From: Candidatus Levyibacteriota bacterium | GTDB lineage: Bacteria; Patescibacteriota; Microgenomatia; Levybacterales; UBA12049 | NCBI GenBank assembly: GCA_016186645.1 | Contig: JACPLF010000006.1 | Location: forward strand, 124,808 to 188,807 | DNA length: 64,000 bases | Direction of reading: 5' to 3' | Shown: one piece after another, positions 1-64,000 of the stretch | Numbering within the stretch: the first letter of the stretch is position 1 | Layout: each line of letters opens with the position of its first letter | Position numbers and translations under genes: made by a program | The notes under the pieces: model-generated | The model's database searches: none | What the model was told of the DNA's origin: nothing | Seen by the model: the letters and a program-made list of their open reading frames with translations, nothing else

Positions 1-1
1 A

Positions 2-154
2 GGTTTTCGTGAAGGACAGGAAGTAGATCGAGAAGTCAATGGCAGAAATTACAAACCGTTTTTAAATAGATTAAAAGATTTTCAAAGAGTTGCAGAAAAG
101 GCAAGAAAAGAATATTTGGAAAGAATGGCAGTTGCAGGGAAAGAAAGCATCTAA
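2..154 (+). CDS. 3' fragment of an upstream CDS (C-terminal 50 aa, ...RLKDFQRVAEKARKEYLERMAVAGKESI*), function unknown
   Basis: Open frame runs from the window edge to a TAA at 152-154. There is no start codon in the window. No recognisable motif. Confidence 0.3.
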   Translation, partial: GFREGQEVDREVNGRNYKPFLNRLKDFQRVAEKARKEYLERMAVAGKESI

Positions 155-162
155 AACTACAG

Positions 163-189
163 CACTATCTAGTGATGGAGTATTGTAAA
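163..189. repeat. 27-bp repeated motif CACTATCTAGTG(A/T)TGGAGTATTGTAAA, copy 1 (upstream of the GT4 gene)
   Basis: 26/27 identical to 7327-7353. Core CACTA-TC-TAGTG is an inverted repeat. Confidence 0.5.
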
Positions 190-228
190 GTTCCCCTAGT
201 TTCCTTTTTCTTGATATAATTCTTAACA

Positions 229-1338
229 ATGAGAGTGGCGTTGGTTTATGATAGGGTGAATAAGTGGGGAGGGGCGGAGAGAGTTTTGTTGGCGCTTCAT
301 AAGCTGTTTCCCGATGCACCTCTTTATACTTCGGTTTACGACAAGAAAAAAACCCCATGGGCGAGCGTATTTAATGTAAGAACTTCGTTTCTGCAAAGAT
401 TACCATTTGCCATGAACCATGAACTATTTGCTGTCCTAATGCCTTTGGTATTTGAGAGTTTTGATTTTGATGAATATGATTTGGTAATTTCTGTGACATC
501 GGAGGCGGCAAAAGGAATTATTACCAAACCCAAAACAAAACACATTTGTTATTGTCTAACGCCAACGCGTTATCTTTGGAGCGGATATGATGAATATTTC
601 AAGAATCCTGTTTTAAGACTTTTATCAAAACCTGTTGTTTGGTATTTAAAATTTTGGGACAAAATCGCAGCACAACGTCCAGATGCATATATTGCAATTT
701 CAAAAGAAGTGCAGGGGAGGATTAAAAAATATTATGGAAGAGAATCAACTGTCGTGTATCCGCCAGTAGAAGCGTTCAGTTTGTTAGCGTCTAGCGTTCA
801 GTTGGGAAATAAAAAACTAGACGCTGACTTACTAGACGCTGAACGCTCGTATTTTTTAATAGTGTCACGTTTGGTGCCATACAAGAAAATAGATTTGGCG
901 ATAAAAGCTTTTAACGAATTGAAGTTGCCATTGAAAATAATTGGGACGGGTTCGGAAACGGGAAGCCTTAAGAGAATAGCAAAATCAAATATTGAGTTTT
1001 TGGGTAACTTGACGGATAAAGAGCTAGTAGGGTATTATAGAGCCTGTCGCGCTCTGGTTTTTCCAGGCATTGAAGACTTTGGATTAACTATATTGGAAGC
1101 CCAAAGTTTTGGCAAACCTGTCATAGCTTTTAGAGCAGGCGGATCGCTTGAGACAATCATTGAAGGAAAAACCGGAATATTTTTTAATGAGCCAAATATT
1201 GAAAGTTTAACCAAAGCAATAAAGCAATTTAACAATATGAAATTTGATCCAAAAGATTGCATAGAACAGGCCAGTAAGTTTAGTTTTGAAATGTTTAAAA
1301 AACAATTTATGAGTGCTATTAACAATATAGCAATTTAA
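229..1338 (+). CDS. glycosyltransferase, GT-B fold, family 4-like
   Basis: C-terminal GT4 signature FPGIEDFGLTILEAQSFGKPVIAFRAGGSLETIIEGKTGIFF (E-x7-E-like region), 369 aa. Confidence 0.75.
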   Translation: MRVALVYDRVNKWGGAERVLLALHKLFPDAPLYTSVYDKKKTPWASVFNVRTSFLQRLPFAMNHELFAVLMPLVFESFDFDEYDLVISVTSEAAKGIITKPKTKHICYCLTPTRYLWSGYDEYFKNPVLRLLSKPVVWYLKFWDKIAAQRPDAYIAISKEVQGRIKKYYGRESTVVYPPVEAFSLLASSVQLGNKKLDADLLDAERSYFLIVSRLVPYKKIDLAIKAFNELKLPLKIIGTGSETGSLKRIAKSNIEFLGNLTDKELVGYYRACRALVFPGIEDFGLTILEAQSFGKPVIAFRAGGSLETIIEGKTGIFFNEPNIESLTKAIKQFNNMKFDPKDCIEQASKFSFEMFKKQFMSAINNIAI

Positions 1339-1352
1339 CAATATAGCAATTT

Positions 1353-2417
1353 ATGTCTATGAAGATTATTATTTTTGCAGGCGGAGTAGGAACAAGACTT
1401 TGGCCTTTATCTCGAAAAAACAGCCCAAAGCAATTTGAAAAAATATTGGGGGATAAATCTACATTACAACTCGCAGTTGAGCGTCTGCGTCCTGATTTTG
1501 AGTTTTCCGATATTCATATTGCAACTGGTAAAAGATACGAAAAAATAATAAGGGAACAACTTCCTCAAATCCCAGCTGACAATTTTATTTTTGAACCCTC
1601 AGTTAGAGACGTAGGTCCTGCTGTTGGTATGGCGGTATCAATTATCGGAAAAGGTCATCCCAATACACCTGTTGCAATTTTGTGGAGCGACCATTTTGTT
1701 AAGAAAGAAAGACGTTTTCGTGAAGTTTTACATTTCGCGGAAGACCTAGTCAAAAAAAATAACAACTCACTTATTCTAATTGGACAAAGAGCAAGATTTG
1801 CAAATCAGAATTTGGGATGGATAGAATTTGGTGAGGAGACAGCTGAGATTAGAGGGACAAAAATTTTCAAATTCAAGAAATTGATTTACAGACCAACACT
1901 CGAACAGGCAGAGAGTTTTCTAAATCAAAATTTTGCCTGGAATCCGGGATATTTCGTCACAACACCAAAATTTTTATTGTCTCAATTCGAGAAATTTACC
2001 CCGGACTTGTATAGAGGTATTGTAAAAATAAAAGACGATAAGAGCTTGAATAGAATATATCCGACACTTGAAAAAATAAGTTTTGATAATGCAATTTTGG
2101 AAAAAATAGATCCTAAATATGTATCTGTTATTGCCGCAGATTTGGGCTGGAGCGATGTCGGAGCATGGGAAGCATTGAAAGAAGCTTTAGAGAAAGCATC
2201 AACGGAAAATGTTACCAAAGGCAAGGTCCTTATGACTGATGCTACCGACAACTTAGTTTTTAATTATACTGACCAATTGGTGGTAGGTATAGATTTAGGA
2301 AAAATGATTGTAATAAATACAGATGACGTTTTGCTTATCTGCCACAAAAATTCCGTTCCTAAAATAAAAAAACTCGTTGAAAAATTAGAAAATACGCCGC
2401 ACGAACATCTCACGTAA
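1353..2417 (+). CDS. mannose-1-phosphate guanylyltransferase-like sugar-phosphate nucleotidyltransferase
   Basis: N-terminus IIFAGGVGTRLWPLSRKNSPKQF matches the GDP-mannose pyrophosphorylase G-loop consensus. 354 aa. Confidence 0.7.
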   Translation: MSMKIIIFAGGVGTRLWPLSRKNSPKQFEKILGDKSTLQLAVERLRPDFEFSDIHIATGKRYEKIIREQLPQIPADNFIFEPSVRDVGPAVGMAVSIIGKGHPNTPVAILWSDHFVKKERRFREVLHFAEDLVKKNNNSLILIGQRARFANQNLGWIEFGEETAEIRGTKIFKFKKLIYRPTLEQAESFLNQNFAWNPGYFVTTPKFLLSQFEKFTPDLYRGIVKIKDDKSLNRIYPTLEKISFDNAILEKIDPKYVSVIAADLGWSDVGAWEALKEALEKASTENVTKGKVLMTDATDNLVFNYTDQLVVGIDLGKMIVINTDDVLLICHKNSVPKIKKLVEKLENTPHEHLT

Positions 2418-2420
2418 ACT

Positions 2421-3095
2421 ATGTTTGACACAGATGTTACAGAAATAAAAAAAAGCATCTATTTTGCATTCGGCAAGAGGATGATGGATATAATTTTTTC
2501 TATCTTGATGCTTACTTTCTTTGCTCCTTTAATTTTGATAATAGCCATAGCAATAAGACTTGATACCAAAGGTCCAGTCTTGGCAGATACCCCTCGAAGG
2601 GTGGGGAGGAACGGGAAACTTTTCAAAATGTATAAATTCAGATCCATGGTTGAAAATGCGCATGACATTCTGCGGGAAAACCCCAAATATTCAAACTTAT
2701 ATAACGTTTACAAAAAGGGGAGTTATAAGTTAAAAAATGATCCGCGCATTACAACTGTTGGCCGTTTTATTCGTAAGCATTCTCTCGATGAAATTCCCCA
2801 AGCTTTGAATATTTTACGAGGCGAGATGAGCTTGGTTGGTCCTCGTGCTTATTATCCAGATGAGTTGCGCAATCAGCAGAAAAAATATCCTCATACAACT
2901 GATTCTGTTAAGATTGTGCTTTCGGTCAAACCCGGAGTGACCGGCTTCTGGCAGGTTTCAGGACGATCGGAAATAAATTTTGATAAGCGTATTAAAATGG
3001 ATGCATCCTATGTCAGGAAAAGGTCTCTTCTTTATGATCTTTGGATTATCGTAAGGACCCCTTGGGCAATGATTACAGGCCGCGGCGCCCTCTAA
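2421..3095 (+). CDS. polyprenyl-phosphate sugar phosphotransferase (bacterial sugar transferase family, WbaP/PglC-like)
   Basis: TM helix followed by [26 protein letters not shown] and SLVGPRAY motifs typical of PF02397. The real start may be the internal MMD at about 2481. Confidence 0.75.
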
Positions 3096-3101
3096 TCTTT
3101 G

Positions 3102-3130
3102 TTGCTTTTCAGACAGTTTAATGTTATAAT
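3102..3130 (+). promoter_or_regulatory. sigma70-like promoter (TTGCTT-17-TATAAT) positioned for a leaderless start at 3137
   Basis: TTGCTT at 3102-3107, 17-nt spacer, TATAAT at 3125-3130. The ATG at 3137 lies about 7 nt downstream of the -10 element. Confidence 0.35.
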
Positions 3131-3136
3131 ATTTAT

Positions 3137-3379
3137 ATGGATGTGAATAAAAGAGAAAGTGAACAGCCAAAACAAGCTCCAACCGAAGCTTCAAGAGGAT
3201 TTTTGACGCGTTTTTTTGCGAGTGATTTGGCTATAGCCACTGTCGGTTCAGGGACACTTTTACTTTTGACAGGCATAAATTTTGCACGAGGGGACATCGC
3301 GACAGCCCAAGTCGGTAGTTTTGGGTTAGGTCTTATGGCAGTCGCTAAGATTTTGTCAGAAAGACGAAAGCAAGATTAA
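3137..3379 (+). CDS. small hypothetical protein with a hydrophobic segment
   Basis: 80-aa ORF with a near-consensus promoter directly upstream. No known motif. Confidence 0.3.
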   Translation: MDVNKRESEQPKQAPTEASRGFLTRFFASDLAIATVGSGTLLLLTGINFARGDIATAQVGSFGLGLMAVAKILSERRKQD

Positions 3380-3741
3380 TGAACAACCATAATATTTTAT
3401 TAAAAATACTTGAAATAATTGGGTACAGCGACGATAAAGACGCTTTTGTAGATGAGTTTTTGAAAAATGTTCAAATGCAGTCAGTTATTGACTTAATCCA
3501 GTCATTGCCCCAAGATAAACAATCAGAAATTAAAGAAAAACTTGCCCAAATTCAAAATGACCAGAATAAAGCTTCAGATTTACTCAAAGCCTATTTTACA
3601 GAGGAACAAATACAAGAAGCTCTGAAAAATTCTTCAAAAAAAGCAATGGAAGAATATATCAAAGCTATAAACCCAACCCTATCTTCAGCCCAAAAAAATA
3701 ATTTAATTACGTTCTCCCAACAGATCAACCCCTCAGCCTAA
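3379..3741 (+). CDS. hypothetical protein
   Basis: 120-aa ORF, start overlaps the previous stop (translational coupling). No motif recognised. Confidence 0.35.
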   Translation: MNNHNILLKILEIIGYSDDKDAFVDEFLKNVQMQSVIDLIQSLPQDKQSEIKEKLAQIQNDQNKASDLLKAYFTEEQIQEALKNSSKKAMEEYIKAINPTLSSAQKNNLITFSQQINPSA

Positions 3742-3807
3742 ACAAAAAAACTAATTTAGATTAAGTTGGATTTGACAGGACTTAGGTTTTTTGCTTATTA
3801 TTAATAG

Positions 3808-5769
3808 ATGGAAGGATTTAATAAGATTGATTTGCAAACTCCTCCCCAATCTTCAGATCCTATCGTTGTTGATAATAGACCAAAGGCAAAAACAAGAAAA
3901 GCTCTTCCCAAAAAATCACTAATTGTTCTTGGGGTTTTGGGAATTGCAATACTCTTTTTTGGATTAATTCTCCTATCTCCAATACAAAAAGCTTATTCCG
4001 ATGCCAAAGCTACATTTACGCAAGTGAAGATCACGGTAGATGCATTGAAAAAACAAAATATAGATTTGGCATCAACAGAGCTTGATAAGACCAAAGTAAG
4101 CTTGACTGCGACCCAAAAAAGCCTAGACGCAATGGGTTATCTTAAATTCATCCCTATCGCGGGCATGTACTATGGCGACGCACAGCATCTAACCAAAGCC
4201 GGATTTTATGGGCTGTCAGCAGCTAGAGTTCTTATTGATTCCATTGCTCCTTATGCTGATTTATTAGGACTAAAAGGGCAGGGAAGTTTTGTTGGAGGCA
4301 CAGCTTCACAGCGCATAGAAACAGCAGTCAGAACCATGGGTAAAATAACCCCTCATATTGATGATATTGCTAAGCACGTAGAGGGCGCAAGACGCGAAAT
4401 AGATGCTGTTAATTCCAATCATTACTTCTTTTCATCAAAAATTAAAACCCAATTATCACAAGTTCAGCAACTAGTTGACGAAGGGGTTACATTTGTTACT
4501 GATGCAAGACCTCTTATTAAAATCCTGCCTTCCCTTTTGGGGGATCCTAAAGAGAAAAAATACTTGGTACTTTTCCAAAACGACAAAGAACTAAGACCAA
4601 CAGGCGGATTTATAACAGCTTATGCGATTTTTAGAATAGATAAGGGTATTATTCACGTAGATAGATCAGATGATATTTACACCTTGGACAATGGGATTTT
4701 TGGCAAACCCAAGGCGCCGGCCCCCATTCTTAAATACCTTCCAAATGTTACAACTTTGCATTTAAGAGATTCCAATTTGTCTCCGGATTTTATAGCCTCC
4801 ATGGATACGTTTAATGCTCTGTACAAAAACGCAACTGGATATGTCCCTGTGGATGGAATTATTGCTTTGGATACAAATGTTCTGGTCTCAACAATCAAAA
4901 TATTGGATGATGAAGTTTATGCAGGAGGAGTAAGATTTACCAGTAAAACCGACCCTCGCTGTGATTGTCCCCAGGTTATTTATGAGCTTGAACGTCTTGT
5001 TTCAACACCCAAAAGCGTTGATCTAAAAGTAACTACACTTGCAGCTGTTCAGGCCCAAAGAAAAGATCTTATCGGAACGCTTTTATATGCGATTATGGAT
5101 AAGGCTCTTAAATCTTCACCCAAACTATATTGGGGACCTTTATTTCAGGACATGCTTACACAAGTTGAGCAAAAACACATTATGTTCTATATCTACAATA
5201 AAGATGCGCAGTCAGGCGTTGAATCGCTGAATGCAGCGGGCAGAATAATGCCGTTTGAGGGAGACTATTTGCATATCAATCAGGCCAATTTTGGCGGAGC
5301 AAAATCCAATCTATTCGTACAGGAAGCTGTAATTCAAAATTATGAACTGGGCTCGGATGGAATAATAACCAAAAAAATTACAGTGAATTACAAAAATCCG
5401 CATGCTCCATCGGACTGCAATCTGGAACGCGGAAATCTTTGCATAAATGCGGTTTTGAGAGATTGGATAAGGGTATATGCACCAAAAGGAAGTAAATTAG
5501 TTGACAGTAAGGGGTCGGAAGTCAAAATGACGTCTTATGACGAATTAGGCAAAACAGTTTTTGAGGGTTTTCTTACAGTTAGGCCAAAAGGAGCTGCAAC
5601 CTTCTCTGTATCTTATACTTTGCCATTTAAAGTTGAAAAAGGGTCCATCCCTCTTCTTATACAAAAACAGCCGGGAACCGGAGGTAATGAATACACACTT
5701 CAAGTTAGAGGAACCAAGATTGATAGTTTTCCGCTCTTAACAGACAAAGAGTTAAAAATTAAACTCTAA
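3808..5769 (+). CDS. DUF4012-family membrane-anchored protein
   Basis: N-terminal TM segment and the characteristic LFQNDKELRPTGGFITAYAIFRIDKGII motif of DUF4012 proteins found near cell-wall loci. Confidence 0.55.
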   Translation: MEGFNKIDLQTPPQSSDPIVVDNRPKAKTRKALPKKSLIVLGVLGIAILFFGLILLSPIQKAYSDAKATFTQVKITVDALKKQNIDLASTELDKTKVSLTATQKSLDAMGYLKFIPIAGMYYGDAQHLTKAGFYGLSAARVLIDSIAPYADLLGLKGQGSFVGGTASQRIETAVRTMGKITPHIDDIAKHVEGARREIDAVNSNHYFFSSKIKTQLSQVQQLVDEGVTFVTDARPLIKILPSLLGDPKEKKYLVLFQNDKELRPTGGFITAYAIFRIDKGIIHVDRSDDIYTLDNGIFGKPKAPAPILKYLPNVTTLHLRDSNLSPDFIASMDTFNALYKNATGYVPVDGIIALDTNVLVSTIKILDDEVYAGGVRFTSKTDPRCDCPQVIYELERLVSTPKSVDLKVTTLAAVQAQRKDLIGTLLYAIMDKALKSSPKLYWGPLFQDMLTQVEQKHIMFYIYNKDAQSGVESLNAAGRIMPFEGDYLHINQANFGGAKSNLFVQEAVIQNYELGSDGIITKKITVNYKNPHAPSDCNLERGNLCINAVLRDWIRVYAPKGSKLVDSKGSEVKMTSYDELGKTVFEGFLTVRPKGAATFSVSYTLPFKVEKGSIPLLIQKQPGTGGNEYTLQVRGTKIDSFPLLTDKELKIKL

Positions 5770-5792
5770 TTTATACTGAGCTTGCCGAATGT

Positions 5793-6344
5793 ATGAGAAC
5801 TTATAAAATAGAAGGAATTGTTTTGAAGCGGAGAAATCTGGGTGAGGCAGACAGAATATTGACAGTTTTAAGCAGGGAATCTGGAAAGATTTTTATTAAA
5901 GCTCCTGGGGTCAGACGAATTCCAAGCCGCAGATCCTCCCATGTTGAACTGTTAAACCTTTCACAACTAACTCTGTATAAAAGCTCACGAAGCTTTATGC
6001 CGTTAGTGACAGAAGCTCAGACTCTTGAAGACTTTTCTCTTATTAAGTCAAGTCTTCGCAAAATTGGATGTGCTTTTTATATTTGTGAGCTGATAAATGG
6101 TTTGTGTCCGGAGAATCAGGAGAACAAGAGTGTATTTTTTCATCTGAAATCTACTCTTTTGGCGCTTAACGAGACCTCAAACGCTTTTGATCTTGTAAAA
6201 AAGTTTGAAAAAGATCTTTTGAAGGAACTCGGATTTTGGTCAGAGGCAAAACTTCTTAAGACTCAAGACTCGAGAACAGTTATGGAGAGGTTGTTAGAAA
6301 GAAAACTTAAAACTATACGTGTCATGCCGCTTTTCGCCGTTTAA
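5793..6344 (+). CDS. recO: DNA repair protein RecO (short form)
   Basis: N-terminus MRTYKIEGIVLKRRNLGEADRILTVLSRESGKIFIKAPGVRR matches the RecO OB-fold N-terminal consensus. 183 aa. Confidence 0.55.
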   Translation: MRTYKIEGIVLKRRNLGEADRILTVLSRESGKIFIKAPGVRRIPSRRSSHVELLNLSQLTLYKSSRSFMPLVTEAQTLEDFSLIKSSLRKIGCAFYICELINGLCPENQENKSVFFHLKSTLLALNETSNAFDLVKKFEKDLLKELGFWSEAKLLKTQDSRTVMERLLERKLKTIRVMPLFAV

Positions 6345-6750
6345 TCAAAGCTTTAAAAGTTAAAATATCTGCAATTAATAAGACTATAGAATAAAATCCA
6401 TAAATAATAGCGGTTGAAATATTAACGTTTATAAACACAAAAAAGAAAAATAAAACCATTAATGAAAACAAGAACAATCCGATTAGTGAAGATAATTTAG
6501 CTAGAGTTCTCATGTTTGGAAAAATTAATCCCAAAATATTAATCACCCCAATAATCCCAATAACCAAAAGAGTCAAATGGTAAATCTCAAAAGTAACTGG
6601 CCAACTCACTCCAGAAAAAGACCCCATCATTTCCAAATAATGCGGAAACCTAAAAGGCATGAAGTAAGGTTGAGGAAAAATATGTGTTGGGATAATAAGA
6701 ATCGCACCTAAAATAAAAATAAAAAGATAAAGAATTTTTAACTCTTTCAT
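6322..6750 (-). CDS. small polytopic membrane protein, unknown function
   Basis: 142-aa ORF with several hydrophobic helices. Convergent with recO. Confidence 0.4.
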   Translation of the reverse strand: MKELKILYLFIFILGAILIIPTHIFPQPYFMPFRFPHYLEMMGSFSGVSWPVTFEIYHLTLLVIGIIGVINILGLIFPNMRTLAKLSSLIGLFLFSLMVLFFFFVFINVNISTAIIYGFYSIVLLIADILTFKALIKRRKAA

Positions 6751-7326
6751 GCCGCTTTTTCTTGTTAAGAAATAGTATAGAGAGTTTGGATTCCATTGAC
6801 AACTACCTTATAATGTGATATTGTTTGAACGTTATGGTAATGAAGGAAGCATTTTCTCAAGCGGCAAGGCTTCCGGAAAATCAAGATCTAGCAAAACAGC
6901 TCCTAATTAAAGAAGTGGAAAAAGAGTGAAGCCGCTGGCGTAAAAGACCCCGAGCCAAGAGTTGTAATATCTGGAGAAATCCCAGCTAGATCAAAAGTGT
7001 TAATACCCCGAATACCTAGCCTTGAAGAGAGTAATGCTGTTGAAGAAGGCAGAAGATGGCTTGGTCAAGATTGATTTTGGGTTTTTCCTCTGGTAGTGCC
7101 TTCTAAGAAATAAGTTTTTGAATTCCTGGTTTTTTTGGATTTTTCTTCTTGGTTTCCGTTTTTGTTATACGCCTTTTTGATAGGCGGTGTGGGATTAAAT
7201 TGATAATTTTATCCACCCCATGTGATTACAAAGGTACGCTATAGCGTAGTCTTGTAATTATATCGGATGAGTTCTCTATAAGTAATTTAATGCTTCAATT
7301 TCGTCCACATCCAAATATTTCTTCAT

Positions 7327-7353
7327 CACTATCTAGTGTTGGAGTATTGTAAA
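7327..7353. repeat. 27-bp repeated motif, copy 2 (upstream of glyQS)
   Basis: See copy 1. Confidence 0.5.
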
Positions 7354-7460
7354 TAATTAAGTTCACACATTAAAGGTGTAAAGCTAAAAATCTGTTATTG
7401 TAAGGTTTAGAAAAAGAGTCAATTATTTTGTGCTATAATTTAAAAGTGGATACAAATTTA

Positions 7461-8798
7461 ATGGAAAAAATTGTCGCTTTGTGCAAAAGGCGCGGATTTA
7501 TTTATCCGGGATCGGAAATTTATGGGGGAATTACTGGATTTTGGGACTATGGACCGCTCGGAGTTGAATTGAAAAACAATATTAAGCGGGAATGGTGGAA
7601 AAGCATGGTTTATGATAGAGATGACGTGGTGGGAATTGATGCGGCGATCATAATGAACCCCGAAGTTTGGAAATCCTCAGGGCATTTAGAAGCATTTACG
7701 GATCCTCTTAGGGAATGTAAGCTGTGTCATCAACGTTTTCGAGAAGATCATTTCAGGGAATTTTTAAAACATGTACCAAAAGGAGTTGGTAATGTTGCGC
7801 CAAGAAAAGAATTTGTTAGCATTTTTTACTGTAAAGATGGAAAATACCATAAGTGGGAAAATCTTACTGAGCCCAAAGTTTTTAATCTATTAACAGAAGT
7901 ATTTTTAGGTGTAACTGAACCAAAACAAAAAGCATATCTTCGGGGAGAAATTACGCAGGGAGCTTTTGTTAATTTTAAAAACGTTGTTGATTCGACAAGG
8001 ATTAAAATTCCTTTTGGAATCGCACAAATTGGAAAAGCTTTCAGGAACGAAATAACTCCAGGAAATTTTACTTTTAGATCCAGGGAATTTGAGCAGATGG
8101 AGCTTGAGTTTTTTGTTGAGCCAAATGAAAAAGAGGCAGTAAGATGGTTTACTAAATGGAAAGAAGAACGAATGCAATGGTATGTATCGCTTGGAATGAA
8201 TGAAGAAAAGCTTCGGTTTAGAAAACACGGTGATACAGAACTCGCTCATTATGCGAAAGCAGCAGAGGATATTGAGTACGAAGCCTCATTTGGATGGTCG
8301 GAGTTTGAGGGAATACACAATAGGGGAGATTGGGATTTGTCAAAACATAAGCTTACTTATAAGGATGAGGAAACTGGAAAAGAACTTACTCCTTGGGTTA
8401 TTGAAACATCTGGAGGGGTTGACAGATCAACCTTGTTCTTTTTGATAGATTCGTACTTTGAAGATGCAAAACGTGTAGTGCTTAAACTTCATCCAAAACT
8501 TGCGCCTTACAAAGTCGCTGTGTTTCCTTTGTTGGCAAATAAACCTGAATTGGTTGAAAAAGCAAAGGGAATTTATAAAGACTTAAAGAAAAGTTTTGTT
8601 GCTACTTATGACGGACGCGGAAATATAGGAAAGAGATATTTTGCGCAGGATGAAATCGGTACGCCATTCTGTATCACAGTTGATTTTGAAACTTTGGAAA
8701 ACGATACAGTTACAATTCGGATTCGGGATACAATGAAGCAGGAAAGAGTAAAAATTGACAATCTTACTTCTTATATCTTAGAAAAGATTAAAAAATAA
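7461..8798 (+). CDS. glyQS: glycine--tRNA ligase (dimeric class II form)
   Basis: MEKIVALCKRRGFIYPGSEIYGGITGFWDYGPLGVELKNNIKREWW is a canonical GlyRS N-terminus. An extended -10 TGCTATAAT lies at 7431-7439, so the ATG at 7461 is preferred over the track start at 7428. Confidence 0.85.
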   Translation: MEKIVALCKRRGFIYPGSEIYGGITGFWDYGPLGVELKNNIKREWWKSMVYDRDDVVGIDAAIIMNPEVWKSSGHLEAFTDPLRECKLCHQRFREDHFREFLKHVPKGVGNVAPRKEFVSIFYCKDGKYHKWENLTEPKVFNLLTEVFLGVTEPKQKAYLRGEITQGAFVNFKNVVDSTRIKIPFGIAQIGKAFRNEITPGNFTFRSREFEQMELEFFVEPNEKEAVRWFTKWKEERMQWYVSLGMNEEKLRFRKHGDTELAHYAKAAEDIEYEASFGWSEFEGIHNRGDWDLSKHKLTYKDEETGKELTPWVIETSGGVDRSTLFFLIDSYFEDAKRVVLKLHPKLAPYKVAVFPLLANKPELVEKAKGIYKDLKKSFVATYDGRGNIGKRYFAQDEIGTPFCITVDFETLENDTVTIRIRDTMKQERVKIDNLTSYILEKIKK

Positions 8799-8867
8799 TA
8801 TTTTGCCATCTTGACAAAATCCTGACAATTTGTAGAATAAAATTAGCATTACTTAAAATTTATTTAG

Positions 8868-9212
8868 ATGGTAAGATCTGAAGCATTAACAACTCCTCAT
8901 GTTTCTGAAAGTATTCAAACGGCAATTGAGCCCGCGAAACTTAAGACCCAATTAAGAGCAGAGCAAATCTTTGTATCGCCAGATGATATATTGTTGACTG
9001 AATACGGAAGCAGTCTGCAAGCAGTCATTGTGTTTGAGGGAATGCTTGAAAATCCAGGAGAAGGCATTAGCGATGGACGAATCAGAGAAATTAAATCAGA
9101 AATTGAAAAATTATGTCAAGTAAGCGGTATAGACGTATTAGATAAAGATTTAAGATCCCAATTTAAGAACATAGTTACAGCGCGATTAGCAGGTAAAAAC
9201 ACACAAACATAA
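8868..9212 (+). CDS. hypothetical protein
   Basis: 114-aa ORF preceded by TTGACA-16-TAGAAT (8811-8838). Confidence 0.4.
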   Translation: MVRSEALTTPHVSESIQTAIEPAKLKTQLRAEQIFVSPDDILLTEYGSSLQAVIVFEGMLENPGEGISDGRIREIKSEIEKLCQVSGIDVLDKDLRSQFKNIVTARLAGKNTQT

Positions 9213-9252
9213 TCTTGACAAAAGATTTAGTGTTGATACAATTAATTAAGGA

Positions 9253-9708
9253 ATGAAAAATAAAAATTTGATTATATTTTTGATTGTTGGAGCGGTTGTT
9301 TTGGTTGGCGGGGGATTTTTGGTTTTGTCAGGTAATAAAAAAGCAGAGCCTGTGGTTGACCAAGCTCCGCTTGAGGATCAAATTTCTATAATCAAACCGG
9401 AAGACATAGGATTGACCCTAACAGCATCAAGTGACAACAGAAAAGTAATACTGGAAGTTAAAAAAACAGAGGGACTAGCAGGTCTTGATTATGAATTATC
9501 TTACACTTCAAAAGGAGATATTCCGCGAGGAGTAATAGGACATATAGATGTGAGGCAGCCAGGGCAATTGGTAAAGCAGGAAATAACTTTAGGCACATGT
9601 TCTGATGTTTGCCATTACGATGAGGATGTTTCAGACATAAAAGTTATTCTAAAAGTTGCGAAAGCGGACGGAACTGTCTCTCAGGTCGAAAAATCCCTCG
9701 AACTTTAA
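9253..9708 (+). CDS. hypothetical membrane-anchored/secreted protein
   Basis: N-terminal hydrophobic helix (LIIFLIVGAVVLVGGGFLVL). Promoter TTGACA-16-TACAAT at 9215-9242. Confidence 0.4.
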   Translation: MKNKNLIIFLIVGAVVLVGGGFLVLSGNKKAEPVVDQAPLEDQISIIKPEDIGLTLTASSDNRKVILEVKKTEGLAGLDYELSYTSKGDIPRGVIGHIDVRQPGQLVKQEITLGTCSDVCHYDEDVSDIKVILKVAKADGTVSQVEKSLEL

Positions 9709-9797
9709 CGTTTAATATCTAAATCCAAGTTTCAATAACTACATCTTGCGTATTCTACTTTGCAGAACACTATTTTATCGTTTTAGTATCTTGACAA

Positions 9798-9851
9798 GTG
9801 GGAAAAAGTGGCTCAAAATGATAATAAGTGGGACAAAGTGGGAAAAGGTGG
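9798..9851 (+). promoter_or_regulatory. putative MraZ operator array: five (A)AGTGG(G) repeats on a 10-bp period overlapping the mraZ promoter
   Basis: GTGGG/GTGGC/GGTGG at 9798, 9808, 9828, 9838 and 9848, with TTGACA at 9791-9796. MraZ is known to bind direct TGGG-type repeats upstream of its own gene. Confidence 0.5.
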
Positions 9852-9933
9852 AGCGGAGTTCTGCAAAGCAGAACGAGCTCGCCTGCGAAGCGAAAGCGAA
9901 GACAGGCGTGGCTGCCGCTAATCGCAGGCAGAT

Positions 9934-10395
9934 ATGAAAGATACGGCAGGCCAAATGCTTCTTGGACAATACGAAGCAATTGTTGGGGAAAAGCACAGGG
10001 TAGCATTCCCTAAAAAATTAAGAGAAATTATAGGAGAAAAATTAATAATAACTTTAGGATATGAAAGTTCGCTCATTATCGTATCGGAAACAGGATGGAA
10101 GGCACTTCTCGAAGGAACAGAAGGAAGGCCATTTATTGAGAAGCCAGCAAGGGAAACTCAGCGTTACCTTCTCGGGGGGGCAACAAGCGTTTCGCTTGAC
10201 GCTAAAGGAAGGTTTATCATACCTGACTACTTACGACGCTTTGCAAAGATTAAGGGAAAAGTTATATTCCTAGGATTGTCACGATATGTTGAGCTGTGGG
10301 ATAAAGAAATTTGGGAATCCTACATAACTGATTTAGAAAAGAACATTGACAAAATTTCGACGAAACTGATTGGGAAGGACACGAAAGACAAATGA
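9934..10395 (+). CDS. mraZ: transcriptional regulator MraZ
   Basis: Two-domain MraZ signature (MLLGQYEAIVGEKHRVAFPKKLRE... and second repeat RFIIPDYLRRFA). First gene of the dcw cluster. Confidence 0.85.
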   Translation: MKDTAGQMLLGQYEAIVGEKHRVAFPKKLREIIGEKLIITLGYESSLIIVSETGWKALLEGTEGRPFIEKPARETQRYLLGGATSVSLDAKGRFIIPDYLRRFAKIKGKVIFLGLSRYVELWDKEIWESYITDLEKNIDKISTKLIGKDTKDK

Positions 10396-11246
10396 CAGAC
10401 TTTCACATAAGCGTACTTTTACAAGAAGCAATAGCCGGACTAAAAGTTGAAAAAAATAAGAAGTATATTGACGCGACGCTTGGTGGAGGAGGACACGCGA
10501 GGGAGATTTTAAGATTGGGGGGAGGAGTTTTGGGGATAGATGTGGATCAAGAAGCGATTGATTATGTTCGAGAAAATCTCAAATCTCAAATCTCAAATCT
10601 CAAATTGGTACGGGGGAATTTTAGAGACATAGACAGAATTGCACGTTTAAATAATTTTGAGGAAGTGGCTGGAATAATTTTTGACCTTGGTGTTTCCAGT
10701 CATCAAATAGATGCACCCGAAAGGGGATTTAGCTTCCAGAATGAGGGCCCGCTGGATATGCGAATGGATCAGGAGTTGGGGGTAAGGGCCCTAGACTTAA
10801 TAAAAATTTTAACAAAGGACGAACTGAATGAAATATTTAATAAATTTGGTGAAGAAAGCCGTTCTTGGCAAATATCTGAAGCTATTGTCAGCGCCCGTAG
10901 CGTGAAAGAGATTAAAACGACAAGAGAATTGGCAAAAATAGTTTTTAAAACAGCCGGAGAAAGCAAGAAAATCTTTCAGGCATTGAGGATTGTAGTAAAT
11001 GACGAATTGAATTCGATTATGGACGCTCTTCCTAAGGCATTAGGTCTTTTGGAGCCAAAAGGAAGATTAGCCATAATCTCATTTCACTCTCTGGAAGATA
11101 GAATTATAAAAAAGCACTTTTTAGAATTTGAGAGAAAAAATATGGGAAGAATTATTACACAAAAACCAATTGTTCCAAGTGATGCGGAAATTGCGCTAAA
11201 TAAAAGAGCAAGAAGCGCCAAGTTAAGAATTTTTGAGAGAAATTAG
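10392..11246 (+). CDS. rsmH: 16S rRNA (cytosine1402-N4)-methyltransferase RsmH (MraW)
   Basis: HISVLLQEAIAGL...YIDATLGGGGHA motif and position after mraZ. Contains an in-frame heptamer tandem repeat at 10575-10606. Confidence 0.85.
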   Translation: MTDFHISVLLQEAIAGLKVEKNKKYIDATLGGGGHAREILRLGGGVLGIDVDQEAIDYVRENLKSQISNLKLVRGNFRDIDRIARLNNFEEVAGIIFDLGVSSHQIDAPERGFSFQNEGPLDMRMDQELGVRALDLIKILTKDELNEIFNKFGEESRSWQISEAIVSARSVKEIKTTRELAKIVFKTAGESKKIFQALRIVVNDELNSIMDALPKALGLLEPKGRLAIISFHSLEDRIIKKHFLEFERKNMGRIITQKPIVPSDAEIALNKRARSAKLRIFERN

Positions 11247-11273
11247 CCCGTTCGGCAAGCTCAGGATAAATAT

Positions 11274-11561
11274 ATGAAAAAACCTGCCCTTATTATTACA
11301 TTTTTGATTGGAGTGATTGTTGTGCTCTCTATAGTTAGAGTAGTTGTCTATAATAGATTATCTACCTCTGGAGTATTGGTTGGAGAACTGGAGGAGCAAA
11401 TCAGTCTTTATAAAACACAAAATGCTATTTTGGCAGAAGAGGTCTTGTCTTCTTCTTCTCTAACGAGTATAGTTGCAAGAGCACAAGATCTGGGATTTAC
11501 CAACAAGGACAAATCGCTCTTAGTTATTAAAACATCAAGACCTTTGGCTGTTAAGCGATGA
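11274..11561 (+). CDS. ftsL: cell division protein FtsL-like (single TM plus coiled coil)
   Basis: 95 aa with an N-terminal TM helix and a helical C-terminus. It sits in the canonical position between rsmH and ftsI. Confidence 0.5.
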   Translation: MKKPALIITFLIGVIVVLSIVRVVVYNRLSTSGVLVGELEEQISLYKTQNAILAEEVLSSSSLTSIVARAQDLGFTNKDKSLLVIKTSRPLAVKR

Positions 11562-11573
11562 TCCTTCGAATGT

Positions 11574-13253
11574 ATGAAATGGCGCTATCCTTTAGTTTTT
11601 ATAGCCTTGGTTTTCTTCTTTGTCTGCGTAATAGCGCGCTTATTTTATTGGCAAGTTGTGAAAGCAGAAATGCTCTCCGAGTTGGCCCAATCTCAATATA
11701 ATGGAATTATCAGAGTTTTGCCGCGGCGCGGAGAGATAAAAACGTCTGATGGATTTTCTTTGGCAGCAAATAAGGTATCCTATCTTTTATTTATTAACCC
11801 AACAGCAATAAAGGATAAAAAATATACTGTAAATATTCTTTCTTCGCTCCTTGATCTACCTGCGGCTTCTGTAAGCTCAAAAATTGTGCCTGAAAAATTA
11901 TGGGTTCCAGTTCAATCAGGCTTGGATGCCAAGAAGAAAGAAGAAATTGAGAGGATACATATTCCCGGAGTCGGATTTGAAGAACAATATTCCCGTTTCT
12001 ATCCTGAGGCATCCACTGCTGCTCATCTGGTGGGATTTGTGGGAAAAAATGAGTCGGGGCAAGATAAGGGATACGTTGGCCTTGAGGGGTTTTATGATAG
12101 GCTTTTGAGAGGCAAGGATGGATATGCTGTGGAGTTTCACGATGCCCTTGGAAGGCCGATTTTATCCAAAAGAATAGATAGAACCAATGGATCGGACGGG
12201 GGCAATCTTTTCATGAGTATTGATAGGTCAGTGCAGTTTCTGGCTGAACAAAAACTCAAAGATGGAATTGAAAGATATGGTGCTTTGGGGGGGATGGTTG
12301 GGATTATGGATCCAGCAGCAGGAGATATTGTCGCGATGGCTTCTTTTCCTTCGTATTCACCTCAAAAATATTGGGAATATGACGAAAGTTTGTATACAAA
12401 TCCATTCATTACGAATACATATGAGCCTGGATCTACTCTGAAGCCAATTATAATGGCATCTGCTCTGGATGCGGGAATTATCACCCCTCAGACGAAATGT
12501 GATATTTGCGGGGGGCCTGTGAACGTAAGCGACTATGATCTGCATACCTGGAATGACAAATACTATAAAGATACAAATATGATTGAGGTCATACAGCATT
12601 CCGACAATACTGGTATGGTTTTTGTTGCCTTAAAACTTGGGGTAGACAAAATGATATCTTATTTAACCCGCTTTGGGATAGGCAGCCTAACGGACATTGA
12701 TCTTCAGGGAGAAATAGCGCCCTCTTTTAAGCCCAGATCCGCTTGGTATGATGTGGATTTGGCAACTACTGGCTTTGGCCAGGGAATTTCGGTTACGCCT
12801 ATTGAGCTTTTGAGTGCGTTTTCAGGACTAGCAAATGAAGGAAAAATTATGCAGCCGCGAGTTGTGAAAGCTTTTGAGAATGCAAATGGAGAAACACTTA
12901 AGATTCCGGTTAAGGTCAAAGGGACTCCTATTTCAGCCAAAACTGCCAAAGTTATGACTGAAATTCTGGTAAATGCAGTTGAGAAAGGAGAGGCTCAATG
13001 GACAAAGCTAAAAGGCTACAGAATAGCCGGAAAAACAGGTACAGCATCAATTCCTGTGGCTGGACACTATGATCCCAAAAATACAATTACATCATTTATT
13101 GGTTTTGCTCCGGCAGATAAGCCCAAATTTGCTATGCTTGTAATTCTAAATAAGCCAACTAGCTCGATTTATGCGGCAGAAACCGCAGCTCCTTTATTCT
13201 TCGACATCGCAAAAGATCTCCTTTCCTACTACGGCATTCCCCCAAGTGAATAA
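11574..13253 (+). CDS. ftsI: penicillin-binding protein / peptidoglycan D,D-transpeptidase FtsI
   Basis: SXXK (GSTLKP), SXN (HSDNTG) and KTG (AGKTGTA) active-site motifs, with an N-terminal TM anchor. Confidence 0.85.
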   Translation: MKWRYPLVFIALVFFFVCVIARLFYWQVVKAEMLSELAQSQYNGIIRVLPRRGEIKTSDGFSLAANKVSYLLFINPTAIKDKKYTVNILSSLLDLPAASVSSKIVPEKLWVPVQSGLDAKKKEEIERIHIPGVGFEEQYSRFYPEASTAAHLVGFVGKNESGQDKGYVGLEGFYDRLLRGKDGYAVEFHDALGRPILSKRIDRTNGSDGGNLFMSIDRSVQFLAEQKLKDGIERYGALGGMVGIMDPAAGDIVAMASFPSYSPQKYWEYDESLYTNPFITNTYEPGSTLKPIIMASALDAGIITPQTKCDICGGPVNVSDYDLHTWNDKYYKDTNMIEVIQHSDNTGMVFVALKLGVDKMISYLTRFGIGSLTDIDLQGEIAPSFKPRSAWYDVDLATTGFGQGISVTPIELLSAFSGLANEGKIMQPRVVKAFENANGETLKIPVKVKGTPISAKTAKVMTEILVNAVEKGEAQWTKLKGYRIAGKTGTASIPVAGHYDPKNTITSFIGFAPADKPKFAMLVILNKPTSSIYAAETAAPLFFDIAKDLLSYYGIPPSE

Positions 13254-13290
13254 TAACAAAAACAGGCTTAATAGGCTATAATATAGGAAT

Positions 13291-14502
13291 ATGTGGCAAG
13301 ATATTAAAAATATTTATCATTTGGGAATTGCTGTGCTGGCAAATATTTTTTACGGGTTTTCTTCTCAGAAAATTAAAGTTATTGGAGTGACGGGTACGGA
13401 CGGAAAAACAACCACGGCAAGCCTCATTTATCACATTTTAAATACTGCAGGCTTTAAAACATCTATGGTGACTTCGGTTGGCGCAGTCATTAGCGGGAAA
13501 AAGTACGATGTAGGTTTTCATGTTACTACTCCTTCATCTTTTGCGATACAAAAGTTTTTCAAAAAGGCTTTGGATACGGGATCGAAATTTCTTGTCTTGG
13601 AGACTACTTCCCATGCTTTGGATCAATTCAGGGTATTCGGCATTAGTTATGAAGTCGGAGTTCTGACAAATGTTACTCATGAGCATTTGGACTATCACAA
13701 AACTTATGAGAATTACGTCAAAACCAAAGCCAAACTTCTTGAAATGAGCAAAATTGCAATTGTTAACAGAGACGACTCTTCCTACAAACTAATTTTTAAT
13801 TTCAAATTTCTAATTTCTAAGTTGGTGACGTATGGAATGGGAAAAAATAGCAACATTAATCCCAAAACGTTTCCGTTTGAAACAAGCATGATTGGCGAGT
13901 TTAATGTTTATAATTCGCTTGCAGCAATTGCAGTTTGTATGCAGCTTGGAATAAAAAATGAAGATATCAGAAAGGGGATTGAAAGCTTTGTGATGCCGCT
14001 TGGAAGAGAAGACATAATCTTTAAAAAGGATTTTACTGTTATGATTGATTTTGCGCATACTCCAAATGCTTTTGAGCAAATTCTTAAATCAATCAAGCCG
14101 GAAGTAAAAGGTAGATTAATTCATGTTTTTGGCAGTGCCGGAGCAAGGGACGCAACCAAAAGACCATTGATGGGAAAAATGTCCTCAAAATACGCAGATA
14201 TTATTGTCTTAACAGCGGAAGACCCAAGATCAGAAAAAATTGAGAAGATTAATAGTGAGATTAAATCTGGAATTCCCCACTTCGCTAAAGCTTCGTGGGG
14301 CAAGCAGAATTCAGTTCAGCTTGTTGAGATTCCTGATAGGAAGGAAGCGATTAAAACCGCGATTGATATGGCAAAAAAAGGAGATTTCGTTATTATAACA
14401 GGCAAATCTCACGAAAAATCTATGAATTACGGACACGGCGAGGTCGCATGGGACGAATATAAAGCAGTAAAAGCTGCTTTAGAATTAAGATTTAAGAATT
14501 AA
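13291..14502 (+). CDS. murE: Mur ligase, most likely UDP-MurNAc-L-Ala-D-Glu:diamino-acid ligase MurE (short form)
   Basis: P-loop GVTGTDGKTTT, HLDYH and DFAHTP motifs, and EDPR in place of the DNPR motif. Position after ftsI supports MurE. 403 aa. Confidence 0.6.
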   Translation: MWQDIKNIYHLGIAVLANIFYGFSSQKIKVIGVTGTDGKTTTASLIYHILNTAGFKTSMVTSVGAVISGKKYDVGFHVTTPSSFAIQKFFKKALDTGSKFLVLETTSHALDQFRVFGISYEVGVLTNVTHEHLDYHKTYENYVKTKAKLLEMSKIAIVNRDDSSYKLIFNFKFLISKLVTYGMGKNSNINPKTFPFETSMIGEFNVYNSLAAIAVCMQLGIKNEDIRKGIESFVMPLGREDIIFKKDFTVMIDFAHTPNAFEQILKSIKPEVKGRLIHVFGSAGARDATKRPLMGKMSSKYADIIVLTAEDPRSEKIEKINSEIKSGIPHFAKASWGKQNSVQLVEIPDRKEAIKTAIDMAKKGDFVIITGKSHEKSMNYGHGEVAWDEYKAVKAALELRFKN

Positions 14503-14513
14503 GATTTAAGAAT
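14481..14513. repeat. 33-bp direct repeat copy 1 spanning the murE stop codon (AGAATTAAGATTTAAGAATTAAGATTTAAGAAT)
   Basis: Near-identical (32/33) to 15852-15884. Encodes the ...ELRFKN* C-terminus. Confidence 0.6.
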
Positions 14514-15873
14514 GAAAAAGATACGCTCAATCCACTTCGTAGGAATTAAGGGTGTTGGAATGACTCCTCTGGCAATTATTGCCAAAGAAGCAGGAATGAG
14601 CGTTTCCGGTTCGGACATCGCAGAAGAATTTATCACTTCACAGCTTTTAAAAAAAGCAGGAATTGTTCCTTTTGTTGGTTTTTCAAAAGAAAATGTTAAG
14701 AATCCGGATTTAGTTATAACAACCGGAGCGCATGGCGGATTCAACAATGTTGAAGTTTTGGAGGCAAAGAAGAAAAACATAAAAGTTATAACTCAAGGCG
14801 AGGCGGTTGGGATTTTCATGAAAGGAGAAATCTTTGGAAGAAGGTTAATCGGAATTTCTGTAACAGGCACACATGGAAAGACCACTACAACAGCAATGAT
14901 TGCTACAATGCTTAAAGACTGCGGGCTTGATCCGTCTTTTGTAATTGGGACTGGAAATATTTTGTCTTTGGGATCATCAGGCCATTTTGGGAAAGGGAAA
15001 TATTTTATAGCTGAAGCAGATGAGTACATGACAGAACCCAACTTTGACAGAACGATAAAGCACATGTGGCAGCATCCAAAAATTGCCGTAATTACAAATA
15101 TTGAATTTGATCATCCGGACGCATATAAATCTTTGGATGATACTCGGGAAAAATTTCTTGAATTTGCCAATCAGTTGCCAGTTCAGGGGGTTTTAATTAT
15201 ATGCGGAGATGATCCTCAAGTTAAGAAACTTCTTTCCGAGTTTAAGAGTAGGAAAATAACCTACGGATTTGATAAGAATAATGATTTTGTCGTCGACGAA
15301 GTTTTGAAAGGTATTAAGTTATCTGTTTTTGGAGATCACAATAGACTAAATGCTACTGCAGCTTTCATAGTAGGTATTGAAGTAGGTCTTGAAAAAGAAA
15401 ACATTAGAGAAGGCTTAATTGCATTTAAGGGGTCGAAAAGGCGGTCTGAATTGGTAGGTAGGCTTGAATCCGGAGCTTTAGTTTACGATGATTATGCTCA
15501 TCATCCCACAGAAATTAAAAGAACTTTGCAGGCTTTCAGAGAAAACTTTCCAAACTCAAAAATAGTCTGTATTTTCCAACCCCATACATATTCTCGAACC
15601 AAATCATTGTTCGAACAATTTAGTAGCTCTTTTGATGACGTTGATACTGTTGTTTTAACTAAAATATTTTCTTCCGCGAGAGAAAAAGTTGATCCCACAG
15701 TTTCAATGCCTGATTTAGCTACAAAAATTGGCAAAAAAGCCTTATTTTTGCCTAATCTTTCTGATGTGGTAAAATACCTAAACAATCAAGATTTTGGTGA
15801 GGGGACTATTGTGATTACTATGGGAGCCGGAGATGTCTACAAGATTAGCAAAGAATTAAGATTTAAGAATTAA
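14512..15873 (+). CDS. murC: UDP-N-acetylmuramate--L-alanine ligase MurC
   Basis: N-terminal IHFVGIKGVGMTPLAIIAKEAGMSVSGSD and P-loop GTHGKTTTTAMIA. Confidence 0.8.
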   Translation: MKKIRSIHFVGIKGVGMTPLAIIAKEAGMSVSGSDIAEEFITSQLLKKAGIVPFVGFSKENVKNPDLVITTGAHGGFNNVEVLEAKKKNIKVITQGEAVGIFMKGEIFGRRLIGISVTGTHGKTTTTAMIATMLKDCGLDPSFVIGTGNILSLGSSGHFGKGKYFIAEADEYMTEPNFDRTIKHMWQHPKIAVITNIEFDHPDAYKSLDDTREKFLEFANQLPVQGVLIICGDDPQVKKLLSEFKSRKITYGFDKNNDFVVDEVLKGIKLSVFGDHNRLNATAAFIVGIEVGLEKENIREGLIAFKGSKRRSELVGRLESGALVYDDYAHHPTEIKRTLQAFRENFPNSKIVCIFQPHTYSRTKSLFEQFSSSFDDVDTVVLTKIFSSAREKVDPTVSMPDLATKIGKKALFLPNLSDVVKYLNNQDFGEGTIVITMGAGDVYKISKELRFKN

Positions 15874-15884
15874 GATTTAATAAT
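15852..15884. repeat. 33-bp direct repeat copy 2 spanning the murC stop codon
   Basis: AGAATTAAGATTTAAGAATTAAGATTTAATAAT. MurC therefore also ends ...ELRFKN*. Confidence 0.6.
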
Positions 15885-15885
15885 T

Positions 15886-17223
15886 ATGGAGAAAATTGTT
15901 ATAAAAGGCGGAAAAAGATTAACAGGCAGTATTTTTGTATCCGGAGCCAAAAATGTGGCTTTGAAAGCCATGGTGGCTGCATGTTTGACAGATGAGAAAG
16001 TGACAATAAAAAATATTCCTTTAATTTCTGATTTTATGGTTATGGTTGCAATAATAAAGGAATTAGGAGGAAAGGTTAAGGTCGTTGATCATATTGTCCA
16101 TATTCACATGAAGAAATTCAAGAAAGAAAAAATTTCCTTGGAAGAAGCAGGCAAAATACGAACATCTGTTATGTTTCTAGCCCCGCTTTTGGCCAGAATG
16201 GGAAAAGCAATTATTCCTAACCCCGGAGGATGCAGAATCGGAGCAAGGCCAATAGACAGAACCGTAGAAGGTCTTGAGAAAATGGGCTATTCAGCTTCAT
16301 ACAAAAGTAAAGACGGATTTTTCTATTTGCATAGCAAAAGTGAGCCTGCAAAAAAAGAGATTGTTTATAAATTTGAAAAAAGCACTCATACCGGCACTGA
16401 GACTCTTATTATGGTTGCATGTCTTTTAAATGGTACAAAAATAACTTTGGAAAATGCTGCTGCAGAGCCTGAAATAGATGAGTTAATAAATCTTCTTAAT
16501 CAGATGGGTGCTAAAATTTTAAGAACCAAAGAGAGAACAATAGTTATACAGGGTGTTGAGAAATTGAAGGGAACAGAATTTACCATAGATTCAGACAGAA
16601 ATGAAATTGTTACCCTTGCTGTTGCGGCTATTGTTACAAAAGGAGATATTCTAGTGAAAGGGGTGCAAAATGTTGACCTATCTCCCTTTATTCAAAGACT
16701 TGAGCTAGCCGGTGGAGGAGTAGAGCAAAAAAAAGAAGGAATCAGGTTTTTTTATAAAGGAGAATTAAATAAAGTTGATGTTGAGACCTCAATTTATCCC
16801 GGTTTTATGACGGATTGGCAAGGACCTTGGGCGATACTTATGACTCAGGCAAAGGGAGAGTCAATAATTCATGAAACAGTTTATGAAAATAGATTCGGAT
16901 ATGTTAAAGAGCTTGGAAAAATGGGAGCGGATATAGCTCTTTTTAATCCTGAAATAAAAAATCCTGAAAAAGTTTACAATTTTAATCTGTCCGACAACGA
17001 TGATTCCTATTTCCATGCAATAAAAGTAAAAGGCCCAACAAAATTACATAACGGCGTTGTTGAGATTTCAGATTTGAGAGCGGGGGCAACTTTGGTTTTG
17101 GCCGCTTTATCAGCAGCAGGAGAAAGTGTAATATTCGGCGTTGAACATTTGGATCGGGGATATGAAAAATTAGAGGCAGGATTGGGAAGTCTGGGTGCTA
17201 ATATAAAAAGAATTCAGGAATAA
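15886..17223 (+). CDS. murA: UDP-N-acetylglucosamine 1-carboxyvinyltransferase MurA
   Basis: MEKIVIKGGKRLTGSIFVSGAKNVALKAMVAACL is a canonical MurA N-terminus. 445 aa. Confidence 0.85.
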   Translation: MEKIVIKGGKRLTGSIFVSGAKNVALKAMVAACLTDEKVTIKNIPLISDFMVMVAIIKELGGKVKVVDHIVHIHMKKFKKEKISLEEAGKIRTSVMFLAPLLARMGKAIIPNPGGCRIGARPIDRTVEGLEKMGYSASYKSKDGFFYLHSKSEPAKKEIVYKFEKSTHTGTETLIMVACLLNGTKITLENAAAEPEIDELINLLNQMGAKILRTKERTIVIQGVEKLKGTEFTIDSDRNEIVTLAVAAIVTKGDILVKGVQNVDLSPFIQRLELAGGGVEQKKEGIRFFYKGELNKVDVETSIYPGFMTDWQGPWAILMTQAKGESIIHETVYENRFGYVKELGKMGADIALFNPEIKNPEKVYNFNLSDNDDSYFHAIKVKGPTKLHNGVVEISDLRAGATLVLAALSAAGESVIFGVEHLDRGYEKLEAGLGSLGANIKRIQE

Positions 17224-17229
17224 TTTTCT

Positions 17230-17970
17230 ATGAAAAAAATTGCAGCAATTATTCTGGCAGCGGGTAAAGGAAAAAGAATGAAATCAAAATATATAAATAA
17301 AGTTGTTGTTTCCTTGGGCGATAAGCATATGATTCTTCACGCAGTCGATAGATTAAAAGGGCTTTTGATTAACCCTATAATTGTGGTTGTAGGTTTTGCA
17401 AAAGAATCTGTGATGAAAGTTCTGGATGGAAAAGTAATCTTTGCAGAGCAAGCAAAAAGATTAGGTACTGCTCATGCTGTAATGTGCGGCTTGAAAAAAG
17501 TACCACAGGATGTAGATGCGGTTTTGGTTCTCAATGGAGATGATTCGGCTTTTTATACGAGCGAAATAATTGAAAAACTCATAAAAACCCATCAGGATTC
17601 AAGTGCGGCATTATCTTTTTTGACAATAACAGTTGATAATCCTTCGGGACTTGGAAGAGTAGTTAGAGATAATAATGGCAAAATAATGGGAATTGTTGAA
17701 GAAAAAGATGCAACCGAAAAGCAAAGAGGAATTAGCGAAATTAATCCGGCGTGCTATACTTTTAATATCTCATTTTTGAAAAAATATTTAGATAAAATTA
17801 AGAAAAGTGATGTTACCGGAGAATATTATCTAACGTCCCTTATAGATGCTGCAATTAAAAACAACGAAAAGGTGGAATCGGTTCCCTGTGGAAAGATTTT
17901 ATGGCGGGGAATAAATACGCCGGAAGAATTAAAAGAAGCGGAAAGATTATTTTTAACTTTTAAAAATTAA
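17230..17970 (+). CDS. sugar-phosphate nucleotidyltransferase resembling the GlmU N-terminal (uridyltransferase) domain only
   Basis: AAIILAAGKGKRMKS G-loop. 246 aa with no left-handed beta-helix acetyltransferase domain. Confidence 0.6.
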   Translation: MKKIAAIILAAGKGKRMKSKYINKVVVSLGDKHMILHAVDRLKGLLINPIIVVVGFAKESVMKVLDGKVIFAEQAKRLGTAHAVMCGLKKVPQDVDAVLVLNGDDSAFYTSEIIEKLIKTHQDSSAALSFLTITVDNPSGLGRVVRDNNGKIMGIVEEKDATEKQRGISEINPACYTFNISFLKKYLDKIKKSDVTGEYYLTSLIDAAIKNNEKVESVPCGKILWRGINTPEELKEAERLFLTFKN

Positions 17971-17971
17971 T

Positions 17972-18403
17972 ATGGAAATTACAATAGAACAGATCAAAAC
18001 TTTTTCTTCTGATTTAACACCGGCTTTAAATAGTCTATTAAAACAGCTAAATGAAGAAGCAGAAGCTCTTGATGATAAAGACGTTATGGGAATAATTGAG
18101 TCTTCACCTAATCGCTTGTTTGTTGCAAGAAGCGGTAGAGAAATAATCGGCATGCTGACTTTAATAGTATTTCGTAGCGCTTTTGCAAAAAAAGGACTGC
18201 TTGAGGACATTGTTGTTGATAGTAAATATCGGGGAAAGGGAGTTGGTACAAAAATAATTTTGGCTGCAATTGATGAGGCTCGCCGTGAAGGAGTGACTCA
18301 TCTTGATTTTACTTCCAGTCCTCAGCGGGAGGATGCAAATAGACTCTATCAGCATATGGGATTTGAGAAGCGAGACACCAACGTATACAGAATAAAATTA
18401 TAA
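17972..18403 (+). CDS. GNAT family N-acetyltransferase (candidate glucosamine-6-P N-acetyltransferase)
   Basis: GNAT motif A region VDSKYRGKGVGTKIILAAIDEARREG. 143 aa, the size of GNA1-type enzymes. Start overlaps the upstream stop. Confidence 0.65.
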   Translation: MEITIEQIKTFSSDLTPALNSLLKQLNEEAEALDDKDVMGIIESSPNRLFVARSGREIIGMLTLIVFRSAFAKKGLLEDIVVDSKYRGKGVGTKIILAAIDEARREGVTHLDFTSSPQREDANRLYQHMGFEKRDTNVYRIKL

Positions 18404-18880
18404 ATGGACAAAAATAAAGTTGTACTTTTTGATATAGACTACACTCTCTTTGACACAGCTTTTTTTAAAGAAAGTAAGCTTTTAAAACATAAAATCTATG
18501 AAGAGGTAATTGATGTTTTGGATGGTCTGAGTAAAATTGCAATTCTCGGAGTTTATTCGGAGGGAGATATTGATTTTCAAGTAAATAAAATTAAGGAAAC
18601 AAATATAGATAGGTATTTTGCCAAAGAAAATACGCATGTCGTTTTAGATAAGCTTTCGGATTTAAAAATAATATTTGAAAAATACAAAAATAAAAAAACT
18701 TTTCTTGTTGATGATAAGTTGCATATTTTACATAATGTAGAACAATTATTTCCTGACGTTTTTACCATTTGGGTAAAAAGAGGACCATTTGCGCAGAGCC
18801 AAACAGAAATTGCAGGATTCAAGCCCGATGCAGAAATCACGAACTTGGGAGAAGTTAAGAGTTTGATACTTAATACATAA
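18404..18880 (+). CDS. HAD-superfamily hydrolase-like protein
   Basis: N-terminal DxDxT motif (VVLFDIDYTLFDT). 158 aa. Confidence 0.5.
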   Translation: MDKNKVVLFDIDYTLFDTAFFKESKLLKHKIYEEVIDVLDGLSKIAILGVYSEGDIDFQVNKIKETNIDRYFAKENTHVVLDKLSDLKIIFEKYKNKKTFLVDDKLHILHNVEQLFPDVFTIWVKRGPFAQSQTEIAGFKPDAEITNLGEVKSLILNT

Positions 18881-18889
18881 TACTTTCGT

Positions 18890-20695
18890 ATGTGTGGAAT
18901 ATATGGTTACGTAGGCCATAAATCAGAAGCGGCAAATACTGTCCTTGATGGATTAAAACTTCTTGAATATAGAGGTTATGATTCTTGGGGAGTGGCAGCG
19001 AAGATTAAAGATGAAAGATTAGAGATGAAGGGTGGATTCCTTACGGAAAAACATGTTGGGAAGATAGGGGATAGCCATTTAAACTTTCAACTCTCAACTT
19101 TCAACTCTCATCTGGCAATAGGGCATACTCGCTGGGCGACTCATGGAGGAGTTACGGTTGCAAATGCTCATCCTCATACAGATTGCAAGGCTCAAATTGC
19201 AGTTGTTCACAATGGCATTGTAGAAAATTTCCAAGAATTAAAAACTTATCTTTTAAAAAAAGGCCACAAATTTATTTCGGAAACGGATACAGAAGTTATT
19301 CCCCATTTGATCGAGGAGAATCTTAAGCGAGAAGGTTTTGCTTCATCTGTGCGAGACGCATTTAATGCCCTAAGAGGCCTGAATGCTATTGTTGCTGTAA
19401 ATGCAGGATCTAGTGAAATTGTTGTTGCGAAAAATGGCTCACCTTTGATTATTGGTATTGGAGATCAGGAATTTTTTGTTTCTTCAGACGTTATTGGAAT
19501 TGTAGAACACACAAAAAAAGTAATTTTCCTCAAAGATCTAGAAATGGTTATTTTAGGGAATCCGCCAGCTGGCGGAATTCAGCTCCTATCACTTCCTGAG
19601 GGAAATAAATTAGAAATAAAACCCGAGCAAATTACCTGGAGTTATGAAATATCTACAAAAGGAAAATTTGACGATTTCATGATAAAAGAAATTCATGAGC
19701 AACCCAATGTAGTTAGAAATATTGCAGGAAATTATACAAGTCAAATTGAGAAACTAGCTAAAGAAATTCAAAATTCAAAAGGAACTTTTTTCATTGGGGC
19801 AGGAACTGCATATCATGCAGGATTTTCCGGAAATTATCTTTTCTCAAAGATTGCTAAAATCCACGTCAACACATCTGTCGCATCTGAGTTTAATTATTTG
19901 GAAGATTTTTTAACTAGGGACAGTCTTATTATTGCTTTGTCTCAAAGTGGAGAGACTATTGATGTTGTTGAGCCTTTGAATCGTGCAAAGAAAAAAGGAA
20001 GTAAAATTTTTGCAATAACAAATACTTTGGGCTCTACAATTTATAGAATGGCAGACTATAACATGCTCCTTAACGCCGGACCTGAAAAAGCAGTTGCGTC
20101 AACAAAAGCATATATCGCCAAAGTAAGCGTTATCCTTATGTTGGCATATGTTTTAATAGGGAAAACAAATGAAGCAAAAAATATTCTTCTCAAAACTGCA
20201 GATGAAATAGAAAGACTTCTTTCAGAGACAACGGTTGACGATATTAAAAAAATAGCCAAGGCTCTTTCTGTCTCAAAAAATGTTTATGCAATTGGGAGAG
20301 GGGTGTCCTATCCTTCTGCTCTTGAGGCAGCGCTCAAAATTAAAGAAGTAACATATATTCCTACAGAAGGACTTGCGGGAGGAGAGTTAAAGCATGGAAC
20401 GATTGCATTAATTAGCAAGGGAGTGCCCTGTATTGTATTTGCGCCAATGGACGAGACTTATGAATCAGTAATTTCAAATGCGATTGAAATTAAATCAAGA
20501 GGCGGAGTAATTATCGGTATTAGTCCGAAAAAAGCGGAAGTTTTTGACCATTTTGTAGAAGTGAAAGATGTGGATTCGGGATCCTACATAGCCCAAGTTG
20601 TGGTTGCTCAGCTTCTCGCTTATTACATGGCAATTGACTTGAAGTTGGATGCAGACAAGCCCCGCAACCTCGCCAAATCCGTTACAGTAAAGTAG
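18890..20695 (+). CDS. glmS: glutamine--fructose-6-phosphate aminotransferase GlmS
   Basis: MCGIYGY N-terminal nucleophile and two SIS domains. C-terminal ...AKSVTVK is near-canonical. Confidence 0.9.
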   Translation: MCGIYGYVGHKSEAANTVLDGLKLLEYRGYDSWGVAAKIKDERLEMKGGFLTEKHVGKIGDSHLNFQLSTFNSHLAIGHTRWATHGGVTVANAHPHTDCKAQIAVVHNGIVENFQELKTYLLKKGHKFISETDTEVIPHLIEENLKREGFASSVRDAFNALRGLNAIVAVNAGSSEIVVAKNGSPLIIGIGDQEFFVSSDVIGIVEHTKKVIFLKDLEMVILGNPPAGGIQLLSLPEGNKLEIKPEQITWSYEISTKGKFDDFMIKEIHEQPNVVRNIAGNYTSQIEKLAKEIQNSKGTFFIGAGTAYHAGFSGNYLFSKIAKIHVNTSVASEFNYLEDFLTRDSLIIALSQSGETIDVVEPLNRAKKKGSKIFAITNTLGSTIYRMADYNMLLNAGPEKAVASTKAYIAKVSVILMLAYVLIGKTNEAKNILLKTADEIERLLSETTVDDIKKIAKALSVSKNVYAIGRGVSYPSALEAALKIKEVTYIPTEGLAGGELKHGTIALISKGVPCIVFAPMDETYESVISNAIEIKSRGGVIIGISPKKAEVFDHFVEVKDVDSGSYIAQVVVAQLLAYYMAIDLKLDADKPRNLAKSVTVK

Positions 20696-20752
20696 TTCGG
20701 CAATATTCGGTAAGATATGGCAACATTCGGCAATATCTGGTAATATAGATTC

Positions 20753-21736
20753 ATGAAGATTCCGCCGGTATATACGATTTCATGTAAAATGCTGTCGCTT
20801 ATCACCAAAATTGAGGCAGAAAGATTGCATTTTTCCTCTTTAAGTCTTCCTGAAGAGCTGAAAGAAAATATACAAAGAATAAGTCTTCTGAAAAGTTCCC
20901 TTTTTTCTGCTCGTATTGAAGGAAATCCGCTTAATGTCTCTGATTTTGAATATGGGGCAGAAGCGGAAGAAGAAAAGAAGAAAGAGATATTTAATATTCT
21001 TAAGGCAATAAATTTTATAGATAAAAATACAAAAAAGGGCATTACGAAAGATTTAATTTTACATTTACATGTCTTGGCTTTGAAGAATATCTCATCGAAT
21101 GGCGGTAATTTTCGAAATGAAGTAAGCGCGATTTTTAATCAGGCGGGAGTTGCTGTTTATATGCCGCCACCGCCATCCATGATCTCGAAATCGTTAAACG
21201 AACTCTTAATTTACATAAATTCAAAGACAGAAAAATTTCCTCTTATCACTTCTTTCACCGCGCATCTAATTTTCGAAAAAATTCATCCTTTTTTAGATGG
21301 AAATGGCAGAGTCGGCAGGCTTCTAATTTCGGCGATTCTAAAATCAAAAGGTTGGGATTTTACCTTTACGGTACCTTTTGAAGAATATCTTGAGGAACAT
21401 AAAGACGAATATTATTTTCATTTAAGTAGCGGATTGAAGAATGCCAATGATTATCTTGAATTTATGCTTGACGCATTCTACAAACAAATACAAAAAATAA
21501 AAGATCAGATTGATCAGGAAATTGCCAAAGAATCGCATCCATTCCTTCCGCCCCGTCAGGAAGAAATACTTAATATCATTAAAGATCAGATCGTTGTGTC
21601 TTTTGATATGATAAGAAGGCGATTCCTTCGGGTACCGCAAAGGACACTCCGCTGGGATCTAAAAAAACTTCTTGATAGAAGACTTATTGAAAAAAGCGGT
21701 GCAACAAGAGGAAGATATTACAGGATAAGAAAATAG
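20753..21736 (+). CDS. Fic family protein (class II, with N-terminal inhibitory motif)
   Basis: Fic motif HPFLDGNGRVGRLL. Upstream SARIEGN matches the [S/T]xxxE[G/N] auto-inhibition motif. Confidence 0.8.
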   Translation: MKIPPVYTISCKMLSLITKIEAERLHFSSLSLPEELKENIQRISLLKSSLFSARIEGNPLNVSDFEYGAEAEEEKKKEIFNILKAINFIDKNTKKGITKDLILHLHVLALKNISSNGGNFRNEVSAIFNQAGVAVYMPPPPSMISKSLNELLIYINSKTEKFPLITSFTAHLIFEKIHPFLDGNGRVGRLLISAILKSKGWDFTFTVPFEEYLEEHKDEYYFHLSSGLKNANDYLEFMLDAFYKQIQKIKDQIDQEIAKESHPFLPPRQEEILNIIKDQIVVSFDMIRRRFLRVPQRTLRWDLKKLLDRRLIEKSGATRGRYYRIRK

Positions 21737-21781
21737 ATTTTTTTCTTGACAAAATAAAAATTCTATATTATTATTCGGCTT

Positions 21782-22021
21782 ATGGGGCGTCATAAAGAAA
21801 GATTACCTAAATCACCTGATCCAGCTGTTTCTACAAAAACCGTTACGAGACATGGTAAGCGTGTGGAAGTAACAAGTGTAGATCTTAGCAGGGTTACTGG
21901 TTCTTCTGAGCCTAATATAGGAGACGAAGAGCGCATACAAAGAGTGCTGGAAGAAATACGGGACGCAGAACGAACCCCATTCCATGTTCGCGGAAGACAC
22001 TCGAGGCGCGGGGAGAGATAA
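21782..22021 (+). CDS. small basic hypothetical protein (weak)
   Basis: 79-aa ORF preceded by TTGACA. Overlaps an antisense ORF. Coding status uncertain. Confidence 0.25.
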   Translation: MGRHKERLPKSPDPAVSTKTVTRHGKRVEVTSVDLSRVTGSSEPNIGDEERIQRVLEEIRDAERTPFHVRGRHSRRGER

Positions 22022-22033
22022 ATTAAGGTTAGT

Positions 22034-22062
22034 TTGTATATAAACCTTCGGAATAGTATAAT
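22034..22062 (+). promoter_or_regulatory. sigma70-like promoter TTGTAT-17-TATAAT immediately upstream of mraY (leaderless geometry)
   Basis: -35 at 22034-22039, -10 at 22057-22062. The mraY ATG at 22069 is 7 nt downstream. Confidence 0.4.
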
Positions 22063-22068
22063 ATCCCA

Positions 22069-23076
22069 ATGGCGCAGCTTTTGGGGCTAATTCTTTTGTC
22101 TCTTTTTATAACAGGAATTCTTCTCATACCCTTCATAGATTTTCTTTACAAAATGAAGCTAAGACGTGTCAAGCAGAAGACCGTTGACATGTTTGATAAG
22201 CCAACTCCCACATTTGACAAATTCAACAACTGGAAAGCAGGCACACCTTTTGGGGGTGGAATTTTAATTATTGCGGTAGTGTGCATACTCACTTTCTGGG
22301 CATATGGAATTCTGGAAACGAAAGTTAACGCTTGGCAGCTTTTCGTAATTATGGTTACATTTATTGGTTTTGGGCTTTTGGGTTTTTATGATGATCTGAA
22401 AAAACTGGTTCCAGGGCACAAGGTCTTTTTCGGCTTACGATTCAGGCATAAATTTATAATTCAGTGGATTTTGGCTCTTGTGATAGGAGCTATTTTGTAT
22501 TTTCAGCTTGGGTATTCTTATATTTTTATCTGGGGTTTTGGACTTGCATCCCTTGGGTATCTTTTTATTCCTTTTGCGGCTTTTGTTATCGTCTCTTTTG
22601 CGAACGCTTTTAATATTGCAGATGGTCTGGATGGGCTGGCGTCCGGACTTTTGTTAATTTGTCTTGCGGCTTTTTTGGCAATCACTTCTAATCAGTTGGA
22701 TCAGCCTTTGGGAATTTTTGTTGCCGTACTTATGGGAAGCGTTGGTGCTTTTCTGTACTTTAATATCTACAAGGCAAGGATTTGGTTAGGCGATGTTGGA
22801 GCCTTATCTTTGGGGGCAGTATTAGCTGTAATTGGACTTTTGACCGGAAAAATTATTGCGTTGGCATTTATTGGAGGAGTATTTGTCATAGAAATTGCAT
22901 CATCCTTAATTCAGATTCTTGCCAAAAAATTTCTTCACAGAAAAGTTTTCTTGGCATCTCCATTCCATCTGCTTTTGCAAAAGATAGGTTGGGATGAGCC
23001 AAAAATTGTTATGAGAGCATGGCTTTTGGGATTCCTTTTTGCTATCTTAGGGCTATACATCGCATTTATTAACTAA
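22069..23076 (+). CDS. mraY: phospho-N-acetylmuramoyl-pentapeptide transferase MraY
   Basis: Polytopic membrane protein with MraY-typical loops (NAFNIADGLDGLA and GDVGALSLG). Confidence 0.9.
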   Translation: MAQLLGLILLSLFITGILLIPFIDFLYKMKLRRVKQKTVDMFDKPTPTFDKFNNWKAGTPFGGGILIIAVVCILTFWAYGILETKVNAWQLFVIMVTFIGFGLLGFYDDLKKLVPGHKVFFGLRFRHKFIIQWILALVIGAILYFQLGYSYIFIWGFGLASLGYLFIPFAAFVIVSFANAFNIADGLDGLASGLLLICLAAFLAITSNQLDQPLGIFVAVLMGSVGAFLYFNIYKARIWLGDVGALSLGAVLAVIGLLTGKIIALAFIGGVFVIEIASSLIQILAKKFLHRKVFLASPFHLLLQKIGWDEPKIVMRAWLLGFLFAILGLYIAFIN

Positions 23077-23091
23077 CGTCTTCAAAAATCT

Positions 23092-24156
23092 ATGAAAAAA
23101 ATAGATATTTCCCTACTTTTTAGCGTAATTCTTCTGACTCTCTTTGGACTTTTCATGATTTTTGATGCATCAAGTTTTGTTGCGTTTAGGGATTTTGGGG
23201 ATAAATACCATTATGTAAAAGACCAATTTGGTTGGGTAGCACTGGGTTTTGTCGGATTAACTCTTTTCTCATATTTTGATTATCGCAAATTATATTCACT
23301 TGCTCTCCCCATTCTTTGTACGGCTTTGGTTTTACTTATTTTGGTTTTTGTTCCCGGAATAGGAATCAATATTTTGGGAGCAAGCCGTTGGATCAATACA
23401 GGACTAGTCACTATTCAGCCTGCAGAATTTGTAAAATTAGCATTGGCTATTTATCTGGCTGCATGGTTTTCAAACAAAGAAAAAGGAAGGCTTTTGGCAT
23501 TTTTGCTTTTGATGGGATTGGTCTTGGGGTTAGTAATGCTTGAGCCGGACATGGGCACTACAACTGTAATACTAAGTGAAGCTTTTGTGATTTATTTTTT
23601 GTCAGGAGCACGAATTATTTATTTTTCTCTAATAGTTCCTGTTGTGGCAATGTTGGGATTTTTATTTATAAAAATGTCTCCATACAGAGCGAAAAGACTT
23701 GAAGCATTTCTAAATATTGGCGATTCTATTGAGTCTTCTTCTTATCATGTCAAGCAAATTTTAATTGCGCTTGGCGCAGGAGGGTTAACCGGAGTGGGCC
23801 TTGGAAATTCTATACAAAAATATGCTTATCTTCCCGAAAGCACAACAGATTCGATTTTCGCAATTATCGCAGAGGAGTTAGGATTTATTGGCGCAACTGG
23901 ACTAATTATATTTTTTATTTTTATTTTTTCTCGATGTTTTTATATAGCTGTCAATGCAAAGGATAATTTTGGTAAACTTTTGGGGGCAGGAGTGACAACC
24001 TTTTTGGCAGTGCAAACAATTATAAATTTGGCAGCTCAAACAGCGCTGGTTCCTTTGACAGGAATACCTTTGCCCTTTATTTCTTATGGAGGATCTGCTC
24101 TAATTATTGATCTTGCTGCTGTGGGGATATTGTTGAATATCTCTAAAAATAGTTAA
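23092..24156 (+). CDS. ftsW: SEDS family peptidoglycan glycosyltransferase FtsW
   Basis: FtsW/RodA fold motifs (MLEPDMGT and DSIFAIIAEELGFIG). Located between mraY and murG. Confidence 0.8.
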   Translation: MKKIDISLLFSVILLTLFGLFMIFDASSFVAFRDFGDKYHYVKDQFGWVALGFVGLTLFSYFDYRKLYSLALPILCTALVLLILVFVPGIGINILGASRWINTGLVTIQPAEFVKLALAIYLAAWFSNKEKGRLLAFLLLMGLVLGLVMLEPDMGTTTVILSEAFVIYFLSGARIIYFSLIVPVVAMLGFLFIKMSPYRAKRLEAFLNIGDSIESSSYHVKQILIALGAGGLTGVGLGNSIQKYAYLPESTTDSIFAIIAEELGFIGATGLIIFFIFIFSRCFYIAVNAKDNFGKLLGAGVTTFLAVQTIINLAAQTALVPLTGIPLPFISYGGSALIIDLAAVGILLNISKNS

Positions 24157-24186
24157 AAATTCAAAATGCAAAATTCAAAATTACAA

Positions 24187-24219
24187 CGTAAAGTTGCGTG
24201 GCAACAACGTTGCTTTACG
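24187..24219 (+). repeat. GC-containing hairpin (CGTAAAG-TTGCGTG-GCAAC-AAC-GTTGC-TTTACG) flanked by 13-bp direct repeats AAAATTCAAAATT
   Basis: Inverted repeat seen directly. Flanking direct repeats lie at about 24158-24185 and 24224-24240. Confidence 0.45.
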
Positions 24220-24302
24220 CAATTTAAAATTCAAAATTTAGATTCTAAATTAAAAACTTTTAACTTTTCACTTTTAACTTTTAACTGGAGCGGAGGCGAC
24301 TT

Positions 24303-25436
24303 ATGAAAGTTGTTTTAATTGGCGGACATTTGTCTCCTGCACTTTCTGTTTTGGATGCGCTTCCCAAAGATACAGAAGTTCTTTTTATTGGGAGAAAATA
24401 TGCGTTTGAGGGGGACAATGCGTTATCTTTGGAATACAAAACAATTACTTCCATGCATGTTCCCTTTATCGGGTTAAACACGGGAAGATTACAACGCAAG
24501 ATAACTCGCTTTACTCTTTTTTCTCTTTTAAAGCTCCCTTTTGGAATTATTAAGTCCTTTTTCATTCTTATTGAATTCAGGCCTGATGTTGTTGTGGGGT
24601 TTGGAGGTTACGTTTCCGTTCCGGTCATCATTAGCGCTTTTGTTCTTCGAATTCCGGTTGTGATACATGAGCAAACCATGGAGGCAGGGCTTGGCAATAG
24701 GATAGTTTCCCGATTTGCAAAAAAGATTTGCATATCGTGGCAAACTTCAAGGATTTATTTTCCAAATAGTAAAATTGTCTTAACTGGAAATCCCATACGC
24801 AAATTTTCAATTTGGAATTCGCCGGCCGGCGGAAAATTCTCAATTTTCAACAATAAATTGCCGACAATCTATGTTACAGGAGGAAGTTCGGGATCGCATT
24901 TTATAAATGTAGCAATTGAAGGAGTAATCGAAGAACTTTTGAAAAAATATAATATTATTCATATGGTCGGAGACGCCCATGAATATCATGACTTTGATCG
25001 TTTGAAGCAATTAAGGGATGGTCTGCCCGTAAACCTTCGCGATAACTATATTTTGGAAAAATTCATTGAGCCTTCTGAAGTTGGAGATCTGATGAGGTCA
25101 TCTTCTCTAATTATTTCAAGATCAGGCATGAATATCGTCTCGGAACTTATATATTTTGAAAAACCCGCATTATTAATCCCTCTTCCTTTTTCTCAAAACA
25201 ATGAACAGTTAAAAAATGCCAGGTTTTTGCAAAATTTGGGAATTGGAAAAATTCTGCAGCAGAATGATGCAGATTCAAAAAAATTACTTCAGGCAATTAG
25301 TCTTATGTTTAATAATCTAGATAAGTATAAAATAAATGATCAAGAATTAAAAAAATTATCCTTAAAAAATGCAGCGCAAAATATAATTTCTGTTATTAAT
25401 TATGTTACAAAGCCCAAGACAAAGAAATTCCTTTAA
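24303..25436 (+). CDS. murG: undecaprenyldiphospho-muramoylpentapeptide beta-N-acetylglucosaminyltransferase MurG
   Basis: GT28 N-terminal G-loop (VVLIGGHLSPALSV) and C-terminal LLIPLPFSQNNEQLKNARFL. Confidence 0.8.
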   Translation: MKVVLIGGHLSPALSVLDALPKDTEVLFIGRKYAFEGDNALSLEYKTITSMHVPFIGLNTGRLQRKITRFTLFSLLKLPFGIIKSFFILIEFRPDVVVGFGGYVSVPVIISAFVLRIPVVIHEQTMEAGLGNRIVSRFAKKICISWQTSRIYFPNSKIVLTGNPIRKFSIWNSPAGGKFSIFNNKLPTIYVTGGSSGSHFINVAIEGVIEELLKKYNIIHMVGDAHEYHDFDRLKQLRDGLPVNLRDNYILEKFIEPSEVGDLMRSSSLIISRSGMNIVSELIYFEKPALLIPLPFSQNNEQLKNARFLQNLGIGKILQQNDADSKKLLQAISLMFNNLDKYKINDQELKKLSLKNAAQNIISVINYVTKPKTKKFL

Positions 25437-25800
25437 AAAAAAGATAGGTGTTTATATTTCGCTTCTTATAGTATTGGGTTTTCTTTTTTTTCTTGCTAAT
25501 TTATTTTTCCAAACAAAATCTTCCTCATTCATAAGTCCTTTGGGGACAAGTAATGTTGATAAAAGTAAAGTTGAGAAAATTTTGAAAGATAATAATATTG
25601 CATTTTCTGGAATTGTAGTTTTGGAAGACGCTTCTTATGGGATAAGTATCCCCAATAATGGACAAGTCAGACTTTCTTCCCAAAAAAACATTAACAAGCA
25701 AGTAGCCTCTTTACAAAGAATACTAAGAGAGCTTACAATAGAGGGAAAGCCATTTAAAAATATAGATTTTAGGTTCGAAGAGCCTATTATTTCCTATTAA
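25402..25800 (+). CDS. small single-pass membrane protein in the FtsQ/DivIB position
   Basis: 132 aa with a TM helix plus a short extracytoplasmic domain. Occupies the ftsQ slot but is far shorter than FtsQ. Confidence 0.3.
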   Translation: MLQSPRQRNSFKKKIGVYISLLIVLGFLFFLANLFFQTKSSSFISPLGTSNVDKSKVEKILKDNNIAFSGIVVLEDASYGISIPNNGQVRLSSQKNINKQVASLQRILRELTIEGKPFKNIDFRFEEPIISY

Positions 25801-25808
25801 TCAAAAGT

Positions 25809-27101
25809 ATGGTAGATGGAAAAATAGTCGTAGGTGTTGATATCGGTACCTCAAAAATTGTTACTATTATTGCAAGAGTAGAGAATGAAATTGCAAATGT
25901 GTTGGGAGTTTCAGAAGTTGCCTCCCGAGGCGTTAAAAAAGGCCAAATAGTAGACATAAAAGAAGCAGTTGAATCTATTAATAATTCACTTGATGGAGCC
26001 GAAAGAATGGCTGGCTACTCTGTCTCTCATGTGGCTGCTTCAATCGGCGGAGGACATATTGAGTCTCAAAATTCAAGAGGCGTTGTTGCAGTATCATCTC
26101 CTCAAGGGGAAATAACCGAAAGTGATCTTGCTCGCGTAATTGATGCGGCTAAAGCAGTTTCTCTTCCATCGAGCCGCCAAATTGTTCATGTTTTGCCTCG
26201 TAATTATGTTGTTGATGGACAAGAAGGAATAAAAGATCCAATTAGTATGACTGGGATAAGGCTTGAGGTAGATACTCATATTATCTCAGCTGCTTCCACG
26301 TCTTTAATGAATTTAGAAAAAGCTTTTTCCCAGGTTGGTATCGATATTGATGGGGTTGCTTTCAGCGGATATGCATCCAGCCTTTCGGTTTTGTCGGAAA
26401 CGGAAAAAGAATTAGGAGTTGTATGCGTAGATATTGGAGCGGGAACAACAGACATATCGATTTATTCGGAAGGATCAGTCGCATATTCTTCCGTATTACC
26501 AATTGGCGCCAGACATATAACAAATGATTTAGCAATAGGTCTTAGAATTTCTTTGGAGAGCTCTGAAAAAATTAAAATTTATTTATCCAATACCCGAAAA
26601 AACCCAAAAATAGAAAGACTTGGAGAAACATTTGAAAAAGAAAATATAAATAGAGATGAAGTAGACTTAAGCTCTCTAGGTCTGCCGGAGGATCTTAGAA
26701 AAGTTTCTCACAAAACATTAACAGATGGAATAATTAGGCCTCGGCTTAATGAAATTTTTACCATGATAGGAATAGAAATTAAAAGGTCAGGATACGCGGG
26801 ACAAACACCTGCGGGGATTGTAATAACAGGAGGCGGAGCGTTAACTGTTGGAATAGCAGATAGCGCCAAAAGAACTTTGGCAATGCCGGTCAGAATTGGG
26901 CTGCCAATTAATATAAAGGGCCTAATTGATGAAATAGAAACCCCTGCTTTCGCAACTGTTGTAGGGCTTGCGGTTTTCGGCGGCAGTCTTGATGTGAGAA
27001 AATCTTTGCCTTTCGGAATTAGTCTTCCTTCCTTGGGAAATTTGGGATTTAACAAAGCGCTTTCCCGTCTTATAAATTTAATCAAATCCTTCATGCCATA
27101 A
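25809..27101 (+). CDS. ftsA: cell division protein FtsA
   Basis: Actin-like ATPase motifs (VVGVDIGTSKIV and CVDIGAGTTDISIY). C-terminal amphipathic ...LINLIKSFMP*. Confidence 0.85.
   Translation: MVDGKIVVGVDIGTSKIVTIIARVENEIANVLGVSEVASRGVKKGQIVDIKEAVESINNSLDGAERMAGYSVSHVAASIGGGHIESQNSRGVVAVSSPQGEITESDLARVIDAAKAVSLPSSRQIVHVLPRNYVVDGQEGIKDPISMTGIRLEVDTHIISAASTSLMNLEKAFSQVGIDIDGVAFSGYASSLSVLSETEKELGVVCVDIGAGTTDISIYSEGSVAYSSVLPIGARHITNDLAIGLRISLESSEKIKIYLSNTRKNPKIERLGETFEKENINRDEVDLSSLGLPEDLRKVSHKTLTDGIIRPRLNEIFTMIGIEIKRSGYAGQTPAGIVITGGGALTVGIADSAKRTLAMPVRIGLPINIKGLIDEIETPAFATVVGLAVFGGSLDVRKSLPFGISLPSLGNLGFNKALSRLINLIKSFMP
27081..27101. repeat. ftsA 3'-end sequence ATCAAATCCTTCATGCCATAA (copy A, inside ftsA)
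   Basis: Direct repeat with 34138-34161 and 34971-34995. Confidence 0.6.
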
Positions 27102-27143
27102 CAGAATATTGCAAAGGAAGTTTTGAGTGTTGTAAAATAAATT

Positions 27144-30100
27144 ATGCCAGTAGATATGACACCAGAAACAGAAAGCGGACATCATCCTAATGGAGAGGGG
27201 GGGGCAGAATCCCCTTTGCCGGAGATAAGGCTGACCCAAGTTGTTAAATCGGCATCTCCAGTTGTTCCAGAAAGAATTTTAAGGGAAAAGACCATGGAAG
27301 AAAAAGCCTTGCTCGTGCCTTACGGGGAATACACGTTTCTTATTGTAAGGGATTCCGGCAGAATTGCTCTTTTGGACGCAAATGGCAAGAATGTAGAGGA
27401 ATTTGCCAACTTGGGGTCAACGATGATTCTTGATTGGGATAGTATCAGAACGAAGAGGGTTACACGAATAACTAGATTAACAGCAGCCGGGAAAGAAGAA
27501 ATTAGTGTGCATGAATTGAAAGATCCAAAATTAAAGAGAGCGGCTAGTGAGAAATTCAGCTATTTAAACGTAGATTCTATGGAAATTCCACCTCCATGGA
27601 AATTGGACGATTCTCATCCCGGACAGATTCATTTCTCCATTTCTAGAAATGGTATTATTTTTGGCTCAGGTGAAATAGTGGGTTTTCGTACAACGGACGA
27701 GCATGATATTCCTTATCCTGTTCGAAACTGGATAAGGACAGATAATGCTAGTGTTGATTTTAAAGATAGACTGTTTTTGCAAAATATGGCGATTGGGCTT
27801 CCTACACTTACTAAAGAAGTGGCAAAATTGCCGCGCGGTGTTGATGCGTTTGGCAGAACGGAGTATATAGTAAACGCTTCGGATGAACTTACGCTTCATT
27901 TGGGTGATGACAAGAAGGTTTACTTGGGGCGCGTAGACGCGGGAGGACGTATCTGTGTTGATCCTACGGAGAAAGATGCAGTTTACTTTCTAAGCCAGCA
28001 AAATCCTACTTATTTACTCAAGATAGATGCATCAGCGGAGCGCATTTCACAGAGACAGCGATTGGAAGCTCAACATTTACCTTTCCCTAGAGATTTTGGT
28101 GCGGTTAAATCCATATCCATTGATCCGCAAGGCAGCTTTTTCATGCTAGAAACAGATAAGGGAATCGTTCTTCTGGAAAAAGGTACACTTAAGGAGTTGA
28201 AGGATGCTCCTGGTTTTTCTTCGGCGCATTTTGATTCAAAAGGAAGAATAGTTGCTCTAGATAACAATGGGTACTTTGTTATATTGCAGCCGGATTTAGA
28301 GGAGTATCGTAGAGCAATTGAAAAGGCAAAGATGGAAGGGATTGTCAGAGGAGCAACAGCGGATTTATTTGGAAAAGAAGAAGCTGAAACCGGAAAGGTT
28401 GATGTCGATAAATTTAAGCATCTGTTGCCAATAAGGACAAATTTGCAAAATGATTTCGATCCTCAGATACGTAAAATCAAAACTTTTAGTGAGACAACCG
28501 CAATTTCACGAGCTCTGGATACATTAAGATCCCGCCTTGGGTCCCAAGGACTAAATCCCGAACAAGTATTATTTATCACAAAAGGAATAGAAGAGGCAAT
28601 ACGAGCTAAACAACAGGAATTGGCTATGCCATTGGTTGTTCAAGGATTGGCGGATTTACAGGGCAAGCTTTCAGGAGACTTAACTGTAGCTGTTCTTTCT
28701 GAAGCCAGAGACGATCTTACCAAATTAAAATCTTTGGAAGGGTTCGTTGATGAAGGGACGCGCGCCAAAATAATTGCTTTGGAAAAACAATTAAGTACGC
28801 AGAGCTCTGAGTTTTTTCGTAGAGAAAGCCCGGTGATTGAAAAATATGGTAGCGATATTGTGCAAAGGGAAATAACAAGACTTGTACAGATAACAAGTAA
28901 ACCTGATTTTGACGATTGGCAAGAACATACATTGCCTCAGCAGTTAAGGAGGCTAACGGAATTGATCAATAATTATCCGCCAGACGCTCCTTCAGAGACA
29001 TTAGAGAGACTTCTGTCTTTTAGCAAGCAACTGCGGGACATGGCTAGGGAATATGAGATTAAATTTAAAGAAAGATATGCGGAGGTTCGTCAAAGGGGAT
29101 CTGTAATAATGGGTGAAAGAGTAGGATTAATTGAATCAGACATAGTTTCGTTTGCTGAAAGACTTAGAGGTAGAGGTTTTAAGGATAGGATGCAGGCAGA
29201 AACTCATATTGGATCAAGTGAGGCATTGGGAATCCTTCGATCTGACATTGAAGAGCTTGCAAGGCAAAATCCGGATGCAGCAAGAGAGTTAGATAGGACA
29301 CTGAAAGCGCAAATTGCCAACATAATGTTTGAAATTGAGCGTGGCGGGCTGACAACAATTGCAGAAACTGGTCAGCAAATGGAGTTATTTGGAAAGACTC
29401 TATTTCCAAGATGGGAAGCCCCAATCAAAGAAAAGACTCAAAAAAAAGTTGATCTTATTTTTATCCCGAATGAAAGATCAGAAGGCCCAGGAATTTCTCC
29501 AGATAGAATTTACGGCGATGTGGGGCTTGCTGTTATAAATTCACGGGGCAAGGTAGCAAGAGTAAGACTTTTTGAGGGATGGGAGAAGGAGAATGCAGTT
29601 AGATTGGGCATATTGCCTTTAATTCCACCATCCTATGTTACGTATGCTGAGTTTGGGGAAATAAGAAAGGCATATATGGACTGGAATATCGGAGAGAAAT
29701 CAAAGATTCGGCAAGAGCTTGCCCAAAGAAGCAACGTGCTTCGGGAGTGGCGAAAAGCAAGACTAGGGCAACACAAATCTCCTCAGGAAGAGGAAGAATG
29801 GAAAGACTTACTTAGAGATTATGTAAGTTTTTATGCTGAAAATTATATCTCTATTTTGCATCGTGTGGATCGTGTAAAAAAAGCTCCGGAGGGCGAGTAC
29901 GAGAATGGAAAAGGTTTTGTTCCTGAGTGGCAAAGCCATTGGACAGTAGACGAAACCACAGAGCACTATTTGGAAGAAATGGCTAAGGCTTCCGGAATGC
30001 AGCTTGATTTACAAGAAGGCTTACTTAATCTTAAGGGGCATGCGGGAACAGGAAAAGACGTACTCGTAAAAATGTTTAGCAATCGAACAAACAGGCCTTA

Positions 30101-30998
30101 TTTTACAATTGACTGCTCAAAATGGACAACAGAGTTCGAACTTTCAGAAGACGTAGTGCTTGAAGCAGAAGACGGCGCGTCAAAAACAGTAAAAGTCCCA
30201 TCAGTTGTTTTAAACGCTATAACAACCCCTGGTGCAATTATGTACTTCAATGAGATTAACGCCATGCCGGAACAGGCACAGATTTTCCTGCATGGATTAA
30301 TGGATGAAAAAAGAACATTGACTCTCAAAACAAGTTCGGGAAAAGCGGTTAAAACTTTGCCTAGTGTGCTTTTGATGGGGTCGATGAATCCGGGATATCC
30401 GGGCACGTTTAATCCCCAATTTGCAACTAAGAGTAGAATGGTTGGACTAGAAATAGATTACCCTCCATTATATGGAGAAAGAGGAACAAACGATCCTAAT
30501 CCAAACCCTCCAATAAGCGCTGCTGAGGCATTACGGGTTGCTCGACAAGTTGATTCATTGGCTGATTTTACCTATGAAGCCAATCCTAAGCACAATGAAT
30601 TCGTACGAATATGGGACAGGTATGTTAATGGGATTCAAAATGGAGCGCCTGACTTAAATCAAGTACAAAGATTTGATGTTGAAGCTATTTTGACAATGGT
30701 GGAGTTTGCACAAAAACTTAGGGAAGGATTTATACTGAAGTTTGAAAAAGCAAGGGCATCGTCAATTCCTAAGGGAACACTTTTAGTTGATCAGCCAATA
30801 ACAGGAAGAGAAATGAGAAGAATGGCTTACTTTTTAAGCAAAATGTCTCCAGAGGAAAAGGCAACAGCTAATCCAGAAGCAGTAATAAGAAGTCTTATTG
30901 AAAGATTCTTCCTGTCCCATATTGATAAGAAAGATGAGAGGGATGAAATAAGAACAGCAATGGCTACTTGGACGTCGTCCAAGAGACCGGCAGCTTAG
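27144..30998 (+). CDS. giant (1284 aa) protein with a C-terminal MoxR/AAA_5-class AAA+ ATPase domain and a roughly 900-aa unassigned N-terminal region
   Basis: P-loop GHAGTGKD, Walker-B-like IMYFNEIN, FLHGLMDEKRTLT and sensor region LLMGSMNPGYPGT align to MoxR-family signatures. No signal peptide. Confidence 0.65.
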   Translation: MPVDMTPETESGHHPNGEGGAESPLPEIRLTQVVKSASPVVPERILREKTMEEKALLVPYGEYTFLIVRDSGRIALLDANGKNVEEFANLGSTMILDWDSIRTKRVTRITRLTAAGKEEISVHELKDPKLKRAASEKFSYLNVDSMEIPPPWKLDDSHPGQIHFSISRNGIIFGSGEIVGFRTTDEHDIPYPVRNWIRTDNASVDFKDRLFLQNMAIGLPTLTKEVAKLPRGVDAFGRTEYIVNASDELTLHLGDDKKVYLGRVDAGGRICVDPTEKDAVYFLSQQNPTYLLKIDASAERISQRQRLEAQHLPFPRDFGAVKSISIDPQGSFFMLETDKGIVLLEKGTLKELKDAPGFSSAHFDSKGRIVALDNNGYFVILQPDLEEYRRAIEKAKMEGIVRGATADLFGKEEAETGKVDVDKFKHLLPIRTNLQNDFDPQIRKIKTFSETTAISRALDTLRSRLGSQGLNPEQVLFITKGIEEAIRAKQQELAMPLVVQGLADLQGKLSGDLTVAVLSEARDDLTKLKSLEGFVDEGTRAKIIALEKQLSTQSSEFFRRESPVIEKYGSDIVQREITRLVQITSKPDFDDWQEHTLPQQLRRLTELINNYPPDAPSETLERLLSFSKQLRDMAREYEIKFKERYAEVRQRGSVIMGERVGLIESDIVSFAERLRGRGFKDRMQAETHIGSSEALGILRSDIEELARQNPDAARELDRTLKAQIANIMFEIERGGLTTIAETGQQMELFGKTLFPRWEAPIKEKTQKKVDLIFIPNERSEGPGISPDRIYGDVGLAVINSRGKVARVRLFEGWEKENAVRLGILPLIPPSYVTYAEFGEIRKAYMDWNIGEKSKIRQELAQRSNVLREWRKARLGQHKSPQEEEEWKDLLRDYVSFYAENYISILHRVDRVKKAPEGEYENGKGFVPEWQSHWTVDETTEHYLEEMAKASGMQLDLQEGLLNLKGHAGTGKDVLVKMFSNRTNRPYFTIDCSKWTTEFELSEDVVLEAEDGASKTVKVPSVVLNAITTPGAIMYFNEINAMPEQAQIFLHGLMDEKRTLTLKTSSGKAVKTLPSVLLMGSMNPGYPGTFNPQFATKSRMVGLEIDYPPLYGERGTNDPNPNPPISAAEALRVARQVDSLADFTYEANPKHNEFVRIWDRYVNGIQNGAPDLNQVQRFDVEAILTMVEFAQKLREGFILKFEKARASSIPKGTLLVDQPITGREMRRMAYFLSKMSPEEKATANPEAVIRSLIERFFLSHIDKKDERDEIRTAMATWTSSKRPAA

Positions 30999-31013
30999 TT
31001 ATGCAATACAGAT

Positions 31014-34000
31014 ATGGATATGGATACAGAAAGAGGAGAAATACCGCGACCTCCGCAGAAAGATGGACTTGCTAGAGAAAAAATTTTTCTCGCAGAGCAA
31101 GCCTCGGAAGGTGATTTAAAAGTAGTCCCCGGAAAAAATTGGGCGTTCCACTATCCTCACGGTGCGCAAGCACGATCTGATGCCATTTCTGGTCTGCTTG
31201 ATGGGCGGACTAAGCCGGAAGATGTACTTGGTGATTTAAAACCAGACGCCTTTACCTATGATGTTGCTGATCTTGAACATCAAGGTTTAGTTTCGGTTGC
31301 TGGAAGAGTTAGAGATGTTTCGGCATATGTAACTCATTATGATTATTCCCGATTTGCTCAGTTTGTAGCTAGCTTGCAGGGAACAGGTATAACTCCTGAT
31401 ACAGCTCAATCTCTTTATGATGGTATAGCTCAAAACAGAATCCGTAAAAAAATGATCGAGGCTTATGGATATACAGGCAGAAAGCAAATGGAAGAAGCTC
31501 TTAAGTTGGAAGCAGAGAGAGCTGTACAGCAAATTGGCAGCCTTCCTCGCGTTGAGAAAGTGTTGGCGGCCTTAAAAATGAACTGGATGGCCGAAGATCA
31601 GCTTGCTAGAACTGAGCAAAGAGATCAAACAGTAGGACAACTGTCTCCTGATGAGCGTCAGCTTTATGATCTGCTGAGAGATCCTTACCAAGACTACGTA
31701 AGAAGGGGTGATCAATCTGCTTATGAAAGTTTGGTAAATGGGGTAAAAGAGAATATCCCTAAAATTCAACAAGAGCCAGAGAAGCCAGAGGAACCGCAAA
31801 GGGATGAAGCTCAGGAGAAGCTTGAAGAAGAATTGGAAGAATATAAAGATGAAGCGGTGCCGCCCGTTACTCCTGGAGATCCGGGAATTCCGCCTGAAGA
31901 TTCTGACGAATACCATACTCCTTCATCTCCCCCATGGGAATCTGAAGAGGAAGCATCTTCCCATCCGTATTTTGAAATAACTCCAAATGGAACGAGTACT
32001 AAGCCAATGACAGGATATTATGCAAGCGGCAGAAAAAGCCATTACGACATTGATCAAAAAACATGGAGTAAGAAAAAGCAACTCGTTTCTTATGGTGCAA
32101 ATATAAATGGGAATGAAAGGCAAACTATTTCGGCAACAGTAGGCAAGGGGCTTACATCTATACCTATACCAAATGGGTACGGATTGGATATGCAGTCTCT
32201 CAAATTCACAGGTGACAGGCCTGAAATTTTCAGAGATCAAAATGGATGTTTTTATATAAAAACTGATGGAGGCAGTACGTTTTCAATAGATTTCTTAAAA
32301 GAAAATCCTGTTTTTTCTGGTTCCCCAATAGCAGATGATATAGTGCCTATCCATAGAGGACAGCTTTCTATAGAGACGGAAAACGCAATGACTGGTTTAG
32401 TTGGCAGCGATTTAGAAAAAGCAGAAGCGCTTCGCAAATATTTACTCTCAAAACATTTTTATCCCGGCGATGGTGATTTGCAAATGGCGCAGGCTTTGCA
32501 GCTTAAGCTAAGAAGTGAGTCTGCAGGAGACAATTATATTCAAAATCTTGACAAATCGGAGTATCTTGAATGCTATTCTGCGAATACGCTTTTTATAGCA
32601 ATGCTCAGGAAAATTGGTATTCCCGCAAGATTAGTTATTGGCCACCGAGTAGAAAACGCAAAAAATGGCAAAGCAAGCATTAATTCAACTACCGGTCACG
32701 CTTGGACTGAAGTATGGGATGGTAGTGCTTGGAGAAGAATGGATGCAACGCCACGACCAAAACAGCAAAAGAAAGATCAAAAGGGCGATTCAAATTCTCC
32801 TACTCAGGAAGCGCAGGATGGAGGGATTGAAGGACAAGGTCAGCCACAGCAAGATCAACCTCAGCAGGGGCAAGGTAGTCAATCTGGCGAGTCAATGCCA
32901 GGTCAGCAAATGGGTGAAGCTTCCGACCAAGACATAGCTCAAGGAGAATCACAACTTGACAATGCCCAACAATTTTCGGAGCATTTGGAGCAGGAAAAGC
33001 AAAGCTTAGACCAAAAACTTGAAAATGCGGAGTCCTTCCAAGATTTAAAGAAGTTAGAGCAGGAAGCTCAGGAGTCTGATTTGTTTGATGACATGAAACA
33101 AGATTTACAAGACAGGTTAGAAGCAAAAGAGGAGCAGATGAAAGAAGCAATTAAAGAAAATCTTGATGAAATGGTACAAGACGGATTTTTAGATGAGGAG
33201 AGGAGACAGGAACTTGAGAGACAGCTTGAAGAAAATAAATTAGAAGAACTCGATCGAATTAGACAGCAAATTGAGCGGGAAAGCAGGTTATTTAATGAGT
33301 ACCAAGATATCAAGGAAGAAGTAGCGCCTTTGGTTGATCAGTGGTTTGATTACTTTGTAGAACGATTGCCAAGGCAGAAAGAAGTTGAGCTGGATGAAGA
33401 TTCACTTACCCGACAGGGGGCTTTCAATAGACATTCTGTAATGAAACCAAGGAATTTGCTTTTCGGAACTGTTAAAAATCCCCGAGTTATTAAGCCGTCA
33501 ATTAAACCAAAATTTTTAGCTTCAGTTATGGTTGACGTAAGCGGTTCAATGGCTGGAGAGAAGTTAAATATGGCAAGGAAACAATTGGTTTTCTATAATG
33601 AACTCTTTTCAAGGATTAGCAGTGAATTTGGTTTTATAAGGTATGCAAATAACATCTTTTCTGATAATTTAGTTGAACTCAAAACTTACGATCAAGATTA
33701 TGAAAGTCCTGTAAGATACGATTGGGGAGATGGTACTCGGTCAACAATTAAAGCGCGTCTTATGCAAGCGCTTCATACACAAGGAGGGACAAATATGCTC
33801 CCGGCAATTCAAAAAGCAGCAGCAGATTTAAATAAAGAAACATTTGAGTATCCAGATTATGCTTCTGCTTTTTATTTTGTTGGAGATGGGGAAGATACAT
33901 CTGGAAATTCAGCGAGAATTAAAGAGTTTTTAGGATTACTGGATTCTGAACATGGATTCGGAGAACATATGCTATCAGCAATAATGCTAGGAGATGAATC

Positions 34001-34136
34001 TCAAAGAAGAGGATTGGCCGCTATTTTTGGAGATGAACATACAACAGTTGCTCCAGATTTTGAAGCTTTGATCGAACAAAGTATGTACAAATTTGATGAA
34101 GACATAGAAGCGTATTTACGAGATAAAACTATATAA
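31014..34136 (+). CDS. giant (1040 aa) transglutaminase-like, coiled-coil and von Willebrand factor A (MIDAS) fusion protein
   Basis: Transglutaminase core Cys-His-Asp context (ECYSANTLFIAMLRKIGIPARLVIGH...GHAWTEVWDG...RMDATP). Q/E/D-rich low-complexity linker and a heptad-like charged region. vWA MIDAS motifs DVSGSM, GGTN and GDGEDT. Confidence 0.7.
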   Translation: MDMDTERGEIPRPPQKDGLAREKIFLAEQASEGDLKVVPGKNWAFHYPHGAQARSDAISGLLDGRTKPEDVLGDLKPDAFTYDVADLEHQGLVSVAGRVRDVSAYVTHYDYSRFAQFVASLQGTGITPDTAQSLYDGIAQNRIRKKMIEAYGYTGRKQMEEALKLEAERAVQQIGSLPRVEKVLAALKMNWMAEDQLARTEQRDQTVGQLSPDERQLYDLLRDPYQDYVRRGDQSAYESLVNGVKENIPKIQQEPEKPEEPQRDEAQEKLEEELEEYKDEAVPPVTPGDPGIPPEDSDEYHTPSSPPWESEEEASSHPYFEITPNGTSTKPMTGYYASGRKSHYDIDQKTWSKKKQLVSYGANINGNERQTISATVGKGLTSIPIPNGYGLDMQSLKFTGDRPEIFRDQNGCFYIKTDGGSTFSIDFLKENPVFSGSPIADDIVPIHRGQLSIETENAMTGLVGSDLEKAEALRKYLLSKHFYPGDGDLQMAQALQLKLRSESAGDNYIQNLDKSEYLECYSANTLFIAMLRKIGIPARLVIGHRVENAKNGKASINSTTGHAWTEVWDGSAWRRMDATPRPKQQKKDQKGDSNSPTQEAQDGGIEGQGQPQQDQPQQGQGSQSGESMPGQQMGEASDQDIAQGESQLDNAQQFSEHLEQEKQSLDQKLENAESFQDLKKLEQEAQESDLFDDMKQDLQDRLEAKEEQMKEAIKENLDEMVQDGFLDEERRQELERQLEENKLEELDRIRQQIERESRLFNEYQDIKEEVAPLVDQWFDYFVERLPRQKEVELDEDSLTRQGAFNRHSVMKPRNLLFGTVKNPRVIKPSIKPKFLASVMVDVSGSMAGEKLNMARKQLVFYNELFSRISSEFGFIRYANNIFSDNLVELKTYDQDYESPVRYDWGDGTRSTIKARLMQALHTQGGTNMLPAIQKAAADLNKETFEYPDYASAFYFVGDGEDTSGNSARIKEFLGLLDSEHGFGEHMLSAIMLGDESQRRGLAAIFGDEHTTVAPDFEALIEQSMYKFDEDIEAYLRDKTI

Positions 34137-34137
34137 A

Positions 34138-34161
34138 CTCGTCAAATCCTTCCTGCCCTAA
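34138..34161. repeat. ftsA 3'-end-like direct repeat copy B (CTCGTCAAATCCTTCCTGCCCTAA)
   Basis: Non-coding copy 2 nt after the vWA gene stop. Would encode LVKSFLP*, compared with the ftsA C-terminus IKSFMP*. Confidence 0.6.
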
Positions 34162-34183
34162 AAACTTTTGATATAATCATCCC

Positions 34184-34627
34184 ATGATCGAAAGACAGCC
34201 CTATGTGGAGCGTTATCAGGTCATGACTCCGCAGCAACGAAATGCGGAAATGAAAGGGTTATTTGCACTTCTTCCAGATGCCGACGTAACTTGGTCAGCT
34301 TTTCAGGGATTATTAGAATTGTTACAGCCCGAGGATATAAAAGAAAGACTTGCTTCTATAGATCTACATTTTGCAGAGAAAAAAGATATTTCTGATCATA
34401 GGAGAGCTTCTGTATTAAGACAGAATTTGACCGTGCGGCTAAATACTCTGTTGTCTTTTTCAATGATTACAGATGCCTTTAAAGTCTGTATCGCTGATGT
34501 GTTTAATCACAATTTTGACGTAGGCGTAAGTGAAGAAACATTAGTAGGTTGGATATTCCCCAGTGGAAGAAAATGGTATGCAGATTTGTTCCAATGGGAC
34601 CAATTAGAGAACGGTGGGATATTTTGA
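34184..34627 (+). CDS. hypothetical protein (147 aa)
   Basis: ORF lying between repeat copies B and C. No motif recognised. Confidence 0.35.
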   Translation: MIERQPYVERYQVMTPQQRNAEMKGLFALLPDADVTWSAFQGLLELLQPEDIKERLASIDLHFAEKKDISDHRRASVLRQNLTVRLNTLLSFSMITDAFKVCIADVFNHNFDVGVSEETLVGWIFPSGRKWYADLFQWDQLENGGIF

Positions 34628-34823
34628 TAGACAACAAGCAAGAAAGATAGAGCAGGAAGCGTATGTGTCTGCAATCGATCAGTATTTGAGACAGGAACTA
34701 CCTTATGAAGAAGAACAGGATGAGCCATTGGATGAAGAAAGCTTGGAAAATGAACGAAAACAAAAAGAAATTATTGAGAGATGGAGAGGTGAATTTATTC
34801 AGCGCTATGGTGACGAGCCTTAA
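34614..34823 (+). CDS. small acidic hypothetical protein (69 aa), possibly the frameshifted continuation of the previous ORF
   Basis: Starts 14 nt before the previous ORF's stop in another frame. Highly acidic (EEEQDEPLDEESLENE). Confidence 0.3.
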   Translation: MGYFDRQQARKIEQEAYVSAIDQYLRQELPYEEEQDEPLDEESLENERKQKEIIERWRGEFIQRYGDEP

Positions 34824-34970
34824 AATCTGAATAAGTTTTGATGTTTCCTCCAAAGGCGGACAGGTCGAAAGATTGAAACGAATTCATTTTCTTTTTTGTT
34901 ATCTCCATACCCGTACAACATTACGCTATAGCGTATCACTGTACCAGCACTAACTTTTTAAGCTATAAAA

Positions 34971-34995
34971 CTTCGTCAAATCCTTCATGCCATAA
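34971..34995. repeat. ftsA 3'-end-like direct repeat copy C (CTTCGTCAAATCCTTCATGCCATAA)
   Basis: Non-coding copy about 60 nt upstream of purN. Preceded by the 14-bp palindrome TACGCTATAGCGTA at 34922-34935. Confidence 0.6.
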
Positions 34996-35056
34996 TCCCC
35001 TTGCTTTTTAGTTTTTGTTTGCTAATATAAGTTAAACTGCTTCAGAGTATTTTGCG

Positions 35057-35785
35057 ATGAAAGAAAGATTGGCGACTTTAATTTCAGGGGGCGGTACCAC
35101 AATGCAAGCAATCATAGAAGCTTGTCAATCCGGAGAAGTTCCAATGGATATTGCTTGTGTTATTTCCAGCAGTCCTACTGCTGGCGGAATAGAAAAAGCA
35201 AAGCGCTTAGGAATTCCGGACAAAGATATTGTTGTGATTGATCCAAATAAATTTAAGGGTAGAGATAAAAAAATGGATCAAGACGCATTCGGTTTTGCAA
35301 TTTTACAAACACTACGAAAACGCGGGGTAACTGTTGTTACTCAAAATGGCTGGCTGCCCCTAACTCCACAAAGTGTTATAGATGAATATTCAGATGCGAT
35401 ATTTAATCAACACCCAGGCCCGGTACCGGAATTTGGAGGCAAAGGAATGTATGGGAGAAGAGTGCATGCCGCAAGATTGTTGTTTGTTCGGGAAACGAGA
35501 AGAAATTTTTGGACAGAGGCTATTGCTCAAAGAGTCCATAGAAATTTTGATCAAGGATCAGCAGTTAAATCTGAGCAAGTTGATATTCTTCCGGATGATA
35601 CAGCTGAAGATTTACAAAAAAGAGTTTTGCCAATTGAGCATCGAGTGCAAATTGAATTACTTAAGGATGTTGCTCGCGGCAATGTTAAGGAAGTAACAGG
35701 AAGGGAAAAACTTGTACGTCCCGGAGAAGAAAGAATTTTATTTCAGGCAAAAAAAGCAGCAAGATTATTGTATCCGTATGGATAA
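35057..35785 (+). CDS. purN: phosphoribosylglycinamide formyltransferase PurN-like
   Basis: N-terminal ISGGGTTMQAII loop and formyl-transferase fold order. 242 aa. Confidence 0.7.
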   Translation: MKERLATLISGGGTTMQAIIEACQSGEVPMDIACVISSSPTAGGIEKAKRLGIPDKDIVVIDPNKFKGRDKKMDQDAFGFAILQTLRKRGVTVVTQNGWLPLTPQSVIDEYSDAIFNQHPGPVPEFGGKGMYGRRVHAARLLFVRETRRNFWTEAIAQRVHRNFDQGSAVKSEQVDILPDDTAEDLQKRVLPIEHRVQIELLKDVARGNVKEVTGREKLVRPGEERILFQAKKAARLLYPYG

Positions 35786-36893
35786 ACGCAGGGGAAAGAA
35801 AATAACGTATAAATCATCAGGAGTTAATTATCAGGATTTGGATCCTGTGAAAAAACTTGCGCAAAAGGGAGCTTTAAAAACTGCGAGAAATCTTAGGAAA
35901 AACGGATATAAAGAAATTTCTGAGAGCCGAGGAGAATCTGCATTTGTTTGGCAGCAAGGTAATTTTTTGATGGCATCTGTCATTGAAGGACTTGGAACGA
36001 AAAATCTTGTTGCAGATATAACAGCGCAAATTACCGGCAAATCTTATTACGATATTATTGGCCACGATACTGTTGCAACAATAATAAATGATCTGATTGC
36101 TGTCGGAGCAAAACCGTTGACTATAAGTGCGTATTGGGCGGTAGGCCAAAGCGATTGGTTTAAGAATAAAAAAAGGACAAAAGATTTAATAAGGGGATGG
36201 AAAAGAGCATGCAATCTGGCGGGTGTTACGTGGGGCGGCGGAGAAACGCCAACTCTAAAAGGAATAATTCGGGAAGAATCAATAGATCTGGGAGGGTCTG
36301 CGATTGGAATTATTTCTCTAAAGAAAAATCTTATTACGGATAAAAAATTAAAAATTGGCGATAGAATAATACTTTTAAGAAGCAATGGAATAAATGCAAA
36401 TGGATTGTCATTGGCCCGAGCGCTTGCAAAAAATTTACCAAAAGGTTATGCAACAAAACTTCCAAGTGGAAAAATTTATGGAGAAGCGCTTCTTGCAAAA
36501 ACAAATATTTATGCAAAATTAATACAGGATTTGCTAAATGCAGGAATTGACATTCACTATATTTCAAACATAACAGGACATGGACTGCGAAAAATAATGC
36601 GGGCTCGTTTAAATTTTACTTATATAATTGAAAAAATATTTAATCCTCAAGAAATATTTTTATTTATCCAAAAGCACGCAAATTTATCCTCTTACGAAAT
36701 GTATCAAACATTCAATATGGGAATGGATTATGCTTTATTTATTCCTAAAAAAGATATTGAAAAAGCACAAAAAATTATAACTAAAAATAAATTGGAAAGT
36801 ATAGATGCCGGACGAGTTGAGGAAGGAAAAAAACAAGTTGTGATAAAACCAAAAAACATTATTTTTAATGCAGAGACATTGGGAGTTAGATAA
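35778..36893 (+). CDS. purM: phosphoribosylformylglycinamidine cyclo-ligase (AIR synthase) PurM-like
   Basis: Collinear PurM motifs (YKSSGVNYQDL, IEGLGTKNL, GGGETPTLKG, NITGHGLRK and MYQTFNMGMDY). ATG overlaps the purN stop (ATGGATAA). Confidence 0.75.
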   Translation: MDKRRGKKITYKSSGVNYQDLDPVKKLAQKGALKTARNLRKNGYKEISESRGESAFVWQQGNFLMASVIEGLGTKNLVADITAQITGKSYYDIIGHDTVATIINDLIAVGAKPLTISAYWAVGQSDWFKNKKRTKDLIRGWKRACNLAGVTWGGGETPTLKGIIREESIDLGGSAIGIISLKKNLITDKKLKIGDRIILLRSNGINANGLSLARALAKNLPKGYATKLPSGKIYGEALLAKTNIYAKLIQDLLNAGIDIHYISNITGHGLRKIMRARLNFTYIIEKIFNPQEIFLFIQKHANLSSYEMYQTFNMGMDYALFIPKKDIEKAQKIITKNKLESIDAGRVEEGKKQVVIKPKNIIFNAETLGVR

Positions 36894-36949
36894 ATTGTTC
36901 CATTGACTTTTGGAAAACAGGATGTTAGGATAAGTTGATTCCTTAATAT

Positions 36950-38062
36950 ATGTTAATAAAGCCTCAAACAACAAATTTCGCAAAGATTAGGGTCATGGGG
37001 ATTGGCGGAGGGGGAATGAATGCCCTTAACTCTATGATTACCTCAAGCGAAGTCAAGGGTGTAGATTTTATTTCAGTTAATACAGATGCGCAGGTTCTTC
37101 TTTTATCCAAAGCCCAAACAAAAATCCAAATAGGTGAAAATTTGACAAAAGGACTAGGAAGCGGGGGAAATCCGGATATAGGACGTCAGGCTGCAGAAGA
37201 ATCTTACGAAAAAATAAAGGAATTTATTGATGGATCGGACATGGTTTTTATAACTGCGGGTATGGGAGGCGGAACAGGAACCGGATCAAGTTCTGTTATT
37301 GCTAGAGCGGCAAAAGAAATCGGAGCTCTGACAGTTGCAGTCGTCACCAAGCCTTTCGCTTTTGAAGGAACCAGAAGAATGGTGGCAGCAGAAGATGGAA
37401 TAGAGGAGCTTCGGGAAAAAGTCGATACATTAATCGTTATTCCAAATCAGAGAATTTTGGATGTTGTTGATAAGAAAGTTTCTCTTCTTGAAGCTTTTAG
37501 AATTGCAGATTCCGTATTAACTCAAGGAGTACAGGGAATTTCGGATTTAATTACCATTCCGGGCCTAATCAATGTTGATTTTGCTGATGTAAAAGCAATT
37601 ATGAGTTCTGCTGGATCAGCTCTTATGGGAATTGGAACCGGATCTGGGGAAAATAGAGCACAAATTGCAGCAAGATCGGCAATCGCATCTCCTCTTTTGG
37701 AAATTTCTATGGATGGAGCGCGCGGAGTCTTGTTTAATATTACCGGAGGACCTGATTTGACAATGACAGAGGTTGATGACGCAGCCAAAATTATTTCAGC
37801 AGCAGCAGATCCGGATGCGAATATTATTTTCGGCGCCACAATTGATGAGGCAATGCATGACCAGATAAAAATTGCAGTTATCGCAACCGGATTTGATCAC
37901 ACCCGCCAAACTCTCAAAGAATTTGTAAAGCCAATTGTGAATATGGCACCCTTGAAGATTGAAGTTAAAGATAGCCAAGAGCCAACGCCACAGGAGCCTC
38001 CTCAGGAGGACAATAACGACGACGCCTGGGACATTCCCGCTTTTTTGAGGCAGAGGAATTAA
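36950..38062 (+). CDS. ftsZ: cell division protein FtsZ
   Basis: Tubulin signature GGGTGTG, N-terminal [14 protein letters not shown] and C-terminal conserved peptide [10 protein letters not shown]. Confidence 0.9.
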
Positions 38063-38073
38063 TCAAAAAAGGG
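38036..38073. repeat. ftsZ 3'-end sequence (copy Z0) CCCGCTTTTTTGAGGCAGAGGAATTAATCAAAAAAGGG
   Basis: Direct repeat family with copies at 39776-39815, 39834-39865 and 40492-40522. Confidence 0.6.
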
Positions 38074-38152
38074 ACTTCGCTTCGGCTACAGCCCGCATTC
38101 TTAAGCTATTGACTTGTTACATTCTTCTGTGGTATAGTATAAATACTAAATC

Positions 38153-38193
38153 GCCCTGTGAGGTCGTAAGACATTTGCAGGGCTTTATTTTTT
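38153..38193 (+). terminator. rho-independent terminator downstream of ftsZ (GCCCTG-19 nt-CAGGGC + TTTATTTTTT)
   Basis: 6-bp GC-rich stem followed by a 10-nt T-rich tract. Confidence 0.55.
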
Positions 38194-38209
38194 GCTGTAA
38201 TATCAACAT

Positions 38210-38746
38210 GTGAAGCAAAAATGTATAATTCTAATCGATGGAAGTAACTTTTATTTCAAGCTTAAAGATTTAGACCTACACAATCTTTTATCTTTTGACT
38301 TCAGTCTTTTCATTCAGCTTATTGCCAGGTCTTGCAAAGTTGTAAATGCATGTTACTATGTTGGCCGAATTAGACAAGATGGAAGCAGTAAAACCAATAA
38401 ACTTTTTGATAGCCAACAAAAATTGCTTGGTAATCTTAAGAAGCATAGTATTTCATATCAGTTTGGTTACTTATTAAAAAGCGGAGGAGCGTATCATGAA
38501 AAAGGTGTTGATGTACAGATTGCAGTAGATATGTTGGTTTCTGCTTACGAAAATGTTGCGGATCGGATTATTCTTGTCTCTTCCGATACTGATTTAGCGC
38601 CTGCAATCAAAAAGGTGCGTGAAAAAGGGAAAATCGTAGAATACATAGGATTTTCCCACAAACCGAGTGTCGCAATGGTTAGTTTTTGTTCGGAATCAAC
38701 ATTATTAAAAAAAGAGGATTTACTACCTTTTATCAAATCTAAATAA
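38210..38746 (+). CDS. NYN/LabA-like (PIN-fold) domain protein
   Basis: CIILIDGSNF start, KGVDVQIAVDM and ILVSSDTDLAPAI motifs typical of LabA/NYN domains. Confidence 0.6.
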   Translation: MKQKCIILIDGSNFYFKLKDLDLHNLLSFDFSLFIQLIARSCKVVNACYYVGRIRQDGSSKTNKLFDSQQKLLGNLKKHSISYQFGYLLKSGGAYHEKGVDVQIAVDMLVSAYENVADRIILVSSDTDLAPAIKKVREKGKIVEYIGFSHKPSVAMVSFCSESTLLKKEDLLPFIKSK

Positions 38747-38847
38747 ATAATCCCTTAGCCTCAAAACCGCGTCGTAATATAGTCATTGTGCGACATGAAT
38801 TTTGTAGTATATAAAAATAAAATATGAAAATGATATAATTCTTAGGA

Positions 38848-39624
38848 ATGAAGAACGACCTTAAAAAACATAACAGTCTTATCCTTCCTACGCCTCAAGA
38901 GCTCAAAAGAATAAGCGTATCTGACAAACGAGCTGCGGTTGCAAAAATCATAGATATTGTTGGAGGTCTATTTCAATATAATACGAAAGAGTGGATTAAG
39001 ACTGGTGGAAATCTCATCTCTGCATGGTTATCTAACGACCTTGGAGGTGAGGCAAGATTTCAAATGCAAAAGTTGCTTGAAACAGGAAAGTCAAAGAAAG
39101 AAGCCTATGAGACAAGAGAGGGATGGACAAACATTTCTGATGTATTTGGTTATCTCTATTCGGACAAAGCACCGAATGCGGTAGTATTTAATGCACTAAA
39201 GGCAATTCAAATTTCAACAACTGAAAGTACTCCAAGCGAAACGGAATTATTGAAGGCAAATTCGTTCATAAGAATAGTGAAATCGCTAAATCCTGATGAT
39301 ATTCGAGTAATGTTTGCAGCTTATGAGCTCTACAAAAAATACAAAAAAGGGGAATCCTCGAAGATTTCCACTTTTCAGGATTGGTATATTGCTATTTCTG
39401 ATATGGTTAATTTGCCAATAGACAGTGTGGTTGATACGAGGATGAAATATGACTCTGCAGTGAATGGCTTTGCGGGTACATCACTCTTCGGATTATCAGA
39501 ACCTTCCTCATCTACAGTCGGAATGCCAAACGCTGGTTTAAACGCTTTGTCCATTGGAATATGTGAAATGGTGGAAAAGGGAAATGAGATGCTACTGTCA
39601 ATTGATGTAGAAGAAGAAAAATAA
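38848..39624 (+). CDS. hypothetical protein (258 aa)
   Basis: ORF only. No motif recognised. Confidence 0.4.
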   Translation: MKNDLKKHNSLILPTPQELKRISVSDKRAAVAKIIDIVGGLFQYNTKEWIKTGGNLISAWLSNDLGGEARFQMQKLLETGKSKKEAYETREGWTNISDVFGYLYSDKAPNAVVFNALKAIQISTTESTPSETELLKANSFIRIVKSLNPDDIRVMFAAYELYKKYKKGESSKISTFQDWYIAISDMVNLPIDSVVDTRMKYDSAVNGFAGTSLFGLSEPSSSTVGMPNAGLNALSIGICEMVEKGNEMLLSIDVEEEK

Positions 39625-39775
39625 GCATGAGTTCGTATATGCTTCAAGTCTTTAATTTTTAATTGACTTCTTTCTGTCAAACTGTTAAATTCTATTTGAA
39701 GACTTAAAAAGGTAAACACTTCAATCGGGTGCTTTTTAAGATTGTAGCTTCAAAAGTAGGGAATGACTTATAAAT

Positions 39776-39815
39776 CCCCGCTTTTTTGAGACAAAGAAAT
39801 TAGTCAAAAAAGTGG
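39776..39815. repeat. ftsZ 3'-end-like direct repeat copy Z1
   Basis: CCCCGCTTTTTTGAGACAAAGAAATTAGTCAAAAAAGTGG, about 34/40 identical to Z0. Confidence 0.6.
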
Positions 39816-40480
39816 ACGTCGCTGCTGCTCCAGCCCGCCTTTCTAAGACAGAGGAATTAAATTTCATTTGGATCTTGACTTTTTCAATTCTGGTTGCTAG
39901 AATGAGCCAAATGAATAGACAAGAAACCGAATATTCAGAACCATTAGTTCATGCTGAAAGCCTAAGTACATTGGAACGTGAAACTGCCAGCGAGTTTGGC
40001 GCAATGGTAGATGGATTATTGAGAGATGCGCCGAATGTTGCCGTTCAAGGAAGATATGCGCATGATAAACCGTCCATAAACAAGGGTATAGAATTCGAAT
40101 TCGGAAATAGCACTGTAAAAGCCTCGTTTTTTGAAAGCTTTGGATCACCCCCCGCTTATCGTCTTGAAATCATAACTCCTATTATTGTTGACAATTTGCA
40201 ACACGATTCAAATTCAAGGTTAGGATTATCTCCTCTAAATCCGCATGAATTTGTCGAATTTAGAGGAGATCCTCAAGCTGGGTCGGTTTCTGTGCGGGTA
40301 CGAGCAGTCGATCAGTTAGATCATTCTGGTAACGAAATGACCCTTACTAGATATACTGCAGGAGGTCTACTGCCGCCAATTAATACTTTAGGAGAAGGTA
40401 AAATCGAAGCATTCGAGAGCGTAATTAAGTTATTTAAGAATGTAGTTCCTCAGAACCCAGTTTATAGAAAACGATTCTAG
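39812..40480 (+). CDS. hypothetical protein; the real start is probably the internal Met at about 39901 (MSQMNRQ...)
   Basis: The track ORF N-terminus overlaps repeat Z2. No motif recognised. Confidence 0.4.
   Translation: MDVAAAPARLSKTEELNFIWILTFSILVARMSQMNRQETEYSEPLVHAESLSTLERETASEFGAMVDGLLRDAPNVAVQGRYAHDKPSINKGIEFEFGNSTVKASFFESFGSPPAYRLEIITPIIVDNLQHDSNSRLGLSPLNPHEFVEFRGDPQAGSVSVRVRAVDQLDHSGNEMTLTRYTAGGLLPPINTLGEGKIEAFESVIKLFKNVVPQNPVYRKRF
39834..39865. repeat. ftsZ 3'-end-like direct repeat copy Z2
   Basis: CCCGCCTTTCTAAGACAGAGGAATTAAATTTC, in tandem with Z1. Confidence 0.55.
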
Positions 40481-40491
40481 CTACTTGCAAA

Positions 40492-40522
40492 TGCCGCATT
40501 TTTAAGACAGAGGAATTAGAAG
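40492..40522. repeat. ftsZ 3'-end-like direct repeat copy Z3
   Basis: TGCCGCATTTTTAAGACAGAGGAATTAGAAG. Confidence 0.55.
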
Positions 40523-41127
40523 CCGAGCTTTTCTTTGACGAGGATTAAAGTTAATCTGTTTGGAGAAATTTCTTTATTTATTATTAAAAGCTTGCTTACA
40601 TTACTTTCAACTCCATAAATTTTTCTTAATCTTTTCGATTCAAGAGGCAAAACATATTCATAAATTCTCTTCAAACCTTCATCCAAATGTGCAACTATTT
40701 TTTGAGTACCGACAATCCAAATAACATGAGAAGCTGCATAAGCATATGCAGGCAATTGGCTTCCTGTATTTGAAGCAATTATTACTTTTCCATCTTCTGT
40801 CACAGCGTGTATGCTCCCAACAGCGTATTCTGGTGCAGTTCCGATCCTCTGCATTTCTCTGTCTTGAGTTGCCCGATACATTTTTGAAAGTTTATTCTTG
40901 ACAGAGTCATATTTGCCCGATTCATTTATCTCCTTGGGAAGGCCTAAAGTATCAATGGTAACAGAACTCATATTCATTACTTCAGCTCCCTGAGGTAATA
41001 ATTCTAACACTTTATTTTTCGCTTCAATTCCATTATCAACAACAAGCGCGTCAATCCCATTAGCTTTTAAATTTTCAATAGTTTTTGCGATTGATTCATC
41101 GTCGGCCAATTCACTCCAATTTTTCAT
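40516..41127 (-). CDS. LUD (lactate-utilisation, LutC/YkgG-like) domain protein
   Basis: VGSIHAVTEDGKVIIASNTGSQLPAYAYAASHVIWIVGTQKIV matches the LUD-domain core. 203 aa. Confidence 0.55.
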   Translation of the reverse strand: MKNWSELADDESIAKTIENLKANGIDALVVDNGIEAKNKVLELLPQGAEVMNMSSVTIDTLGLPKEINESGKYDSVKNKLSKMYRATQDREMQRIGTAPEYAVGSIHAVTEDGKVIIASNTGSQLPAYAYAASHVIWIVGTQKIVAHLDEGLKRIYEYVLPLESKRLRKIYGVESNVSKLLIINKEISPNRLTLILVKEKLGF

Positions 41128-41147
41128 AATCTAAGTATATCACGTTC

Positions 41148-41176
41148 TTGATACAGTATAGCTTTTAAGCTACAAT
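41148..41176 (+). promoter_or_regulatory. sigma70-like promoter TTGATA-17-TACAAT upstream of ileS
   Basis: Seen directly. Divergent from the LUD gene. Confidence 0.4.
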
Positions 41177-41228
41177 TAAATCTATGTTCACCCCGTTACA
41201 GATACGGGGAAGTTTTATTGTTTTGTTT

Positions 41229-44180
41229 ATGAAAAAAGATAAATCTGTAACGGGGTTCAAGCCTGTAAATCCCAAAGTTGATTTTCCAAAATTGGAGAGA
41301 GATCTTCTTGAAAAATGGTACAAAAGCGGAATTGTTGATAAATATTTAAAGAAAAATAGCTCTTCGAAAGAAAAGTTTTCTTTTCTAGATGGTCCAATAA
41401 CTGCAAATAATCCAATGGGCGTTCATCATGCATGGGGAAGAACATATAAAGATTTTTGGCAAAGATTTTGGAATATGAATGGAAAAAAACAAAGATTTCA
41501 GAACGGATTTGACGAGCAAGGACTTTGGGTGGAAGTAGAAGTAGAAAAAGAATTAGCACTCAGAAATAAAAAAGAAATAGAAAATCTTATTCCCGGCGAC
41601 AAATTCAAGAGCTTGGAAAAATTTATTAATCTTTGCAAGGAGAGGGTAAAAAAATTTTCTGCGATCCAAACGGAACAATCAAAAAGACTTGGGTATTTTA
41701 TGGATTGGAACAATTCTTACCATACTTCTTCTGATGCAAATAATTACGCAATTTGGAATTTCCTAAAAGTTGTCAATGAGAAAGGTTGGTTGTACAAAGG
41801 ACATGATACAGTTCCTTGGTGTCCAAGGTGTGGAACTGCAATCTCTCAGCACGAAATTCTAACTGAAGATTATAGGGTTGTTAATCACGAAACCGTCTTA
41901 TTTAAATTACCTGTTTTGAATGAAGATTATAGTTTGCTTGTTTGGACAACAACCCCATGGACGATTCCAGCAAACGTCTCTGTGGCTGTTAACCCAAAGT
42001 TTAAATATAGAGTCTGGGAATATAAGGGTGAAAAGCTAATCATTGTTTCTCCAGATGAAATAAGAAAAAAAGGAAAAAGTTCGGAATATGATACTGAGCA
42101 ATTTCAGTGGTACGAAGACAATATAATCAAGGCAGGTTTTGAACATAAAGGAGGAGTTGACGATATTGACGGTAAAGACTTAGTCGGTAAAAAATATAAA
42201 GGTCCATTTGATTCTCTCGCTAGGGTTGAAAAGGCTAAGCTTGAAAACCCCGAGACTTTCCACGTTATTGTTGCTGCAGAAGACTTGGTAGTTGGAAATA
42301 AAGGAACTGGATTGCTTCATCTGGCTCCTGCGGCTGGGGAGGAAGACTTTAAAATTGCTAAGGATAAAAAGTTATCAATAATTGAAGTTATAGATGAAGA
42401 AGCAAATTATTTAAATGATATGGGCGAATTCAGTGGAAGAAACGCCAAGAAACATCCAGAAATAATTGTGGATTTCTTGAAGAATAAGGAGGATGGCAAA
42501 TTTCTCCATGCAACACCCAAAATTGAGCATCGTTATCCAATTTGTTGGAGATGTAAAAAGGAGCTTGTTTGGAGAGTAGTTGATGAATGGTATATAGCAA
42601 TGGACCGCCCTTCGCTTAAAGCTTCGGACGGCAAATCAACCTTCAGAGAAATGATGATAGGAGTTGCAAGAAAAATCACTTGGATGCCGGATTGGGGATT
42701 AGATCGTGAGTTGGATTGGCTCAAGAATATGCACGATTGGCTTATTAGTAAAAAAAGATATTGGGGACTAGCTTTACCCATTTGGGAATGCAATAAATGT
42801 GGAAATTTTGAAGTAATTGGCTCAAAAGATGATTTGAAAAATAAAGCTGTTGAAGGATGGAAAAAGTTTGAGGGCAATAGTCCACATAGGCCATGGGTGG
42901 ATCAAGTAAAAATTAAATGCAGTAAATGCGGTGAAAAAATTTCAAGAATTCCAGATGTGGGAAATCCTTGGCTTGACGCTGGAATTGTTCCCTTCTCAAC
43001 TTTGCCAAATGAATGGTTCCCGGCAGATTTTATTACGGAAAGTTTTCCGGGACAATTTAAGAATTGGTTTTACTCTTTAATTGCAATGAGCACGGCACTA
43101 AAAAATACAAACTCTTTTGAGAGAGTGCTTGGGTTTGGATCTGTAAGAGATGAAAAAGGAGAAGAAATGCACAAGAGTAAAGGTAATTCCATTGAATTTA
43201 ATGAAGCGGCAGACAAGGCAGGAGTAGATGTTATGAGGTGGTTATATCTTAGAACAAATCCTGAGCATAATGTAAATTTTGGATACGGAGTCCTAGATGA
43301 ATTGAGACGCATGTTCGTTATAAAACTGTGGAATGTATATAGTTTTTTTGTGACTTACACGAATTTTTACAAATTTGATCCTTCCAAAATGGAATTTGAA
43401 TCCGAAAGCATTTTGGATAAGTGGATATTGTCTAGAATGAACGGAAGTATTTCAAATATAACTCGTTCTGTAGAAAAATACGATGCCATGGATGCAATGG
43501 GGTTGATAGAAATATTTATTGATGATCTTTCCAATTGGTATGTGAGGAGAAGTAGGGAAAGAGTTAAAGAAAATAGTCAAGATGCAAAGGATACTCTAAA
43601 GACTTTATGGACTGTATTAACTACTTATTCTAAAGTGCTTGCTCCGTTCGTGCCGTTTATGTCTGACGAAATTTTTACAAATCTTACAGCTGAGGAATCA
43701 GTTCACTTATCTGATTGGCCAAAGTCCAACTCAAAACTAATTGTGAATGAACTGGAAAAACAAATGGCCTGGGCCAGAGTTATATCTTCGGGAATTTTAG
43801 AGCTTCGTAAGTCTAACAATATCAAAGTTAGGATTCCGCTTCGTGAATTAAATTATAACGGACCAGTAGAATTATCAAAAGAAATCTTACAAATAGTCCT
43901 TGAAGAAACAAATGTCTATAAATTGAAGTACATTGGTAAAAAGGATGAATTTGGTTTGGGGGGCGATGTGGATGAGGAAAATCAAGATATTGATGCTGGG
44001 GAAGCAAGAGATATTGTTAGAAGAATTCAAGCCGAGAGAAAAACATTAGGTACGACATTTGATGAAAAAGTAAATGTAATTATTGAAAATTGGCCAAAAG
44101 AATTTGAAGAAGATATAAAGAAAAAAGCGATGGTCGGGAGTCTGCAAAAAGGTCCGAAATTCCTAGTTACTCGCAAATGA
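41229..44180 (+). CDS. ileS: isoleucine--tRNA ligase (type 2, Zn-finger containing)
   Basis: Class I motifs (PMGVHHAWG, KSKGN), editing domain and CxxC zinc knuckles (CPRCGT, CWRCKKEL). An alternative start lies at 41184. Confidence 0.9.
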   Translation: MKKDKSVTGFKPVNPKVDFPKLERDLLEKWYKSGIVDKYLKKNSSSKEKFSFLDGPITANNPMGVHHAWGRTYKDFWQRFWNMNGKKQRFQNGFDEQGLWVEVEVEKELALRNKKEIENLIPGDKFKSLEKFINLCKERVKKFSAIQTEQSKRLGYFMDWNNSYHTSSDANNYAIWNFLKVVNEKGWLYKGHDTVPWCPRCGTAISQHEILTEDYRVVNHETVLFKLPVLNEDYSLLVWTTTPWTIPANVSVAVNPKFKYRVWEYKGEKLIIVSPDEIRKKGKSSEYDTEQFQWYEDNIIKAGFEHKGGVDDIDGKDLVGKKYKGPFDSLARVEKAKLENPETFHVIVAAEDLVVGNKGTGLLHLAPAAGEEDFKIAKDKKLSIIEVIDEEANYLNDMGEFSGRNAKKHPEIIVDFLKNKEDGKFLHATPKIEHRYPICWRCKKELVWRVVDEWYIAMDRPSLKASDGKSTFREMMIGVARKITWMPDWGLDRELDWLKNMHDWLISKKRYWGLALPIWECNKCGNFEVIGSKDDLKNKAVEGWKKFEGNSPHRPWVDQVKIKCSKCGEKISRIPDVGNPWLDAGIVPFSTLPNEWFPADFITESFPGQFKNWFYSLIAMSTALKNTNSFERVLGFGSVRDEKGEEMHKSKGNSIEFNEAADKAGVDVMRWLYLRTNPEHNVNFGYGVLDELRRMFVIKLWNVYSFFVTYTNFYKFDPSKMEFESESILDKWILSRMNGSISNITRSVEKYDAMDAMGLIEIFIDDLSNWYVRRSRERVKENSQDAKDTLKTLWTVLTTYSKVLAPFVPFMSDEIFTNLTAEESVHLSDWPKSNSKLIVNELEKQMAWARVISSGILELRKSNNIKVRIPLRELNYNGPVELSKEILQIVLEETNVYKLKYIGKKDEFGLGGDVDEENQDIDAGEARDIVRRIQAERKTLGTTFDEKVNVIIENWPKEFEEDIKKKAMVGSLQKGPKFLVTRK

Positions 44181-45253
44181 AAAAGTCATTATTTAATATT
44201 GATTGGGGATTGATCGCTCCGGTGATTATTTTGATCATTTTAAGCCTCACCACTCTGTTTTCAGTAGATTTTTCTTTATTTAAAAGCCAGTTGACGTTTT
44301 TTATTCTTGGAATTTTTGCATTTATGTTTTTTTCTCAGACCAATTATAAAAGCATAAAAATATATTCAGCACCTATATACATAGTTTCTATTGTTTTATT
44401 GCTGATCGTTTTAATTGTAGGTTTGGAAACAAGGGGATCAGTTAGGTGGATAGAGCTTTTGGGTTTTAGGGTACAATTTTCGGAAATTCTCAAACCTTTT
44501 CTAGCGATTTCTCTTGCCTCGTATTTGTCTTCCGGAAATAATTACTCTCTAAGAACAGCATTCATAGCAACTTGTTTTTTGATGCCGATATTTTTTTTGG
44601 TATTCTTGCAGCCTGATTTGGGAAATGCCTTGATCTACTTCCTAGTCACTGCTTTAACTTTTCTCATCTTTGGTTTTCCTCTGAGAATCTTTCTCTCAGG
44701 AATAGTCATATTAACGATTCTGTCTCCTATAATCTGGAAATTTTTACATGATTACCAAAGACATCGCGTGCTTACTTTCTTGAATCCCAATGATCCATTG
44801 GGCTTGTCTTACAACGCTATTCAGTCGGTCATAGCAGTTGGATCGGGGATGCTTTTTGGACGTGGGTTGGGTTTGGGGACCCAGTCTGGTCTTCGGTTTC
44901 TTCCCGAAAGGCACACTGATTTTATTTTCGCAACATTGTCTGAGGAATTAGGCTTGATCGGGTCTACTTTGGTAGTTCTGACATTTGCATTTTTGTTGTA
45001 TAGAATTTTTGTAATTTTTATAAATCAAGAAGATTTATTTGGGAAAATATTTTCTATTGTGGCATTTTCGCTGATTTTTTTTCAATTCTTCGTAAATATC
45101 GGCATGAATATAGGCATTCTTCCAATAGTTGGAATTACTTTGCCTTTCGTATCCTATGGAGGAAGTTCTTTGCTTTCCAGCTTTATCCTCTTGGGAATAC
45201 TTTCCTCAATGAGTAGAGGGGATGCCTCGAAAAAAGTTCTGGAAATTAGATAA
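44177..45253 (+). CDS. rodA: SEDS family protein RodA-like (second FtsW/RodA paralogue)
   Basis: Polytopic SEDS fold motifs (LQPDLGNALIYF and DFIFATLSEELGLIG). Confidence 0.75.
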   Translation: MKKSLFNIDWGLIAPVIILIILSLTTLFSVDFSLFKSQLTFFILGIFAFMFFSQTNYKSIKIYSAPIYIVSIVLLLIVLIVGLETRGSVRWIELLGFRVQFSEILKPFLAISLASYLSSGNNYSLRTAFIATCFLMPIFFLVFLQPDLGNALIYFLVTALTFLIFGFPLRIFLSGIVILTILSPIIWKFLHDYQRHRVLTFLNPNDPLGLSYNAIQSVIAVGSGMLFGRGLGLGTQSGLRFLPERHTDFIFATLSEELGLIGSTLVVLTFAFLLYRIFVIFINQEDLFGKIFSIVAFSLIFFQFFVNIGMNIGILPIVGITLPFVSYGGSSLLSSFILLGILSSMSRGDASKKVLEIR

Positions 45254-45276
45254 GCTTTTTGCTATAATCTATCTTT

Positions 45277-45603
45277 ATGGAATACGCGGTTATTAAAACA
45301 GGCGGAAAACAGTACAAGGTTTCAAAAGATCAAATAATTGAGGTTGAAAGACTTCCTTTTAAAGAAGGCGAAAATTTCTCTTTTGAGGGAGTGCTCCTGC
45401 ATGTAACAGATGGAGCTGTGAAATTGGGAAAGCCAAGAGTAGCCGGAGCAGCAGTCAAGGCAGCAGTTGTAAAGCATTTTAAGGGAGATAAACTTCGAAT
45501 ATCCAAATTCAAGGCAAAATCCAAATACAGGAGGGTTACAGGTCATAGACAATATCTTACAAGAATTAGAATTCTTGATATCTTGACATCCGTGAAAAAT
45601 TAA
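45277..45603 (+). CDS. rplU: 50S ribosomal protein L21
   Basis: MEYAVIKTGGKQYKVSKDQII is a canonical L21 start. Confidence 0.85.
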   Translation: MEYAVIKTGGKQYKVSKDQIIEVERLPFKEGENFSFEGVLLHVTDGAVKLGKPRVAGAAVKAAVVKHFKGDKLRISKFKAKSKYRRVTGHRQYLTRIRILDILTSVKN

Positions 45604-45638
45604 ATTAGAATAAATCAACTTTTCACGAGGGAAAACCT

Positions 45639-45890
45639 ATGGCACATACAAAAGCGCAAGGTTCAGTTAAGGGAAACAGAGATTCAAGAGCAAAGCGTTT
45701 AGGCGTCAAGTTATATGATGGTCAAAAAGTTGCCAAAGGTAATATTATAATGAGGCAAAAAGGAACAAAGCTTTTCAAAGGCGCGGGAGTTTCTATGGGA
45801 AATGATTTTACCCTCTTTGCAGTAGAAGACGGAATTGTGAATTTCAAGAATTCTCGCGGTAGGAAAATCATAAGCGTTGTAAGTTCATAG
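45639..45890 (+). CDS. rpmA: 50S ribosomal protein L27
   Basis: [24 protein letters not shown] is a canonical L27 start. Confidence 0.9.
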
Positions 45891-45903
45891 TAAGAACCAT
45901 TTT

Positions 45904-46731
45904 ATGGATAATACGGGCATTAGTGAATCAATTCATGAGCTTGAAATTAACGTGCTGCAAAGCAACCCTCTTCAGCCCCGCGGAATAATTAGTCCTTCAT
46001 CTTTAAGCGATTTGGTTGATTCTATAAGAGAGCAGGGTATTTTGGAGCCTTTGGTTGTTGCTCAAACGCCGGCAGGATATCAAATCATTGCTGGGGAGAG
46101 ACGTTGGAGAGCAGCTAAACTCCTGGGACTTTCCAAAGTTCCAGTTGTAATCAAAGAAACCACTCCTCAGGGAATGCTTGAAATGTCTATTGTCGAAAAT
46201 GTTCAGAGAGAGGATCTTAATCCAATTGAAAGAGCATTGGCATACAAAAGACTTATTGATGAATTTGGTCTTGGGACTAATGAGGTCGCCAGAAAAGTCG
46301 GAAAAAGTGCACCAACAGTTTCTAACACAATTCGACTTTTGTCACTTCCGGATGCAATTAAAGACGCTTTGGTTGCGGGTGTAATTACAGAAGGCCATGT
46401 CCGTCCCCTAATTTCTTTAGGTGATACAGATTTAATGTTGGATTTATTCCGAAGAATACTTCGTGAAAACAGCACAGTTAGACAAACAGAAGATGAAGCA
46501 AGAAAAGCAAAGGGCGAGATTGAGAAAAGAGAGCCTCGTGCAGTAAGCGACAAGCTTTGGGTACCAGAACTTGATGAGATGGCTCGTAAAATTGCTGAAA
46601 AACATAGTTTGGACAAAGTTACAATTTTTCAAACCAGTAAGAAGGCAAAAATCTTGATAGAAATAAGAGGAGATGTAGAGGTAACTGGCCCCAAAATAAA
46701 AGCGTTAAATAAAATTTTGGCAGGCGAATAA
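45904..46731 (+). CDS. parB: ParB-like chromosome partitioning / nucleoid occlusion protein
   Basis: ParB box (GERRWRAAKLLG) and HTH (NEVARKVGKSAPTVSNTIRLLSLP). Confidence 0.8.
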   Translation: MDNTGISESIHELEINVLQSNPLQPRGIISPSSLSDLVDSIREQGILEPLVVAQTPAGYQIIAGERRWRAAKLLGLSKVPVVIKETTPQGMLEMSIVENVQREDLNPIERALAYKRLIDEFGLGTNEVARKVGKSAPTVSNTIRLLSLPDAIKDALVAGVITEGHVRPLISLGDTDLMLDLFRRILRENSTVRQTEDEARKAKGEIEKREPRAVSDKLWVPELDEMARKIAEKHSLDKVTIFQTSKKAKILIEIRGDVEVTGPKIKALNKILAGE

Positions 46732-47292
46732 TTACTTGTAAGGATTTTTGACTATCTCCATTTTGTCCAGCGGCCAGTAAGCAAAAAGAGACTTGCCAAC
46801 TATAGATTTAAGCGGAACAAAGCCCCACTCTCTAGAGTCAGAGCTTCCTGACCTGTTGTCTCCCAGTACGAAATAGGAATCTTCAGACACAGTTACAATT
46901 TCTCCTTCCTGAATAAATGATCCTCCATAGGTTCTGGTAGATGGGTCAAGAAACATACTTTGATCGAGGAGCTTTCCGTTAACAAAAACATCGCCATTTT
47001 TTAATAAGACTGTATCTCCAGGTATTCCAATTATACGCTTTATATAATCCTTTTCCGGATCAGACGGAGCCTTGAATACAATGACATCCCCTAGTTGTGG
47101 CTTTCCAAATTTTAAAGTAATTATATTTGTCAGAACGTATTGTTTGTCAAAAAAAGTAGGGTCCATAGAGTTTCCGCTAACCCGAAAGGGGCGGAAAAGA
47201 AAAACATATATTACGAGGAAAACCGCAAAAACCAAAAGAAGAGTTTGAACAGTATCTATCAAAAAAGCATAGGTTTTCCTCAAAAATTCCAT
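46732..47292 (-). CDS. lepB: signal peptidase I
   Basis: Catalytic Ser box VSGNSMDPTF, Lys box and GDNRSGSSDSREWG. Confidence 0.85.
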   Translation of the reverse strand: MEFLRKTYAFLIDTVQTLLLVFAVFLVIYVFLFRPFRVSGNSMDPTFFDKQYVLTNIITLKFGKPQLGDVIVFKAPSDPEKDYIKRIIGIPGDTVLLKNGDVFVNGKLLDQSMFLDPSTRTYGGSFIQEGEIVTVSEDSYFVLGDNRSGSSDSREWGFVPLKSIVGKSLFAYWPLDKMEIVKNPYK

Positions 47293-47423
47293 TAATTAAT
47301 TGTCCTTGATTTACCTAGCTTTGTCAATGCAAGGCAGATGTTGTAAAATGTGGTGGAGGACCCGTGGTTCAGTGGTTTACCCGTTCAAATTTTGATCCAC
47401 AAAATTTGTTCGGGTGAAGAGCG

Positions 47424-47696
47424 TTGCATTATATGTTTTATATTTATGTACTAAGGAGCGTTAAAGATAAAAAACTGTATTCTGGTTATACATCTGACTT
47501 AAGATCAAGATTTAGATATCACAACCAAGGTAAAGTAGAAGTAACTAAGCATAGAAGGCCATTTAAGCTGATTTATTATGAGGCATACTTGCATCAACAA
47601 GATGCAACAGCAAGAGAGAAATTCCTTAAGACTCAATGGGGAAGAAATTTTTTGAAAAGAGTTCTTAAGAATTATTTTAAAAACTTGGACGACTAG
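47424..47696 (+). CDS. small GIY-YIG nuclease family protein
   Basis: YIYVLRS...KLYSGYTSDLRSRFRYHNQG and KLIYYEAY match the GIY-YIG core. The 3' end overlaps the tRNA by about 10 nt. Confidence 0.6.
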   Translation: MHYMFYIYVLRSVKDKKLYSGYTSDLRSRFRYHNQGKVEVTKHRRPFKLIYYEAYLHQQDATAREKFLKTQWGRNFLKRVLKNYFKNLDD

Positions 47697-47758
47697 CTCA
47701 GTGGTAGAGCGCCTCGCTCACATCGAGGAGGTCGTTGGTCCAATTCCAACGTCGTCCA
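47687..47758 (+). tRNA. tRNA-Val (anticodon CAC)
   Basis: Manual cloverleaf. Acceptor GGACGAC/GTCGTCC, D-arm GCTC-AGTGGTA-GAGC, anticodon arm CCTCG-CTCACAT-CGAGG, T-arm GTTGG-TCCAATT-CCAAC. The T-loop is atypical and there is no encoded CCA. Confidence 0.55.
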
Positions 47759-47760
47759 CT

Positions 47761-48567
47761 ATGAGTAGGTGTTTGATTTGTAAATCCAATAATAAATACC
47801 CACTTTGCTCTAAGTGTGCAAAAAAACCCTTTTTGGTTGAAAGAGCAAGACAAATTCTTGCCAGCATAAATGATTTGGAGTTCTTGAAAAAAACATATAA
47901 TTTAAGATATGCTGAAATTAAGAATTTAAATACTCCTAAATTTTGGAATAAACTGCTATTTGATACAACAAATTTACAAGCTCAGGATGGAATGACAAAA
48001 GACAGAGTAAAAACTTCTTTTAAATTCTTGTCCAGGAATGCAAAAAAGATTCTAGATATAGGAGCGGGAAACGGGTTTGTAGAAGAGTTGATTGGAAAAA
48101 ATAAAGGCATTAAGATTTATGGCAATGATATATCAAGCATTGCAGTCAGAAAATTAAAAGAAAGATTTAAAGGAGATTTCAAAAAAGAATCACTATATTC
48201 AATGAAATATCCCAAAAAATCTTTTGATAGCATTTTTATGCTTGAGGTTTTGGAACATATTGCGCCCAGCAAGGTTTTCAGCGTGCTAAAGAAAGTCAGG
48301 GAAATTTTGAGAAAGAAGGGATCTTTGATAGTTTCAATTCCGACTAATGAGGGTTTGGAAAAGAAGAGAGATAATCTCAGCGGACATTTAAGAACGTATA
48401 CGGAAAATTTAATTAGAGCGGAGCTAAAAATAGCAGGATTTAAAGTTGTAAAATTAAAAACCCTCTATGCATTTAAAAATTTTTATAATTTTAAAAAAAT
48501 CTCAGCAAAAATTCTGAGAAAAAGATGGCAGCCTAACGATATCGTAATTTTAGCAAAACCTGAATGA
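47761..48567 (+). CDS. class I SAM-dependent methyltransferase
   Basis: Motif I ILDIGAGNGF and motif post-II. Start moved to the first Met after the tRNA (the track ORF start overlaps the tRNA). Confidence 0.6.
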   Translation: MSRCLICKSNNKYPLCSKCAKKPFLVERARQILASINDLEFLKKTYNLRYAEIKNLNTPKFWNKLLFDTTNLQAQDGMTKDRVKTSFKFLSRNAKKILDIGAGNGFVEELIGKNKGIKIYGNDISSIAVRKLKERFKGDFKKESLYSMKYPKKSFDSIFMLEVLEHIAPSKVFSVLKKVREILRKKGSLIVSIPTNEGLEKKRDNLSGHLRTYTENLIRAELKIAGFKVVKLKTLYAFKNFYNFKKISAKILRKRWQPNDIVILAKPE

Positions 48568-49613
48568 AGATTTTATTTTTTTCCCGTCTATTTTATCCCC
48601 ATATTGGCGGAGTTGAGAAGCACGTTCTAGAAGTGGGCCGGCAATTAATAGAAAAAGGTCACAAGGTGACGATTATAACGGAAGATTTATCAACTAAAGA
48701 TATACCAGTATATCTTCAATCGAAAGGAAAAATTCCAAGACATGAAGTTATTAATTTAATTGAAGTTTATAGAATTCCTGTAGGGGAAAGTGACTGGTTT
48801 AGAAAGTTTAGAATTTGGAAGGAAATTTGGAAACTTAGAAATTTAATAAAAACTTCAGATGCCATCCATTGCCACGATGTATTTTTCTGGTATCTGCCTT
48901 TTCGTTTTCTATTTCCTTTTAAGAAAGTATTTGCAACATTTCATGGATACGAAAGTTATCCTTTGAAATCAAAATCTATTTTAATGCACAAGATATCTGA
49001 AAAATTGTCTAATGGCAACATTTGCATAGGCCATTTTATAAAAAAATGGTACGGAACAAAACCGAACTTTGTTGTTTATGGAGGAGTAGAAGGAGTTAAA
49101 AGTGAAAAATTAAAAATGGAAAATGGGAATTCGGCAATTTTTATTGGCAGACTGGATGAGCAGACGGGAATATTAACTTATGTTAATGCAGTTAAATTAA
49201 TAAGGAAAAAAATACCAAATTTTAAGTTTGAAATAATAGGTGACGGAAAGTATAGGAAAGAAATTGAGAAATATTTTAAGGTTTTAGGATTTCAAAAAAA
49301 AACGGAAAAATATTTTCTAGATTATAATTTTGCATTTGTTTCCAGGTATCTGTCAATTTTGGAAGCAATGGCGGCAAGAAGATTGGTATTTGCGTCTTAT
49401 GATAACCCTCTTAAAGAAGATTATCTTAGAATGGCATCCTTTTCAAAATATATTGTAATTTTTAATTCTCCTTCCGAATTAATCTCAAAAGTTTTGTTCT
49501 ATCTCAAGAACCCGGACAAAAAAGAAAAATTGGTAGAAAGTGCCTATGAATGGGTTAAAAAACAGACTTGGGAAAAAATGGCCAATATTTACCTGAAGCT
49601 TTGGAATAAATAG
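48564..49613 (+). CDS. glycosyltransferase (GT-B fold, GT4-like, divergent)
   Basis: N-terminal MKILFFSRLFYPHIGGVEKHVLEVGRQL resembles a GT4 N-domain. Weak C-terminal motif. Confidence 0.45.
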   Translation: MKILFFSRLFYPHIGGVEKHVLEVGRQLIEKGHKVTIITEDLSTKDIPVYLQSKGKIPRHEVINLIEVYRIPVGESDWFRKFRIWKEIWKLRNLIKTSDAIHCHDVFFWYLPFRFLFPFKKVFATFHGYESYPLKSKSILMHKISEKLSNGNICIGHFIKKWYGTKPNFVVYGGVEGVKSEKLKMENGNSAIFIGRLDEQTGILTYVNAVKLIRKKIPNFKFEIIGDGKYRKEIEKYFKVLGFQKKTEKYFLDYNFAFVSRYLSILEAMAARRLVFASYDNPLKEDYLRMASFSKYIVIFNSPSELISKVLFYLKNPDKKEKLVESAYEWVKKQTWEKMANIYLKLWNK

Positions 49614-51306
49614 CTAGTATTATTAAAGAAATTAGGCTTAACCACTTTGAAAAAATAATTATCGGCAAATCTACAAATTTCACCTCGACATTATAATTTC
49701 CTTCGGGAAGATCAAAACTTATAACTCCGGGAAAATCAGGATTAGAATAGTTAACAGAAACGAGTTTTTTATTGGCCTCTACTGTCCATCCCGGGAAGTA
49801 TAGAGTGTTTTCTTTGATGTTAATACTTGAAAATGCATTAATTTGGTATCGATGACTAATTGGCGTTCTCGCAGTCTCTTTGGTAGCAGCATTTCCTTGT
49901 AAAATTTCTATATTTGCTTTTGGTTTGGTTCTAAGTTGTGATTTTTTCAAATCTGCCCAAATAGGAGATGATGGTTCCAATCCGCTAATATCAGGCTTGA
50001 TGTCAAACTCCTTTTTTAGATACTCGTCTTGAATAGTTGGAATAGTGCCCCTATTGCCCCAGTTTAATATTGTGTAGGCAATTGTAAGAAAACAAAGTCC
50101 TACGATGAACCAGTTTTTGTTTATTTTTTTAGCAACAATTCCTGCAATTATAGAAACGCATAATGCTAAAATCACAAGTAAGCGAGTAGAAAACTGGGAA
50201 TATTTTAAGAAGGGAGTAACTTCCCATATAGACTTTGACATAGGGAGTATCATAAAAAATAAAATTGCGGAAATAATTAAGAAAAAAACAAGAAGATTTT
50301 TTAGTTTTTTATTAAATTTATTTTTAACAATTAAATATATTGATATCCCAATGATAAATAGTTGTGTATAGCCAATTAAGTAAGAAAGTTCACCTATGTT
50401 GCTCTGGAATAAGAATCCGAGTCTCCAGGGCGAATACAGTAATTGCGACACTTGCGGAAATAAAATTTGGGTTGGGTTTAATCCTTGTTGCGTAAATTTG
50501 GCAAGATTTACGATAGGCAGCCAGTGGAAAGACGAAATAAAAAAACCGAATAAAATTGAGATAAAATAATAAATAATATTTTTTAATTTTTTATTATTCC
50601 TAAACCAGACAAATAATCCATAAGCTAACATTATCGGCAAAAACATTAGGGAAATTGCCTGATGAGAAAGAATTAAAAGCCCAAGAGATATTGCAAGAAT
50701 AACAAACCATTTTTTGCTATTTGTCTCAATAAGTTTTTTGATGGATAATAGTATTGCCGGTAGGAATACGAAAGAGAGATTCTCTGCTATTGTTACTCTA
50801 AAGTGTAGATCCACAAAATGGTATGGCATAAAAAGGTAGAATATTGCAGCAACAAATCCGGCTTTTTTACCCAGTTCTTCTTTGACCCAAAAATACATTG
50901 TTATTCCTGAGAAAATGAAAGAGAAAGATAGCAGCATCTTAATGCTGGTTAAAAAAGAGATACCGATAGAATGGAAGATAGAGCCTATAAAGTAAGGGAG
51001 AAAATATGCGAAAAGGAAATGTGGGTCTCCGTACCCTGCATTGAATTCGGGAGTCCATCGAGGAATAAGACGATAATTTACTAATAAATTGTAGAAAGAT
51101 ATTAATCTTTTTGCATGTAAAGAGAGATCTCCGCTTTCGTATGATCCTGCTCTAAAAATGCTTACAATCGGAAGGATCGAGATCAATATTAATAAATAAA
51201 ATAAGTTGATTTTTCGTTTGAAGAGATATTTATAAACTATTAAACCCAGAAGCAGGAAGATTGATAACATTAGGTTTAAAACGACCATTTTGTAGGCTGG
51301 TAGCAT
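49555..51306 (-). CDS. large polytopic membrane protein with C-terminal extracytoplasmic domain (possible GT-C-like glycosyltransferase)
   Basis: 583 aa with more than 10 predicted TM helices, then a soluble C-terminus. No OST WWDYG motif. Confidence 0.35.
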   Translation of the reverse strand: MLPAYKMVVLNLMLSIFLLLGLIVYKYLFKRKINLFYLLILISILPIVSIFRAGSYESGDLSLHAKRLISFYNLLVNYRLIPRWTPEFNAGYGDPHFLFAYFLPYFIGSIFHSIGISFLTSIKMLLSFSFIFSGITMYFWVKEELGKKAGFVAAIFYLFMPYHFVDLHFRVTIAENLSFVFLPAILLSIKKLIETNSKKWFVILAISLGLLILSHQAISLMFLPIMLAYGLFVWFRNNKKLKNIIYYFISILFGFFISSFHWLPIVNLAKFTQQGLNPTQILFPQVSQLLYSPWRLGFLFQSNIGELSYLIGYTQLFIIGISIYLIVKNKFNKKLKNLLVFFLIISAILFFMILPMSKSIWEVTPFLKYSQFSTRLLVILALCVSIIAGIVAKKINKNWFIVGLCFLTIAYTILNWGNRGTIPTIQDEYLKKEFDIKPDISGLEPSSPIWADLKKSQLRTKPKANIEILQGNAATKETARTPISHRYQINAFSSINIKENTLYFPGWTVEANKKLVSVNYSNPDFPGVISFDLPEGNYNVEVKFVDLPIIIFSKWLSLISLIILAIYSKASGKYWPFFPKSVF

Positions 51307-51322
51307 GCTGATATAATACGAA

Positions 51323-52489
51323 TTGTTAAGCTCTAGTGCAAGTATGAAGGTGTCTTTTATAGCTACAGTTTATAACGAGGAAGCTTCTATTAAGGCGTTG
51401 TTGGATTCACTGATGAAGCAATCCCAAATGCCTGCTGAAATTATTATTTCTGATGGGGGAAGTACTGACCGTACGGTCGGTATAATTAAAGCTTACCCGG
51501 GAAAGATTAAGATAATTATAAAAAAAGGAAATAGGTCGGTGGGGAGAAATGAGGCGATTAGAAAAACGACTAACGAAATTATTGTTTGTTCTGATTCAGG
51601 TTGCATTCTTGACAAAAATTGGGTAAAAAATATAATCGAACCATTTTCTGATCCAAAAACGGATGTTGTTGCAGGATATTATGTTGGCAAACCGAATTCG
51701 GTTTTTGAAAAGTGTTTAATTCCCTATGTTTTGGTAATGCCGGATAAAATAGACGCCAATAGTTTTCTTCCTGCCAGCCGCTCTATGGCTTTTAGGAAAT
51801 CCACATGGAAAAATGCAGGAAAATTTCCTAAAGAATTTAACAACAATGAAGATTATGTTTTTGCTAAAAATTTGATGAAAATTAACGCAAAGATTGTGTT
51901 TGAAAAAAAGGCAATCGTTTACTGGAGGCCAAGAAGTAATATTAAGAATGCTTTTACAATGTTTTACCGCTTTGCAAAGGGAGATTCAGAATCTCGCATC
52001 TTTAGACCTAAAGTGATCCTAATATTTGCACGTTATATTGCTTTCCTTATTTTTACAGTTTCGTTTTTAATTTTTAAATCATACATAATACTTAATACTT
52101 TATACTTAATACTTGCTTTTTATATTCTTTGGTCAATAGCTAAAAATTATAAGTATGTAAAAGATGCTCGGGCAATAGTCTTTCTTCCTTTGATCCAATT
52201 CGTATCAGATACGGCAGTGATAGCGGGAACAGTAATAGGCTTACTAACTCAAAAATTAAAAATATTAATTGAAGGATTATTCTATATTACAATTGTATAT
52301 TCAATAATCTTATTAAATTTCAGACACTTAAGGTCTTTGTTTAGTCCGCCTAAAATTAATCAGAGTGAAATCGTAGGCTACGCCCAGTATTTTGGCTATC
52401 CCTTATATTTTGAAACAATAATTTTATTTATTTTTATATTTACTCCAATTCTAGTTTTTTTTGTTCTTAGCAAAATGAAAAAAATATAA
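51323..52489 (+). CDS. GT2 family glycosyltransferase with C-terminal TM segments (polyprenyl-phosphate sugar synthase-like)
   Basis: SFIATVYNEEASIKALLDSL, DGGSTD and DSG-type motifs, plus a C-terminal hydrophobic region. Confidence 0.6.
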   Translation: MLSSSASMKVSFIATVYNEEASIKALLDSLMKQSQMPAEIIISDGGSTDRTVGIIKAYPGKIKIIIKKGNRSVGRNEAIRKTTNEIIVCSDSGCILDKNWVKNIIEPFSDPKTDVVAGYYVGKPNSVFEKCLIPYVLVMPDKIDANSFLPASRSMAFRKSTWKNAGKFPKEFNNNEDYVFAKNLMKINAKIVFEKKAIVYWRPRSNIKNAFTMFYRFAKGDSESRIFRPKVILIFARYIAFLIFTVSFLIFKSYIILNTLYLILAFYILWSIAKNYKYVKDARAIVFLPLIQFVSDTAVIAGTVIGLLTQKLKILIEGLFYITIVYSIILLNFRHLRSLFSPPKINQSEIVGYAQYFGYPLYFETIILFIFIFTPILVFFVLSKMKKI

Positions 52490-52498
52490 AGACTAACT

Positions 52499-54037
52499 AT
52501 GTTTAAAATAATAAAAAAAGACTTTGATGTAGTAATGCTTCTTATAATTCTATCGGCACTCTATTTCAAAGACTTCTTTTTTTCTTGTTTTAACTATTTA
52601 AATTTAAGTTTTGGATCTCAAATTCCTTTGACTTGGGATTTTACCTCACTTAATAATGTACTTCCGTATAAAGACATATATTTTCCTTATGGGATTTTGT
52701 TTTATTTTAAAAGTAATATTTTCTTAGCAATAATTAATTTCTTCCTGCCTACGATTTTATTCACAGGTATTTATGTTTTTCTCAAGAAAGCATTCGTTAA
52801 TAAATTAATCGCTTTTTTTGCTTTTATCTCTTTTTATTTATTTATAAGTAAGTTTACCGGTATAGAAAATTTCTCACGTTATGGTATAGCTTTGATCATT
52901 GGTGTTCTGCTATCCTTTATTTTCTATAGATCACCTCGGTTAACCTTAAAAGCATCTTTTTTCATTGGGATATTAATAGGTGGAGTTTTCTCATTGGTTA
53001 ATGATCAAGGGCTATATATTCTCTCTTTGTTCTTTTTCTTACTTTTAATAACTCCAATCTTAAAAAGAGTCAAATTAAGCTTCAATTTTTTAATTTCCAG
53101 AATTGTTTTTAGTTTTCTAGGATTTGTAATTGGATTTTTACCGTTCTTAATATTTTTAATCTCAAACAATGCGGAAAATGGCTTTTTACTGTTCATAAAG
53201 CATCTGCCTGATTTCTCACTGTATGCGAAGACACCATTTATTCCCTTTTCTACGACTACAGATAATTTATTTACTTTTGGAAGTATCTTTATTGCTGTGG
53301 TTCTCTTGAGTTTTAAAATTTTCTTCTCTAATAAAAGATTATCACTTATTTCTTTTATGGAATTAGGTCTGGTTTTTATCCTAATCCTTCTTGAACAGAA
53401 AAATATAATTAGATCAATTGATAAGCAAATAACTTTTATCGCATTTTTTCTTTATATAATTATGTTTAACGAATTAATAAAAGACAAAGTCAATGCTACT
53501 CTTACGGTTTTATTTTATCTAATTATTTCAGGTTTGATAGTATCCGGATTCGTGCTTCATCCATTTATTAATTATAAGTTGGGTTTTAAAAGAGAATTAA
53601 AGAGTATGTTTTTCCAGGAGAATTTAGGAAACTTTTTGGTCATAAAAAACAATCTGTGTCTTGATGATAACGTTAATAAATTAATAAAGAATAAAAGCAC
53701 AGGGCTTGAGAAAGTTAAAATGGCAATTGAAAAAGCCTCTAAAGATCCTGTTGAGATATTTGATTATTTAAGCGATCCAGTGTTTTATGTTCTGTTCAAT
53801 CAAAAACCTCCTTATTATTTCACTATTTTTGAGGGAACTCCTTTATATGCGCAGGAGTCGAACGTCAAATACATAAAAGAAAACAATATTAATTATATAA
53901 TTTACAATAACGATGCTTTAAGTATTCAGGATGGAGTGCCCGATAAGGCAAGAACTAGACTTCTTTTTAAGTACGTTTTGGATAATTTTATGATTCTAGA
54001 CAAAGTTGAAAACTTTGTAATTTATAAAAAAATATAA
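52499..54037 (+). CDS. polytopic membrane protein, unknown function
   Basis: 512 aa, very hydrophobic, lysine- and phenylalanine-rich. Confidence 0.35.
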   Translation: MFKIIKKDFDVVMLLIILSALYFKDFFFSCFNYLNLSFGSQIPLTWDFTSLNNVLPYKDIYFPYGILFYFKSNIFLAIINFFLPTILFTGIYVFLKKAFVNKLIAFFAFISFYLFISKFTGIENFSRYGIALIIGVLLSFIFYRSPRLTLKASFFIGILIGGVFSLVNDQGLYILSLFFFLLLITPILKRVKLSFNFLISRIVFSFLGFVIGFLPFLIFLISNNAENGFLLFIKHLPDFSLYAKTPFIPFSTTTDNLFTFGSIFIAVVLLSFKIFFSNKRLSLISFMELGLVFILILLEQKNIIRSIDKQITFIAFFLYIIMFNELIKDKVNATLTVLFYLIISGLIVSGFVLHPFINYKLGFKRELKSMFFQENLGNFLVIKNNLCLDDNVNKLIKNKSTGLEKVKMAIEKASKDPVEIFDYLSDPVFYVLFNQKPPYYFTIFEGTPLYAQESNVKYIKENNINYIIYNNDALSIQDGVPDKARTRLLFKYVLDNFMILDKVENFVIYKKI

Positions 54038-55656
54038 TGTTTAAGAAAATTATTGATTATATTTTACGGAATAAAATAGTTGCAGGAATAGTTATCATTT
54101 ATTCGTTGGCAATGATTAGTGTTATCGACTGGGGGATTCCAAATATCAGTCATCCATATAATTATCATATGGACGAATGGCATCAGCTTCAGTCTATCAG
54201 GGCAATAATTGAGCATGGATCACCAAATATAAGCGGAGCTGCCAATGGAACTGTTTTCCAATTTTTGCTATCAGGCATTTATCTTATTCCTTTTATTTTA
54301 TTTAAAATAGTTGATCCTTTTTCAATAAAATCGGGAGCTGAGTCATTGTTAATGCAAAAAGAGCTTTTTGAGATTCTAAGACTAAACACTTTAATATTTG
54401 GAGCTTTATCAATACTTGCTCTGTCTAGCCTTATGAAGAAATATTTCAAAACAAATCCGGTTCTCACTCTTGTTTTTTTTACCATAACTCCTGTATGGTT
54501 GGCTTTGAGTAACTATTTCAAATATGATATTGCACTGACTTTTTGGATAATTTCTTCTTTATTTTTTCTTCTAAAATATGGTACAAATACCACTCTCAAA
54601 AATTATATTATTACAGGGATTTTTTGTGCTCTTGCTATTGCCACAAAAATAAGCGCAATCCCGCTTCTTGTAATTTATTTATTATCATTTTTTTATTTTA
54701 ATCTGAATAGAAAAAAAGAATATAGGCATCTGCTTTTTGGCTTATTGGTCTTCGTATTAATATTCTTATCTCTGGGAATACCGGATCTAATTCTGCAAAG
54801 GGGAGACTACAGGGAATATTTGTACTCAAACTTAGTAAGGGATCCAATGATTTTTGATAATTTTATATTGAAGCATAATCCATGGTGGGTTTACTTAATT
54901 AAAAAAATAATTCCTTTGAATTTCGGATATATTTTTTCAGGAATAACTGCATTGGCATTGATATATTGGAGTATAAAATTAAATATAAGAAAATTTAAAA
55001 ATGAGACTTTTGTATTTATCTCAATGATTATGTTTATGATTAGCTTAGTTCCCCTGGAGCTAGGAGCAAATGGGAACAGATTGCTTGTGATCCTTCCGTT
55101 TTTTGCAATTCTCTCAAGTTTGTTTATTCAAAGACTTATCAATAGTTTTCCTTCTTTAAAACACCGCATATATGCTTTGTTAGCTTTTTTATTTATTTTT
55201 CAGTTTTATCAATCTTTTGCAATGATATCCATAAAGTGGGAAAAAGACATTAGAGAATTATTTGCTGTATGGTTAGTTGAAAATATTCAAAAAGGAAGTA
55301 CTATCGGTATTCAAAATATTCCGATATATCAATTGCTTCCCGATATAATAGTCAAAGAATTTTACTTAAAAGATGAGAATAATGTTTTTAAATATCAGAT
55401 AGTTGATGAGAGGGGTCAGCTTCCGGGCATTGTTGTAATAACAAATAAAGAATTTGATTTAAATCATTTGAAAAAATCACCCAAGAAGTCTTTGTTGGCA
55501 AGATTAGATAATGAAGGATATAGAAAATTAAAGGAGTTCAAGCCGCCTGAAATTTTGTACAAAACAATGGGCGATGAGTTTGACTTCTATTCTTCCGGAC
55601 TTGTGCCTATTTGGACAATATCGATATACGAACAAGATAAAAATCCTCAAAATTGA
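54037..55656 (+). CDS. GT-C fold membrane glycosyltransferase-like protein (GT39/ArnT-like)
   Basis: Polytopic N-terminal domain plus soluble C-terminal domain. The architecture resembles PMT/ArnT enzymes. Motif support is weak. Confidence 0.4.
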   Translation: MFKKIIDYILRNKIVAGIVIIYSLAMISVIDWGIPNISHPYNYHMDEWHQLQSIRAIIEHGSPNISGAANGTVFQFLLSGIYLIPFILFKIVDPFSIKSGAESLLMQKELFEILRLNTLIFGALSILALSSLMKKYFKTNPVLTLVFFTITPVWLALSNYFKYDIALTFWIISSLFFLLKYGTNTTLKNYIITGIFCALAIATKISAIPLLVIYLLSFFYFNLNRKKEYRHLLFGLLVFVLIFLSLGIPDLILQRGDYREYLYSNLVRDPMIFDNFILKHNPWWVYLIKKIIPLNFGYIFSGITALALIYWSIKLNIRKFKNETFVFISMIMFMISLVPLELGANGNRLLVILPFFAILSSLFIQRLINSFPSLKHRIYALLAFLFIFQFYQSFAMISIKWEKDIRELFAVWLVENIQKGSTIGIQNIPIYQLLPDIIVKEFYLKDENNVFKYQIVDERGQLPGIVVITNKEFDLNHLKKSPKKSLLARLDNEGYRKLKEFKPPEILYKTMGDEFDFYSSGLVPIWTISIYEQDKNPQN

Positions 55657-55673
55657 TAAAATAAGGTATCTTT

Positions 55674-56894
55674 ATGGGCTATTCAAAGCAAGCATTTATT
55701 GGAATCTCGTGGATGAGTGCTTTTAGGGGGATTTCCCGAGTAATTGCCATAGGAAGAAGTGTTCTATTGGCTAGAATTCTGACTCCTGCTCAATTCGGAG
55801 TTTTTGGAATTGCCTCCATCATGCTTTCATTTCTCGAAATTCTGACAGAGACAGGAATTAATATATTCCTAATTCAGCAGAAGGAAAATATTGATAAGTT
55901 TGTCAGCTCTGCTTGGATAGTATCTATACTTCGGGGGATACTAATCTCTTTAACAATAATCATCACAGCTCCTATTGTTGTTAATTTCTTTAATATGCAG
56001 GATTTGTATAGATTTTTATATTTAATAAGCGTGGTTCCCCTAATAAGAGGTTTTATAAATCCGTCGATTGTTAAGTATCAAAAAGATCTTGAATTTAGAA
56101 AAGAATTTTGGCTTAGAATATCAGTTTATTTATTCGACTCAGCTACTTCTGTAATATTGGCGCTAATATTAACTGATGCAATAAGTTTTGTTTGGGGACT
56201 TATTGCGGGAGCTATTTTAGAGGTAATTTTGTCTTTCGTATTATTCAGTCCTTTGCCGCTTTTGAAATTTGAATTAAATTTAGTGAAACAAATAGTAAAT
56301 AAAGGGAAATGGGTAACCGCATATGGGATCTTTAATTATATTGCCCAGCAAGGAGACACTATTGCCATAGGTAAGCTACTTGGAGCTGCACCTACGGGTA
56401 TTTATCAAATGGGATATAGACTTTCAACTTTACCAATTAGTGAAGTATCAGACGTAGTTAACAGGGTTGTTTTTCCGGTTTACTCAAAAATATCAGATGA
56501 TAAACATAGATTATTGCGGGCATTTAAAAGAACTCTGGTAACAATTTCTCTTCCGGTTTCAATTTTAAGTATAGTTATATTTTTTCTTCCTAAGGAATTT
56601 TTCGATTTGTTGCTTGGTCCTAAATGGGCAGAGGTGACTTCGGTAATAAAGATACTGGTAATTTATGGAATGTTTAGGGCAATTTCAGGAGTTTCTTCCT
56701 CGCTCTTTTTGTCCCTTGGAAAACAAAACTTCGTGGCTGGAATGACTTTTATCAGATTTTTCGTTCTTGCCGCAACTATTGTTCCATTAACAAGTACCTA
56801 TGGAATAATAGGCTCCAGCTTATCAGCATTGCTGTCAGTACTCCTTGAACTTCCTCTTATTGGTTACTTTATTTTGAAAATATTTAAATCATGA
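55674..56894 (+). CDS. Wzx-like oligosaccharide flippase (MOP superfamily)
   Basis: 12-TM-like hydrophobic profile. N-terminal GISRVIAIGRSVLLARILTPAQFGVFGIA is typical of polysaccharide-biosynthesis flippases. Confidence 0.5.
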   Translation: MGYSKQAFIGISWMSAFRGISRVIAIGRSVLLARILTPAQFGVFGIASIMLSFLEILTETGINIFLIQQKENIDKFVSSAWIVSILRGILISLTIIITAPIVVNFFNMQDLYRFLYLISVVPLIRGFINPSIVKYQKDLEFRKEFWLRISVYLFDSATSVILALILTDAISFVWGLIAGAILEVILSFVLFSPLPLLKFELNLVKQIVNKGKWVTAYGIFNYIAQQGDTIAIGKLLGAAPTGIYQMGYRLSTLPISEVSDVVNRVVFPVYSKISDDKHRLLRAFKRTLVTISLPVSILSIVIFFLPKEFFDLLLGPKWAEVTSVIKILVIYGMFRAISGVSSSLFLSLGKQNFVAGMTFIRFFVLAATIVPLTSTYGIIGSSLSALLSVLLELPLIGYFILKIFKS

Positions 56895-57985
56895 AAATTG
56901 CGATATTCCACGAACTAGATTTTGGCGGGGCTAGGCGTACAGTTGAAGAGTTCGCGAAAAGATTAAATAAAATTTTGGACGTAGATTTATATTATGTCGA
57001 TAATAAAGAGGACAAAAATGCAAAAAAAATTTCAAGAAGAGATTTTTTCTATCCATTTTATCCAAAAACTTGGAAAGGGAATAATTGGAAGACGAGGTTA
57101 TATAAAGACACATTAGAGCTTTATAGACTTTATAATCTGCATAAGAAGATTGCTAAAGATATCGAATCAAAAGAATATGATTACATCTTTGTTCATCCCT
57201 CCAAATTCACTCAAGCTCCTTTTCTACTTAGATTTCTGAAAAATAAATGCATTTATTTTTGTCAGGAACCCTTGAGGATAATTTACGACAAAAATTTATC
57301 CGATTTATCTTTTGTTAGGTTTCATAAAAAACTTTATGAGTTTATTATTCGCAAAATTAGAAAAAGAATTGATTTAAAAAATCTTAACAGCGCAAAGATG
57401 ATATTAGCTAATTCAAAGTTCTCAAAAGAATCTATAGAAAAAGCTTACGGGAAGAAAGTTGTAATATGTTATCTAGGAGTAGATACGAACCTTTTTAAAC
57501 CTCTAAACTTAAATAAAACAATAGACGTTCTTTTTATAGGCAATAAAGATAATGGATACGATTTGCTGGATAAGCTATCTAAGCATTTCAACAATTGCAT
57601 CAAGGCTCGTGCAGTATTCAGAGGAAATTCCAGAGTAAGCCACACAGATGAGGAATTAATTGAAATTTACAATAAGTCAAAAGTTTTAGTTGCTCTAAAT
57701 CGCAATGAGCCTTTTGGGTTAATTCCTCTTGAGGCAATGGCCTGCGGAGTTCCGGTTATTGCGGTAGGGGAGGGTGGATATAGCGAATCGGTTGTTAACG
57801 ATAAGACAGGATTTCTAATCCCAAGAAATCCCAGCAAGCTTTATGAAAAAATTAATGAGATTATTAGCAATGAGAAATTAAGAAAAGAAATGAGTAAAAA
57901 TGCTCGCGATCATGTTGTAAAAAACTGGTCTTGGGATAAAAGTATCAAAAATTTTTTGGAAATAATAAAATATGAAAAAAGATAA
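56891..57985 (+). CDS. glycosyltransferase family 4
   Basis: EPFGLIPLEAMACGVPVIAVGEGGYSESVVNDKTGFL is a strong GT4 C-terminal motif. Confidence 0.8.
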   Translation: MKIAIFHELDFGGARRTVEEFAKRLNKILDVDLYYVDNKEDKNAKKISRRDFFYPFYPKTWKGNNWKTRLYKDTLELYRLYNLHKKIAKDIESKEYDYIFVHPSKFTQAPFLLRFLKNKCIYFCQEPLRIIYDKNLSDLSFVRFHKKLYEFIIRKIRKRIDLKNLNSAKMILANSKFSKESIEKAYGKKVVICYLGVDTNLFKPLNLNKTIDVLFIGNKDNGYDLLDKLSKHFNNCIKARAVFRGNSRVSHTDEELIEIYNKSKVLVALNRNEPFGLIPLEAMACGVPVIAVGEGGYSESVVNDKTGFLIPRNPSKLYEKINEIISNEKLRKEMSKNARDHVVKNWSWDKSIKNFLEIIKYEKR

Positions 57986-60185
57986 GGTGCAAATTTCAAT
58001 TATAATTGTTAATTATAAAGTAGAAAAAGAATTAATAGATTGCATATCATCAATTATAAATTCAAAGCCTAAAACCTCATTTGAGATAATTGTTGCGGAC
58101 AATAGCGAGAATAACGATCTCAGGTTGAAATTAAAAATTTTCCCTCAAGTAAAATATGTAAAAAGCAAAGGAAACATAGGGTTTGGAGCGGGAAATAATT
58201 TGGGAGCAAAATCTGCAAAAGGAGATGTCTTATTCTTTTTAAATCCAGATACGATTATTGAAAAAAACGCAATAGATGATTTGTTTAATTTTATAAACAA
58301 GAATTCAAAAGCAGGAATGGTTGCTCCATTACTCCTTGACCTTTCGGGAAATTCCTATCCAAATCAAGGAAGCGATCAATATGATTTTAAAAGTGCAATT
58401 GTGACGAGCTCTTTTATAAACAGACTTTTTCCTAAAAACCCGATATCCAAAAAGTTCTTTCACAAAGATTGGGTAAAAAAAGAAATTGAAGAATTTGATG
58501 TTGTTCCAGGAACAGCTTTTATGATCAAAAAAAGTATTTTTGAAAAATCCGGAATGTATGATGAAAAATTTTTCTTATATTTTGAAGAATACGATTTGGC
58601 AAATAGAATTAAAAAAGCAGGTTTTAAAAACTATATAGTCCCGCAAGCAAAAGTGATGCACATTTGGGAAGCAAGCGCTAAAAAAAGAAAGGATATAAAT
58701 AGAATTTTTTCAGAAAGCCGTAATCACTTTTTTAAAAAAAATTATGGGAGGCTATTTGCATTTATGGTTAATCTATTTTCAAATATTGGTAAATATGAGT
58801 TGCTGCTTGGATTAACAGTTGCTACCTCGGTTTATCTATGTTTCTCTAAAATAGCAGAATTAATGCCTTTCATAGGTGATCAGGGTTGGTTTTACCTTTC
58901 GGCAAGAGACATGATAGTAAATGGTCAGATTCCGTTTGTAGGTATAGCCTCAAGCCATCCTTGGCTGCATCAGGGGGCATTCTGGACATATTTGCTTGCT
59001 CCATTCCTGTGGTTGTTTAACTTTAACCCTGTTGCAGGCGCATATTTGTCTATTATTTTGGGAATTTTGTCTACAATCGGGATTTATATCCTGGGCGTAA
59101 CTCTTTTTTCAAAAAGAGCCGGGATAATAGCATCTATTCTTTATACAACTTCTCCTTTGGCTGTTTATTATATGAGATTTCCATATCATACAAGTCCAAT
59201 TCCTTTATTCATTATTATGTTAATCTTTTCTTTGTATAAAATTACCCAGAACAAAATGAGATATTTTCCGCTAACAATATTTTTATTGGCGATTCTTTAC
59301 AATTTTGAAATATCAACGGTCATCCTATGGGGAGTACTATTGAGCATATTGACATATAAATTTTTTAAACAGAGAAAAGTATTTAACAAAATATTTAACA
59401 AAAAAATTATGCTATGGTCTTTTTTGGCGCTGATCACTCCTCTATTGCCCATGATATTGTACGACGTAAGAAATGGCTTTCCTCAGACTCTCAAATTTAT
59501 GGCTTGGGTTTTGTATAAAGGAGCATCTTTATTTGGTTTTAATACTCAGCATGATTTTTCAATAAATAAAATTCTTATAATGTTTGATTTTCTTTTTGTT
59601 AATTTTAAAAAATTAATTTTTGCTCAAAATAATCTAATATCTCTATTGATTCTAGTTGTAGTAGTGAGTTGGGGCGTTTATGTTCTTTTTAAAAAGAATG
59701 ATGTTTCATATAAATTAATTCCTTTATTATTTTTTATTCCTCTGATTTTTATTGTTTTAAATCAAGTTCCTTCAGATGCATATCTTCCAACGTTCTTTCC
59801 AGTTGTAATTCTAATTTTTGCCACTTTTTTAGATTTTGTTATGAATAAGAGGGTAATGATTCTTCCAATCTTGATTTTTCTGACATTTTTAATTGCCGGC
59901 AATATTAATTTTATGTTAAAAAATGATTTTTTATTCGATAAATCAAGTAAGTTATTCACTTTAGAAAAGCGAATCCATGCAGTCCACAGAATATTGAATA
60001 TAGCGAATAATAAAGACTATAATTTGAAAGGAAGGGGTCCAGGAAGTGAGCATGAAAGTTTCACAATGAATTATGAATATCTAGCATGGCGGATGGGGCA
60101 TGCCCCCTCAAAAGAAAATGAATCAACAAAAATATATATATCCGAATCTGAACATGGGATTAAAATTGAAACAAAAAATAAATGA
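57972..60185 (+). CDS. GT2 glycosyltransferase fused to a C-terminal polytopic membrane (GT-C-like) domain
   Basis: N-terminal ISIIIVNYKVEKELIDCISSI and DNSEND GT2 motifs. About 450 aa of multi-TM C-terminus. Confidence 0.6.
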   Translation: MKKDKVQISIIIVNYKVEKELIDCISSIINSKPKTSFEIIVADNSENNDLRLKLKIFPQVKYVKSKGNIGFGAGNNLGAKSAKGDVLFFLNPDTIIEKNAIDDLFNFINKNSKAGMVAPLLLDLSGNSYPNQGSDQYDFKSAIVTSSFINRLFPKNPISKKFFHKDWVKKEIEEFDVVPGTAFMIKKSIFEKSGMYDEKFFLYFEEYDLANRIKKAGFKNYIVPQAKVMHIWEASAKKRKDINRIFSESRNHFFKKNYGRLFAFMVNLFSNIGKYELLLGLTVATSVYLCFSKIAELMPFIGDQGWFYLSARDMIVNGQIPFVGIASSHPWLHQGAFWTYLLAPFLWLFNFNPVAGAYLSIILGILSTIGIYILGVTLFSKRAGIIASILYTTSPLAVYYMRFPYHTSPIPLFIIMLIFSLYKITQNKMRYFPLTIFLLAILYNFEISTVILWGVLLSILTYKFFKQRKVFNKIFNKKIMLWSFLALITPLLPMILYDVRNGFPQTLKFMAWVLYKGASLFGFNTQHDFSINKILIMFDFLFVNFKKLIFAQNNLISLLILVVVVSWGVYVLFKKNDVSYKLIPLLFFIPLIFIVLNQVPSDAYLPTFFPVVILIFATFLDFVMNKRVMILPILIFLTFLIAGNINFMLKNDFLFDKSSKLFTLEKRIHAVHRILNIANNKDYNLKGRGPGSEHESFTMNYEYLAWRMGHAPSKENESTKIYISESEHGIKIETKNK

Positions 60186-60934
60186 TTAGTGTTGTAATTT
60201 TAACAAAAAACGAAGAACGAAATATAAAAAAATGTTTGGAGTCTGTCAAATGGTGCGATGAAATAATCATTGTTGACGATAATTCCTCTGATAGAACGCC
60301 GGAAATAGCTAAGAGATACAAAATTTCATTATTTTCAAATCCTCTTAATGGAGATTTCTCGAGTGCACGTAATTTAGGTTTATCGAAGGCAAAAAATGAG
60401 TGGGTGCTTTTTGTTGATAGTGATGAGGTTGTTTCAGACGCATTAGCCTATGAGATATCAAATGCGATTGGGCTAAAAGATCAAAATTTGAGAAATTTCA
60501 ATGGATTTTATATAAGAAGGTCTGATTTTATATGGGGAAAGCAGCTTAAGTATGGAGAAACAGGATATATAAAGCTATTGAGACTTGGAAGAAAAGGTTT
60601 TGGGCAGTGGCAAGGAAAAGCTCACGAACGATGGGAAATAGAAAGACCTGTTGGGAAATTAGTAAATCCTTTATTTCATTTTCCTCACGATACTTTGGAA
60701 GAATTTCTTAGAGAAATTAATTTCTATACGGATATTAGAGCAGGAGAATTGAAAGATAACAACAAAAGAATATTTTTTTGGGATATACTTTTTTATCCGT
60801 TAGGAAAATTTGTAGTTAACTATATTTTCAAAAGAGGGTTTATGGATGGGATACAAGGGCTGGTTTTTGCAATATCTATGTCTTTCCACTCGTTTCTGGT
60901 AAGAGGAAAATTATGGCTGCAAAAGGAAAAATAA
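60182..60934 (+). CDS. GT2 family glycosyltransferase
   Basis: ISVVILTKNEERNIKKCLESV, IIVDDNSSD and DSDE motifs. Confidence 0.7.
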   Translation: MISVVILTKNEERNIKKCLESVKWCDEIIIVDDNSSDRTPEIAKRYKISLFSNPLNGDFSSARNLGLSKAKNEWVLFVDSDEVVSDALAYEISNAIGLKDQNLRNFNGFYIRRSDFIWGKQLKYGETGYIKLLRLGRKGFGQWQGKAHERWEIERPVGKLVNPLFHFPHDTLEEFLREINFYTDIRAGELKDNNKRIFFWDILFYPLGKFVVNYIFKRGFMDGIQGLVFAISMSFHSFLVRGKLWLQKEK

Positions 60935-62439
60935 TTAAATTCCTAATAGTTTTTTTAGTTTTTTCGTTAGCTATTTTTCTTAGGCTCTGGAATCTTAATC
61001 AAATGGGTAGAACTTGGGATGAGCCTTTCTATGTGGATCAGGGTTACAAAATAGTAGATGCGATAAAGAAAGGAAACTTTGATAACAAAATATTATATAC
61101 AGATCCCGATCCCCCAGTGTTCTCTAAATACCTTTACGGTTTGGCAGAGCATTTAAATATAGGAAAAGCTGCTCCCTGCGGCGGTGAATTCTGTTATTAT
61201 GATTTTACTTCGAGCAGATTAATCTCGGTGTTATTTTCCTCTTTAACTGTTTTATTGGTGATTCTGATAGGATGGCAATATGTATCTTTTTTTGTAGGTG
61301 TTACTGCCGGAGTTGTTTTTGCAACACTTCCAATTTCCCTTGGTTTGTCTCAGCTTGTGACTGTTGAAAGTATTCTTGCTTTCTTTTTTACTGCTTGTAC
61401 CTACTCATTCCTGCGCTTATTGAAAACTTTTTCTATTAAAAATGTGGTAATCTGTGGTATTTTGTTGGGTTTGGCTATTGCTACTAAATACACAAATATT
61501 ATGTTAGTTCCTCTTTTTATTTTAATTTATGTAGTGTGGAGCAGGTTTAATAAGAAAATAAAAAATAAAAAAACTTTAGCAAAGAAGCTAATTTTTATTA
61601 TCTTGGTAGCATTTGCGACCCTGTTTTTTATTTGGCCGTTTCCCTGGTTTCATATGGATTATGTTTGGAAGTGGGAGCAGGCTACCCGCTTCTCAGAAGT
61701 TGCAAGTCATCCGGTTCCCGAAGTTTTCTTCGGGCGCCTTATGCCGGTTCCTATTTTTTACTATTTTGTTTATTTCCTTATAACCACCCCATTCTTAATT
61801 TTAGTATTGTTTCTTGCAGGTCTTAAAAATATTTCAGAAAAGAAAAAGTGGATACTATATGTTATTGTGATTTGGTTTCTGCTGCCTTTCTTGCAGTCGT
61901 TTCTAAATATGAGACAGCATGGAGTGCGCTACGTAATACAAATTTATGTACCATTATCTCTAATTTCGGCAATTGGATTTAATTTTTTGTTAGAAAAATT
62001 TAAAAGTCTAAAGTATAAGTACTTATTTTTAATTGCAGTAGCAATTTATATGTTTATTATTTTGAAAAATATAACCCCTTATTATTTGGATTACTTTAAC
62101 ATTGTAGTTGGAGGAGCTAAGGGAGTTTATGAAAGTAGATCTTTTCAGATGGGTTGGTGGGGACAAGGCATTAGAGAGGCGGCCGGTTATATTGTTAAAA
62201 ATGCAGAAAAGGGAGCAAATGTTGGAATTGCCATCTCTCCATCGACAGTCATGCCGGAACTAAAAAATTACAATGTAAATAAATATGAAGAAAATAAAGA
62301 ATATGATTACGTTATTGTTAATTACTACAATATTATAAGGGAAGGTTTCAATGACTCTAAGATAAAAGAGAGATATGTTCCTGTTTATACAGTTTGGGCA
62401 GATGGAGCACCTCTTGTAGTTGTATATAAGCACAAATGA
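60913..62439 (+). CDS. GT39/GT83-like (PMT/ArnT-type) membrane glycosyltransferase
   Basis: First-loop DE motif (GRTWDEPFYVDQG) after TM1. Polytopic, with a C-terminal soluble domain. Confidence 0.55.
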   Translation: MAAKGKIIKFLIVFLVFSLAIFLRLWNLNQMGRTWDEPFYVDQGYKIVDAIKKGNFDNKILYTDPDPPVFSKYLYGLAEHLNIGKAAPCGGEFCYYDFTSSRLISVLFSSLTVLLVILIGWQYVSFFVGVTAGVVFATLPISLGLSQLVTVESILAFFFTACTYSFLRLLKTFSIKNVVICGILLGLAIATKYTNIMLVPLFILIYVVWSRFNKKIKNKKTLAKKLIFIILVAFATLFFIWPFPWFHMDYVWKWEQATRFSEVASHPVPEVFFGRLMPVPIFYYFVYFLITTPFLILVLFLAGLKNISEKKKWILYVIVIWFLLPFLQSFLNMRQHGVRYVIQIYVPLSLISAIGFNFLLEKFKSLKYKYLFLIAVAIYMFIILKNITPYYLDYFNIVVGGAKGVYESRSFQMGWWGQGIREAAGYIVKNAEKGANVGIAISPSTVMPELKNYNVNKYEENKEYDYVIVNYYNIIREGFNDSKIKERYVPVYTVWADGAPLVVVYKHK

Positions 62440-63656
62440 ACACAAAATCTATAAAGAAGTGTCGCTCCTGTTTCTCTGGAAAATTGATAAATATACTCTC
62501 TCTGGGAGAGCAATATTTATCTGATTTCTCCGAAGGAAAGCTCATGCCTAGCAAGTCACCTCTGGATTTGATGCTTTGTCGCAATTGCAATTTGGTTCAG
62601 CTCAAGCATACGGTTTACCCGAGTCTTTTATATACAGAACGTTATGGATATAAGTCCGGAATAAATAATACAATGAAAGAAGAATTACAAAAAATCGTAA
62701 TTAGCGTACTGAAAAAGATCAATAACAATGAAGAAATTACAGCGCTTGATATTGGAGCAAATGATGGAACTTTATTAAGCTATTATCCTAAAAACGTTTT
62801 TAAAATTGCATTTGAGCCTATTGAGAAATTTGCCAAAGAAAGCAAAATGCACGCAAATGTTGTTATTAATGACTTTTTTGATTCTAATATATATATGCAT
62901 AAATTGAAAAGGCAAAAAGCAAATATAATAACTGCTATTTCTTGCTTTTACGACATAGATAAACCTAACGATTTTATAGAAGGTATTAAAAAAATACTAC
63001 AAAAGGATGGTGTATTTGTAATTCAGCAGAACTATTTGGTTGGAATGATAATAAATAATGCTTTTGATAATATTGTACACGAGCATCTGGAATATTATTC
63101 GATTTTATCATTGGAAAATTTACTATCGCGTCATGGATTGGAAATTTTCCACGTCGAAGAGAGCTCGATAAATGGGGGAAGTTTTATAACGTTCGTCGCT
63201 CATAAAAATTCTAGATCGATTCAGGAGTCTGTTTTTAGATGGAGAGAAAATGAAAAGGCTCTAAAACTTGATAGAGTCAAAATTTATAAAGATTTTGCAA
63301 GAAGAGTTAATAAAAATAAAAAAGACCTTTACTTACTTATAGAGAAACTAGACAAAGAAGGTAAAAATGTATATGTTTATGGGGCTTCTACAAGAGGAAA
63401 TACTCTATTGCAGTTTTATCAATTGAATAACAGCCTCATTAAGGCTGCTGTGGAGCGAAATCCTGAAAAATGGGGTAAGAATATATCATCTGTAGGCATT
63501 CCAATTATTTCAGAAGAACAGGCAAGAAAACAAAAGCCCGACTACATGTTGGTTTTGCCTTGGTTTTTTAAAGAAGAATTTCTAGAAAGAGAAAAAAGAT
63601 ATCTTGAAAGCGGAGGACATTTTATTTTTCCTTTACCCAAAATAGAGATAATTTAA
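62436..63656 (+). CDS. SAM-dependent methyltransferase with N-terminal Cys4 zinc ribbon (sugar C-methyltransferase-like architecture)
   Basis: CRSC...CRNC zinc-binding pairs and a methyltransferase core (ALDIGANDGTL). The domain order resembles Methyltransf_13/14 C-methyltransferases. Confidence 0.5.
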   Translation: MNTKSIKKCRSCFSGKLINILSLGEQYLSDFSEGKLMPSKSPLDLMLCRNCNLVQLKHTVYPSLLYTERYGYKSGINNTMKEELQKIVISVLKKINNNEEITALDIGANDGTLLSYYPKNVFKIAFEPIEKFAKESKMHANVVINDFFDSNIYMHKLKRQKANIITAISCFYDIDKPNDFIEGIKKILQKDGVFVIQQNYLVGMIINNAFDNIVHEHLEYYSILSLENLLSRHGLEIFHVEESSINGGSFITFVAHKNSRSIQESVFRWRENEKALKLDRVKIYKDFARRVNKNKKDLYLLIEKLDKEGKNVYVYGASTRGNTLLQFYQLNNSLIKAAVERNPEKWGKNISSVGIPIISEEQARKQKPDYMLVLPWFFKEEFLEREKRYLESGGHFIFPLPKIEII

Positions 63657-63660
63657 TATT

Positions 63661-64000
63661 TTATTTTTTCTCCAAGACAAAAAAATAACTCATTCCCAAT
63701 ACGGCTTTTGAGAGTTTGATAATTTTAAAATCTTTAAATAATTTTTGTAACTCGTATTTTTTGAAGTTTTTGTGAAAGGGTTCTCCCCGAGGACAAGTGC
63801 TAGAAAGAAATCTTAGGAGCCAGATGGGAGATATGGCTGGTACACTGCCAATAAGAATTCCGCCTTTTTTTAGAACTCTTAATAATTCCGTGACTGTAGG
63901 TTTTGGATCCGGTTGATGTTCAATAACTTCTGTTGAGAATATTGTAGAAAACGTTTCTTTTTTGAATGGAAGTTTTTCTATGTCTGCTAGAATAACTTTG
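63661..64000 (-). CDS. 3' portion of a class I SAM-dependent methyltransferase (partial, start beyond the window edge)
   Basis: Reverse-strand translation ...KVILADIEKLPFKKETFSTIFSTEVIEHQPDPKPTVTELLRVLKKGGILIGSVP... matches Methyltransf_11 motifs. Stop at 63661-63663. Confidence 0.55.
   Translation of the reverse strand, partial: KVILADIEKLPFKKETFSTIFSTEVIEHQPDPKPTVTELLRVLKKGGILIGSVPAISPIWLLRFLSSTCPRGEPFHKNFKKYELQKLFKDFKIIKLSKAVLGMSYFFVLEKK

Follow-up and report, generated by a model that had tools for sequence, protein, structure and literature searches.

Two very large genes lie between the division genes ftsA and ftsZ of a Candidatus Levyibacteriota bacterium, one encoding an AAA+ protein and the other a protein that joins a transglutaminase fold to a vWA domain. 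What kind of machine do they encode, and how did they come to lie there? We analyzed a 64,000-nucleotide stretch of the genome (the window), in which both open reading frames have the lengths and 15-nt spacing given in an initial annotation of the sequence.

27144..30998, + strand: gene of the AAA+ protein, 1284 aa; an ORF whose full-length collinear orthologues span 1260-1450 aa
31014..34136, + strand: gene of the transglutaminase-vWA protein, 1040 aa; an ORF with relatives and an AlphaFold model of mean pLDDT 82

For the AAA+ gene, translation could instead start at the ATG at 27156, the choice of gene callers on the same organism's other contigs. The pair is flanked by ftsA (25809-27101) and ftsZ (36950-38062). 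The proposed placement between these genes was thus right as to the flanks, but the interval holds five genes rather than two, namely the pair, a 147-aa ORF, and purN-like and purM-like genes.

A CbbQ/NorQ-type AAA+ module behind a long N-terminal region

Two parts of the AAA+ protein can be told apart.

30030..30440, + strand: AAA_5 core (MoxR, CbbQ/NorQ-type), from Pfam, the CbbQ/NorQ alignment, invariance in 37 orthologues, and Foldseek
27144..29966, + strand: N-terminal ~940 aa of no known family, from Pfam and PDB searches, phmmer, and AlphaFold secondary structure

The C-terminal MoxR/AAA_5 module noticed in the initial annotation was recovered by Pfam as AAA_5 at residues 963-1099 (E 3.6e-15). 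Its best solved relatives were CbbQ and NorQ, both by PDB sequence comparison (E ~1e-11 to 1e-12) and by structure (Foldseek E 1e-11, target TM 0.73-0.80), and it aligned to them across Walker A, Walker B, sensor 1 (NPGY) and the arginine motif TKxR...DYP. The core motifs are Walker A (G965-HAGTGK971-D972), Walker B (YF-N1036-E1037), the sensor-1 residue N1082 and the arginine finger R1098, the last two lying in an NPGY...TKxR...DYP context; the lid and C-terminal helices extend to residue 1284. By match and closest relatives, the protein is a MoxR-class AAA+ ATPase of the CbbQ/NorQ/GvpN subgroup.

The nucleotide-binding motifs are deviant, and the canonical Walker A GxxGxGK[S/T] and Walker B hhhhDE were not found in the AAA+ protein. 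Walker A reads GxxGxGK-D, with Asp replacing Ser/Thr and facing GPTGCGK-S in CbbQ, and Walker B reads hhYF-N-E (MYF-N-E), with Asn replacing Asp and facing YL-D-E in CbbQ. Both substitutions are invariant in the 37 orthologues, which keep the Lys, the catalytic Glu and the arginine finger (K971, E1037, N1082 and R1098 are all invariant). Given the Walker A Asp and the Walker B Asn, ATP may therefore be bound and hydrolysed slowly or not at all.

For residues 1-960, neither Pfam nor the PDB sequences gave a match, even when a 37-sequence profile was used, which agrees with the earlier remark that the first ~900 aa carry no recognizable motif. An exhaustive phmmer search of 1.84 billion representatives returned 107 proteins for the N-terminal region, all with the same architecture or fragments thereof. 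In the AlphaFold model, residues ~248-381 are beta-rich and blade-like, ~385-734 form long helices, ~745-834 a beta domain, and ~834-914 are helical. The first ~250 residues of this N-terminal region were modeled with low confidence, and a propeller-like reading of the beta-rich region is therefore tentative.

A cytoplasmic partner with a transglutaminase core and a MIDAS-bearing vWA domain

The partner protein comprises the following segments.

31071..31778, + strand: helical N-terminal domain, residues ~20-255, conserved and of no known family; model pLDDT 80-90 and many invariant residues
31971..32753, + strand: beta-sandwich (residues ~320-430) followed by the transglutaminase-like core (~440-580; C520, H562, D577)
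32766..33515, + strand: Q/E/D/G-rich disordered stretch (~585-635), long charged helices (638-785) and a conserved, model-disordered segment (785-834), from sequence, alignment and model
33513..34121, + strand: C-terminal vWA/MIDAS domain, residues 834-1036

Pfam placed Transglut_core at residues 519-578 (E 1.2e-12; 48.5 bits vs a cut-off of 23), with matches in 37/37 orthologues. The Cys-His-Asp triad is present in 36 of these, H562 and D577 being invariant and C520 giving way to Tyr in a single member, and the best structural match of the domain was TgpA. The protein thus carries a TgpA-like Cys-His-Asp transglutaminase core, which may be enzymatically active; transglutaminase-fold domains can act as peptidases, as cross-linkers or as inactive binding modules. 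The initial annotation had placed this core at the N-terminus. It is present but central (about residues 440-580), because a 235-aa helical domain and the beta-sandwich precede it; the helical domain had no Pfam match in any of 37 members.

At the C-terminus, the MIDAS residues D841-x-S843-x-S845, T926 and D958 are invariant in the 37 orthologues, and the domain has a vWA fold structurally nearest to the VWA domains of midasin and NorD, with midasin closest. Pfam VWA_2 scored 23.3 bits in the window protein, below its gathering cut-off of 27, and matched 37/37 orthologues at E <= 0.1 (best 8.8e-06). The earlier call of a complete vWA domain with MIDAS residues therefore holds on the conserved motif and the predicted structure, with a sub-threshold Pfam score. 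A conserved insert in this domain (~891-911) is a candidate pore-inserting "finger", judging by its conservation and secondary structure.

No hydrophobic segment in either protein reaches the length of a membrane span or signal peptide, and both are cytoplasmic with long unassigned regions, as had been proposed. Domain matches likewise confirm that a MoxR-class AAA+ protein is paired with a vWA partner that also bears a transglutaminase fold.

A two-gene family restricted to CPR bacteria

In 47/47 loci having upstream DNA, the AAA+ gene immediately precedes its partner on the same strand, with a gap of usually 4-27 nt; the ATPase and vWA genes are thus adjacent and inherited together. At E <= 0.001, a library clustered at 90% identity yielded 171 relatives of the transglutaminase-vWA protein, distant paralogues included, and the best 120 of the 171 are 50-100% identical and mostly full-length. 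The AAA+ N-terminal region amounts to 107 clusters at 50% identity, and the pair occurs in about 48 species genomes. All relatives are confined to CPR/Patescibacteria. The pair is therefore not peculiar to this genome; it is a conserved, tightly linked two-gene family restricted to CPR bacteria. Its description was not found in literature searches, in keeping with the suggestion that it may be undescribed.

Within the CPR, occurrence is patchy and limited to a small minority of lineages, a rarity that comes from pattern-limited and word-limited searches and may be overstated. Such patchiness, in the numbers just given, is a point in favor of a CPR-specific MoxR-vWA conflict or defense system, in which the AAA+ protein, with its beta-rich and helical N-terminal part, would sense an invader and ATP would free the vWA-fused transglutaminase-like thiol peptidase as the effector. 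The conservation of the pair speaks against that role. All orthologues are collinear with the same domains, so that both architecture and effector are fixed; between two Levybacteria, the transglutaminase-vWA protein is conserved like core proteins (71% identity vs 77% for FtsZ and 75% for MraY). No recurring third gene family was common to more than 4 of 43 loci in the flanks, and a third component of the kind VMAP, iSTAND or FtsH is absent.

Insertion footprints at core-gene ends

Three copies of the 20-mer at the ftsA 3' end occur in the window, against 0.00 expected by chance.

27082..27101, + strand: R1, the last 20 nt of ftsA (...KSFMP and stop), left edge of a 7040-bp two-gene unit
34142..34161, + strand: R2, a relic ftsA 3' end with 2 mismatches to R1, which would read ...VKSFLP and stop
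34976..34995, + strand: R3, a second relic ftsA 3' end with 0 mismatches

R2 begins 5 nt past the stop codon of the transglutaminase-vWA gene, and the FtsA of locus L001 likewise ends in ...KSFLP. R3 closes an 834-bp unit (the 147-aa ORF and a 69-aa ORF) upstream of purN. These relic 3' ends are direct evidence, at the sequence level, of an insertion of DNA at the ftsA 3' end; the suspected insertion is thereby borne out, with one extra copy of the gene's final 20 nt immediately after the transglutaminase-vWA gene and another 834 nt on.

Flanking direct repeats of the kind that mark islands are thus present in the window, and repeats also bracket the pair at two further loci; they are 20 nt long in the window, 87 nt in L021 and 65 nt in L034, around units of 7040, 7072 and 7500 bp, respectively. 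At most other loci, flanking repeats were not found. The units hold the two genes only, with no integrase, transposase or other mobility gene, and we found no phage, plasmid or viral contig carrying the pair.

The position of the pair varies. It lies at ftsA|ftsZ, on the same strand and with short gaps, in the window and in L001/L005; the one other Levybacterium with this order has a transglutaminase-vWA protein only 71% identical and no repeats. Elsewhere it occurs at rpsG|fusA (L004), after secY (L022), after rplM-rpsI (L002), after trmD, or inside a tRNA array (L034; in the related L035 it stands beside the intact array). The ftsA-pair-ftsZ order is not clade-wide, a distribution that the initial annotation had named as one that would refute it, since in the nearest relatives by protein identity the pair is found at other positions. 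Neighbors differ in nearly every genome. In most genomes they are ordinary housekeeping genes, which is a further point against defense. In the other direction, a tRNA gene lies <1 kb from the pair in 10/42 loci, and some genomes have neighbors typical of mobile or defense regions, including HTH_3 (L002, L021, L081), DUF3800 and PIN proteins, a zeta-toxin-like kinase, an AbiEii-like AAA_15/AAA_21 protein and Prim-Pol; these features, the insertion footprints and a position that shifts even among close relatives would all suit a defense system.

The same positions raise the question of whether the pair has a housekeeping role in the assembly or maturation of the division apparatus or in ribosome biogenesis. 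The co-directional ftsA-ftsZ placement suggests the division apparatus, whereas the junctions beside ribosomal-protein operons and a MIDAS domain closest to that of midasin suggest ribosome biogenesis; the position after secY and the strong purifying selection also fit a housekeeping role. We nevertheless regard it as unlikely. Only a small minority of CPR lineages possess the pair, so that neither division nor the assembly of ribosomes can generally depend on it; its neighbors change from genome to genome, the pair and the str operon are on opposite strands in L004, and the core-operon positions look like insertion sites because gene ends are duplicated there. Our preferred reading is that the pair probably relocates, as a 7.0-7.5 kb unit, into core-operon junctions.

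Native composition and ancestry

A third reading holds that the pair is a recent foreign island that split a formerly contiguous ftsA-ftsZ. The relic ftsA ends after the transglutaminase-vWA gene and before purN, the different positions in the closest relatives, and an overall GC of 0.41 vs 0.355 in the rest of the window agree with it. The composition of the pair, however, is not unlike that of its host at the codon level: GC3 is 0.33 in the AAA+ gene and 0.29 in the transglutaminase-vWA gene vs a window mean of 0.298 +/- 0.036. The extra GC sits in first codon positions (GC1 of 0.52-0.56), and ftsA and ftsZ are equally GC-rich; what had been described as a GC-richer block is an effect of amino-acid composition. 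Across 35 genomes, the GC of the pair follows that of its flanks (r = 0.91). In the protein tree, Microgenomates, Parcubacteria and Peregrinibacteria separate, congruent with the major CPR groups.

The horizontal acquisition proposed in the initial annotation thus finds no evidence of a recent foreign origin. Native GC3, CPR-only relatives and a congruent tree largely refute both "recent" and "foreign", and the second Levybacterium with the same gene order and no repeats, together with the missing integrase, transposase and phage, plasmid or viral carrier, points the same way; we consider this reading very improbable. A tree that follows taxonomy and a GC ameliorated to the host also weigh against a defense role. 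Rather, the pair appears to be an old, largely vertically kept and frequently lost accessory module of CPR bacteria that relocates as a unit.

Comparison with known AAA+/vWA systems

NorQ-NorD and CbbQ-CbbO resemble the pair most closely. Their ATPases are the nearest to the AAA module by both sequence and structure, and in NorD and CbbO, as in the partner protein of the pair, a linker joins the working part at the N-terminus to a vWA/MIDAS domain at the C-terminus; the ATPase and vWA genes are adjacent. The differences are substantial: NorQ and CbbQ have about 270 aa, whereas the ATPase of the pair has a ~940-aa N-terminal extension; the pair has a Walker A GKD and a Walker B NE; its partner adds a transglutaminase-fold domain and long helices; and it is CPR-only, with no linked target gene such as those of NOR or Rubisco. 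Midasin (MDN1/Rea1) shares an AAA_5-type module and a D/E-rich region followed by a C-terminal MIDAS, but is a single chain with six AAA modules and no transglutaminase domain, whereas the pair has one module per chain and its MIDAS on a second protein; similarity between the two was not detected at the sequence level.

MoxR/DUF58/TgpA operons of Pseudomonas, Actinobacteria and others combine a MoxR ATPase, a vWA-like protein and a transglutaminase-fold protein. They have three genes rather than two, and TgpA is membrane-anchored and periplasmic, whereas the protein of the pair has no membrane segment. The vWA domain of the pair has a true MIDAS motif, and DUF58 had no Pfam match in the window proteins or in the 37 orthologues.

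A second CPR pair, here called type B, was observed in Doudna-, Berkel- and Uhrbacteria, where the gene for a transglutaminase-vWA protein (~860-900 aa) precedes that for an AAA_5 protein (765-1035 aa); at the SR1 loci L052-L054 it was read only from tblastn hits and genetic-code-25 ORFs. Type B likewise spreads the three domains over two adjacent genes, and its transglutaminase region is 34% identical (E 2e-26). It differs in its reversed gene order, an AAA domain near the N-terminus, shorter proteins, and ATPases that can barely be aligned.

The MoxR-vWA "ternary" conflict systems described by Kaur, Burroughs, Iyer and Aravind (2020) have a MoxR and vWA core, in some cases beta-propellers, and a patchy distribution (PMC7159879). 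The pair shares the core, a vWA-fused effector and the patchy occurrence, and effectors fused to vWA in these systems are, rarely, transglutaminase-like peptidases (PMC7159879). It differs in that its beta-rich region is on the ATPase and not on the vWA protein, so that neither a vWA-fused beta-propeller nor a conserved third component was found, in its effector, which is fixed instead of variable, in its high sequence conservation, and in its hosts, the CPR, which were not scored in PMC7159879. PADLOC models were unmatched save for a weak TerY (vWA) hit. On balance, a defense role is possible, though we think it rather less than an even prospect; it concerns the biological role of the pair, and its mechanics could match those proposed below.

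A proposed two-protein motor

We hold with moderate confidence, jointly with the relocation and the ancestry outlined above, that the pair is a self-contained two-protein machine of the MoxR-AAA+/vWA kind, in which a motor like those of NorQD, CbbQO and midasin would control a transglutaminase-fold effector. In the cryo-EM structure of NorQD, a finger occupies the pore, the NorD C-terminus rests on the post-sensor-1 loop and the NorD linker is remodeled, a binding mode that its authors propose to be general for AAA+/VWA pairs (PMC13036017). Pore-finger docking has also been proposed for CbbQ-CbbO and midasin. For the pair, contact between the two proteins is suggested by gene linkage and by this analogy.

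By this analogy, the AAA+ protein would form a hexameric ring through its single CbbQ/NorQ-type module, and the MIDAS/vWA domain of its partner would dock on the ring, probably through a finger entering the central pore and through the conserved C-terminus, as in NorQ-NorD. Under ATP binding and hydrolysis, the partner's conserved linker, its long helices and its acidic disordered stretch would then be twisted or stretched. This movement may activate, position or release the transglutaminase/thiol-peptidase domain and the N-terminal helical domain, which would act on a protein of the cytoplasm, captured at the MIDAS site, by the beta-rich and helical N-terminal region of the AAA+ protein, or by both.

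A bolder reading, which we advance as speculative and doubtful, joins both halves of the argument: the pair would be an undescribed, CPR-only split midasin-like AAA+/MIDAS motor driving a transglutaminase-fold effector and, at the same time, a bare two-gene cassette that travels with a 20-90 bp target duplication to core gene ends and tRNA arrays (ftsA, trmD and adk-side junctions) without a recognizable integrase. If true, it would mean a new conflict or host-interaction system, an unknown mechanism of cassette insertion in CPR bacteria, or both.

A conserved two-gene family in CPR bacteria

The division and cell-wall cluster of the window harbors two adjacent forward-strand genes, 15 nt apart, encoding a AAA+ protein (protein 1) and a transglutaminase–vWA protein (protein 2).

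27144–30998, + strand: protein 1 gene, ORF of 1284 aa
31014–34136, + strand: protein 2 gene, ORF of 1040 aa
34184–34627: 147-aa ORF directly 3′ of protein 2

The cluster runs through mraZ, rsmH, ftsI, mur ligase genes, murA, glmS, a Fic gene, mraY, ftsW, murG, an ftsQ-like gene and ftsA before the pair, and continues after it with the 147-aa ORF, a purN-like gene, a purM-like gene and ftsZ. The initial annotation had placed the pair between ftsA and ftsZ. Both genes do flank it, but because of the 147-aa ORF and the purN-like and purM-like genes, five genes intervene rather than two. Additional genes (murA, a nucleotidyltransferase gene, a GNAT acetyltransferase gene, glmS and a Fic-domain gene) are scattered within the cluster at 15886–21736, so the ftsA–ftsZ junction is not the only one with additions. 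The purN-like and purM-like genes (35057–36893) share a 74-nt overlap in mechanical ORF calls, and neither reaches its NCBIfam equivalog cut-off. CPR genomes do not usually carry genes for purine synthesis, and the related Levybacterium locus L001 lacks both at the corresponding position. A second FtsW/RodA-family gene (44177–45253) follows a class-I aminoacyl-tRNA synthetase gene (41184–44180). A scan for promoters and terminators gave nothing above shuffled expectation, which speaks neither for nor against a separate transcription unit.

Searching a library clustered at 90% identity yielded 171 relatives of protein 2 at E ≤ 0.001, the best 120 of which were 50–100% identical and nearly all full-length. 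Named sources were Levy-, Roizman-, Taylor-, Kerfeld- and Magasanikbacteria and Paceibacterota. A one-genome-per-species scan found 160 relatives, and the best 80 of the 160 were kept, corresponding to 75 loci. Judged by the informative titles among these kept loci, every one of which was CPR, the pair forms a conserved family that occurs in CPR bacteria alone; some MAG labels are generic (e.g., “uncultured Gammaproteobacteria”), which we take to be placeholders, and several MAG taxon labels are unreliable. In all 47 loci with upstream DNA, the next gene upstream, on the same strand, encoded a protein 1 orthologue (1260–1450 aa) and was usually 4–27 nt from the protein 2 orthologue. Clustering of ~500 flanking ORFs revealed no third gene common to more than four genomes, and the system therefore comprises the two genes. 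The 147-aa ORF was considered as a component and rejected: none of the fetched loci from other organisms contains a relative of it, and it is unrelated to the small ORF adjoining the pair in L022. It lacks a Pfam match and is present in L082 and L083, which come from two further samples containing the organism of the window.

The pair is rare. About 48 species genomes carry it in the scan keeping the best 80 of 160, and its sequence clusters are few; both counts are rough, as they rest on pattern-limited or word-limited searches. The GTDB collection holds thousands of CPR species. A second, more distant CPR gene pair (type B) has the reversed order, with a transglutaminase–vWA gene (~860–900 aa) followed by an AAA_5 gene (765–1035 aa).

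L058:9467–12055: type B locus; a reverse-transcriptase gene lies directly upstream
L064:9149–14905: type B locus; a DUF3800 gene lies ~775 nt upstream
L076:9287–14284: type B locus
L052–L054: type B loci, genetic code 25

Domain architecture of the two proteins

Protein 2 was modeled by AlphaFold with a mean pLDDT of 82, giving the following domains.

Residues 20–255: helical domain
Residues 320–430: beta-sandwich
Residues 440–580: transglutaminase core
Residues 585–635: disordered Q/E/D/G-rich stretch
Residues 638–785: long charged helices
Residues 785–834: segment conserved in sequence, unstructured in the model
Residues 834–1036: vWA domain

The transglutaminase core, initially described as N-terminal, is present and matched by the Pfam family Transglut_core in 37/37 orthologues, with the Cys-His-Asp triad in 36/37, but its position in the model makes it central. 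The proposed C-terminal vWA domain with a MIDAS site held: although the Pfam score of the window protein falls below the gathering cut-off, the MIDAS residues D841, S843, S845, T926 and D958 are invariant among orthologues. This domain carries a conserved insert (~891–911) and a conserved C-terminus; an acidic stretch, long helices and a conserved linker lead up to it. As modeled, it is most like the finger-bearing domains of the NorD/midasin type. Neither protein has a signal peptide, as first noted, or a membrane segment.

In protein 1, a Pfam AAA_5 match (residues 963–1099, E = 3.6e-15) bears out the C-terminal MoxR-class AAA+ module seen at first reading, and the nearest solved proteins by both sequence and predicted structure are CbbQ and NorQ. 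When aligned with CbbQ, GHAGTGKD faces GPTGCGKS (Walker A), GAIMYFNEIN faces GAICYLDEIV (Walker B), GSMNPGY faces ISYNPGY, and TKSRMVGLEIDYP faces TKQRFTGFEFDYP. The alignment thus identifies two substitutions, Ser/Thr to Asp in Walker A and Asp to Asn in Walker B.

30034–30059: Walker A, protein 1 residues 965–972, GK-D in place of GK-S/T
30237–30260: Walker B, protein 1 residues 1032–1039, N-E in place of D-E

The Walker A Lys is retained, as are the catalytic Glu, sensor-1 Asn and arginine, and these residues as well as the substituted Asp and Asn are invariant across the 37 orthologues. This pattern of residues leads us to expect a site that can still bind nucleotide and will probably hydrolyse it too; the paired swap might preserve magnesium coordination. 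We know of no described MoxR protein that combines GK-D with N-E.

The absence of a recognizable motif from the first ~900 residues, noted from the start, extended to profile searches: the first ~940 residues matched no Pfam family and no PDB sequence, even as a 37-sequence profile. Matches of residues 1–960 to plectin, FliK, lactonase and COPA propellers in the Pfam and PDB profile searches were at chance level and were rejected. Exhaustive HMMER searching of 1.84 billion representative proteins recovered 107 relatives of this region, all of which share the ~1265–1390 aa architecture or are fragments thereof. Orthologues of protein 1 were taken from the fetched loci; a word-indexed search with the full length returned only the protein itself, which NCBI assigns to a Candidatus Levybacteria genome (a CPR/Patescibacteria lineage), and a query with the C-terminal 585 aa retrieved fragments of ≤1011 aa and nothing longer. 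Very long proteins seem to be poorly reached by such searches. The AlphaFold model (mean pLDDT 73) is unreliable over the first ~250 residues and continues as follows.

Residues ~248–381: beta blades
Residues ~385–734: long helices
Residues ~745–834: beta domain, followed by helices and then the AAA+ module

A MoxR–vWA principle in a new architecture

A cryo-EM study of NorQD reports that the VWA finger of NorD enters the pore of the NorQ hexamer, that the C-terminus of NorD sits on the post-sensor-1 loop, and that the NorD linker is twisted and stretched as ATP turns over; the authors argue for the same working mode in CbbQO and midasin (PMC13036017). The combination of a NorQ/CbbQ-type module in protein 1 with a finger-type VWA domain, conserved linker, helices and acidic stretch in protein 2 led us to propose that the AAA+ ring of protein 1 would grip the vWA domain of protein 2. 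Through this grip the ring would exert mechanical control over the rest of protein 2, including the transglutaminase-fold domain with its intact catalytic residues. Its target would be some cytoplasmic protein, captured at the MIDAS site, at the N-terminal region of protein 1, or at both. Domain identity and gene linkage are observed and the further steps are inferential; we consider this mechanism, taken as a whole, somewhat probable.

The pair has a giant N-terminal region of no known family on the ATPase, a transglutaminase-fold domain on the vWA partner, and the unusual, invariant pair of Walker A and Walker B substitutions. It extends the MoxR–vWA principle of NorQD, CbbQO, RavA–ViaA and midasin to an architecture, and a lineage, that are both new for this known principle. 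It is a bacterial, two-chain relative of the MIDAS arrangement of midasin, open to biochemical study.

A long-resident pair at changing positions

The ftsA–pair–ftsZ order recurs in L001/L005. The closest relatives by protein identity (L004, L079 and L081) carry the pair away from this junction, and L022, L021, L014 and L030 add further positions.

L004: between fusA and rpsG, opposite strand
L079: before a peptidase M1 gene and a tRNA-Leu gene
L081: beside HTH_3 and Prim-Pol genes
L022: after secY
L021: after trmD
L014: between a TIG-domain protein gene and pnp
L030: after clpB

In the closest species-representative genome (L004:3726–14405), the opposite-strand pair interrupts the str operon, a set of genes that most bacteria keep side by side. 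Over the pair, L034 and L035 are 82% identical at the nucleotide level. The pair of L034 lies within a tRNA array (Leu-Lys–pair–Leu-Cys), whereas in L035 the four tRNA genes (Leu, Lys, Leu, Cys) are contiguous and the pair lies alongside the intact array.

The initial annotation had regarded the pair as a GC-richer, horizontally acquired block. Its overall GC is indeed raised, but the excess sits in first codon positions, likewise in ftsA and ftsZ, and GC3 of the protein 1 and protein 2 genes (0.33 and 0.29) matches the window mean (0.298 ± 0.036). In 35 genomes whose flanks range from 0.32 to 0.62 in GC, pair GC tracked flank GC (r = 0.91, mean difference −0.004). Microgenomates, Parcubacteria and Peregrinibacteria grouped apart in a neighbour-joining tree of protein 2, and its identity between the window and L001 (71%) is comparable with FtsZ (77%), MraY (75%) and FtsA (68%). 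None of the phage, plasmid and IMG/VR contigs searched carried the pair. Together, these findings speak against recent acquisition from a foreign source; the proposal of a recently acquired island is largely refuted and, in our view, highly improbable. The compositionally most deviant part of the window is a low-GC block (47701–64000, GC 0.27–0.35), which encodes a surface-glycan cluster with several GT1, GT2 and GT4 glycosyltransferases, at least five PMT_2-type membrane glycosyltransferases, a Polysacc_synt flippase and a methyltransferase.

Duplicated gene ends bracket the pair

The last 20 nt of ftsA occur three times in the window, against an expectation of 0.00 matches in shuffled sequence.

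27082–27101: ftsA end, reading ...LIKSFMP(stop)
34142–34161: copy with 2 mismatches, 5 nt past the protein 2 stop, ...LVKSFLP(stop)
34976–34995: copy with 0 mismatches, ...FVKSFMP(stop)

Given these in-frame FtsA-like readings and the FtsA end of L001 (...FLKSFLP(stop)), the two extra copies can be identified as remnants of ftsA ends. The copies set off a 7040-bp unit that contains the two genes and no others, and a second unit, of 834 bp, with the 147-aa ORF and a 69-aa ORF, a layout that resembles a cassette array inserted at the ftsA 3′ end. Three other loci have bracketing repeats.

L021:5909–5995 and 13068–13154: 87-nt repeat, 90% identical, duplicating the trmD 3′ end and bracketing a 7072-bp unit
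L034:5690–5754 and 13255–13319: 65-nt repeat, 98% identical, of intergenic tRNA-array sequence, bracketing a 7500-bp unit
L022:13124–13160 and 13949–13985: perfect 37-nt repeat of the first adk codons (5′ end), bracketing an unrelated 190-aa ORF adjoining the pair (0.8-kb unit)

Most other loci examined had no such repeats, and a 72-nt repeat in L004 (79% identical) was rejected as a footprint and left uncounted because it also encloses rpsG and the next gene and holds a hairpin. We read the repeats as traces of integration events at core-gene ends. No integrase was present inside any repeat-bracketed unit of the window, L021, L034 or L022, which suggests that insertion at the junctions of core operons proceeds by an uncharacterised mechanism. 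This mechanism may belong to CPR genome dynamics in general and not to the pair in particular. The occurrence of duplicated ends around both the pair and unrelated small ORFs at such junctions suggests a route by which accessory genes enter CPR genomes, which, if true, would bear on the genome dynamics of a large, poorly known part of the bacterial tree.

Biological role

Full-text literature searches yielded no description of the pair, and neither PADLOC nor NCBIfam has a model for it, NCBIfam offering nothing specific, in agreement with the suggestion that it was undescribed. Patchy occurrence, changing position, nearby tRNA genes and occasional toxin–antitoxin, Abi or HTH neighbours would suit a role in conflict or defence, as would the MoxR–vWA conflict systems of Kaur et al. 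(PMC7159879). However, the architecture is fixed and highly conserved, there is no third component, residence has been long and vertical, and PADLOC matched no defence system, bar a weak TerY hit. We therefore hold a defence role to be possible but rather doubtful. A housekeeping function in division or ribosome biogenesis, to which the core-operon positions and the midasin resemblance could point, is less likely still, as it leaves the absence of the pair from most CPR lineages unexplained. CPR genomes are ~1 Mb, yet some spend 7 kb on the pair under strong purifying selection, which implies an important, lineage-specific function.

Follow-up and report, generated by a model that had tools for sequence, protein, structure and literature searches.

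The window analysed here, a stretch of 64,000 nucleotides of Candidatus Levyibacteriota DNA, carries a gene for a large AAA+ ATPase on its forward strand, with a gene for a partner protein directly downstream. The product of the first gene is 100% identical to the NCBI entry 'AAA family ATPase [Candidatus Levybacteria bacterium]' and consists of an N-terminal region of ~920 aa followed by a C-terminal AAA+ module, made of a core and a lid. The main features of the ATPase gene are as follows.

27144..30998, + strand: ATPase gene, an intact ORF of 1284 aa
30030..30440, + strand: AAA+ core alpha/beta domain, CbbQ/NorQ-like (Pfam AAA_5, aa 963-1099)
30144..30200, + strand: helix-2 beta-hairpin insert (H2 insert; aa about 1001-1019), from DSSP of the AF2 model
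30315..30368, + strand: pre-sensor-1 region TLTLKTSSGKAVKTLPSV (aa about 1058-1075), a probable beta-hairpin, from the CbbQ/NorQ alignment
30474..30995, + strand: helical lid and C-terminal domain (aa about 1111-1284), from the AF2 helices

The N-terminal ~920 aa gave no match when searched against Pfam and PDB sequences, and the family of this region is unrecognisable. No transmembrane segment was predicted in the ATPase or in its partner; with the PADLOC models of anti-phage defence systems, the partner had just a marginal match to TerY (VWA) and the ATPase had none, and a search of IMG/VR viral contigs detected no relatives.

The C-terminal domain is, on the evidence of its sequence and predicted fold, a CbbQ/NorQ-like AAA+ module belonging to the MoxR clade. 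It matches Pfam AAA_5 with an E-value of 3.6e-15 (56.6 bits, cut-off 22), next to a weak match to Sigma54_activat (aa 962-1061, E 7e-4), and a phmmer search of PDB sequences retrieved CbbQ (6l1q, 5c3c) and NorQ (9qh4, 9qhd) at E-values of 1e-10 to 1e-12. We modelled the domain with AF2 (pLDDT 87.9; a predicted, ligand-free structure), and Foldseek placed NorQ 9qh9 and CbbQ 6l1q at the top of the fold matches (E about 2e-13), followed by dynein. These sequence and fold matches agree with an earlier note on this DNA, which had proposed a MoxR-like ATPase from the letters alone. Within the model, DSSP assigned two strands to residues 81-87 and 93-99 (aa 1001-1007 and 1013-1019), located between beta2 and beta3; a hairpin inserted in helix 2 defines the MoxR/dynein clade (PMC13036017, PMC7159879). 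The pre-sensor-1 region aligns with its CbbQ/NorQ equivalent and is only partly strand in the model (aa 1061-1063). The downstream hallmarks that the earlier note had singled out, LMDEKRTLT and SMNPGYPGT, align with LTDHRRTLPL and SYNPGYQ of CbbQ.

Two residues of the nucleotide-binding site depart from the canonical motifs, which we located by translation, alignment with CbbQ/NorQ and the AF2 model.

30036..30059, + strand: Walker A / P-loop GHAGTGKD (aa 965-972)
30237..30254, + strand: Walker B IMYFNE (aa 1032-1037)

Compared with the canonical Walker A GxxGxGK[ST], the P-loop keeps the Gly residues and the Lys (Lys971, AAA, 30054-56) and carries Asp at K+1, the place of the Mg-binding Ser/Thr (Asp972, GAC, 30057-30059). 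Compared with the canonical Walker B hhhhDE, the conserved Asp is replaced by Asn (Asn1036, AAT, 30249-30251), while the catalytic Glu is retained (Glu1037, GAG, 30252-54). The phmmer alignment sets GHAGTGKD over GPTGCGK[ST] and YFNEI over YLDEI of CbbQ/NorQ; the NorQ PDB chains read YLDQV at this place because they carry an engineered E-to-Q Walker B mutation. The model leads to the same positions, with the P-loop between beta1 and alpha1 and Asn1036 closing strand beta3. The assignment of a GKD P-loop and an NE Walker B, and of both substitutions to Mg-ATP ligand positions, is therefore upheld by alignment and model alike. Moreover, the motifs were not misassigned: a regex scan of all 1284 aa found neither [AG]xxxxGK[ST] nor hhhhD[DE] anywhere in the protein. 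An artefact, be it a misalignment, a decaying pseudogene or a sequencing or assembly error, is effectively refuted, since the sequence and structure alignments are independent and agree, the ORF is intact, and both residues are kept in 35 genome copies and in about 100 metagenomic cluster representatives.

The remainder of the catalytic site is retained.

30387..30389, + strand: sensor-1 Asn1082 (in SMNPGYPGT), at the C-terminal end of beta4 in the AF2 model, aligned with CbbQ SYNPGY
30435..30437, + strand: Arg1098 (in ATKSRM), putative arginine finger, aligned with CbbQ STKQRF
30807-30809, + strand: sensor-2-like Arg1222 (in QPITGREMRR)

The sensor-1 Asn is kept in 165 of 167 aligned sequences and the Arg1098 position in 166 of 167. 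Arg1098 lies directly N-terminal to beta5 in the model, and placement before strand 5 is how the Arg finger of MoxR proteins has been described (PMC7159879). At least 99% of sequences have the catalytic Glu1037 and 98% have Arg1193, while Arg1057, just before the pre-sensor-1 region, occurs in 100% of the family of the window protein and of its sister clade. Arg1222, which may act as sensor 2, is 93-100% conserved in these two groups. Apart from the K+1 and Walker B Asp positions, the strongly conserved residues are all common to both: K971, E1037, N1039, R1057, N1082, R1098, R1193 and R1222. Thus none of the losses that mark a degenerate or pseudo-AAA+ protein was found: P-loop Lys, Walker B Glu, sensor 1, Arg finger and lid are all present.

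An exhaustive HMMER search retrieved 740 relatives, and we then examined both sites in about 150 of the best, using clusters at 50% identity as representatives. Asp at K+1 with Asn in Walker B (D/N) is invariant in 99 of the 99 main-family representatives covering both sites, and in all 35 gene copies from Patescibacteria genomes. Among these 35 copies the Asp972 site is encoded by GAT (25) or GAC (10) and the Asn1036 site by AAT (27) or AAC (8); synonymous codons vary while the amino acids are fixed, implying purifying selection at the amino-acid level on both sites. The D/N family was found only in Patescibacteria/CPR genomes, and the pair is a family trait across Patescibacteria, not decay or error. 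The covariation count, made on 155 of the best representatives among the 740 relatives, both sites being covered, gave mainly D/N (99), N/D (43), D/G (3) and D/D (2-3); the canonical T/D occurred once, and N/N, N/E, N/T and D/E were single cases. Two further D/N cases lie among truncated or degenerate matches. Therefore nearly every sequence holds a single carboxylate between the K+1 and Walker B positions, a rule broken by the few D/D, N/N and N/T sequences. The N/D state belongs to a sister clade of proteins of about 1140 aa, with the mirror-image motifs GEAGTGKN and hDE. At the second position of the P-loop, the D/N family has His, the sister clade Glu or Asp, and CbbQ/NorQ Pro.

To place these states we built an NJ tree without the K+1 and Walker B columns, a rough tree with a single canonical outgroup. 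D/N occupies two clades on it; inside the N/D clade lie an independent D/G trio and a D/N sequence (P0147) that is sister to a D/D sequence (P0142). In three or more places on this rough tree, an approximate count of independent events, Asp at K+1 appears coupled to a missing Walker B Asp, and the D/D state is a plausible intermediate on the path to D/N. One relative, P0106, is degenerate: its Walker B Glu, sensor-1 Asn and Arg finger have all gone, indicating that these residues decay once catalysis is not needed.

The partner gene, identified by Pfam, has the following features.

31014..34136, + strand: partner gene, 1040 aa, directly downstream of the ATPase gene
32568-32747, + strand: transglutaminase-like core (aa 519-578), with a Cys520/His562/Asp577 triad
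33525-33944, + strand: C-terminal VWA domain (aa 838-977), with MIDAS residues D841-x-S843-x-S845, T926 and D958

This partner is obligatory: it lies directly downstream of the AAA+ gene in 31 of the 31 related loci with a full-length downstream gene, and its triad and MIDAS residues (DxSxS, T, D) are invariant in 30-32 orthologues. The N/D sister clade also has a VWA partner, which is encoded upstream and is homologous to the VWA protein of the D/N family.

Of the two options that the earlier note had left side by side, an ATPase with unusual metal coordination and a pseudo-ATPase retaining only partner binding, the first is favoured because the other catalytic residues are invariant, the altered sites are under selection and they covary with the N/D clade; the second is disfavoured because real decay, as in P0106, takes the Walker B Glu, sensor-1 Asn and Arg finger as well. 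We therefore consider that the C-terminal domain is probably functional and nucleotide-dependent, a MoxR-clade AAA+ module whose Mg-site carboxylate has been relocated from Walker B to the K+1 position of Walker A. The strict conservation of the D/N change suggests that the Mg/ATP site is rewired and working rather than dead, and the retention of exactly one carboxylate across the pair points to a maintained metal site. Asp972 would bind Mg2+ directly, replacing the usual Ser/Thr hydroxyl, while Asn1036 would occupy the former Asp position and hydrogen-bond Asp972 or a Mg-bound water; the two would be an isosteric mirror of the arrangement in torsinA and the sister clade, where Asn at K+1 is paired with Asp in Walker B. 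Lys971, Glu1037 (activating the water), Asn1082 (sensor 1) and Arg1222 would act as in NorQ/CbbQ, and Arg1098 as a finger supplied by the neighbouring subunit. By analogy with NorQ-NorD, the ATPase may form a ring that engages its transglutaminase-VWA neighbour at the VWA domain and remodels this neighbour or its client, with an ATP turnover that is probably slow and partner-dependent. For NorQ itself, an ATPase rate on the order of 10 per minute per hexamer is reported.

Single Asp-to-Asn substitutions in Walker B usually abolish hydrolysis in P-loop ATPases, and torsinA and DnaC, the nearest analogues with Asn at K+1, are very weak ATPases for which enzyme versus switch is debated. Both points count against a working site and, together with the change at both canonical Mg ligand positions, speak for a nucleotide-binding switch or pseudo-ATPase, in which ATP is bound, hydrolysis is near nil and the domain serves as scaffold or timer rather than motor, perhaps oligomerising and binding the VWA partner in an ATP-dependent manner. 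PcdA, an AAA_5/McrB-type protein that evolved into a weak NTPase switch (PMC10602043), offers a precedent. We nevertheless judge such a switch unlikely. A pure binder needs no catalytic Glu, sensor-1 Asn, Arg finger or sensor-2 Arg, yet across about 150 divergent representatives these residues show 93-100% conservation, and the one relative that is degenerate loses its catalytic residues together; the single carboxylate kept across the pair again suggests a metal site that is maintained. Degenerate or pseudo-AAA+ proteins, with PcdA and the LAP1 type as examples, are marked by several missing catalytic elements and by relaxed conservation of the site; the D/N family has neither, and it shows no decay of the PcdA type, in which the P-loop is degraded and the Glu and the lid are lost.

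A site tuned to another divalent metal (Mn2+, Ca2+) or to another nucleotide (GTP, as in McrB) is distinctly less probable still. A direct Asp ligand would alter the charge and geometry of the first shell, the AAA_5 group includes the GTP-specific McrB, and the second P-loop position is also unusual, with His against Pro in CbbQ/NorQ. However, the sequence indicates no particular metal or base, and the nearest structural relatives, NorQ and CbbQ, use ATP. A changed cofactor is compatible with the relocated carboxylate, and the two proposals partly overlap. Returning to the relocated carboxylate, we propose more tentatively, as a real possibility that falls somewhat short of probable, that Asp(K+1)-Asn(Walker B) has replaced [Ser/Thr]-Asp in a fully active enzyme, repeatedly within a single clade of MoxR-like motors, along a path such as N/D through D/D to D/N or D/G.

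CbbQ/NorQ, with their VWA partners CbbO/NorD, are the nearest known systems to the ATPase by sequence and fold. Like it, they have a beta-hairpin in helix 2, a pre-sensor-1 region, a sensor-1 Asn within xNPGY, an Arg ahead of beta5 and a neighbouring VWA gene whose MIDAS is complete. In contrast, CbbQ/NorQ have GK[ST] and DE where the window ATPase has GKD and NE; they are proteins of about 270-380 aa, whereas the AAA+ module of the window ends an uncharacterised extension of ~920 aa. The window partner, unlike CbbO/NorD, fuses transglutaminase-like and VWA domains, and the window system has no link to Rubisco or NO reductase, unlike CbbQ/NorQ.

Precedents for the K+1 residue come from other AAA+ clades. 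TorsinA and E. coli DnaC have Asn at K+1 and, as with the Asp of the window protein, Ser/Thr gives way to a side chain as long as that of Asp/Asn; these proteins belong to clades unrelated to the window family, which torsin resembles in mechanism only. Structure 5J1S of torsinA has the K+1 Asn109 in the canonical hydrogen bond with the Walker B Asp170 (bioRxiv 10.1101/2022.06.23.497301). The torsin arrangement, GKN with a Walker B Asp, is that of the sister clade, and the window protein is its mirror image; torsin, which has no Arg finger of its own, retains the Walker B Asp, whereas the window family has a Walker B Asn and keeps the finger. The sigma-54 enhancer-binding proteins (NtrC/PspF/CbrB), a large and catalytically active family, have an acidic K+1 as in the window ATPase. 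They read GESGTGKE and LFLDE (PMC8871633), so that their Glu at K+1, combined with the canonical Asp in Walker B, resembles the rare D/D state and not D/N, and they form another AAA+ clade, without a VWA partner. The GTPase MglA retains function with its Walker B Asp changed to Thr and the carboxylate moved to a neighbouring strand; MglA is a TRAFAC GTPase, not AAA+, and its relocated Asp lies on the WB+1 strand and not in the P-loop. These K+1 precedents (GKE in sigma-54 activators, GKN in torsin and DnaC), the phylum-wide trait and the coupled swap go beyond what the earlier note had described.

In P-loop NTPases, Ser/Thr of Walker A and Asp of Walker B are regarded as near-invariant, and a current mechanistic proposal assigns the role of proton trap in catalysis to this hydrogen-bonded pair (bioRxiv 10.1101/2022.06.23.497301). 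In the D/N family, its N/D sister and the rare intermediates, the carboxylate stands on either side while the rest of the site is constant, and the two clades are a natural experiment on the chemistry required of the pair. If the D/N enzymes are fully active, these natural swap mutants would probe whether the Walker B carboxylate serves as proton acceptor or as a charge adjacent to Mg2+. Annotation pipelines and filters that demand GK[ST] and hhhhDE would mislabel D/N proteins as inactive.

The combination of genes at the locus is comparable to that of the MoxR - DUF58/VWA - transglutaminase (TgpA-type) triads and of the Bat operon, where a MoxR-type ATPase, a VWA-type protein and a transglutaminase-like domain likewise occur together in an operon. 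Those systems have an AAA_3-type MoxR with canonical motifs and transglutaminase proteins that are usually membrane-bound; in contrast, the window proteins have no predicted transmembrane segment, and a single one of them carries both the transglutaminase and the VWA domain. The ATPase and the transglutaminase-VWA protein form an uncharacterised, conserved and very large two-gene module across Patescibacteria, and the devotion of about 7 kb to one module in such tiny genomes suggests an important function.

We analysed the MoxR-like ATPase of the window, for which an earlier note had claimed a GKD P-loop and an NE Walker B at positions 30025-30470. The features of its gene, and the gene directly 3' of it (the partner), are the following:

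27144 to 30998, + strand: ATPase gene, a single long ORF of 1284 aa
30054-56 and 30057-59, + strand: Lys971 (AAA) and Asp972 (GAC) of the Walker A motif GHAGTGKD (aa 965-972), DNA read directly
30249-51 and 30252-54, + strand: Asn1036 (AAT) and Glu1037 (GAG) of the Walker B motif IMYFNE (aa 1032-1037), DNA read directly
aa 963-1099 of the ATPase: AAA_5 (dynein-related / MoxR-type) domain, Pfam, E 3.6e-15
31014 to 34136, + strand: partner gene, 1040 aa, with a transglutaminase-like core (aa 519-578) and a C-terminal VWA domain, Pfam

The ATPase is 100% identical to the NCBI entry 'AAA family ATPase [Candidatus Levybacteria bacterium]'. Firstly, we compared it with all PDB sequences using phmmer, and found that CbbQ (6l1q, 5c3c) and NorQ (9qh4, 9qhd) are the sole strong matches (E 1e-10 to 1e-12). 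GHAGTGKD is aligned to their GPTGCGK[S/T] and YFNEI to YLDEI, where an engineered E-to-Q mutant of NorQ reads YLDQV; LMDEKRTLT, SMNPGYPGT and ATKSRM are aligned to LTDHRRTLPL, SYNPGYQ and STKQRF, respectively. Secondly, we modelled aa 921-1284 with AlphaFold2 from 30 homologues (mean pLDDT 87.9). In the model, the P-loop joins strand beta1 (aa 960-964) to helix alpha1, strand beta3 (aa 1032-1036) terminates at Asn1036, Asn1082 lies at the end of beta4 and Arg1098 directly before beta5; the top Foldseek matches in the PDB are again NorQ and CbbQ (E ~2e-13), followed by dynein motor domains. Thirdly, a regex scan of all 1284 aa revealed no canonical [AG]xxxxGK[ST] or hhhhD[DE] motif, in the domain or elsewhere in the protein, and on this ground we reject a misalignment or hidden canonical motifs. 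Alignments, model and Foldseek thus agree on the Walker A and B positions read in the earlier note, and we assign the region 30025-30470 to the alpha/beta core of the AAA+ domain. The protein shares with the MoxR clade near CbbQ/NorQ the fold, the profile score, the helix-2 insert, the sensor-1 Asn, the Arg finger and a VWA partner, whereas it departs from both motif criteria of that clade, GK[ST] and hhhhDE.

Judging from its relatives, the GKD/NE pair is a family trait under selection. The C-terminal 364 aa, used as query in a word-index search of a 5.8-billion-protein index, retrieved 29 relatives (47-87% identity), and GHAG[TS]GKD and [FL]NE are found in every one that covers the sites; with the full-length protein or an N-terminal profile as query, the query itself was the sole match among the 8000 candidates listed from this index, a set probably taken up by coiled-coil or low-complexity words. 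With HMMER, we scanned 1.84 billion cluster representatives exhaustively and obtained 740 proteins at E<1e-3, the top ~100 of which are ~1270-1330 aa long and have the same architecture as the window ATPase. The best 150 of the 740 and the word-index relatives were aligned to the family HMM, and the residue following the Walker A Lys (K+1) and that at the Walker B Asp position were tabulated in the sequences covering both.

K+1/Walker B states among the best 150 of 740 matches and the word-index relatives
D/N (the state of the window protein): 99, and 2 more among truncated or degenerate matches
N/D: 43
D/G: 3
D/D: 2-3
N/N, N/E, N/T, D/E: 1 each
T/D (canonical): 1

In the same aligned set, every sequence covering the site has the Walker A Lys, the Walker B Glu is absent only from a few truncated or degenerate matches, and the sensor-1 Asn and the Arg finger are found in 165 and 166 of 167 sequences, respectively. 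At the DNA level, 35 gene copies (33 GTDB species genomes and the window) use GAT (25) or GAC (10) for Asp972 and AAT (27) or AAC (8) for Asn1036. Synonymous codons vary while both amino acids stay constant, indicating purifying selection at the protein level.

The second-tier matches (E 1e-29 to 1e-17), among them an Oligoflexia MAG protein, are ~1140 aa long and read GEAGTGK-N and h-D-E; in this sister N/D clade, the aligned motifs have amide and carboxylate exchanged relative to the D/N family. A column comparison of 101 D/N with 43 N/D sequences showed that K971, E1037, N1039, R1057, N1082, R1098, R1193 and R1222 are common to both and that, beyond the swap, strongly conserved columns differ in few and conservative ways. 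We built a neighbour-joining tree of the AAA+ core, with the two swap columns removed and the single canonical T/D sequence as root. It contains a large CPR D/N clade and a second D/N clade (the metagenomic representatives P0120, P0131, P0135 and P0139) adjoining the N/D clade, within which lie a D/G trio (P0148, P0151, P0174), a D/N sequence (P0147) that is sister to a D/D one (P0142), and a further D/D sequence (P0170). This placement implies that in at least three places the Walker B Asp was lost together with the gain of Asp at K+1, a count that is approximate since the tree is rough (one outgroup, a distance method, only the top 150 of 740 matches). From the sequences, D/D looks like the intermediate state, and each step is a single-nucleotide change (ACN to AAY to GAY at K+1; GAY to AAY or GGY at Walker B). 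At position 2 of the P-loop (aa 966; nt 30039-30041), the D/N family carries His (GHAG), the N/D clade Glu or Asp (GEAG/GDAG), and CbbQ and NorQ Pro. The nucleotide pocket of the D/N family is thereby unusual in a second respect.

In a canonical P-loop NTPase, Mg2+ is bound directly by the hydroxyl of the K+1 Ser/Thr. This hydroxyl is in turn hydrogen-bonded to the Walker B Asp, whose own contact with the metal runs through water; both residues are called strictly conserved, the listed exceptions being Asn (torsinA, DnaC) or Gly (NMP kinases) at K+1 and, at Walker B, Glu or the Asp shifted to a neighbouring strand in MglA (bioRxiv 10.1101/2022.06.23.497301). The canonical hydrogen bond is kept in torsinA (5J1S) between the K+1 Asn109 and the Walker B Asp170 (same survey). 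The N/D clade has the torsin arrangement, whereas the window protein, with Asp at K+1 and Asn at Walker B, is its isosteric mirror. Asp972 would bind Mg2+ directly, Asn1036 would give a hydrogen bond to Asp972 or to a Mg-bound water, and a single negative charge would stay beside the metal. Such a working site with a relocated carboxylate is the reading that we favour, with fair confidence. Altered metal or nucleotide preference is a doubtful alternative, compatible with a relocated carboxylate.

Sigma-54 activators are active ATPases. They carry GESGTGKE and LFLDE (PMC8871633), so that an acidic K+1 is compatible with catalysis; their state corresponds to the rare D/D seen among relatives in the best 150 of 740, and our literature search turned up nothing of use on what the K+1 Glu does in PspF. 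The retention of Glu1037, Asn1082, Arg1098 and Arg1222 is understandable only if ATP is still hydrolysed, or at least sensed between subunits. The main rival reading is a slow or non-hydrolysing ATP switch, which we consider possible but rather unlikely. Decayed sites have other appearances: the metagenomic relative P0106 (897 aa) has GHTATGKD, a Walker B reading IDTIN and a Gln at sensor 1, has lost the Arg finger, and is by these motifs likely a true pseudo-ATPase inside the same family, and the degenerate McrB-type PcdA of S. aureus is without P-loop, Walker B Glu and lid (PMC10602043). Neither pattern of decay is that of the window ATPase's family. Turnover at a site with a relocated carboxylate may well be slow and depend on the partner, by analogy with NorQ, which hydrolyses only ~13 ATP per minute per hexamer (PMC13036017), and with the weakly active torsin and DnaC (bioRxiv 10.1101/2022.06.23.497301).

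We then compared 33 related loci (Levy-, Roizman-, Pacei-, Taylor-, Kerfeld-, Peri- and Peregrinibacteria and other Patescibacteria MAGs). The partner directly follows the ATPase gene in 31, that is, in every one with a full-length downstream gene, and clustering of all flanking ORFs gave no third conserved neighbour. All of the 30-32 partner orthologues covering them keep Cys520, His562 and Asp577, as well as the MIDAS residues D841, S843, S845, T926 and D958, and no stretch of either the ATPase or the partner is hydrophobic enough for a transmembrane segment. The N/D clade also has a VWA protein partner, its gene lying upstream; the VWA protein of locus L034 has a domain 25% identical to that of the window partner and is without a transglutaminase domain. 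In NorQ-NorD, a VWA 'finger' reaches into the AAA+ hexamer pore, and movement driven by ATP remodels the partner (PMC13036017). By analogy, the likely task of the window ATPase is to remodel or activate, with ATP, the transglutaminase-VWA protein or its client. In the partner, the part between transglutaminase core and VWA domain (aa ~580-800, window 32750-33420) consists of low-complexity sequence rich in Gln, Glu and Asp and, after it, a strongly charged segment that is probably a coiled coil; it may be the counterpart of NorD's remodelled linker. The two-gene module (27144-34136) has ~41% G+C, against 36% for the whole window, which could reflect strong coding constraint or foreign origin.

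One Peribacteria-labelled MAG (L031) has tandem full-length ATPase paralogues, at 2726-6682 (1319 aa) and 7091-11083 (1331 aa), both keeping GKD and FNE, with one partner gene after the pair. Some loci bear MAG titles from outside Patescibacteria ('uncultured Gammaproteobacteria' or 'Methyloversatilis' among L001, L003, L006, L009, L017, L030 and L033; 'Sulfotelmatobacter' for L032) with CPR-like gene content; these titles are probably placeholder or wrong labels, or bin contamination, and such loci were not counted as evidence for the family outside Patescibacteria.

The N-terminal 920 aa are conserved (21-43% identity between orthologues, alignment A2) and match no Pfam family and, with a 27-sequence profile, no PDB sequence. 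Their single-sequence AF2 model is unreliable (pLDDT 37.9) and at most suggests a beta-rich part (~50-380), a long helical part (~385-750) and a small beta unit (~770-810), too little to conclude on a fold. Invariant residues of this region (aa 1-920, window 27144-29903) include W196, D273, D295, D327, G330, G743, R808 and W847, and a highly conserved block (aa ~740-835, GQQMxxFG..FPxWE...GPG...GD...GK...R..EG) directly precedes the AAA+ module.

We found no paper with 'GKD', 'Walker A' and 'P-loop' together in a literature search whose coverage is thin for subscription journals, and neither the survey of P-loop exceptions (bioRxiv 10.1101/2022.06.23.497301) nor that of MoxR-vWA systems (PMC7159879) describes an Asp(K+1)/Asn(Walker B) AAA+ family or this CPR module. 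Because each half of the swap has precedent, the result is not revolutionary, but the swap is clean and recurs, and nature thereby offers a useful experiment on a catalytic pair supposed to be invariant. Its carrier is an uncharacterised 7-kb module that spans a phylum of bacteria with reduced genomes.

In the window, the pair lies in a division and cell-wall cluster (22069-38062: MraY, FtsW, MurG, FtsA, the ATPase, the transglutaminase-VWA protein, PurN, PurM, FtsZ), with ftsA upstream and ftsZ 3 kb downstream. In L004, from Levybacteria, ftsZ directly follows the partner gene; the other 32 loci have no such linkage. With ftsZ nearby only in L004 besides the window, and no third conserved gene, we reject a cell-division link as a general feature; the linkage is probably lineage-specific. 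PcdA is an AAA_5/McrB-type protein that binds FtsZ (PMC10602043), for which reason a link to division should not be forgotten. We likewise rejected a role in defence or an origin from a mobile element: PADLOC gave no match for the ATPase, and we found no relatives on viral contigs. A Fic/DOC-family protein (20753-21736) is encoded upstream of the division cluster, and an NYN-domain protein, a predicted RNase (38210-38746), just after ftsZ.

Follow-up and report, generated by a model that had tools for sequence, protein, structure and literature searches.

In E. coli, the lambdoid phage 21 and e14 integrate into the 3' end of icd, where about 50 codons are replaced. At trmE, the 3' end is occupied by SGI1-type mobilisable islands, and guaA or yicC harbour islands of a similar kind; SGI1 relies on helper plasmids but has retained an integrase of its own. 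Tycheposons, which are known from marine cyanobacteria, and other tRNA-gene island arrays use a tRNA or tmRNA gene as target and contain partial att repeats. One report describes an integrase family specific to the 5' end of dusA in Proteobacteria, which carries prophages and genomic islands and is found across hundreds of genomes (Farrugia et al., NAR 2015, PMC4482086). In the present study, a stretch of 64,000 nucleotides from a Candidatus Levyibacteriota bacterium (hereafter the window) was analysed, in which the end of the division gene ftsZ is repeated downstream of the gene. These repeats are probably the att cores of mobile elements integrating site-specifically into the last ~30 nt of ftsZ, and they are read in this way because, in related Patescibacteria, an integrase is linked to ftsZ, lies in the first repeat-to-repeat interval and is accompanied by inverted arms, and because a prophage abuts such a site.

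The ftsZ gene of the window (36950-38062, forward strand; Pfam Tubulin 5e-49, FtsZ_C 1.5e-36) is intact and full length, ends in the canonical, conserved C-terminal peptide, and encodes a protein 94% identical to FtsZ of the related locus L081 and 88% identical to that of L082. Its final nine codons (PAFLRQRN and stop) recur at 39777, 39834 and 40493, and thus the three downstream copies claimed by an earlier sequence-only reading are real, with its coordinates right within 1-3 nt. The back-translated pattern CCNGCNTTYYTRAGRCARAGRAAYTAR has exactly four matches in the 64 kb, at 38036, 39777, 39834 and 40493 (the last with one mismatch), while a repeat search yielded a four-member family of 39 nt with identities of 100, 87, 62 and 64%. 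Each of the four full copies translates to (P/A)AFLRQRN and then stops, and 11 of their 12 changed codons are synonymous. Runs of T and of A in the motif, together with the AT-richness of the genome, might suggest a chance low-complexity resemblance or an assembly artefact. However, the pattern was absent from all of 100 dinucleotide-preserving shuffles, it recurs in at least 12 other genomes, and an independent assembly (L174) matches positions 38170-41450, a span that includes copies 2-4, with 100% identity, so the arrangement does not stem from assembly; this explanation is refuted and its probability is practically nil.

Downstream of ftsZ, the window is ordered as copy 1, NYN unit, 258-aa unit, module and copy 2, spacer, copy 3, 192-aa unit, copy 4 and LUD gene, with all features on the forward strand except the last. 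Copy 1 (38033-38062; ATT CCC GCT TTT TTG AGG CAG AGG AAT TAA), recognised by pattern and repeat search, is the working ftsZ end and is taken as the attL core. It is followed by an A-rich and GC-rich spacer and a truncated fifth copy (38063-38105); the latter, CCCGCATTCTTAAG at 38092-38105, follows from the 78% identity between the stretches after copies 1 and 2 (38065-38105 and 39807-39847), which also extends the left direct repeat to ~73 nt (38033-38105 versus 39774-39847). The leader of the NYN unit (38109-38195), conserved in locus L001, has a promoter-like TTGACT-18-TATAGT and then a hairpin (GCCCTG...CAGGGC) with a T-run, and leads to the first cargo gene (38210-38746), a 178-aa NYN/LabA-like nuclease (Pfam NYN 4.7e-23; PADLOC HEC-09 6.8e-18 and NYN 1.4e-11) that is 79% identical to the gene in the matching position of L001. 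Next comes a relic arm motif, TTAGCCTCAAAACCGCGTCGTAA...ATTGTGCGACATGAA (38755-38810), which has no adjoining ftsZ-end copy here but lies directly after such a copy in L004 (12450-12500) and within the element of L085 (14896-14936, 88% identity), and which probably marks a unit boundary. The earlier proposal that the copies delimit cassettes holds in that they bound variable gene units, but its first cassette, Z-1, is probably two units, with the relic arm motif parting the promoter, hairpin and NYN gene from the 258-aa gene. That second cargo gene is an ORF at 38848-39624, whose product had no match in Pfam, PADLOC or PHROGs and no homologue among the related loci searched.

Upstream of copy 2 is a P-arm-like module (39663-39776) with a promoter-like TTGACT-17-TAAATT, GGGTGCTTTTT and TAGCTTCAAAAG, which is about 70% identical to L081 5486-5579 although the flanking genes differ on both sides. 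Copy 2 (39774-39803; ATC CCC GCT TTT TTG AGA CAA AGA AAT TAG), an attR-type core found by pattern and repeat search, is directly preceded by an in-frame TAA, and the spacer behind it (39804-39833), homologous to 38063-38091, can form a hairpin with it (12-bp stem, z = -1.65). Copy 3 (39834-39860; CCC GCC TTT CTA AGA CAG AGG AAT TAA) shows four nucleotide differences, all of them synonymous. The following unit (39875-40480) consists of a promoter-like TTGACT-17-TAGAAT, so that such a site is present in all three window units, and a third cargo gene, which gene callers start at ATG 39902 (192 aa) and which had no match in Pfam, PADLOC or PHROGs. The 222-aa ORF of cassette Z-2, earlier drawn through repeat Z2, is a mechanical ORF in another frame, and the gene itself stays clear of that repeat; relic copies account for spurious N-terminal ORF extensions in annotation. 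A module remnant, CTACTTGCAAAT, and copy 4 (GCC GCA TTT TTA AGA CAG AGG AAT TAG) occupy 40481-40519 and are orthologous to L081 6543-6569, which reads FAFLRQGN and stop and has a fuller module upstream. Copy 4 is the oldest in the window; it overlaps the stop codon of the convergent LUD-domain gene (40516-41127, reverse strand; Pfam LUD_dom 1.5e-21), which is common to L081, is syntenic with relatives and is followed by ileS (41184-44180). Most likely, the NYN, 258-aa and 192-aa units of the window form a tandem array that is partly decayed and has no integrase.

The codons of the copies are conserved in a coding-like manner. Across 23 copies from 12 genomes, the changed codons comprise 99 synonymous and 9 nonsynonymous cases, while random change predicts 22% synonymous, and the synonymous changes include six-fold codon switches such as TTG to CTT, AGA to CGG and AGC to TCT. 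This fits sequences that have formed the true ftsZ end or have to be capable of forming it. Purifying selection would also explain the synonymous divergence if the copies were functional ends of micro-proteins that imitate the C-terminal peptide of FtsZ and rival it in binding FtsA or SepF. Those modules that are closest to the integrase do have an AGGTG motif, a promoter-like site and a potential ORF of 19-24 aa starting with M/L, and a copy usually shares its peptide variant with the resident FtsZ. However, most copies are untranslatable in their present position: 15 of 24, including all three downstream copies of the window, have no in-frame start codon, and a stop codon directly precedes copy 2 in frame. 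In addition, L167 reads through the conserved TGAAGCTAGAAA motif in a different frame, which indicates that this motif is conserved as DNA, and the old orthologous copies have gained nonsynonymous changes (one in window copy 4, two in L081 6543). Micro-proteins are therefore a very unlikely explanation of the copies.

The copies might also represent a repeated structural element of RNA or DNA, such as a terminator, 3' UTR stabiliser or regulatory hairpin, which overlaps the ftsZ stop by chance. The copy-spacer-copy layout of 38063-38105 is found in L083, L002, L003 and L082 as well, and in such units the A-F-L codons pair with bases just past the stop, with compensatory differences between genomes and a fold z-score of -3.4 for the L082 unit. 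The window units, in contrast, do not fold significantly (z = 0.21 and -1.65); a hairpin with the following spacer is possible for some copies only, and copies 3 and 4 and most copies of other genomes have no pairing partner. Moreover, a Rfam search of 37900-41300 with E up to 1 gave no credible match, and the changes at third codon positions fit a protein-coding history rather than a helix. A structural element is thus extremely unlikely as the source of the repeats, and the earlier view that the copies are not parts of one structured RNA stands.

Among 106 loci, ftsZ-end copies were found only downstream of ftsZ and on its strand, with none upstream or on the opposite strand. They are present at 6 of 10 loci with FtsZ identity of at least 75%, at 2 of 37 with 60-75% and at none of 59 below 60%; direct repeats duplicating the ftsZ end also occur in L004, L081, L083, L085, L161, L167, L168 and L177. 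Homology between the window and L081 stops 1 nt past the ftsZ stop codon (copy 1), returns over a stretch of about 120 nt that covers the module and copy 2, ends right after the copy 2 stop, and is found again from copy 4 into the LUD gene, while the intervening genes are unrelated. L082 and L001 do not have the array. The presence/absence polymorphism among relatives thus has breakpoints that coincide with the repeats. For the promoter, hairpin and NYN gene, synteny extends to L001, where no repeats flank them.

The link to an integrase comes from relatives of the window. Immediately behind its ftsZ, L085 carries a PF00589 integrase (E = 1e-36), in a 7.7-kb interval closed by a module and a copy. 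This integrase has 699 homologues, of which the top 120 are at least 53% identical, and its best NCBIfam model is 'XerA / integron integrase'. A family integrase is directly downstream of ftsZ in all nine sampled homologues with readable flanks and in L085, that is, in 10 of 10 contexts when only informative ones are taken and the founding L085 gene is counted. All five elements with both repeats in reach (L085, L161, L167, L168 and L177) carry the integrase within the first repeat-to-repeat interval. This family is of Xer-like tyrosine type, Patescibacteria-wide and apparently dedicated to the ftsZ end. In six elements, a P arm AGGTGYTTTTAGTGAAAATGAAGCTA and a P' arm TAGCTTCAGATTTCCACTAAAGCACCT form inverted repeats (~27 nt) at fixed distances from the core, the P' arm also forming a terminator for ftsZ; attL and attR have 5-11 bases in common around CCCGC. 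Phages are connected with the site as well: in the IMG/VR contig L177, an ftsZ-end copy stands between a second integrase, followed by tail-fibre genes, and a small element with a family integrase, so that a prophage adjoins the ftsZ-end site, and L179 has a family integrase at the contig end in addition to an endolysin and a tape-measure protein. No ftsZ was found on viral contigs, and a pattern scan of these for a free attP or excised circle gave 110 matches, none with ftsZ-end coding sequence.

We suggest that each element has in its attP a synonymous variant of the last ftsZ codons with their stop, which in the best-preserved elements lies between two inverted arms of ~27 nt, and that the Xer-like tyrosine integrase of the family would recombine this attP with the ftsZ end, probably with crossover near the invariant CCCGC. 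The gene would then read into codons and a stop supplied by the element and, in the best-preserved elements, into an intrinsic terminator, while the former ftsZ end would be pushed beyond the insert and persist there, untranslated, next to the other arm with its outward-facing promoter. Repeated integration at the gene-proximal site might build a tandem stack, of which older elements lose the integrase, and the integrase-less units of the window may have arrived in this way. By tblastn, no family integrase was found in the 64 kb, nor was one found in the 10-kb flanks of most array-bearing loci, and therefore the array is filed as a relic or satellite array and not as an autonomous element; this weakens the att reading. 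It is also weakened because a P-arm HMM built from integrase-bearing elements only, although it finds the window module as its best window match and in register, scores it weakly (E = 0.36), because viral contigs gave neither circle nor free attP, because the bases common to attL and attR are so few, because the NYN unit sits at the matching L001 position without repeats, and because a simple model does not predict copy-spacer-copy units with a compensatory hairpin or repeats longer than a typical core, such as the left repeat of the window and one of 128 nt in L127.

These long repeats, the latter with a synonymous:nonsynonymous ratio of 10:1, favour a gain of DNA driven by homology with no dedicated recombinase, in which RecA-dependent, Campbell-type circle insertion or homology-facilitated illegitimate recombination would use the C-terminal-peptide DNA as a duplicated anchor; the integrase-free window, and the ends of ftsA and murE/murC, which carry a like signature with no recombinase in sight, point the same way. 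However, most repeats are ~27 nt with 4-11 mismatches, which falls far below the RecA requirement, and left boundaries cluster at one codon. Moreover, the integrase family is tied to ftsZ in every informative context and enclosed by repeats, and the inverted arms around the core point to a protein-recognised site, and this route is thus considered unlikely. A further, rather unlikely possibility is that the ftsZ end is an integron-like platform, where integrase-less units of 1-3 genes would be cassettes moved in trans by the family integrase rather than products of decay. An integrase from elsewhere in the genome, a co-resident element or a phage would excise and re-insert them, with the module plus ftsZ end acting like attC; if true, these tiny genomes would possess, fixed to an essential gene, an array of cargo that can be reshuffled. 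An even more speculative extension is that the arm promoter of active elements drives a 19-aa peptide resembling the C-terminal peptide of FtsZ.

Reiteration of gene ends is enriched in the window, as the sequence-only reading expected: with up to 5 mismatches, 3 of 53 terminal 27-mers of window genes recur within 12 kb downstream, compared with 2 of 2120 internal 27-mers. Its further idea of one mechanism common to ftsZ, ftsA and murE/murC is disfavoured, since the mechanism at ftsZ can be named and is ftsZ-specific, and a generic one is argued against because ftsA and murE/murC would each need a recombinase of their own. No integrase was found for the ftsA or murE/murC cases, and no ftsA-end copy in 142 other loci.

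We know of very little on mobile elements in Patescibacteria, and of almost no genetic tools for them. A specific integrase-attB pairing, of a Xer-like recombinase with the C-terminal codons of ftsZ, is identified here and is widespread in Patescibacteria, and a defined integrase with its ~90-nt attP could become a tool for site-specific integration. The codons of the peptide by which FtsZ binds FtsA and further partners appear to be repeatedly overwritten by mobile DNA while the peptide is strictly kept, so that the relic copies would be a dated stack of past ftsZ ends. In annotation, the relics also reveal that the region from ftsZ to ileS is a hypervariable cargo island, with NYN, toxin-antitoxin, KAP-NTPase and nuclease genes.

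With integrons, the ftsZ elements share arrays of 1-3-gene units split by a short repeated recombination site and a recombinase of the Xer/IntI branch, whereas insertion is at a gene end and not at an attI beside a fixed intI. Identity with integrons was rejected, as the family integrase scores 88 bits against a cut-off of 265 for TIGR02249 and 72 against 435 for PRK15417, the repeats are direct coding-end copies rather than attC-like imperfect palindromes, and the three window units have promoter-like sites. An IMEX-type element was rejected as well: the chromosome dimer-resolution site (dif) used by IMEX lies at the replication terminus, where GC skew changes sign, but the skew is positive across the 64 kb without a sign change near 38-40 kb. 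Tycheposons are similar as a hot spot with several cargo units split by degenerate copies of the target 3' end, many without integrase, but target, recombinase families and hosts differ. In the dusA case, as described by Farrugia et al., one integrase family is likewise dedicated to one conserved protein-coding gene, whereas the ftsZ family targets the 3' end in Patescibacteria and not the 5' end in Proteobacteria. The SGI1-type islands resemble the ftsZ elements in short direct repeats made of the last bases of a housekeeping gene, in tandem arrays of related islands and in defence, toxin-antitoxin or resistance cargo, while the window array has no integrase and no known helper. The likeness to phage 21 and e14 at icd lies in integration within the final coding part of a conserved gene, in a replacement 3' end that is mostly synonymous and preserves the protein, in a displaced end left as a downstream relic, and in a tyrosine integrase gene adjoining the att site. 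In contrast to icd, ftsZ is an essential gene of cell division, the replaced part comprises about 9 codons instead of about 50 and corresponds exactly to the partner-binding C-terminal peptide, the hosts are Patescibacteria, and there are multiple tandem relics and integrase-less mini-units. No published description of the ftsZ-end target or of this host group was found in the literature, and the ftsZ elements are a new target and host group for the classical mechanism of phage 21 and e14 at icd and of SGI1 at trmE.

The window comes from a low-GC bacterium and carries its division and cell-wall (dcw) genes in a cluster; among public genomes, Candidatus Levyibacteriota and further Microgenomates (Patescibacteria) are closest to it. 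The reiterated ftsZ ends in this cluster are real. Back-translation of the final eight ftsZ codons plus stop (gene at 36950-38062) gave a pattern that matched at 38036 (copy 1, the working end), 39777, 39834 and 40493 (copies 2 to 4), with zero matches in 100 shuffles, and a repeat search of the window recovered the identical four-member family. Over 38170-41450 the window agrees at 100% identity with an independent assembly, so the array layout is no assembly artefact, and the three downstream recurrences first noticed in the sequence-only reading are confirmed. In addition, copies 1 and 2 are followed by homologous stretches of 41 nt, which points to a truncated fifth copy at 38092-38105 and a left-hand direct repeat of about 73 nt. 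Two contigs from independent short-read assemblies (L175 and L176), both 100% identical to the window, stop 13-25 nt before copy 2 (39749-39761), which could reflect assembly-graph branching, i.e. population heterogeneity at that attachment-site (att) copy.

The window copies differ from ftsZ at 12 codons, 11 of them synonymously. Across 23 copies from 12 genomes, there are 99 synonymous and 9 nonsynonymous codon changes, including multi-base switches among six-fold-degenerate codons, while about 22% synonymous changes are expected from random change. The peptide variant of the copies is nearly always that of FtsZ in their own genome (RQRN, RNKN, RNRN, RQKN, and PTFLRQIR in Curtissbacteria), the two exceptions being the loci L167 and L168. 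After the closest preceding stop, 15 of 24 copies have no in-frame start codon ahead of them, including all three in the window, of which copy 2 is directly preceded by TAA. Every copy lies downstream of ftsZ and on its strand; upstream or opposite-strand copies were not found across 106 loci. The synonymous divergence, the missing starts and the position together indicate that the copies bear the history of a translated ftsZ end and are untranslated at their present site. Copy 3 is in frame after the TAG of copy 2, and copy 4 after the TAG of the 192-aa gene. Translated C-terminal tags and stop-codon read-through were ruled out, given the 15 start-less copies and the lack of conserved frames. 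Copy 4 reads AAFLRQRN and its orthologue in the close relative L081 reads FAFLRQGN; nonsynonymous changes are thus starting to build up in both, as expected for the oldest relic.

Against L081 (94% FtsZ identity), homology with the window ends 1 nt past the ftsZ stop codon, returns for about 120 nt at about 70% identity over copy 2 and the conserved module (the arm-like sequence upstream of a copy), breaks again directly after the copy 2 stop codon, and is back at copy 4 and the LUD gene, with unrelated genes in between. In the relative L082 (88% identity), ftsA and ftsZ are followed by a gene for a small membrane protein and by ileS, without distant copies, and the related locus L001 carries the NYN unit only. 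The ftsZ ends of two further loci, L002 and L003, are identical and followed 19 nt on by a second copy, immediately past which the two diverge. Arrays of two to four copies are present in L004, L083, L161 and L167, and one extra copy each in L081, L085, L007, L168 and L009. Extra copies occur in 6 of 10 loci at an FtsZ identity of at least 75%, in 2 of 37 at 60-75% and in 0 of 59 below 60%. A precise empty site for an integrase-bearing element was sought between L168 and L145 and not found, the flanks being too divergent. Other parts of the cluster vary as well: an AIR-synthase-like (purM-type) gene between purN and ftsZ (35712-36893) is missing in L081 (1312-1329), where purN abuts ftsZ, and is a further presence/absence difference right at ftsZ. 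The glmS-mraY gap (20697-22069), which holds a Fic-domain gene in the window and about 3 kb of other DNA in L082, is another variable spot within the dcw cluster.

At the related locus L085, the first gene past ftsZ encodes a tyrosine recombinase (PF00589, E = 1e-36), and the 7.7-kb interval from the ftsZ end is closed by a module and a copy. This integrase has 699 homologues at E up to 1e-10, the best 120 of the 699 at 53-73% identity, and wherever a source is named, it is Patescibacteria or one of the lineages within it. Among ten homologues examined, all nine with readable flanks lie directly downstream of ftsZ, in either orientation; the contig of the tenth stops 220 nt beyond the gene. 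The integrase is in the first repeat-to-repeat interval in 5 of 5 cases with both repeats in reach, and the ftsZ-adjacent integrases are followed by HTH and Omega-type repressors, toxin-antitoxin pairs, a KAP NTPase, a DnaB-like ATPase and other cargo. No family member was found in the window, nor in the flanks of L001-L160 except L085. The integrase is Xer-like, yet falls under all curated cut-offs; a dif/Xer dimer-resolution site was ruled out, as the GC skew has no sign switch. In viral databases, an ftsZ-end copy on the IMG/VR contig L177 has on one side a second integrase plus tail-fibre genes and on the other a small family-integrase element, which itself terminates in a module and copy. 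A second IMG/VR contig, L179, has a family integrase at its end and also encodes a tape-measure protein and an endolysin. A pattern scan of viral contigs for free attP or excised forms gave chance matches only, an FtsZ query against them found nothing, and the small integrase contigs either adjoin ftsZ or are too short to show context.

In the integrase-bearing elements, three features lie upstream of the far-end copy: a promoter-like site; AGGTGYTTTTAGTGAAAATGAAGCTA, a motif whose end is about 24 nt ahead of the invariant CCCGC; and a short stretch similar to the (W/L)DI codons of ftsZ. At the ftsZ-proximal copy, TAGCTTCAGATTTCCACTAAAGCACCT starts 6 nt past the stop as an inverted repeat of AGGTGYTTTTAGTGAAAATGAAGCTA, and together with the next GGTGCTTTTTT forms a predicted intrinsic terminator for ftsZ. 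Circular joining would place the core between the two inverted arms, about 24 nt from one and about 6 nt from the other. A far-arm HMM trained on integrase-bearing elements alone also recognises, at E = 2e-12 to 5e-3, the arms of units in L007 and L004 that lack an integrase; within the window it matches best at 39703-39775, in register with copy 2 but weakly (E = 0.36). The arms nearest the integrase hold a possible ORF of 19-21 aa, (M/L)..., downstream of the promoter-like site and an AGGTG motif (L085 18759-18843; L161 6939-7001, L168 3285-3341 and L177 70-126, all on the minus strand; L007 13767-13826), and it would encode a copy of the FtsZ partner-binding peptide; in decayed units, the equivalent positions are broken. 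Such an ORF of 19 aa would suit the proposal that the copies are micro-proteins mimicking the FtsZ tail; this is very improbable, since the majority of copies are untranslatable and the reading frame is not conserved.

Site-specific integrative elements at the ftsZ 3' end are therefore the likely explanation of the window repeats. The integrase would recombine attP with the ftsZ end, the crossover probably lying near GACATYCCCGC, where nearly all array-bearing genomes use CCC for proline and distant lineages vary. After integration, ftsZ would run into the codons, stop and terminator brought by the element, and the old ftsZ end would be shifted to the distal junction. Elements whose core encodes the wrong peptide would harm FtsZ, which would account for the synonymous-only divergence and the match to the host peptide variant. 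Units might be stacked by serial integration, with the integrase lost from older units; the integrase-less units of the window could result from decay after integration, from an integrase acting in trans, or from homologous recombination. Insertion of cassettes driven by homology alone is rather unlikely: the absence of an integrase from the window speaks for it, as do direct repeats of 73 nt in the window and 128 nt in L127, a distant candidate-phyla-radiation lineage whose own ftsZ 3' end recurs (1235-1362 and 5871-5998; 77% identity, synonymous to nonsynonymous 10:1) around 4.6 kb with five ORFs, none of them an evident integrase, but the association with the integrase, the clustering of boundaries and 27-nt repeats mismatched at up to 40% of positions argue against it.

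The window array runs from ftsZ with copy 1 through a spacer and partial copy, a promoter, hairpin and NYN gene (PADLOC HEC-09/NYN), a relic arm motif (38755-38810), the 258-aa gene, a module with copy 2, a spacer and copy 3, a promoter and the 192-aa gene, and a module remnant with copy 4 to the convergent LUD gene and then ileS. Directly upstream of the NYN gene, 38109-38195 holds a promoter-like site, a strong hairpin (GCCCTG...CAGGGC) and a T-run, conserved in L001, and may serve as an attenuator-type leader or encode a small RNA. The conserved 45-55-nt motif TTAGCYTCAAAAC...ATTGTGCGACATGAA is common to 38755-38810, L004 (12450-12500, directly 3' of an ftsZ-end copy) and L085 (14896-14936), and may be a second element-arm type or a promoter; an apparent inverted copy at 38748-38771 is better read as this motif. 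Homologues of the 258-aa and 192-aa cargo genes were absent from about 20 related loci, and an exact-sequence look-up of the 258-aa protein returned the same arrangement only.

The simple att model does not account for the copy-spacer-copy unit, which is present in the window (38036-38105 and 39777-39860), L083 (12996-13077), L002/L003 (11078-11150) and L082 (11096-11166), and past whose second copy the variable genes of L002 and L003 start. In these units, the A-F-L codons of the first copy pair with bases just 3' of its stop, with compensatory differences between genomes (TTTTTTGA/TCAAAAAA; CGCCTTTTTA/TAAAAAGGCG; CTTCG/CGAAG), and a small GC-rich hairpin and the second ftsZ-end copy follow. 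The hairpin that the A-F-L pairing forms across the stop codon would fit copies that act as structural RNA, an extremely unlikely reading, as the folds of the window units are not significant, most copies miss the pairing partner and no Rfam family matched, by which a known RNA family was ruled out.

The sequence-only reading had proposed a single mechanism for the reiterated ends of ftsZ, ftsA and murE/murC. The underlying enrichment held in a window-wide scan, in which terminal 27-mers were reiterated for 3 of 53 genes versus 2 of 2120 internal controls (at most 5 mismatches, within the window). The ftsA 3' end NLIKSFMP* (27075-27101) recurs at 34135-34161 and 34969-34995 (KLVKSFLP*, NFVKSFMP*), the copies resembling the FtsA ends of other strains and enclosing genes for a 1284-aa AAA_5 protein and a 1040-aa transglutaminase/VWA protein with a GC of 0.41 versus 0.36-0.37 in the flanks; L081 is without the 34969 copy. 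The murE/murC and murC/murA junctions (14476-14515, 15847-15887) share about 35 nt that encode ELRFKN* and run on into the intergenic region, and this shared stretch is itself a 14-nt tandem repeat. A common mechanism is possible, and this part of the proposal is weakened by the absence of ftsA-end copies from 142 other loci. The ftsZ case rests on a target-specific enzyme, in contrast to ftsA and murE/murC, for which no recombinase was found.

The window array has repeats, an intact target gene and breakpoints at the repeats, three features of 3'-end integrative elements, and holds no integrase inside the element; it is therefore classed as a relic or satellite array of such elements. An integron was ruled out by the integrase score against integron models and by promoter-like sites in the units. 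In the literature searched in full text, there was no description of ftsZ-targeting elements in the candidate phyla radiation, nor of this pairing of target, host group and integrase family. The proposed mechanism is classical. Phage 21 and e14, both at icd, and SGI1, at trmE, are integrative elements that behave likewise: they insert into a protein-coding gene at its 3' end and bring a replacement for that end. The dusA integrases are a single integrase family dedicated to a single gene (PMC4482086), a dedication paralleled by the ftsZ integrase family.
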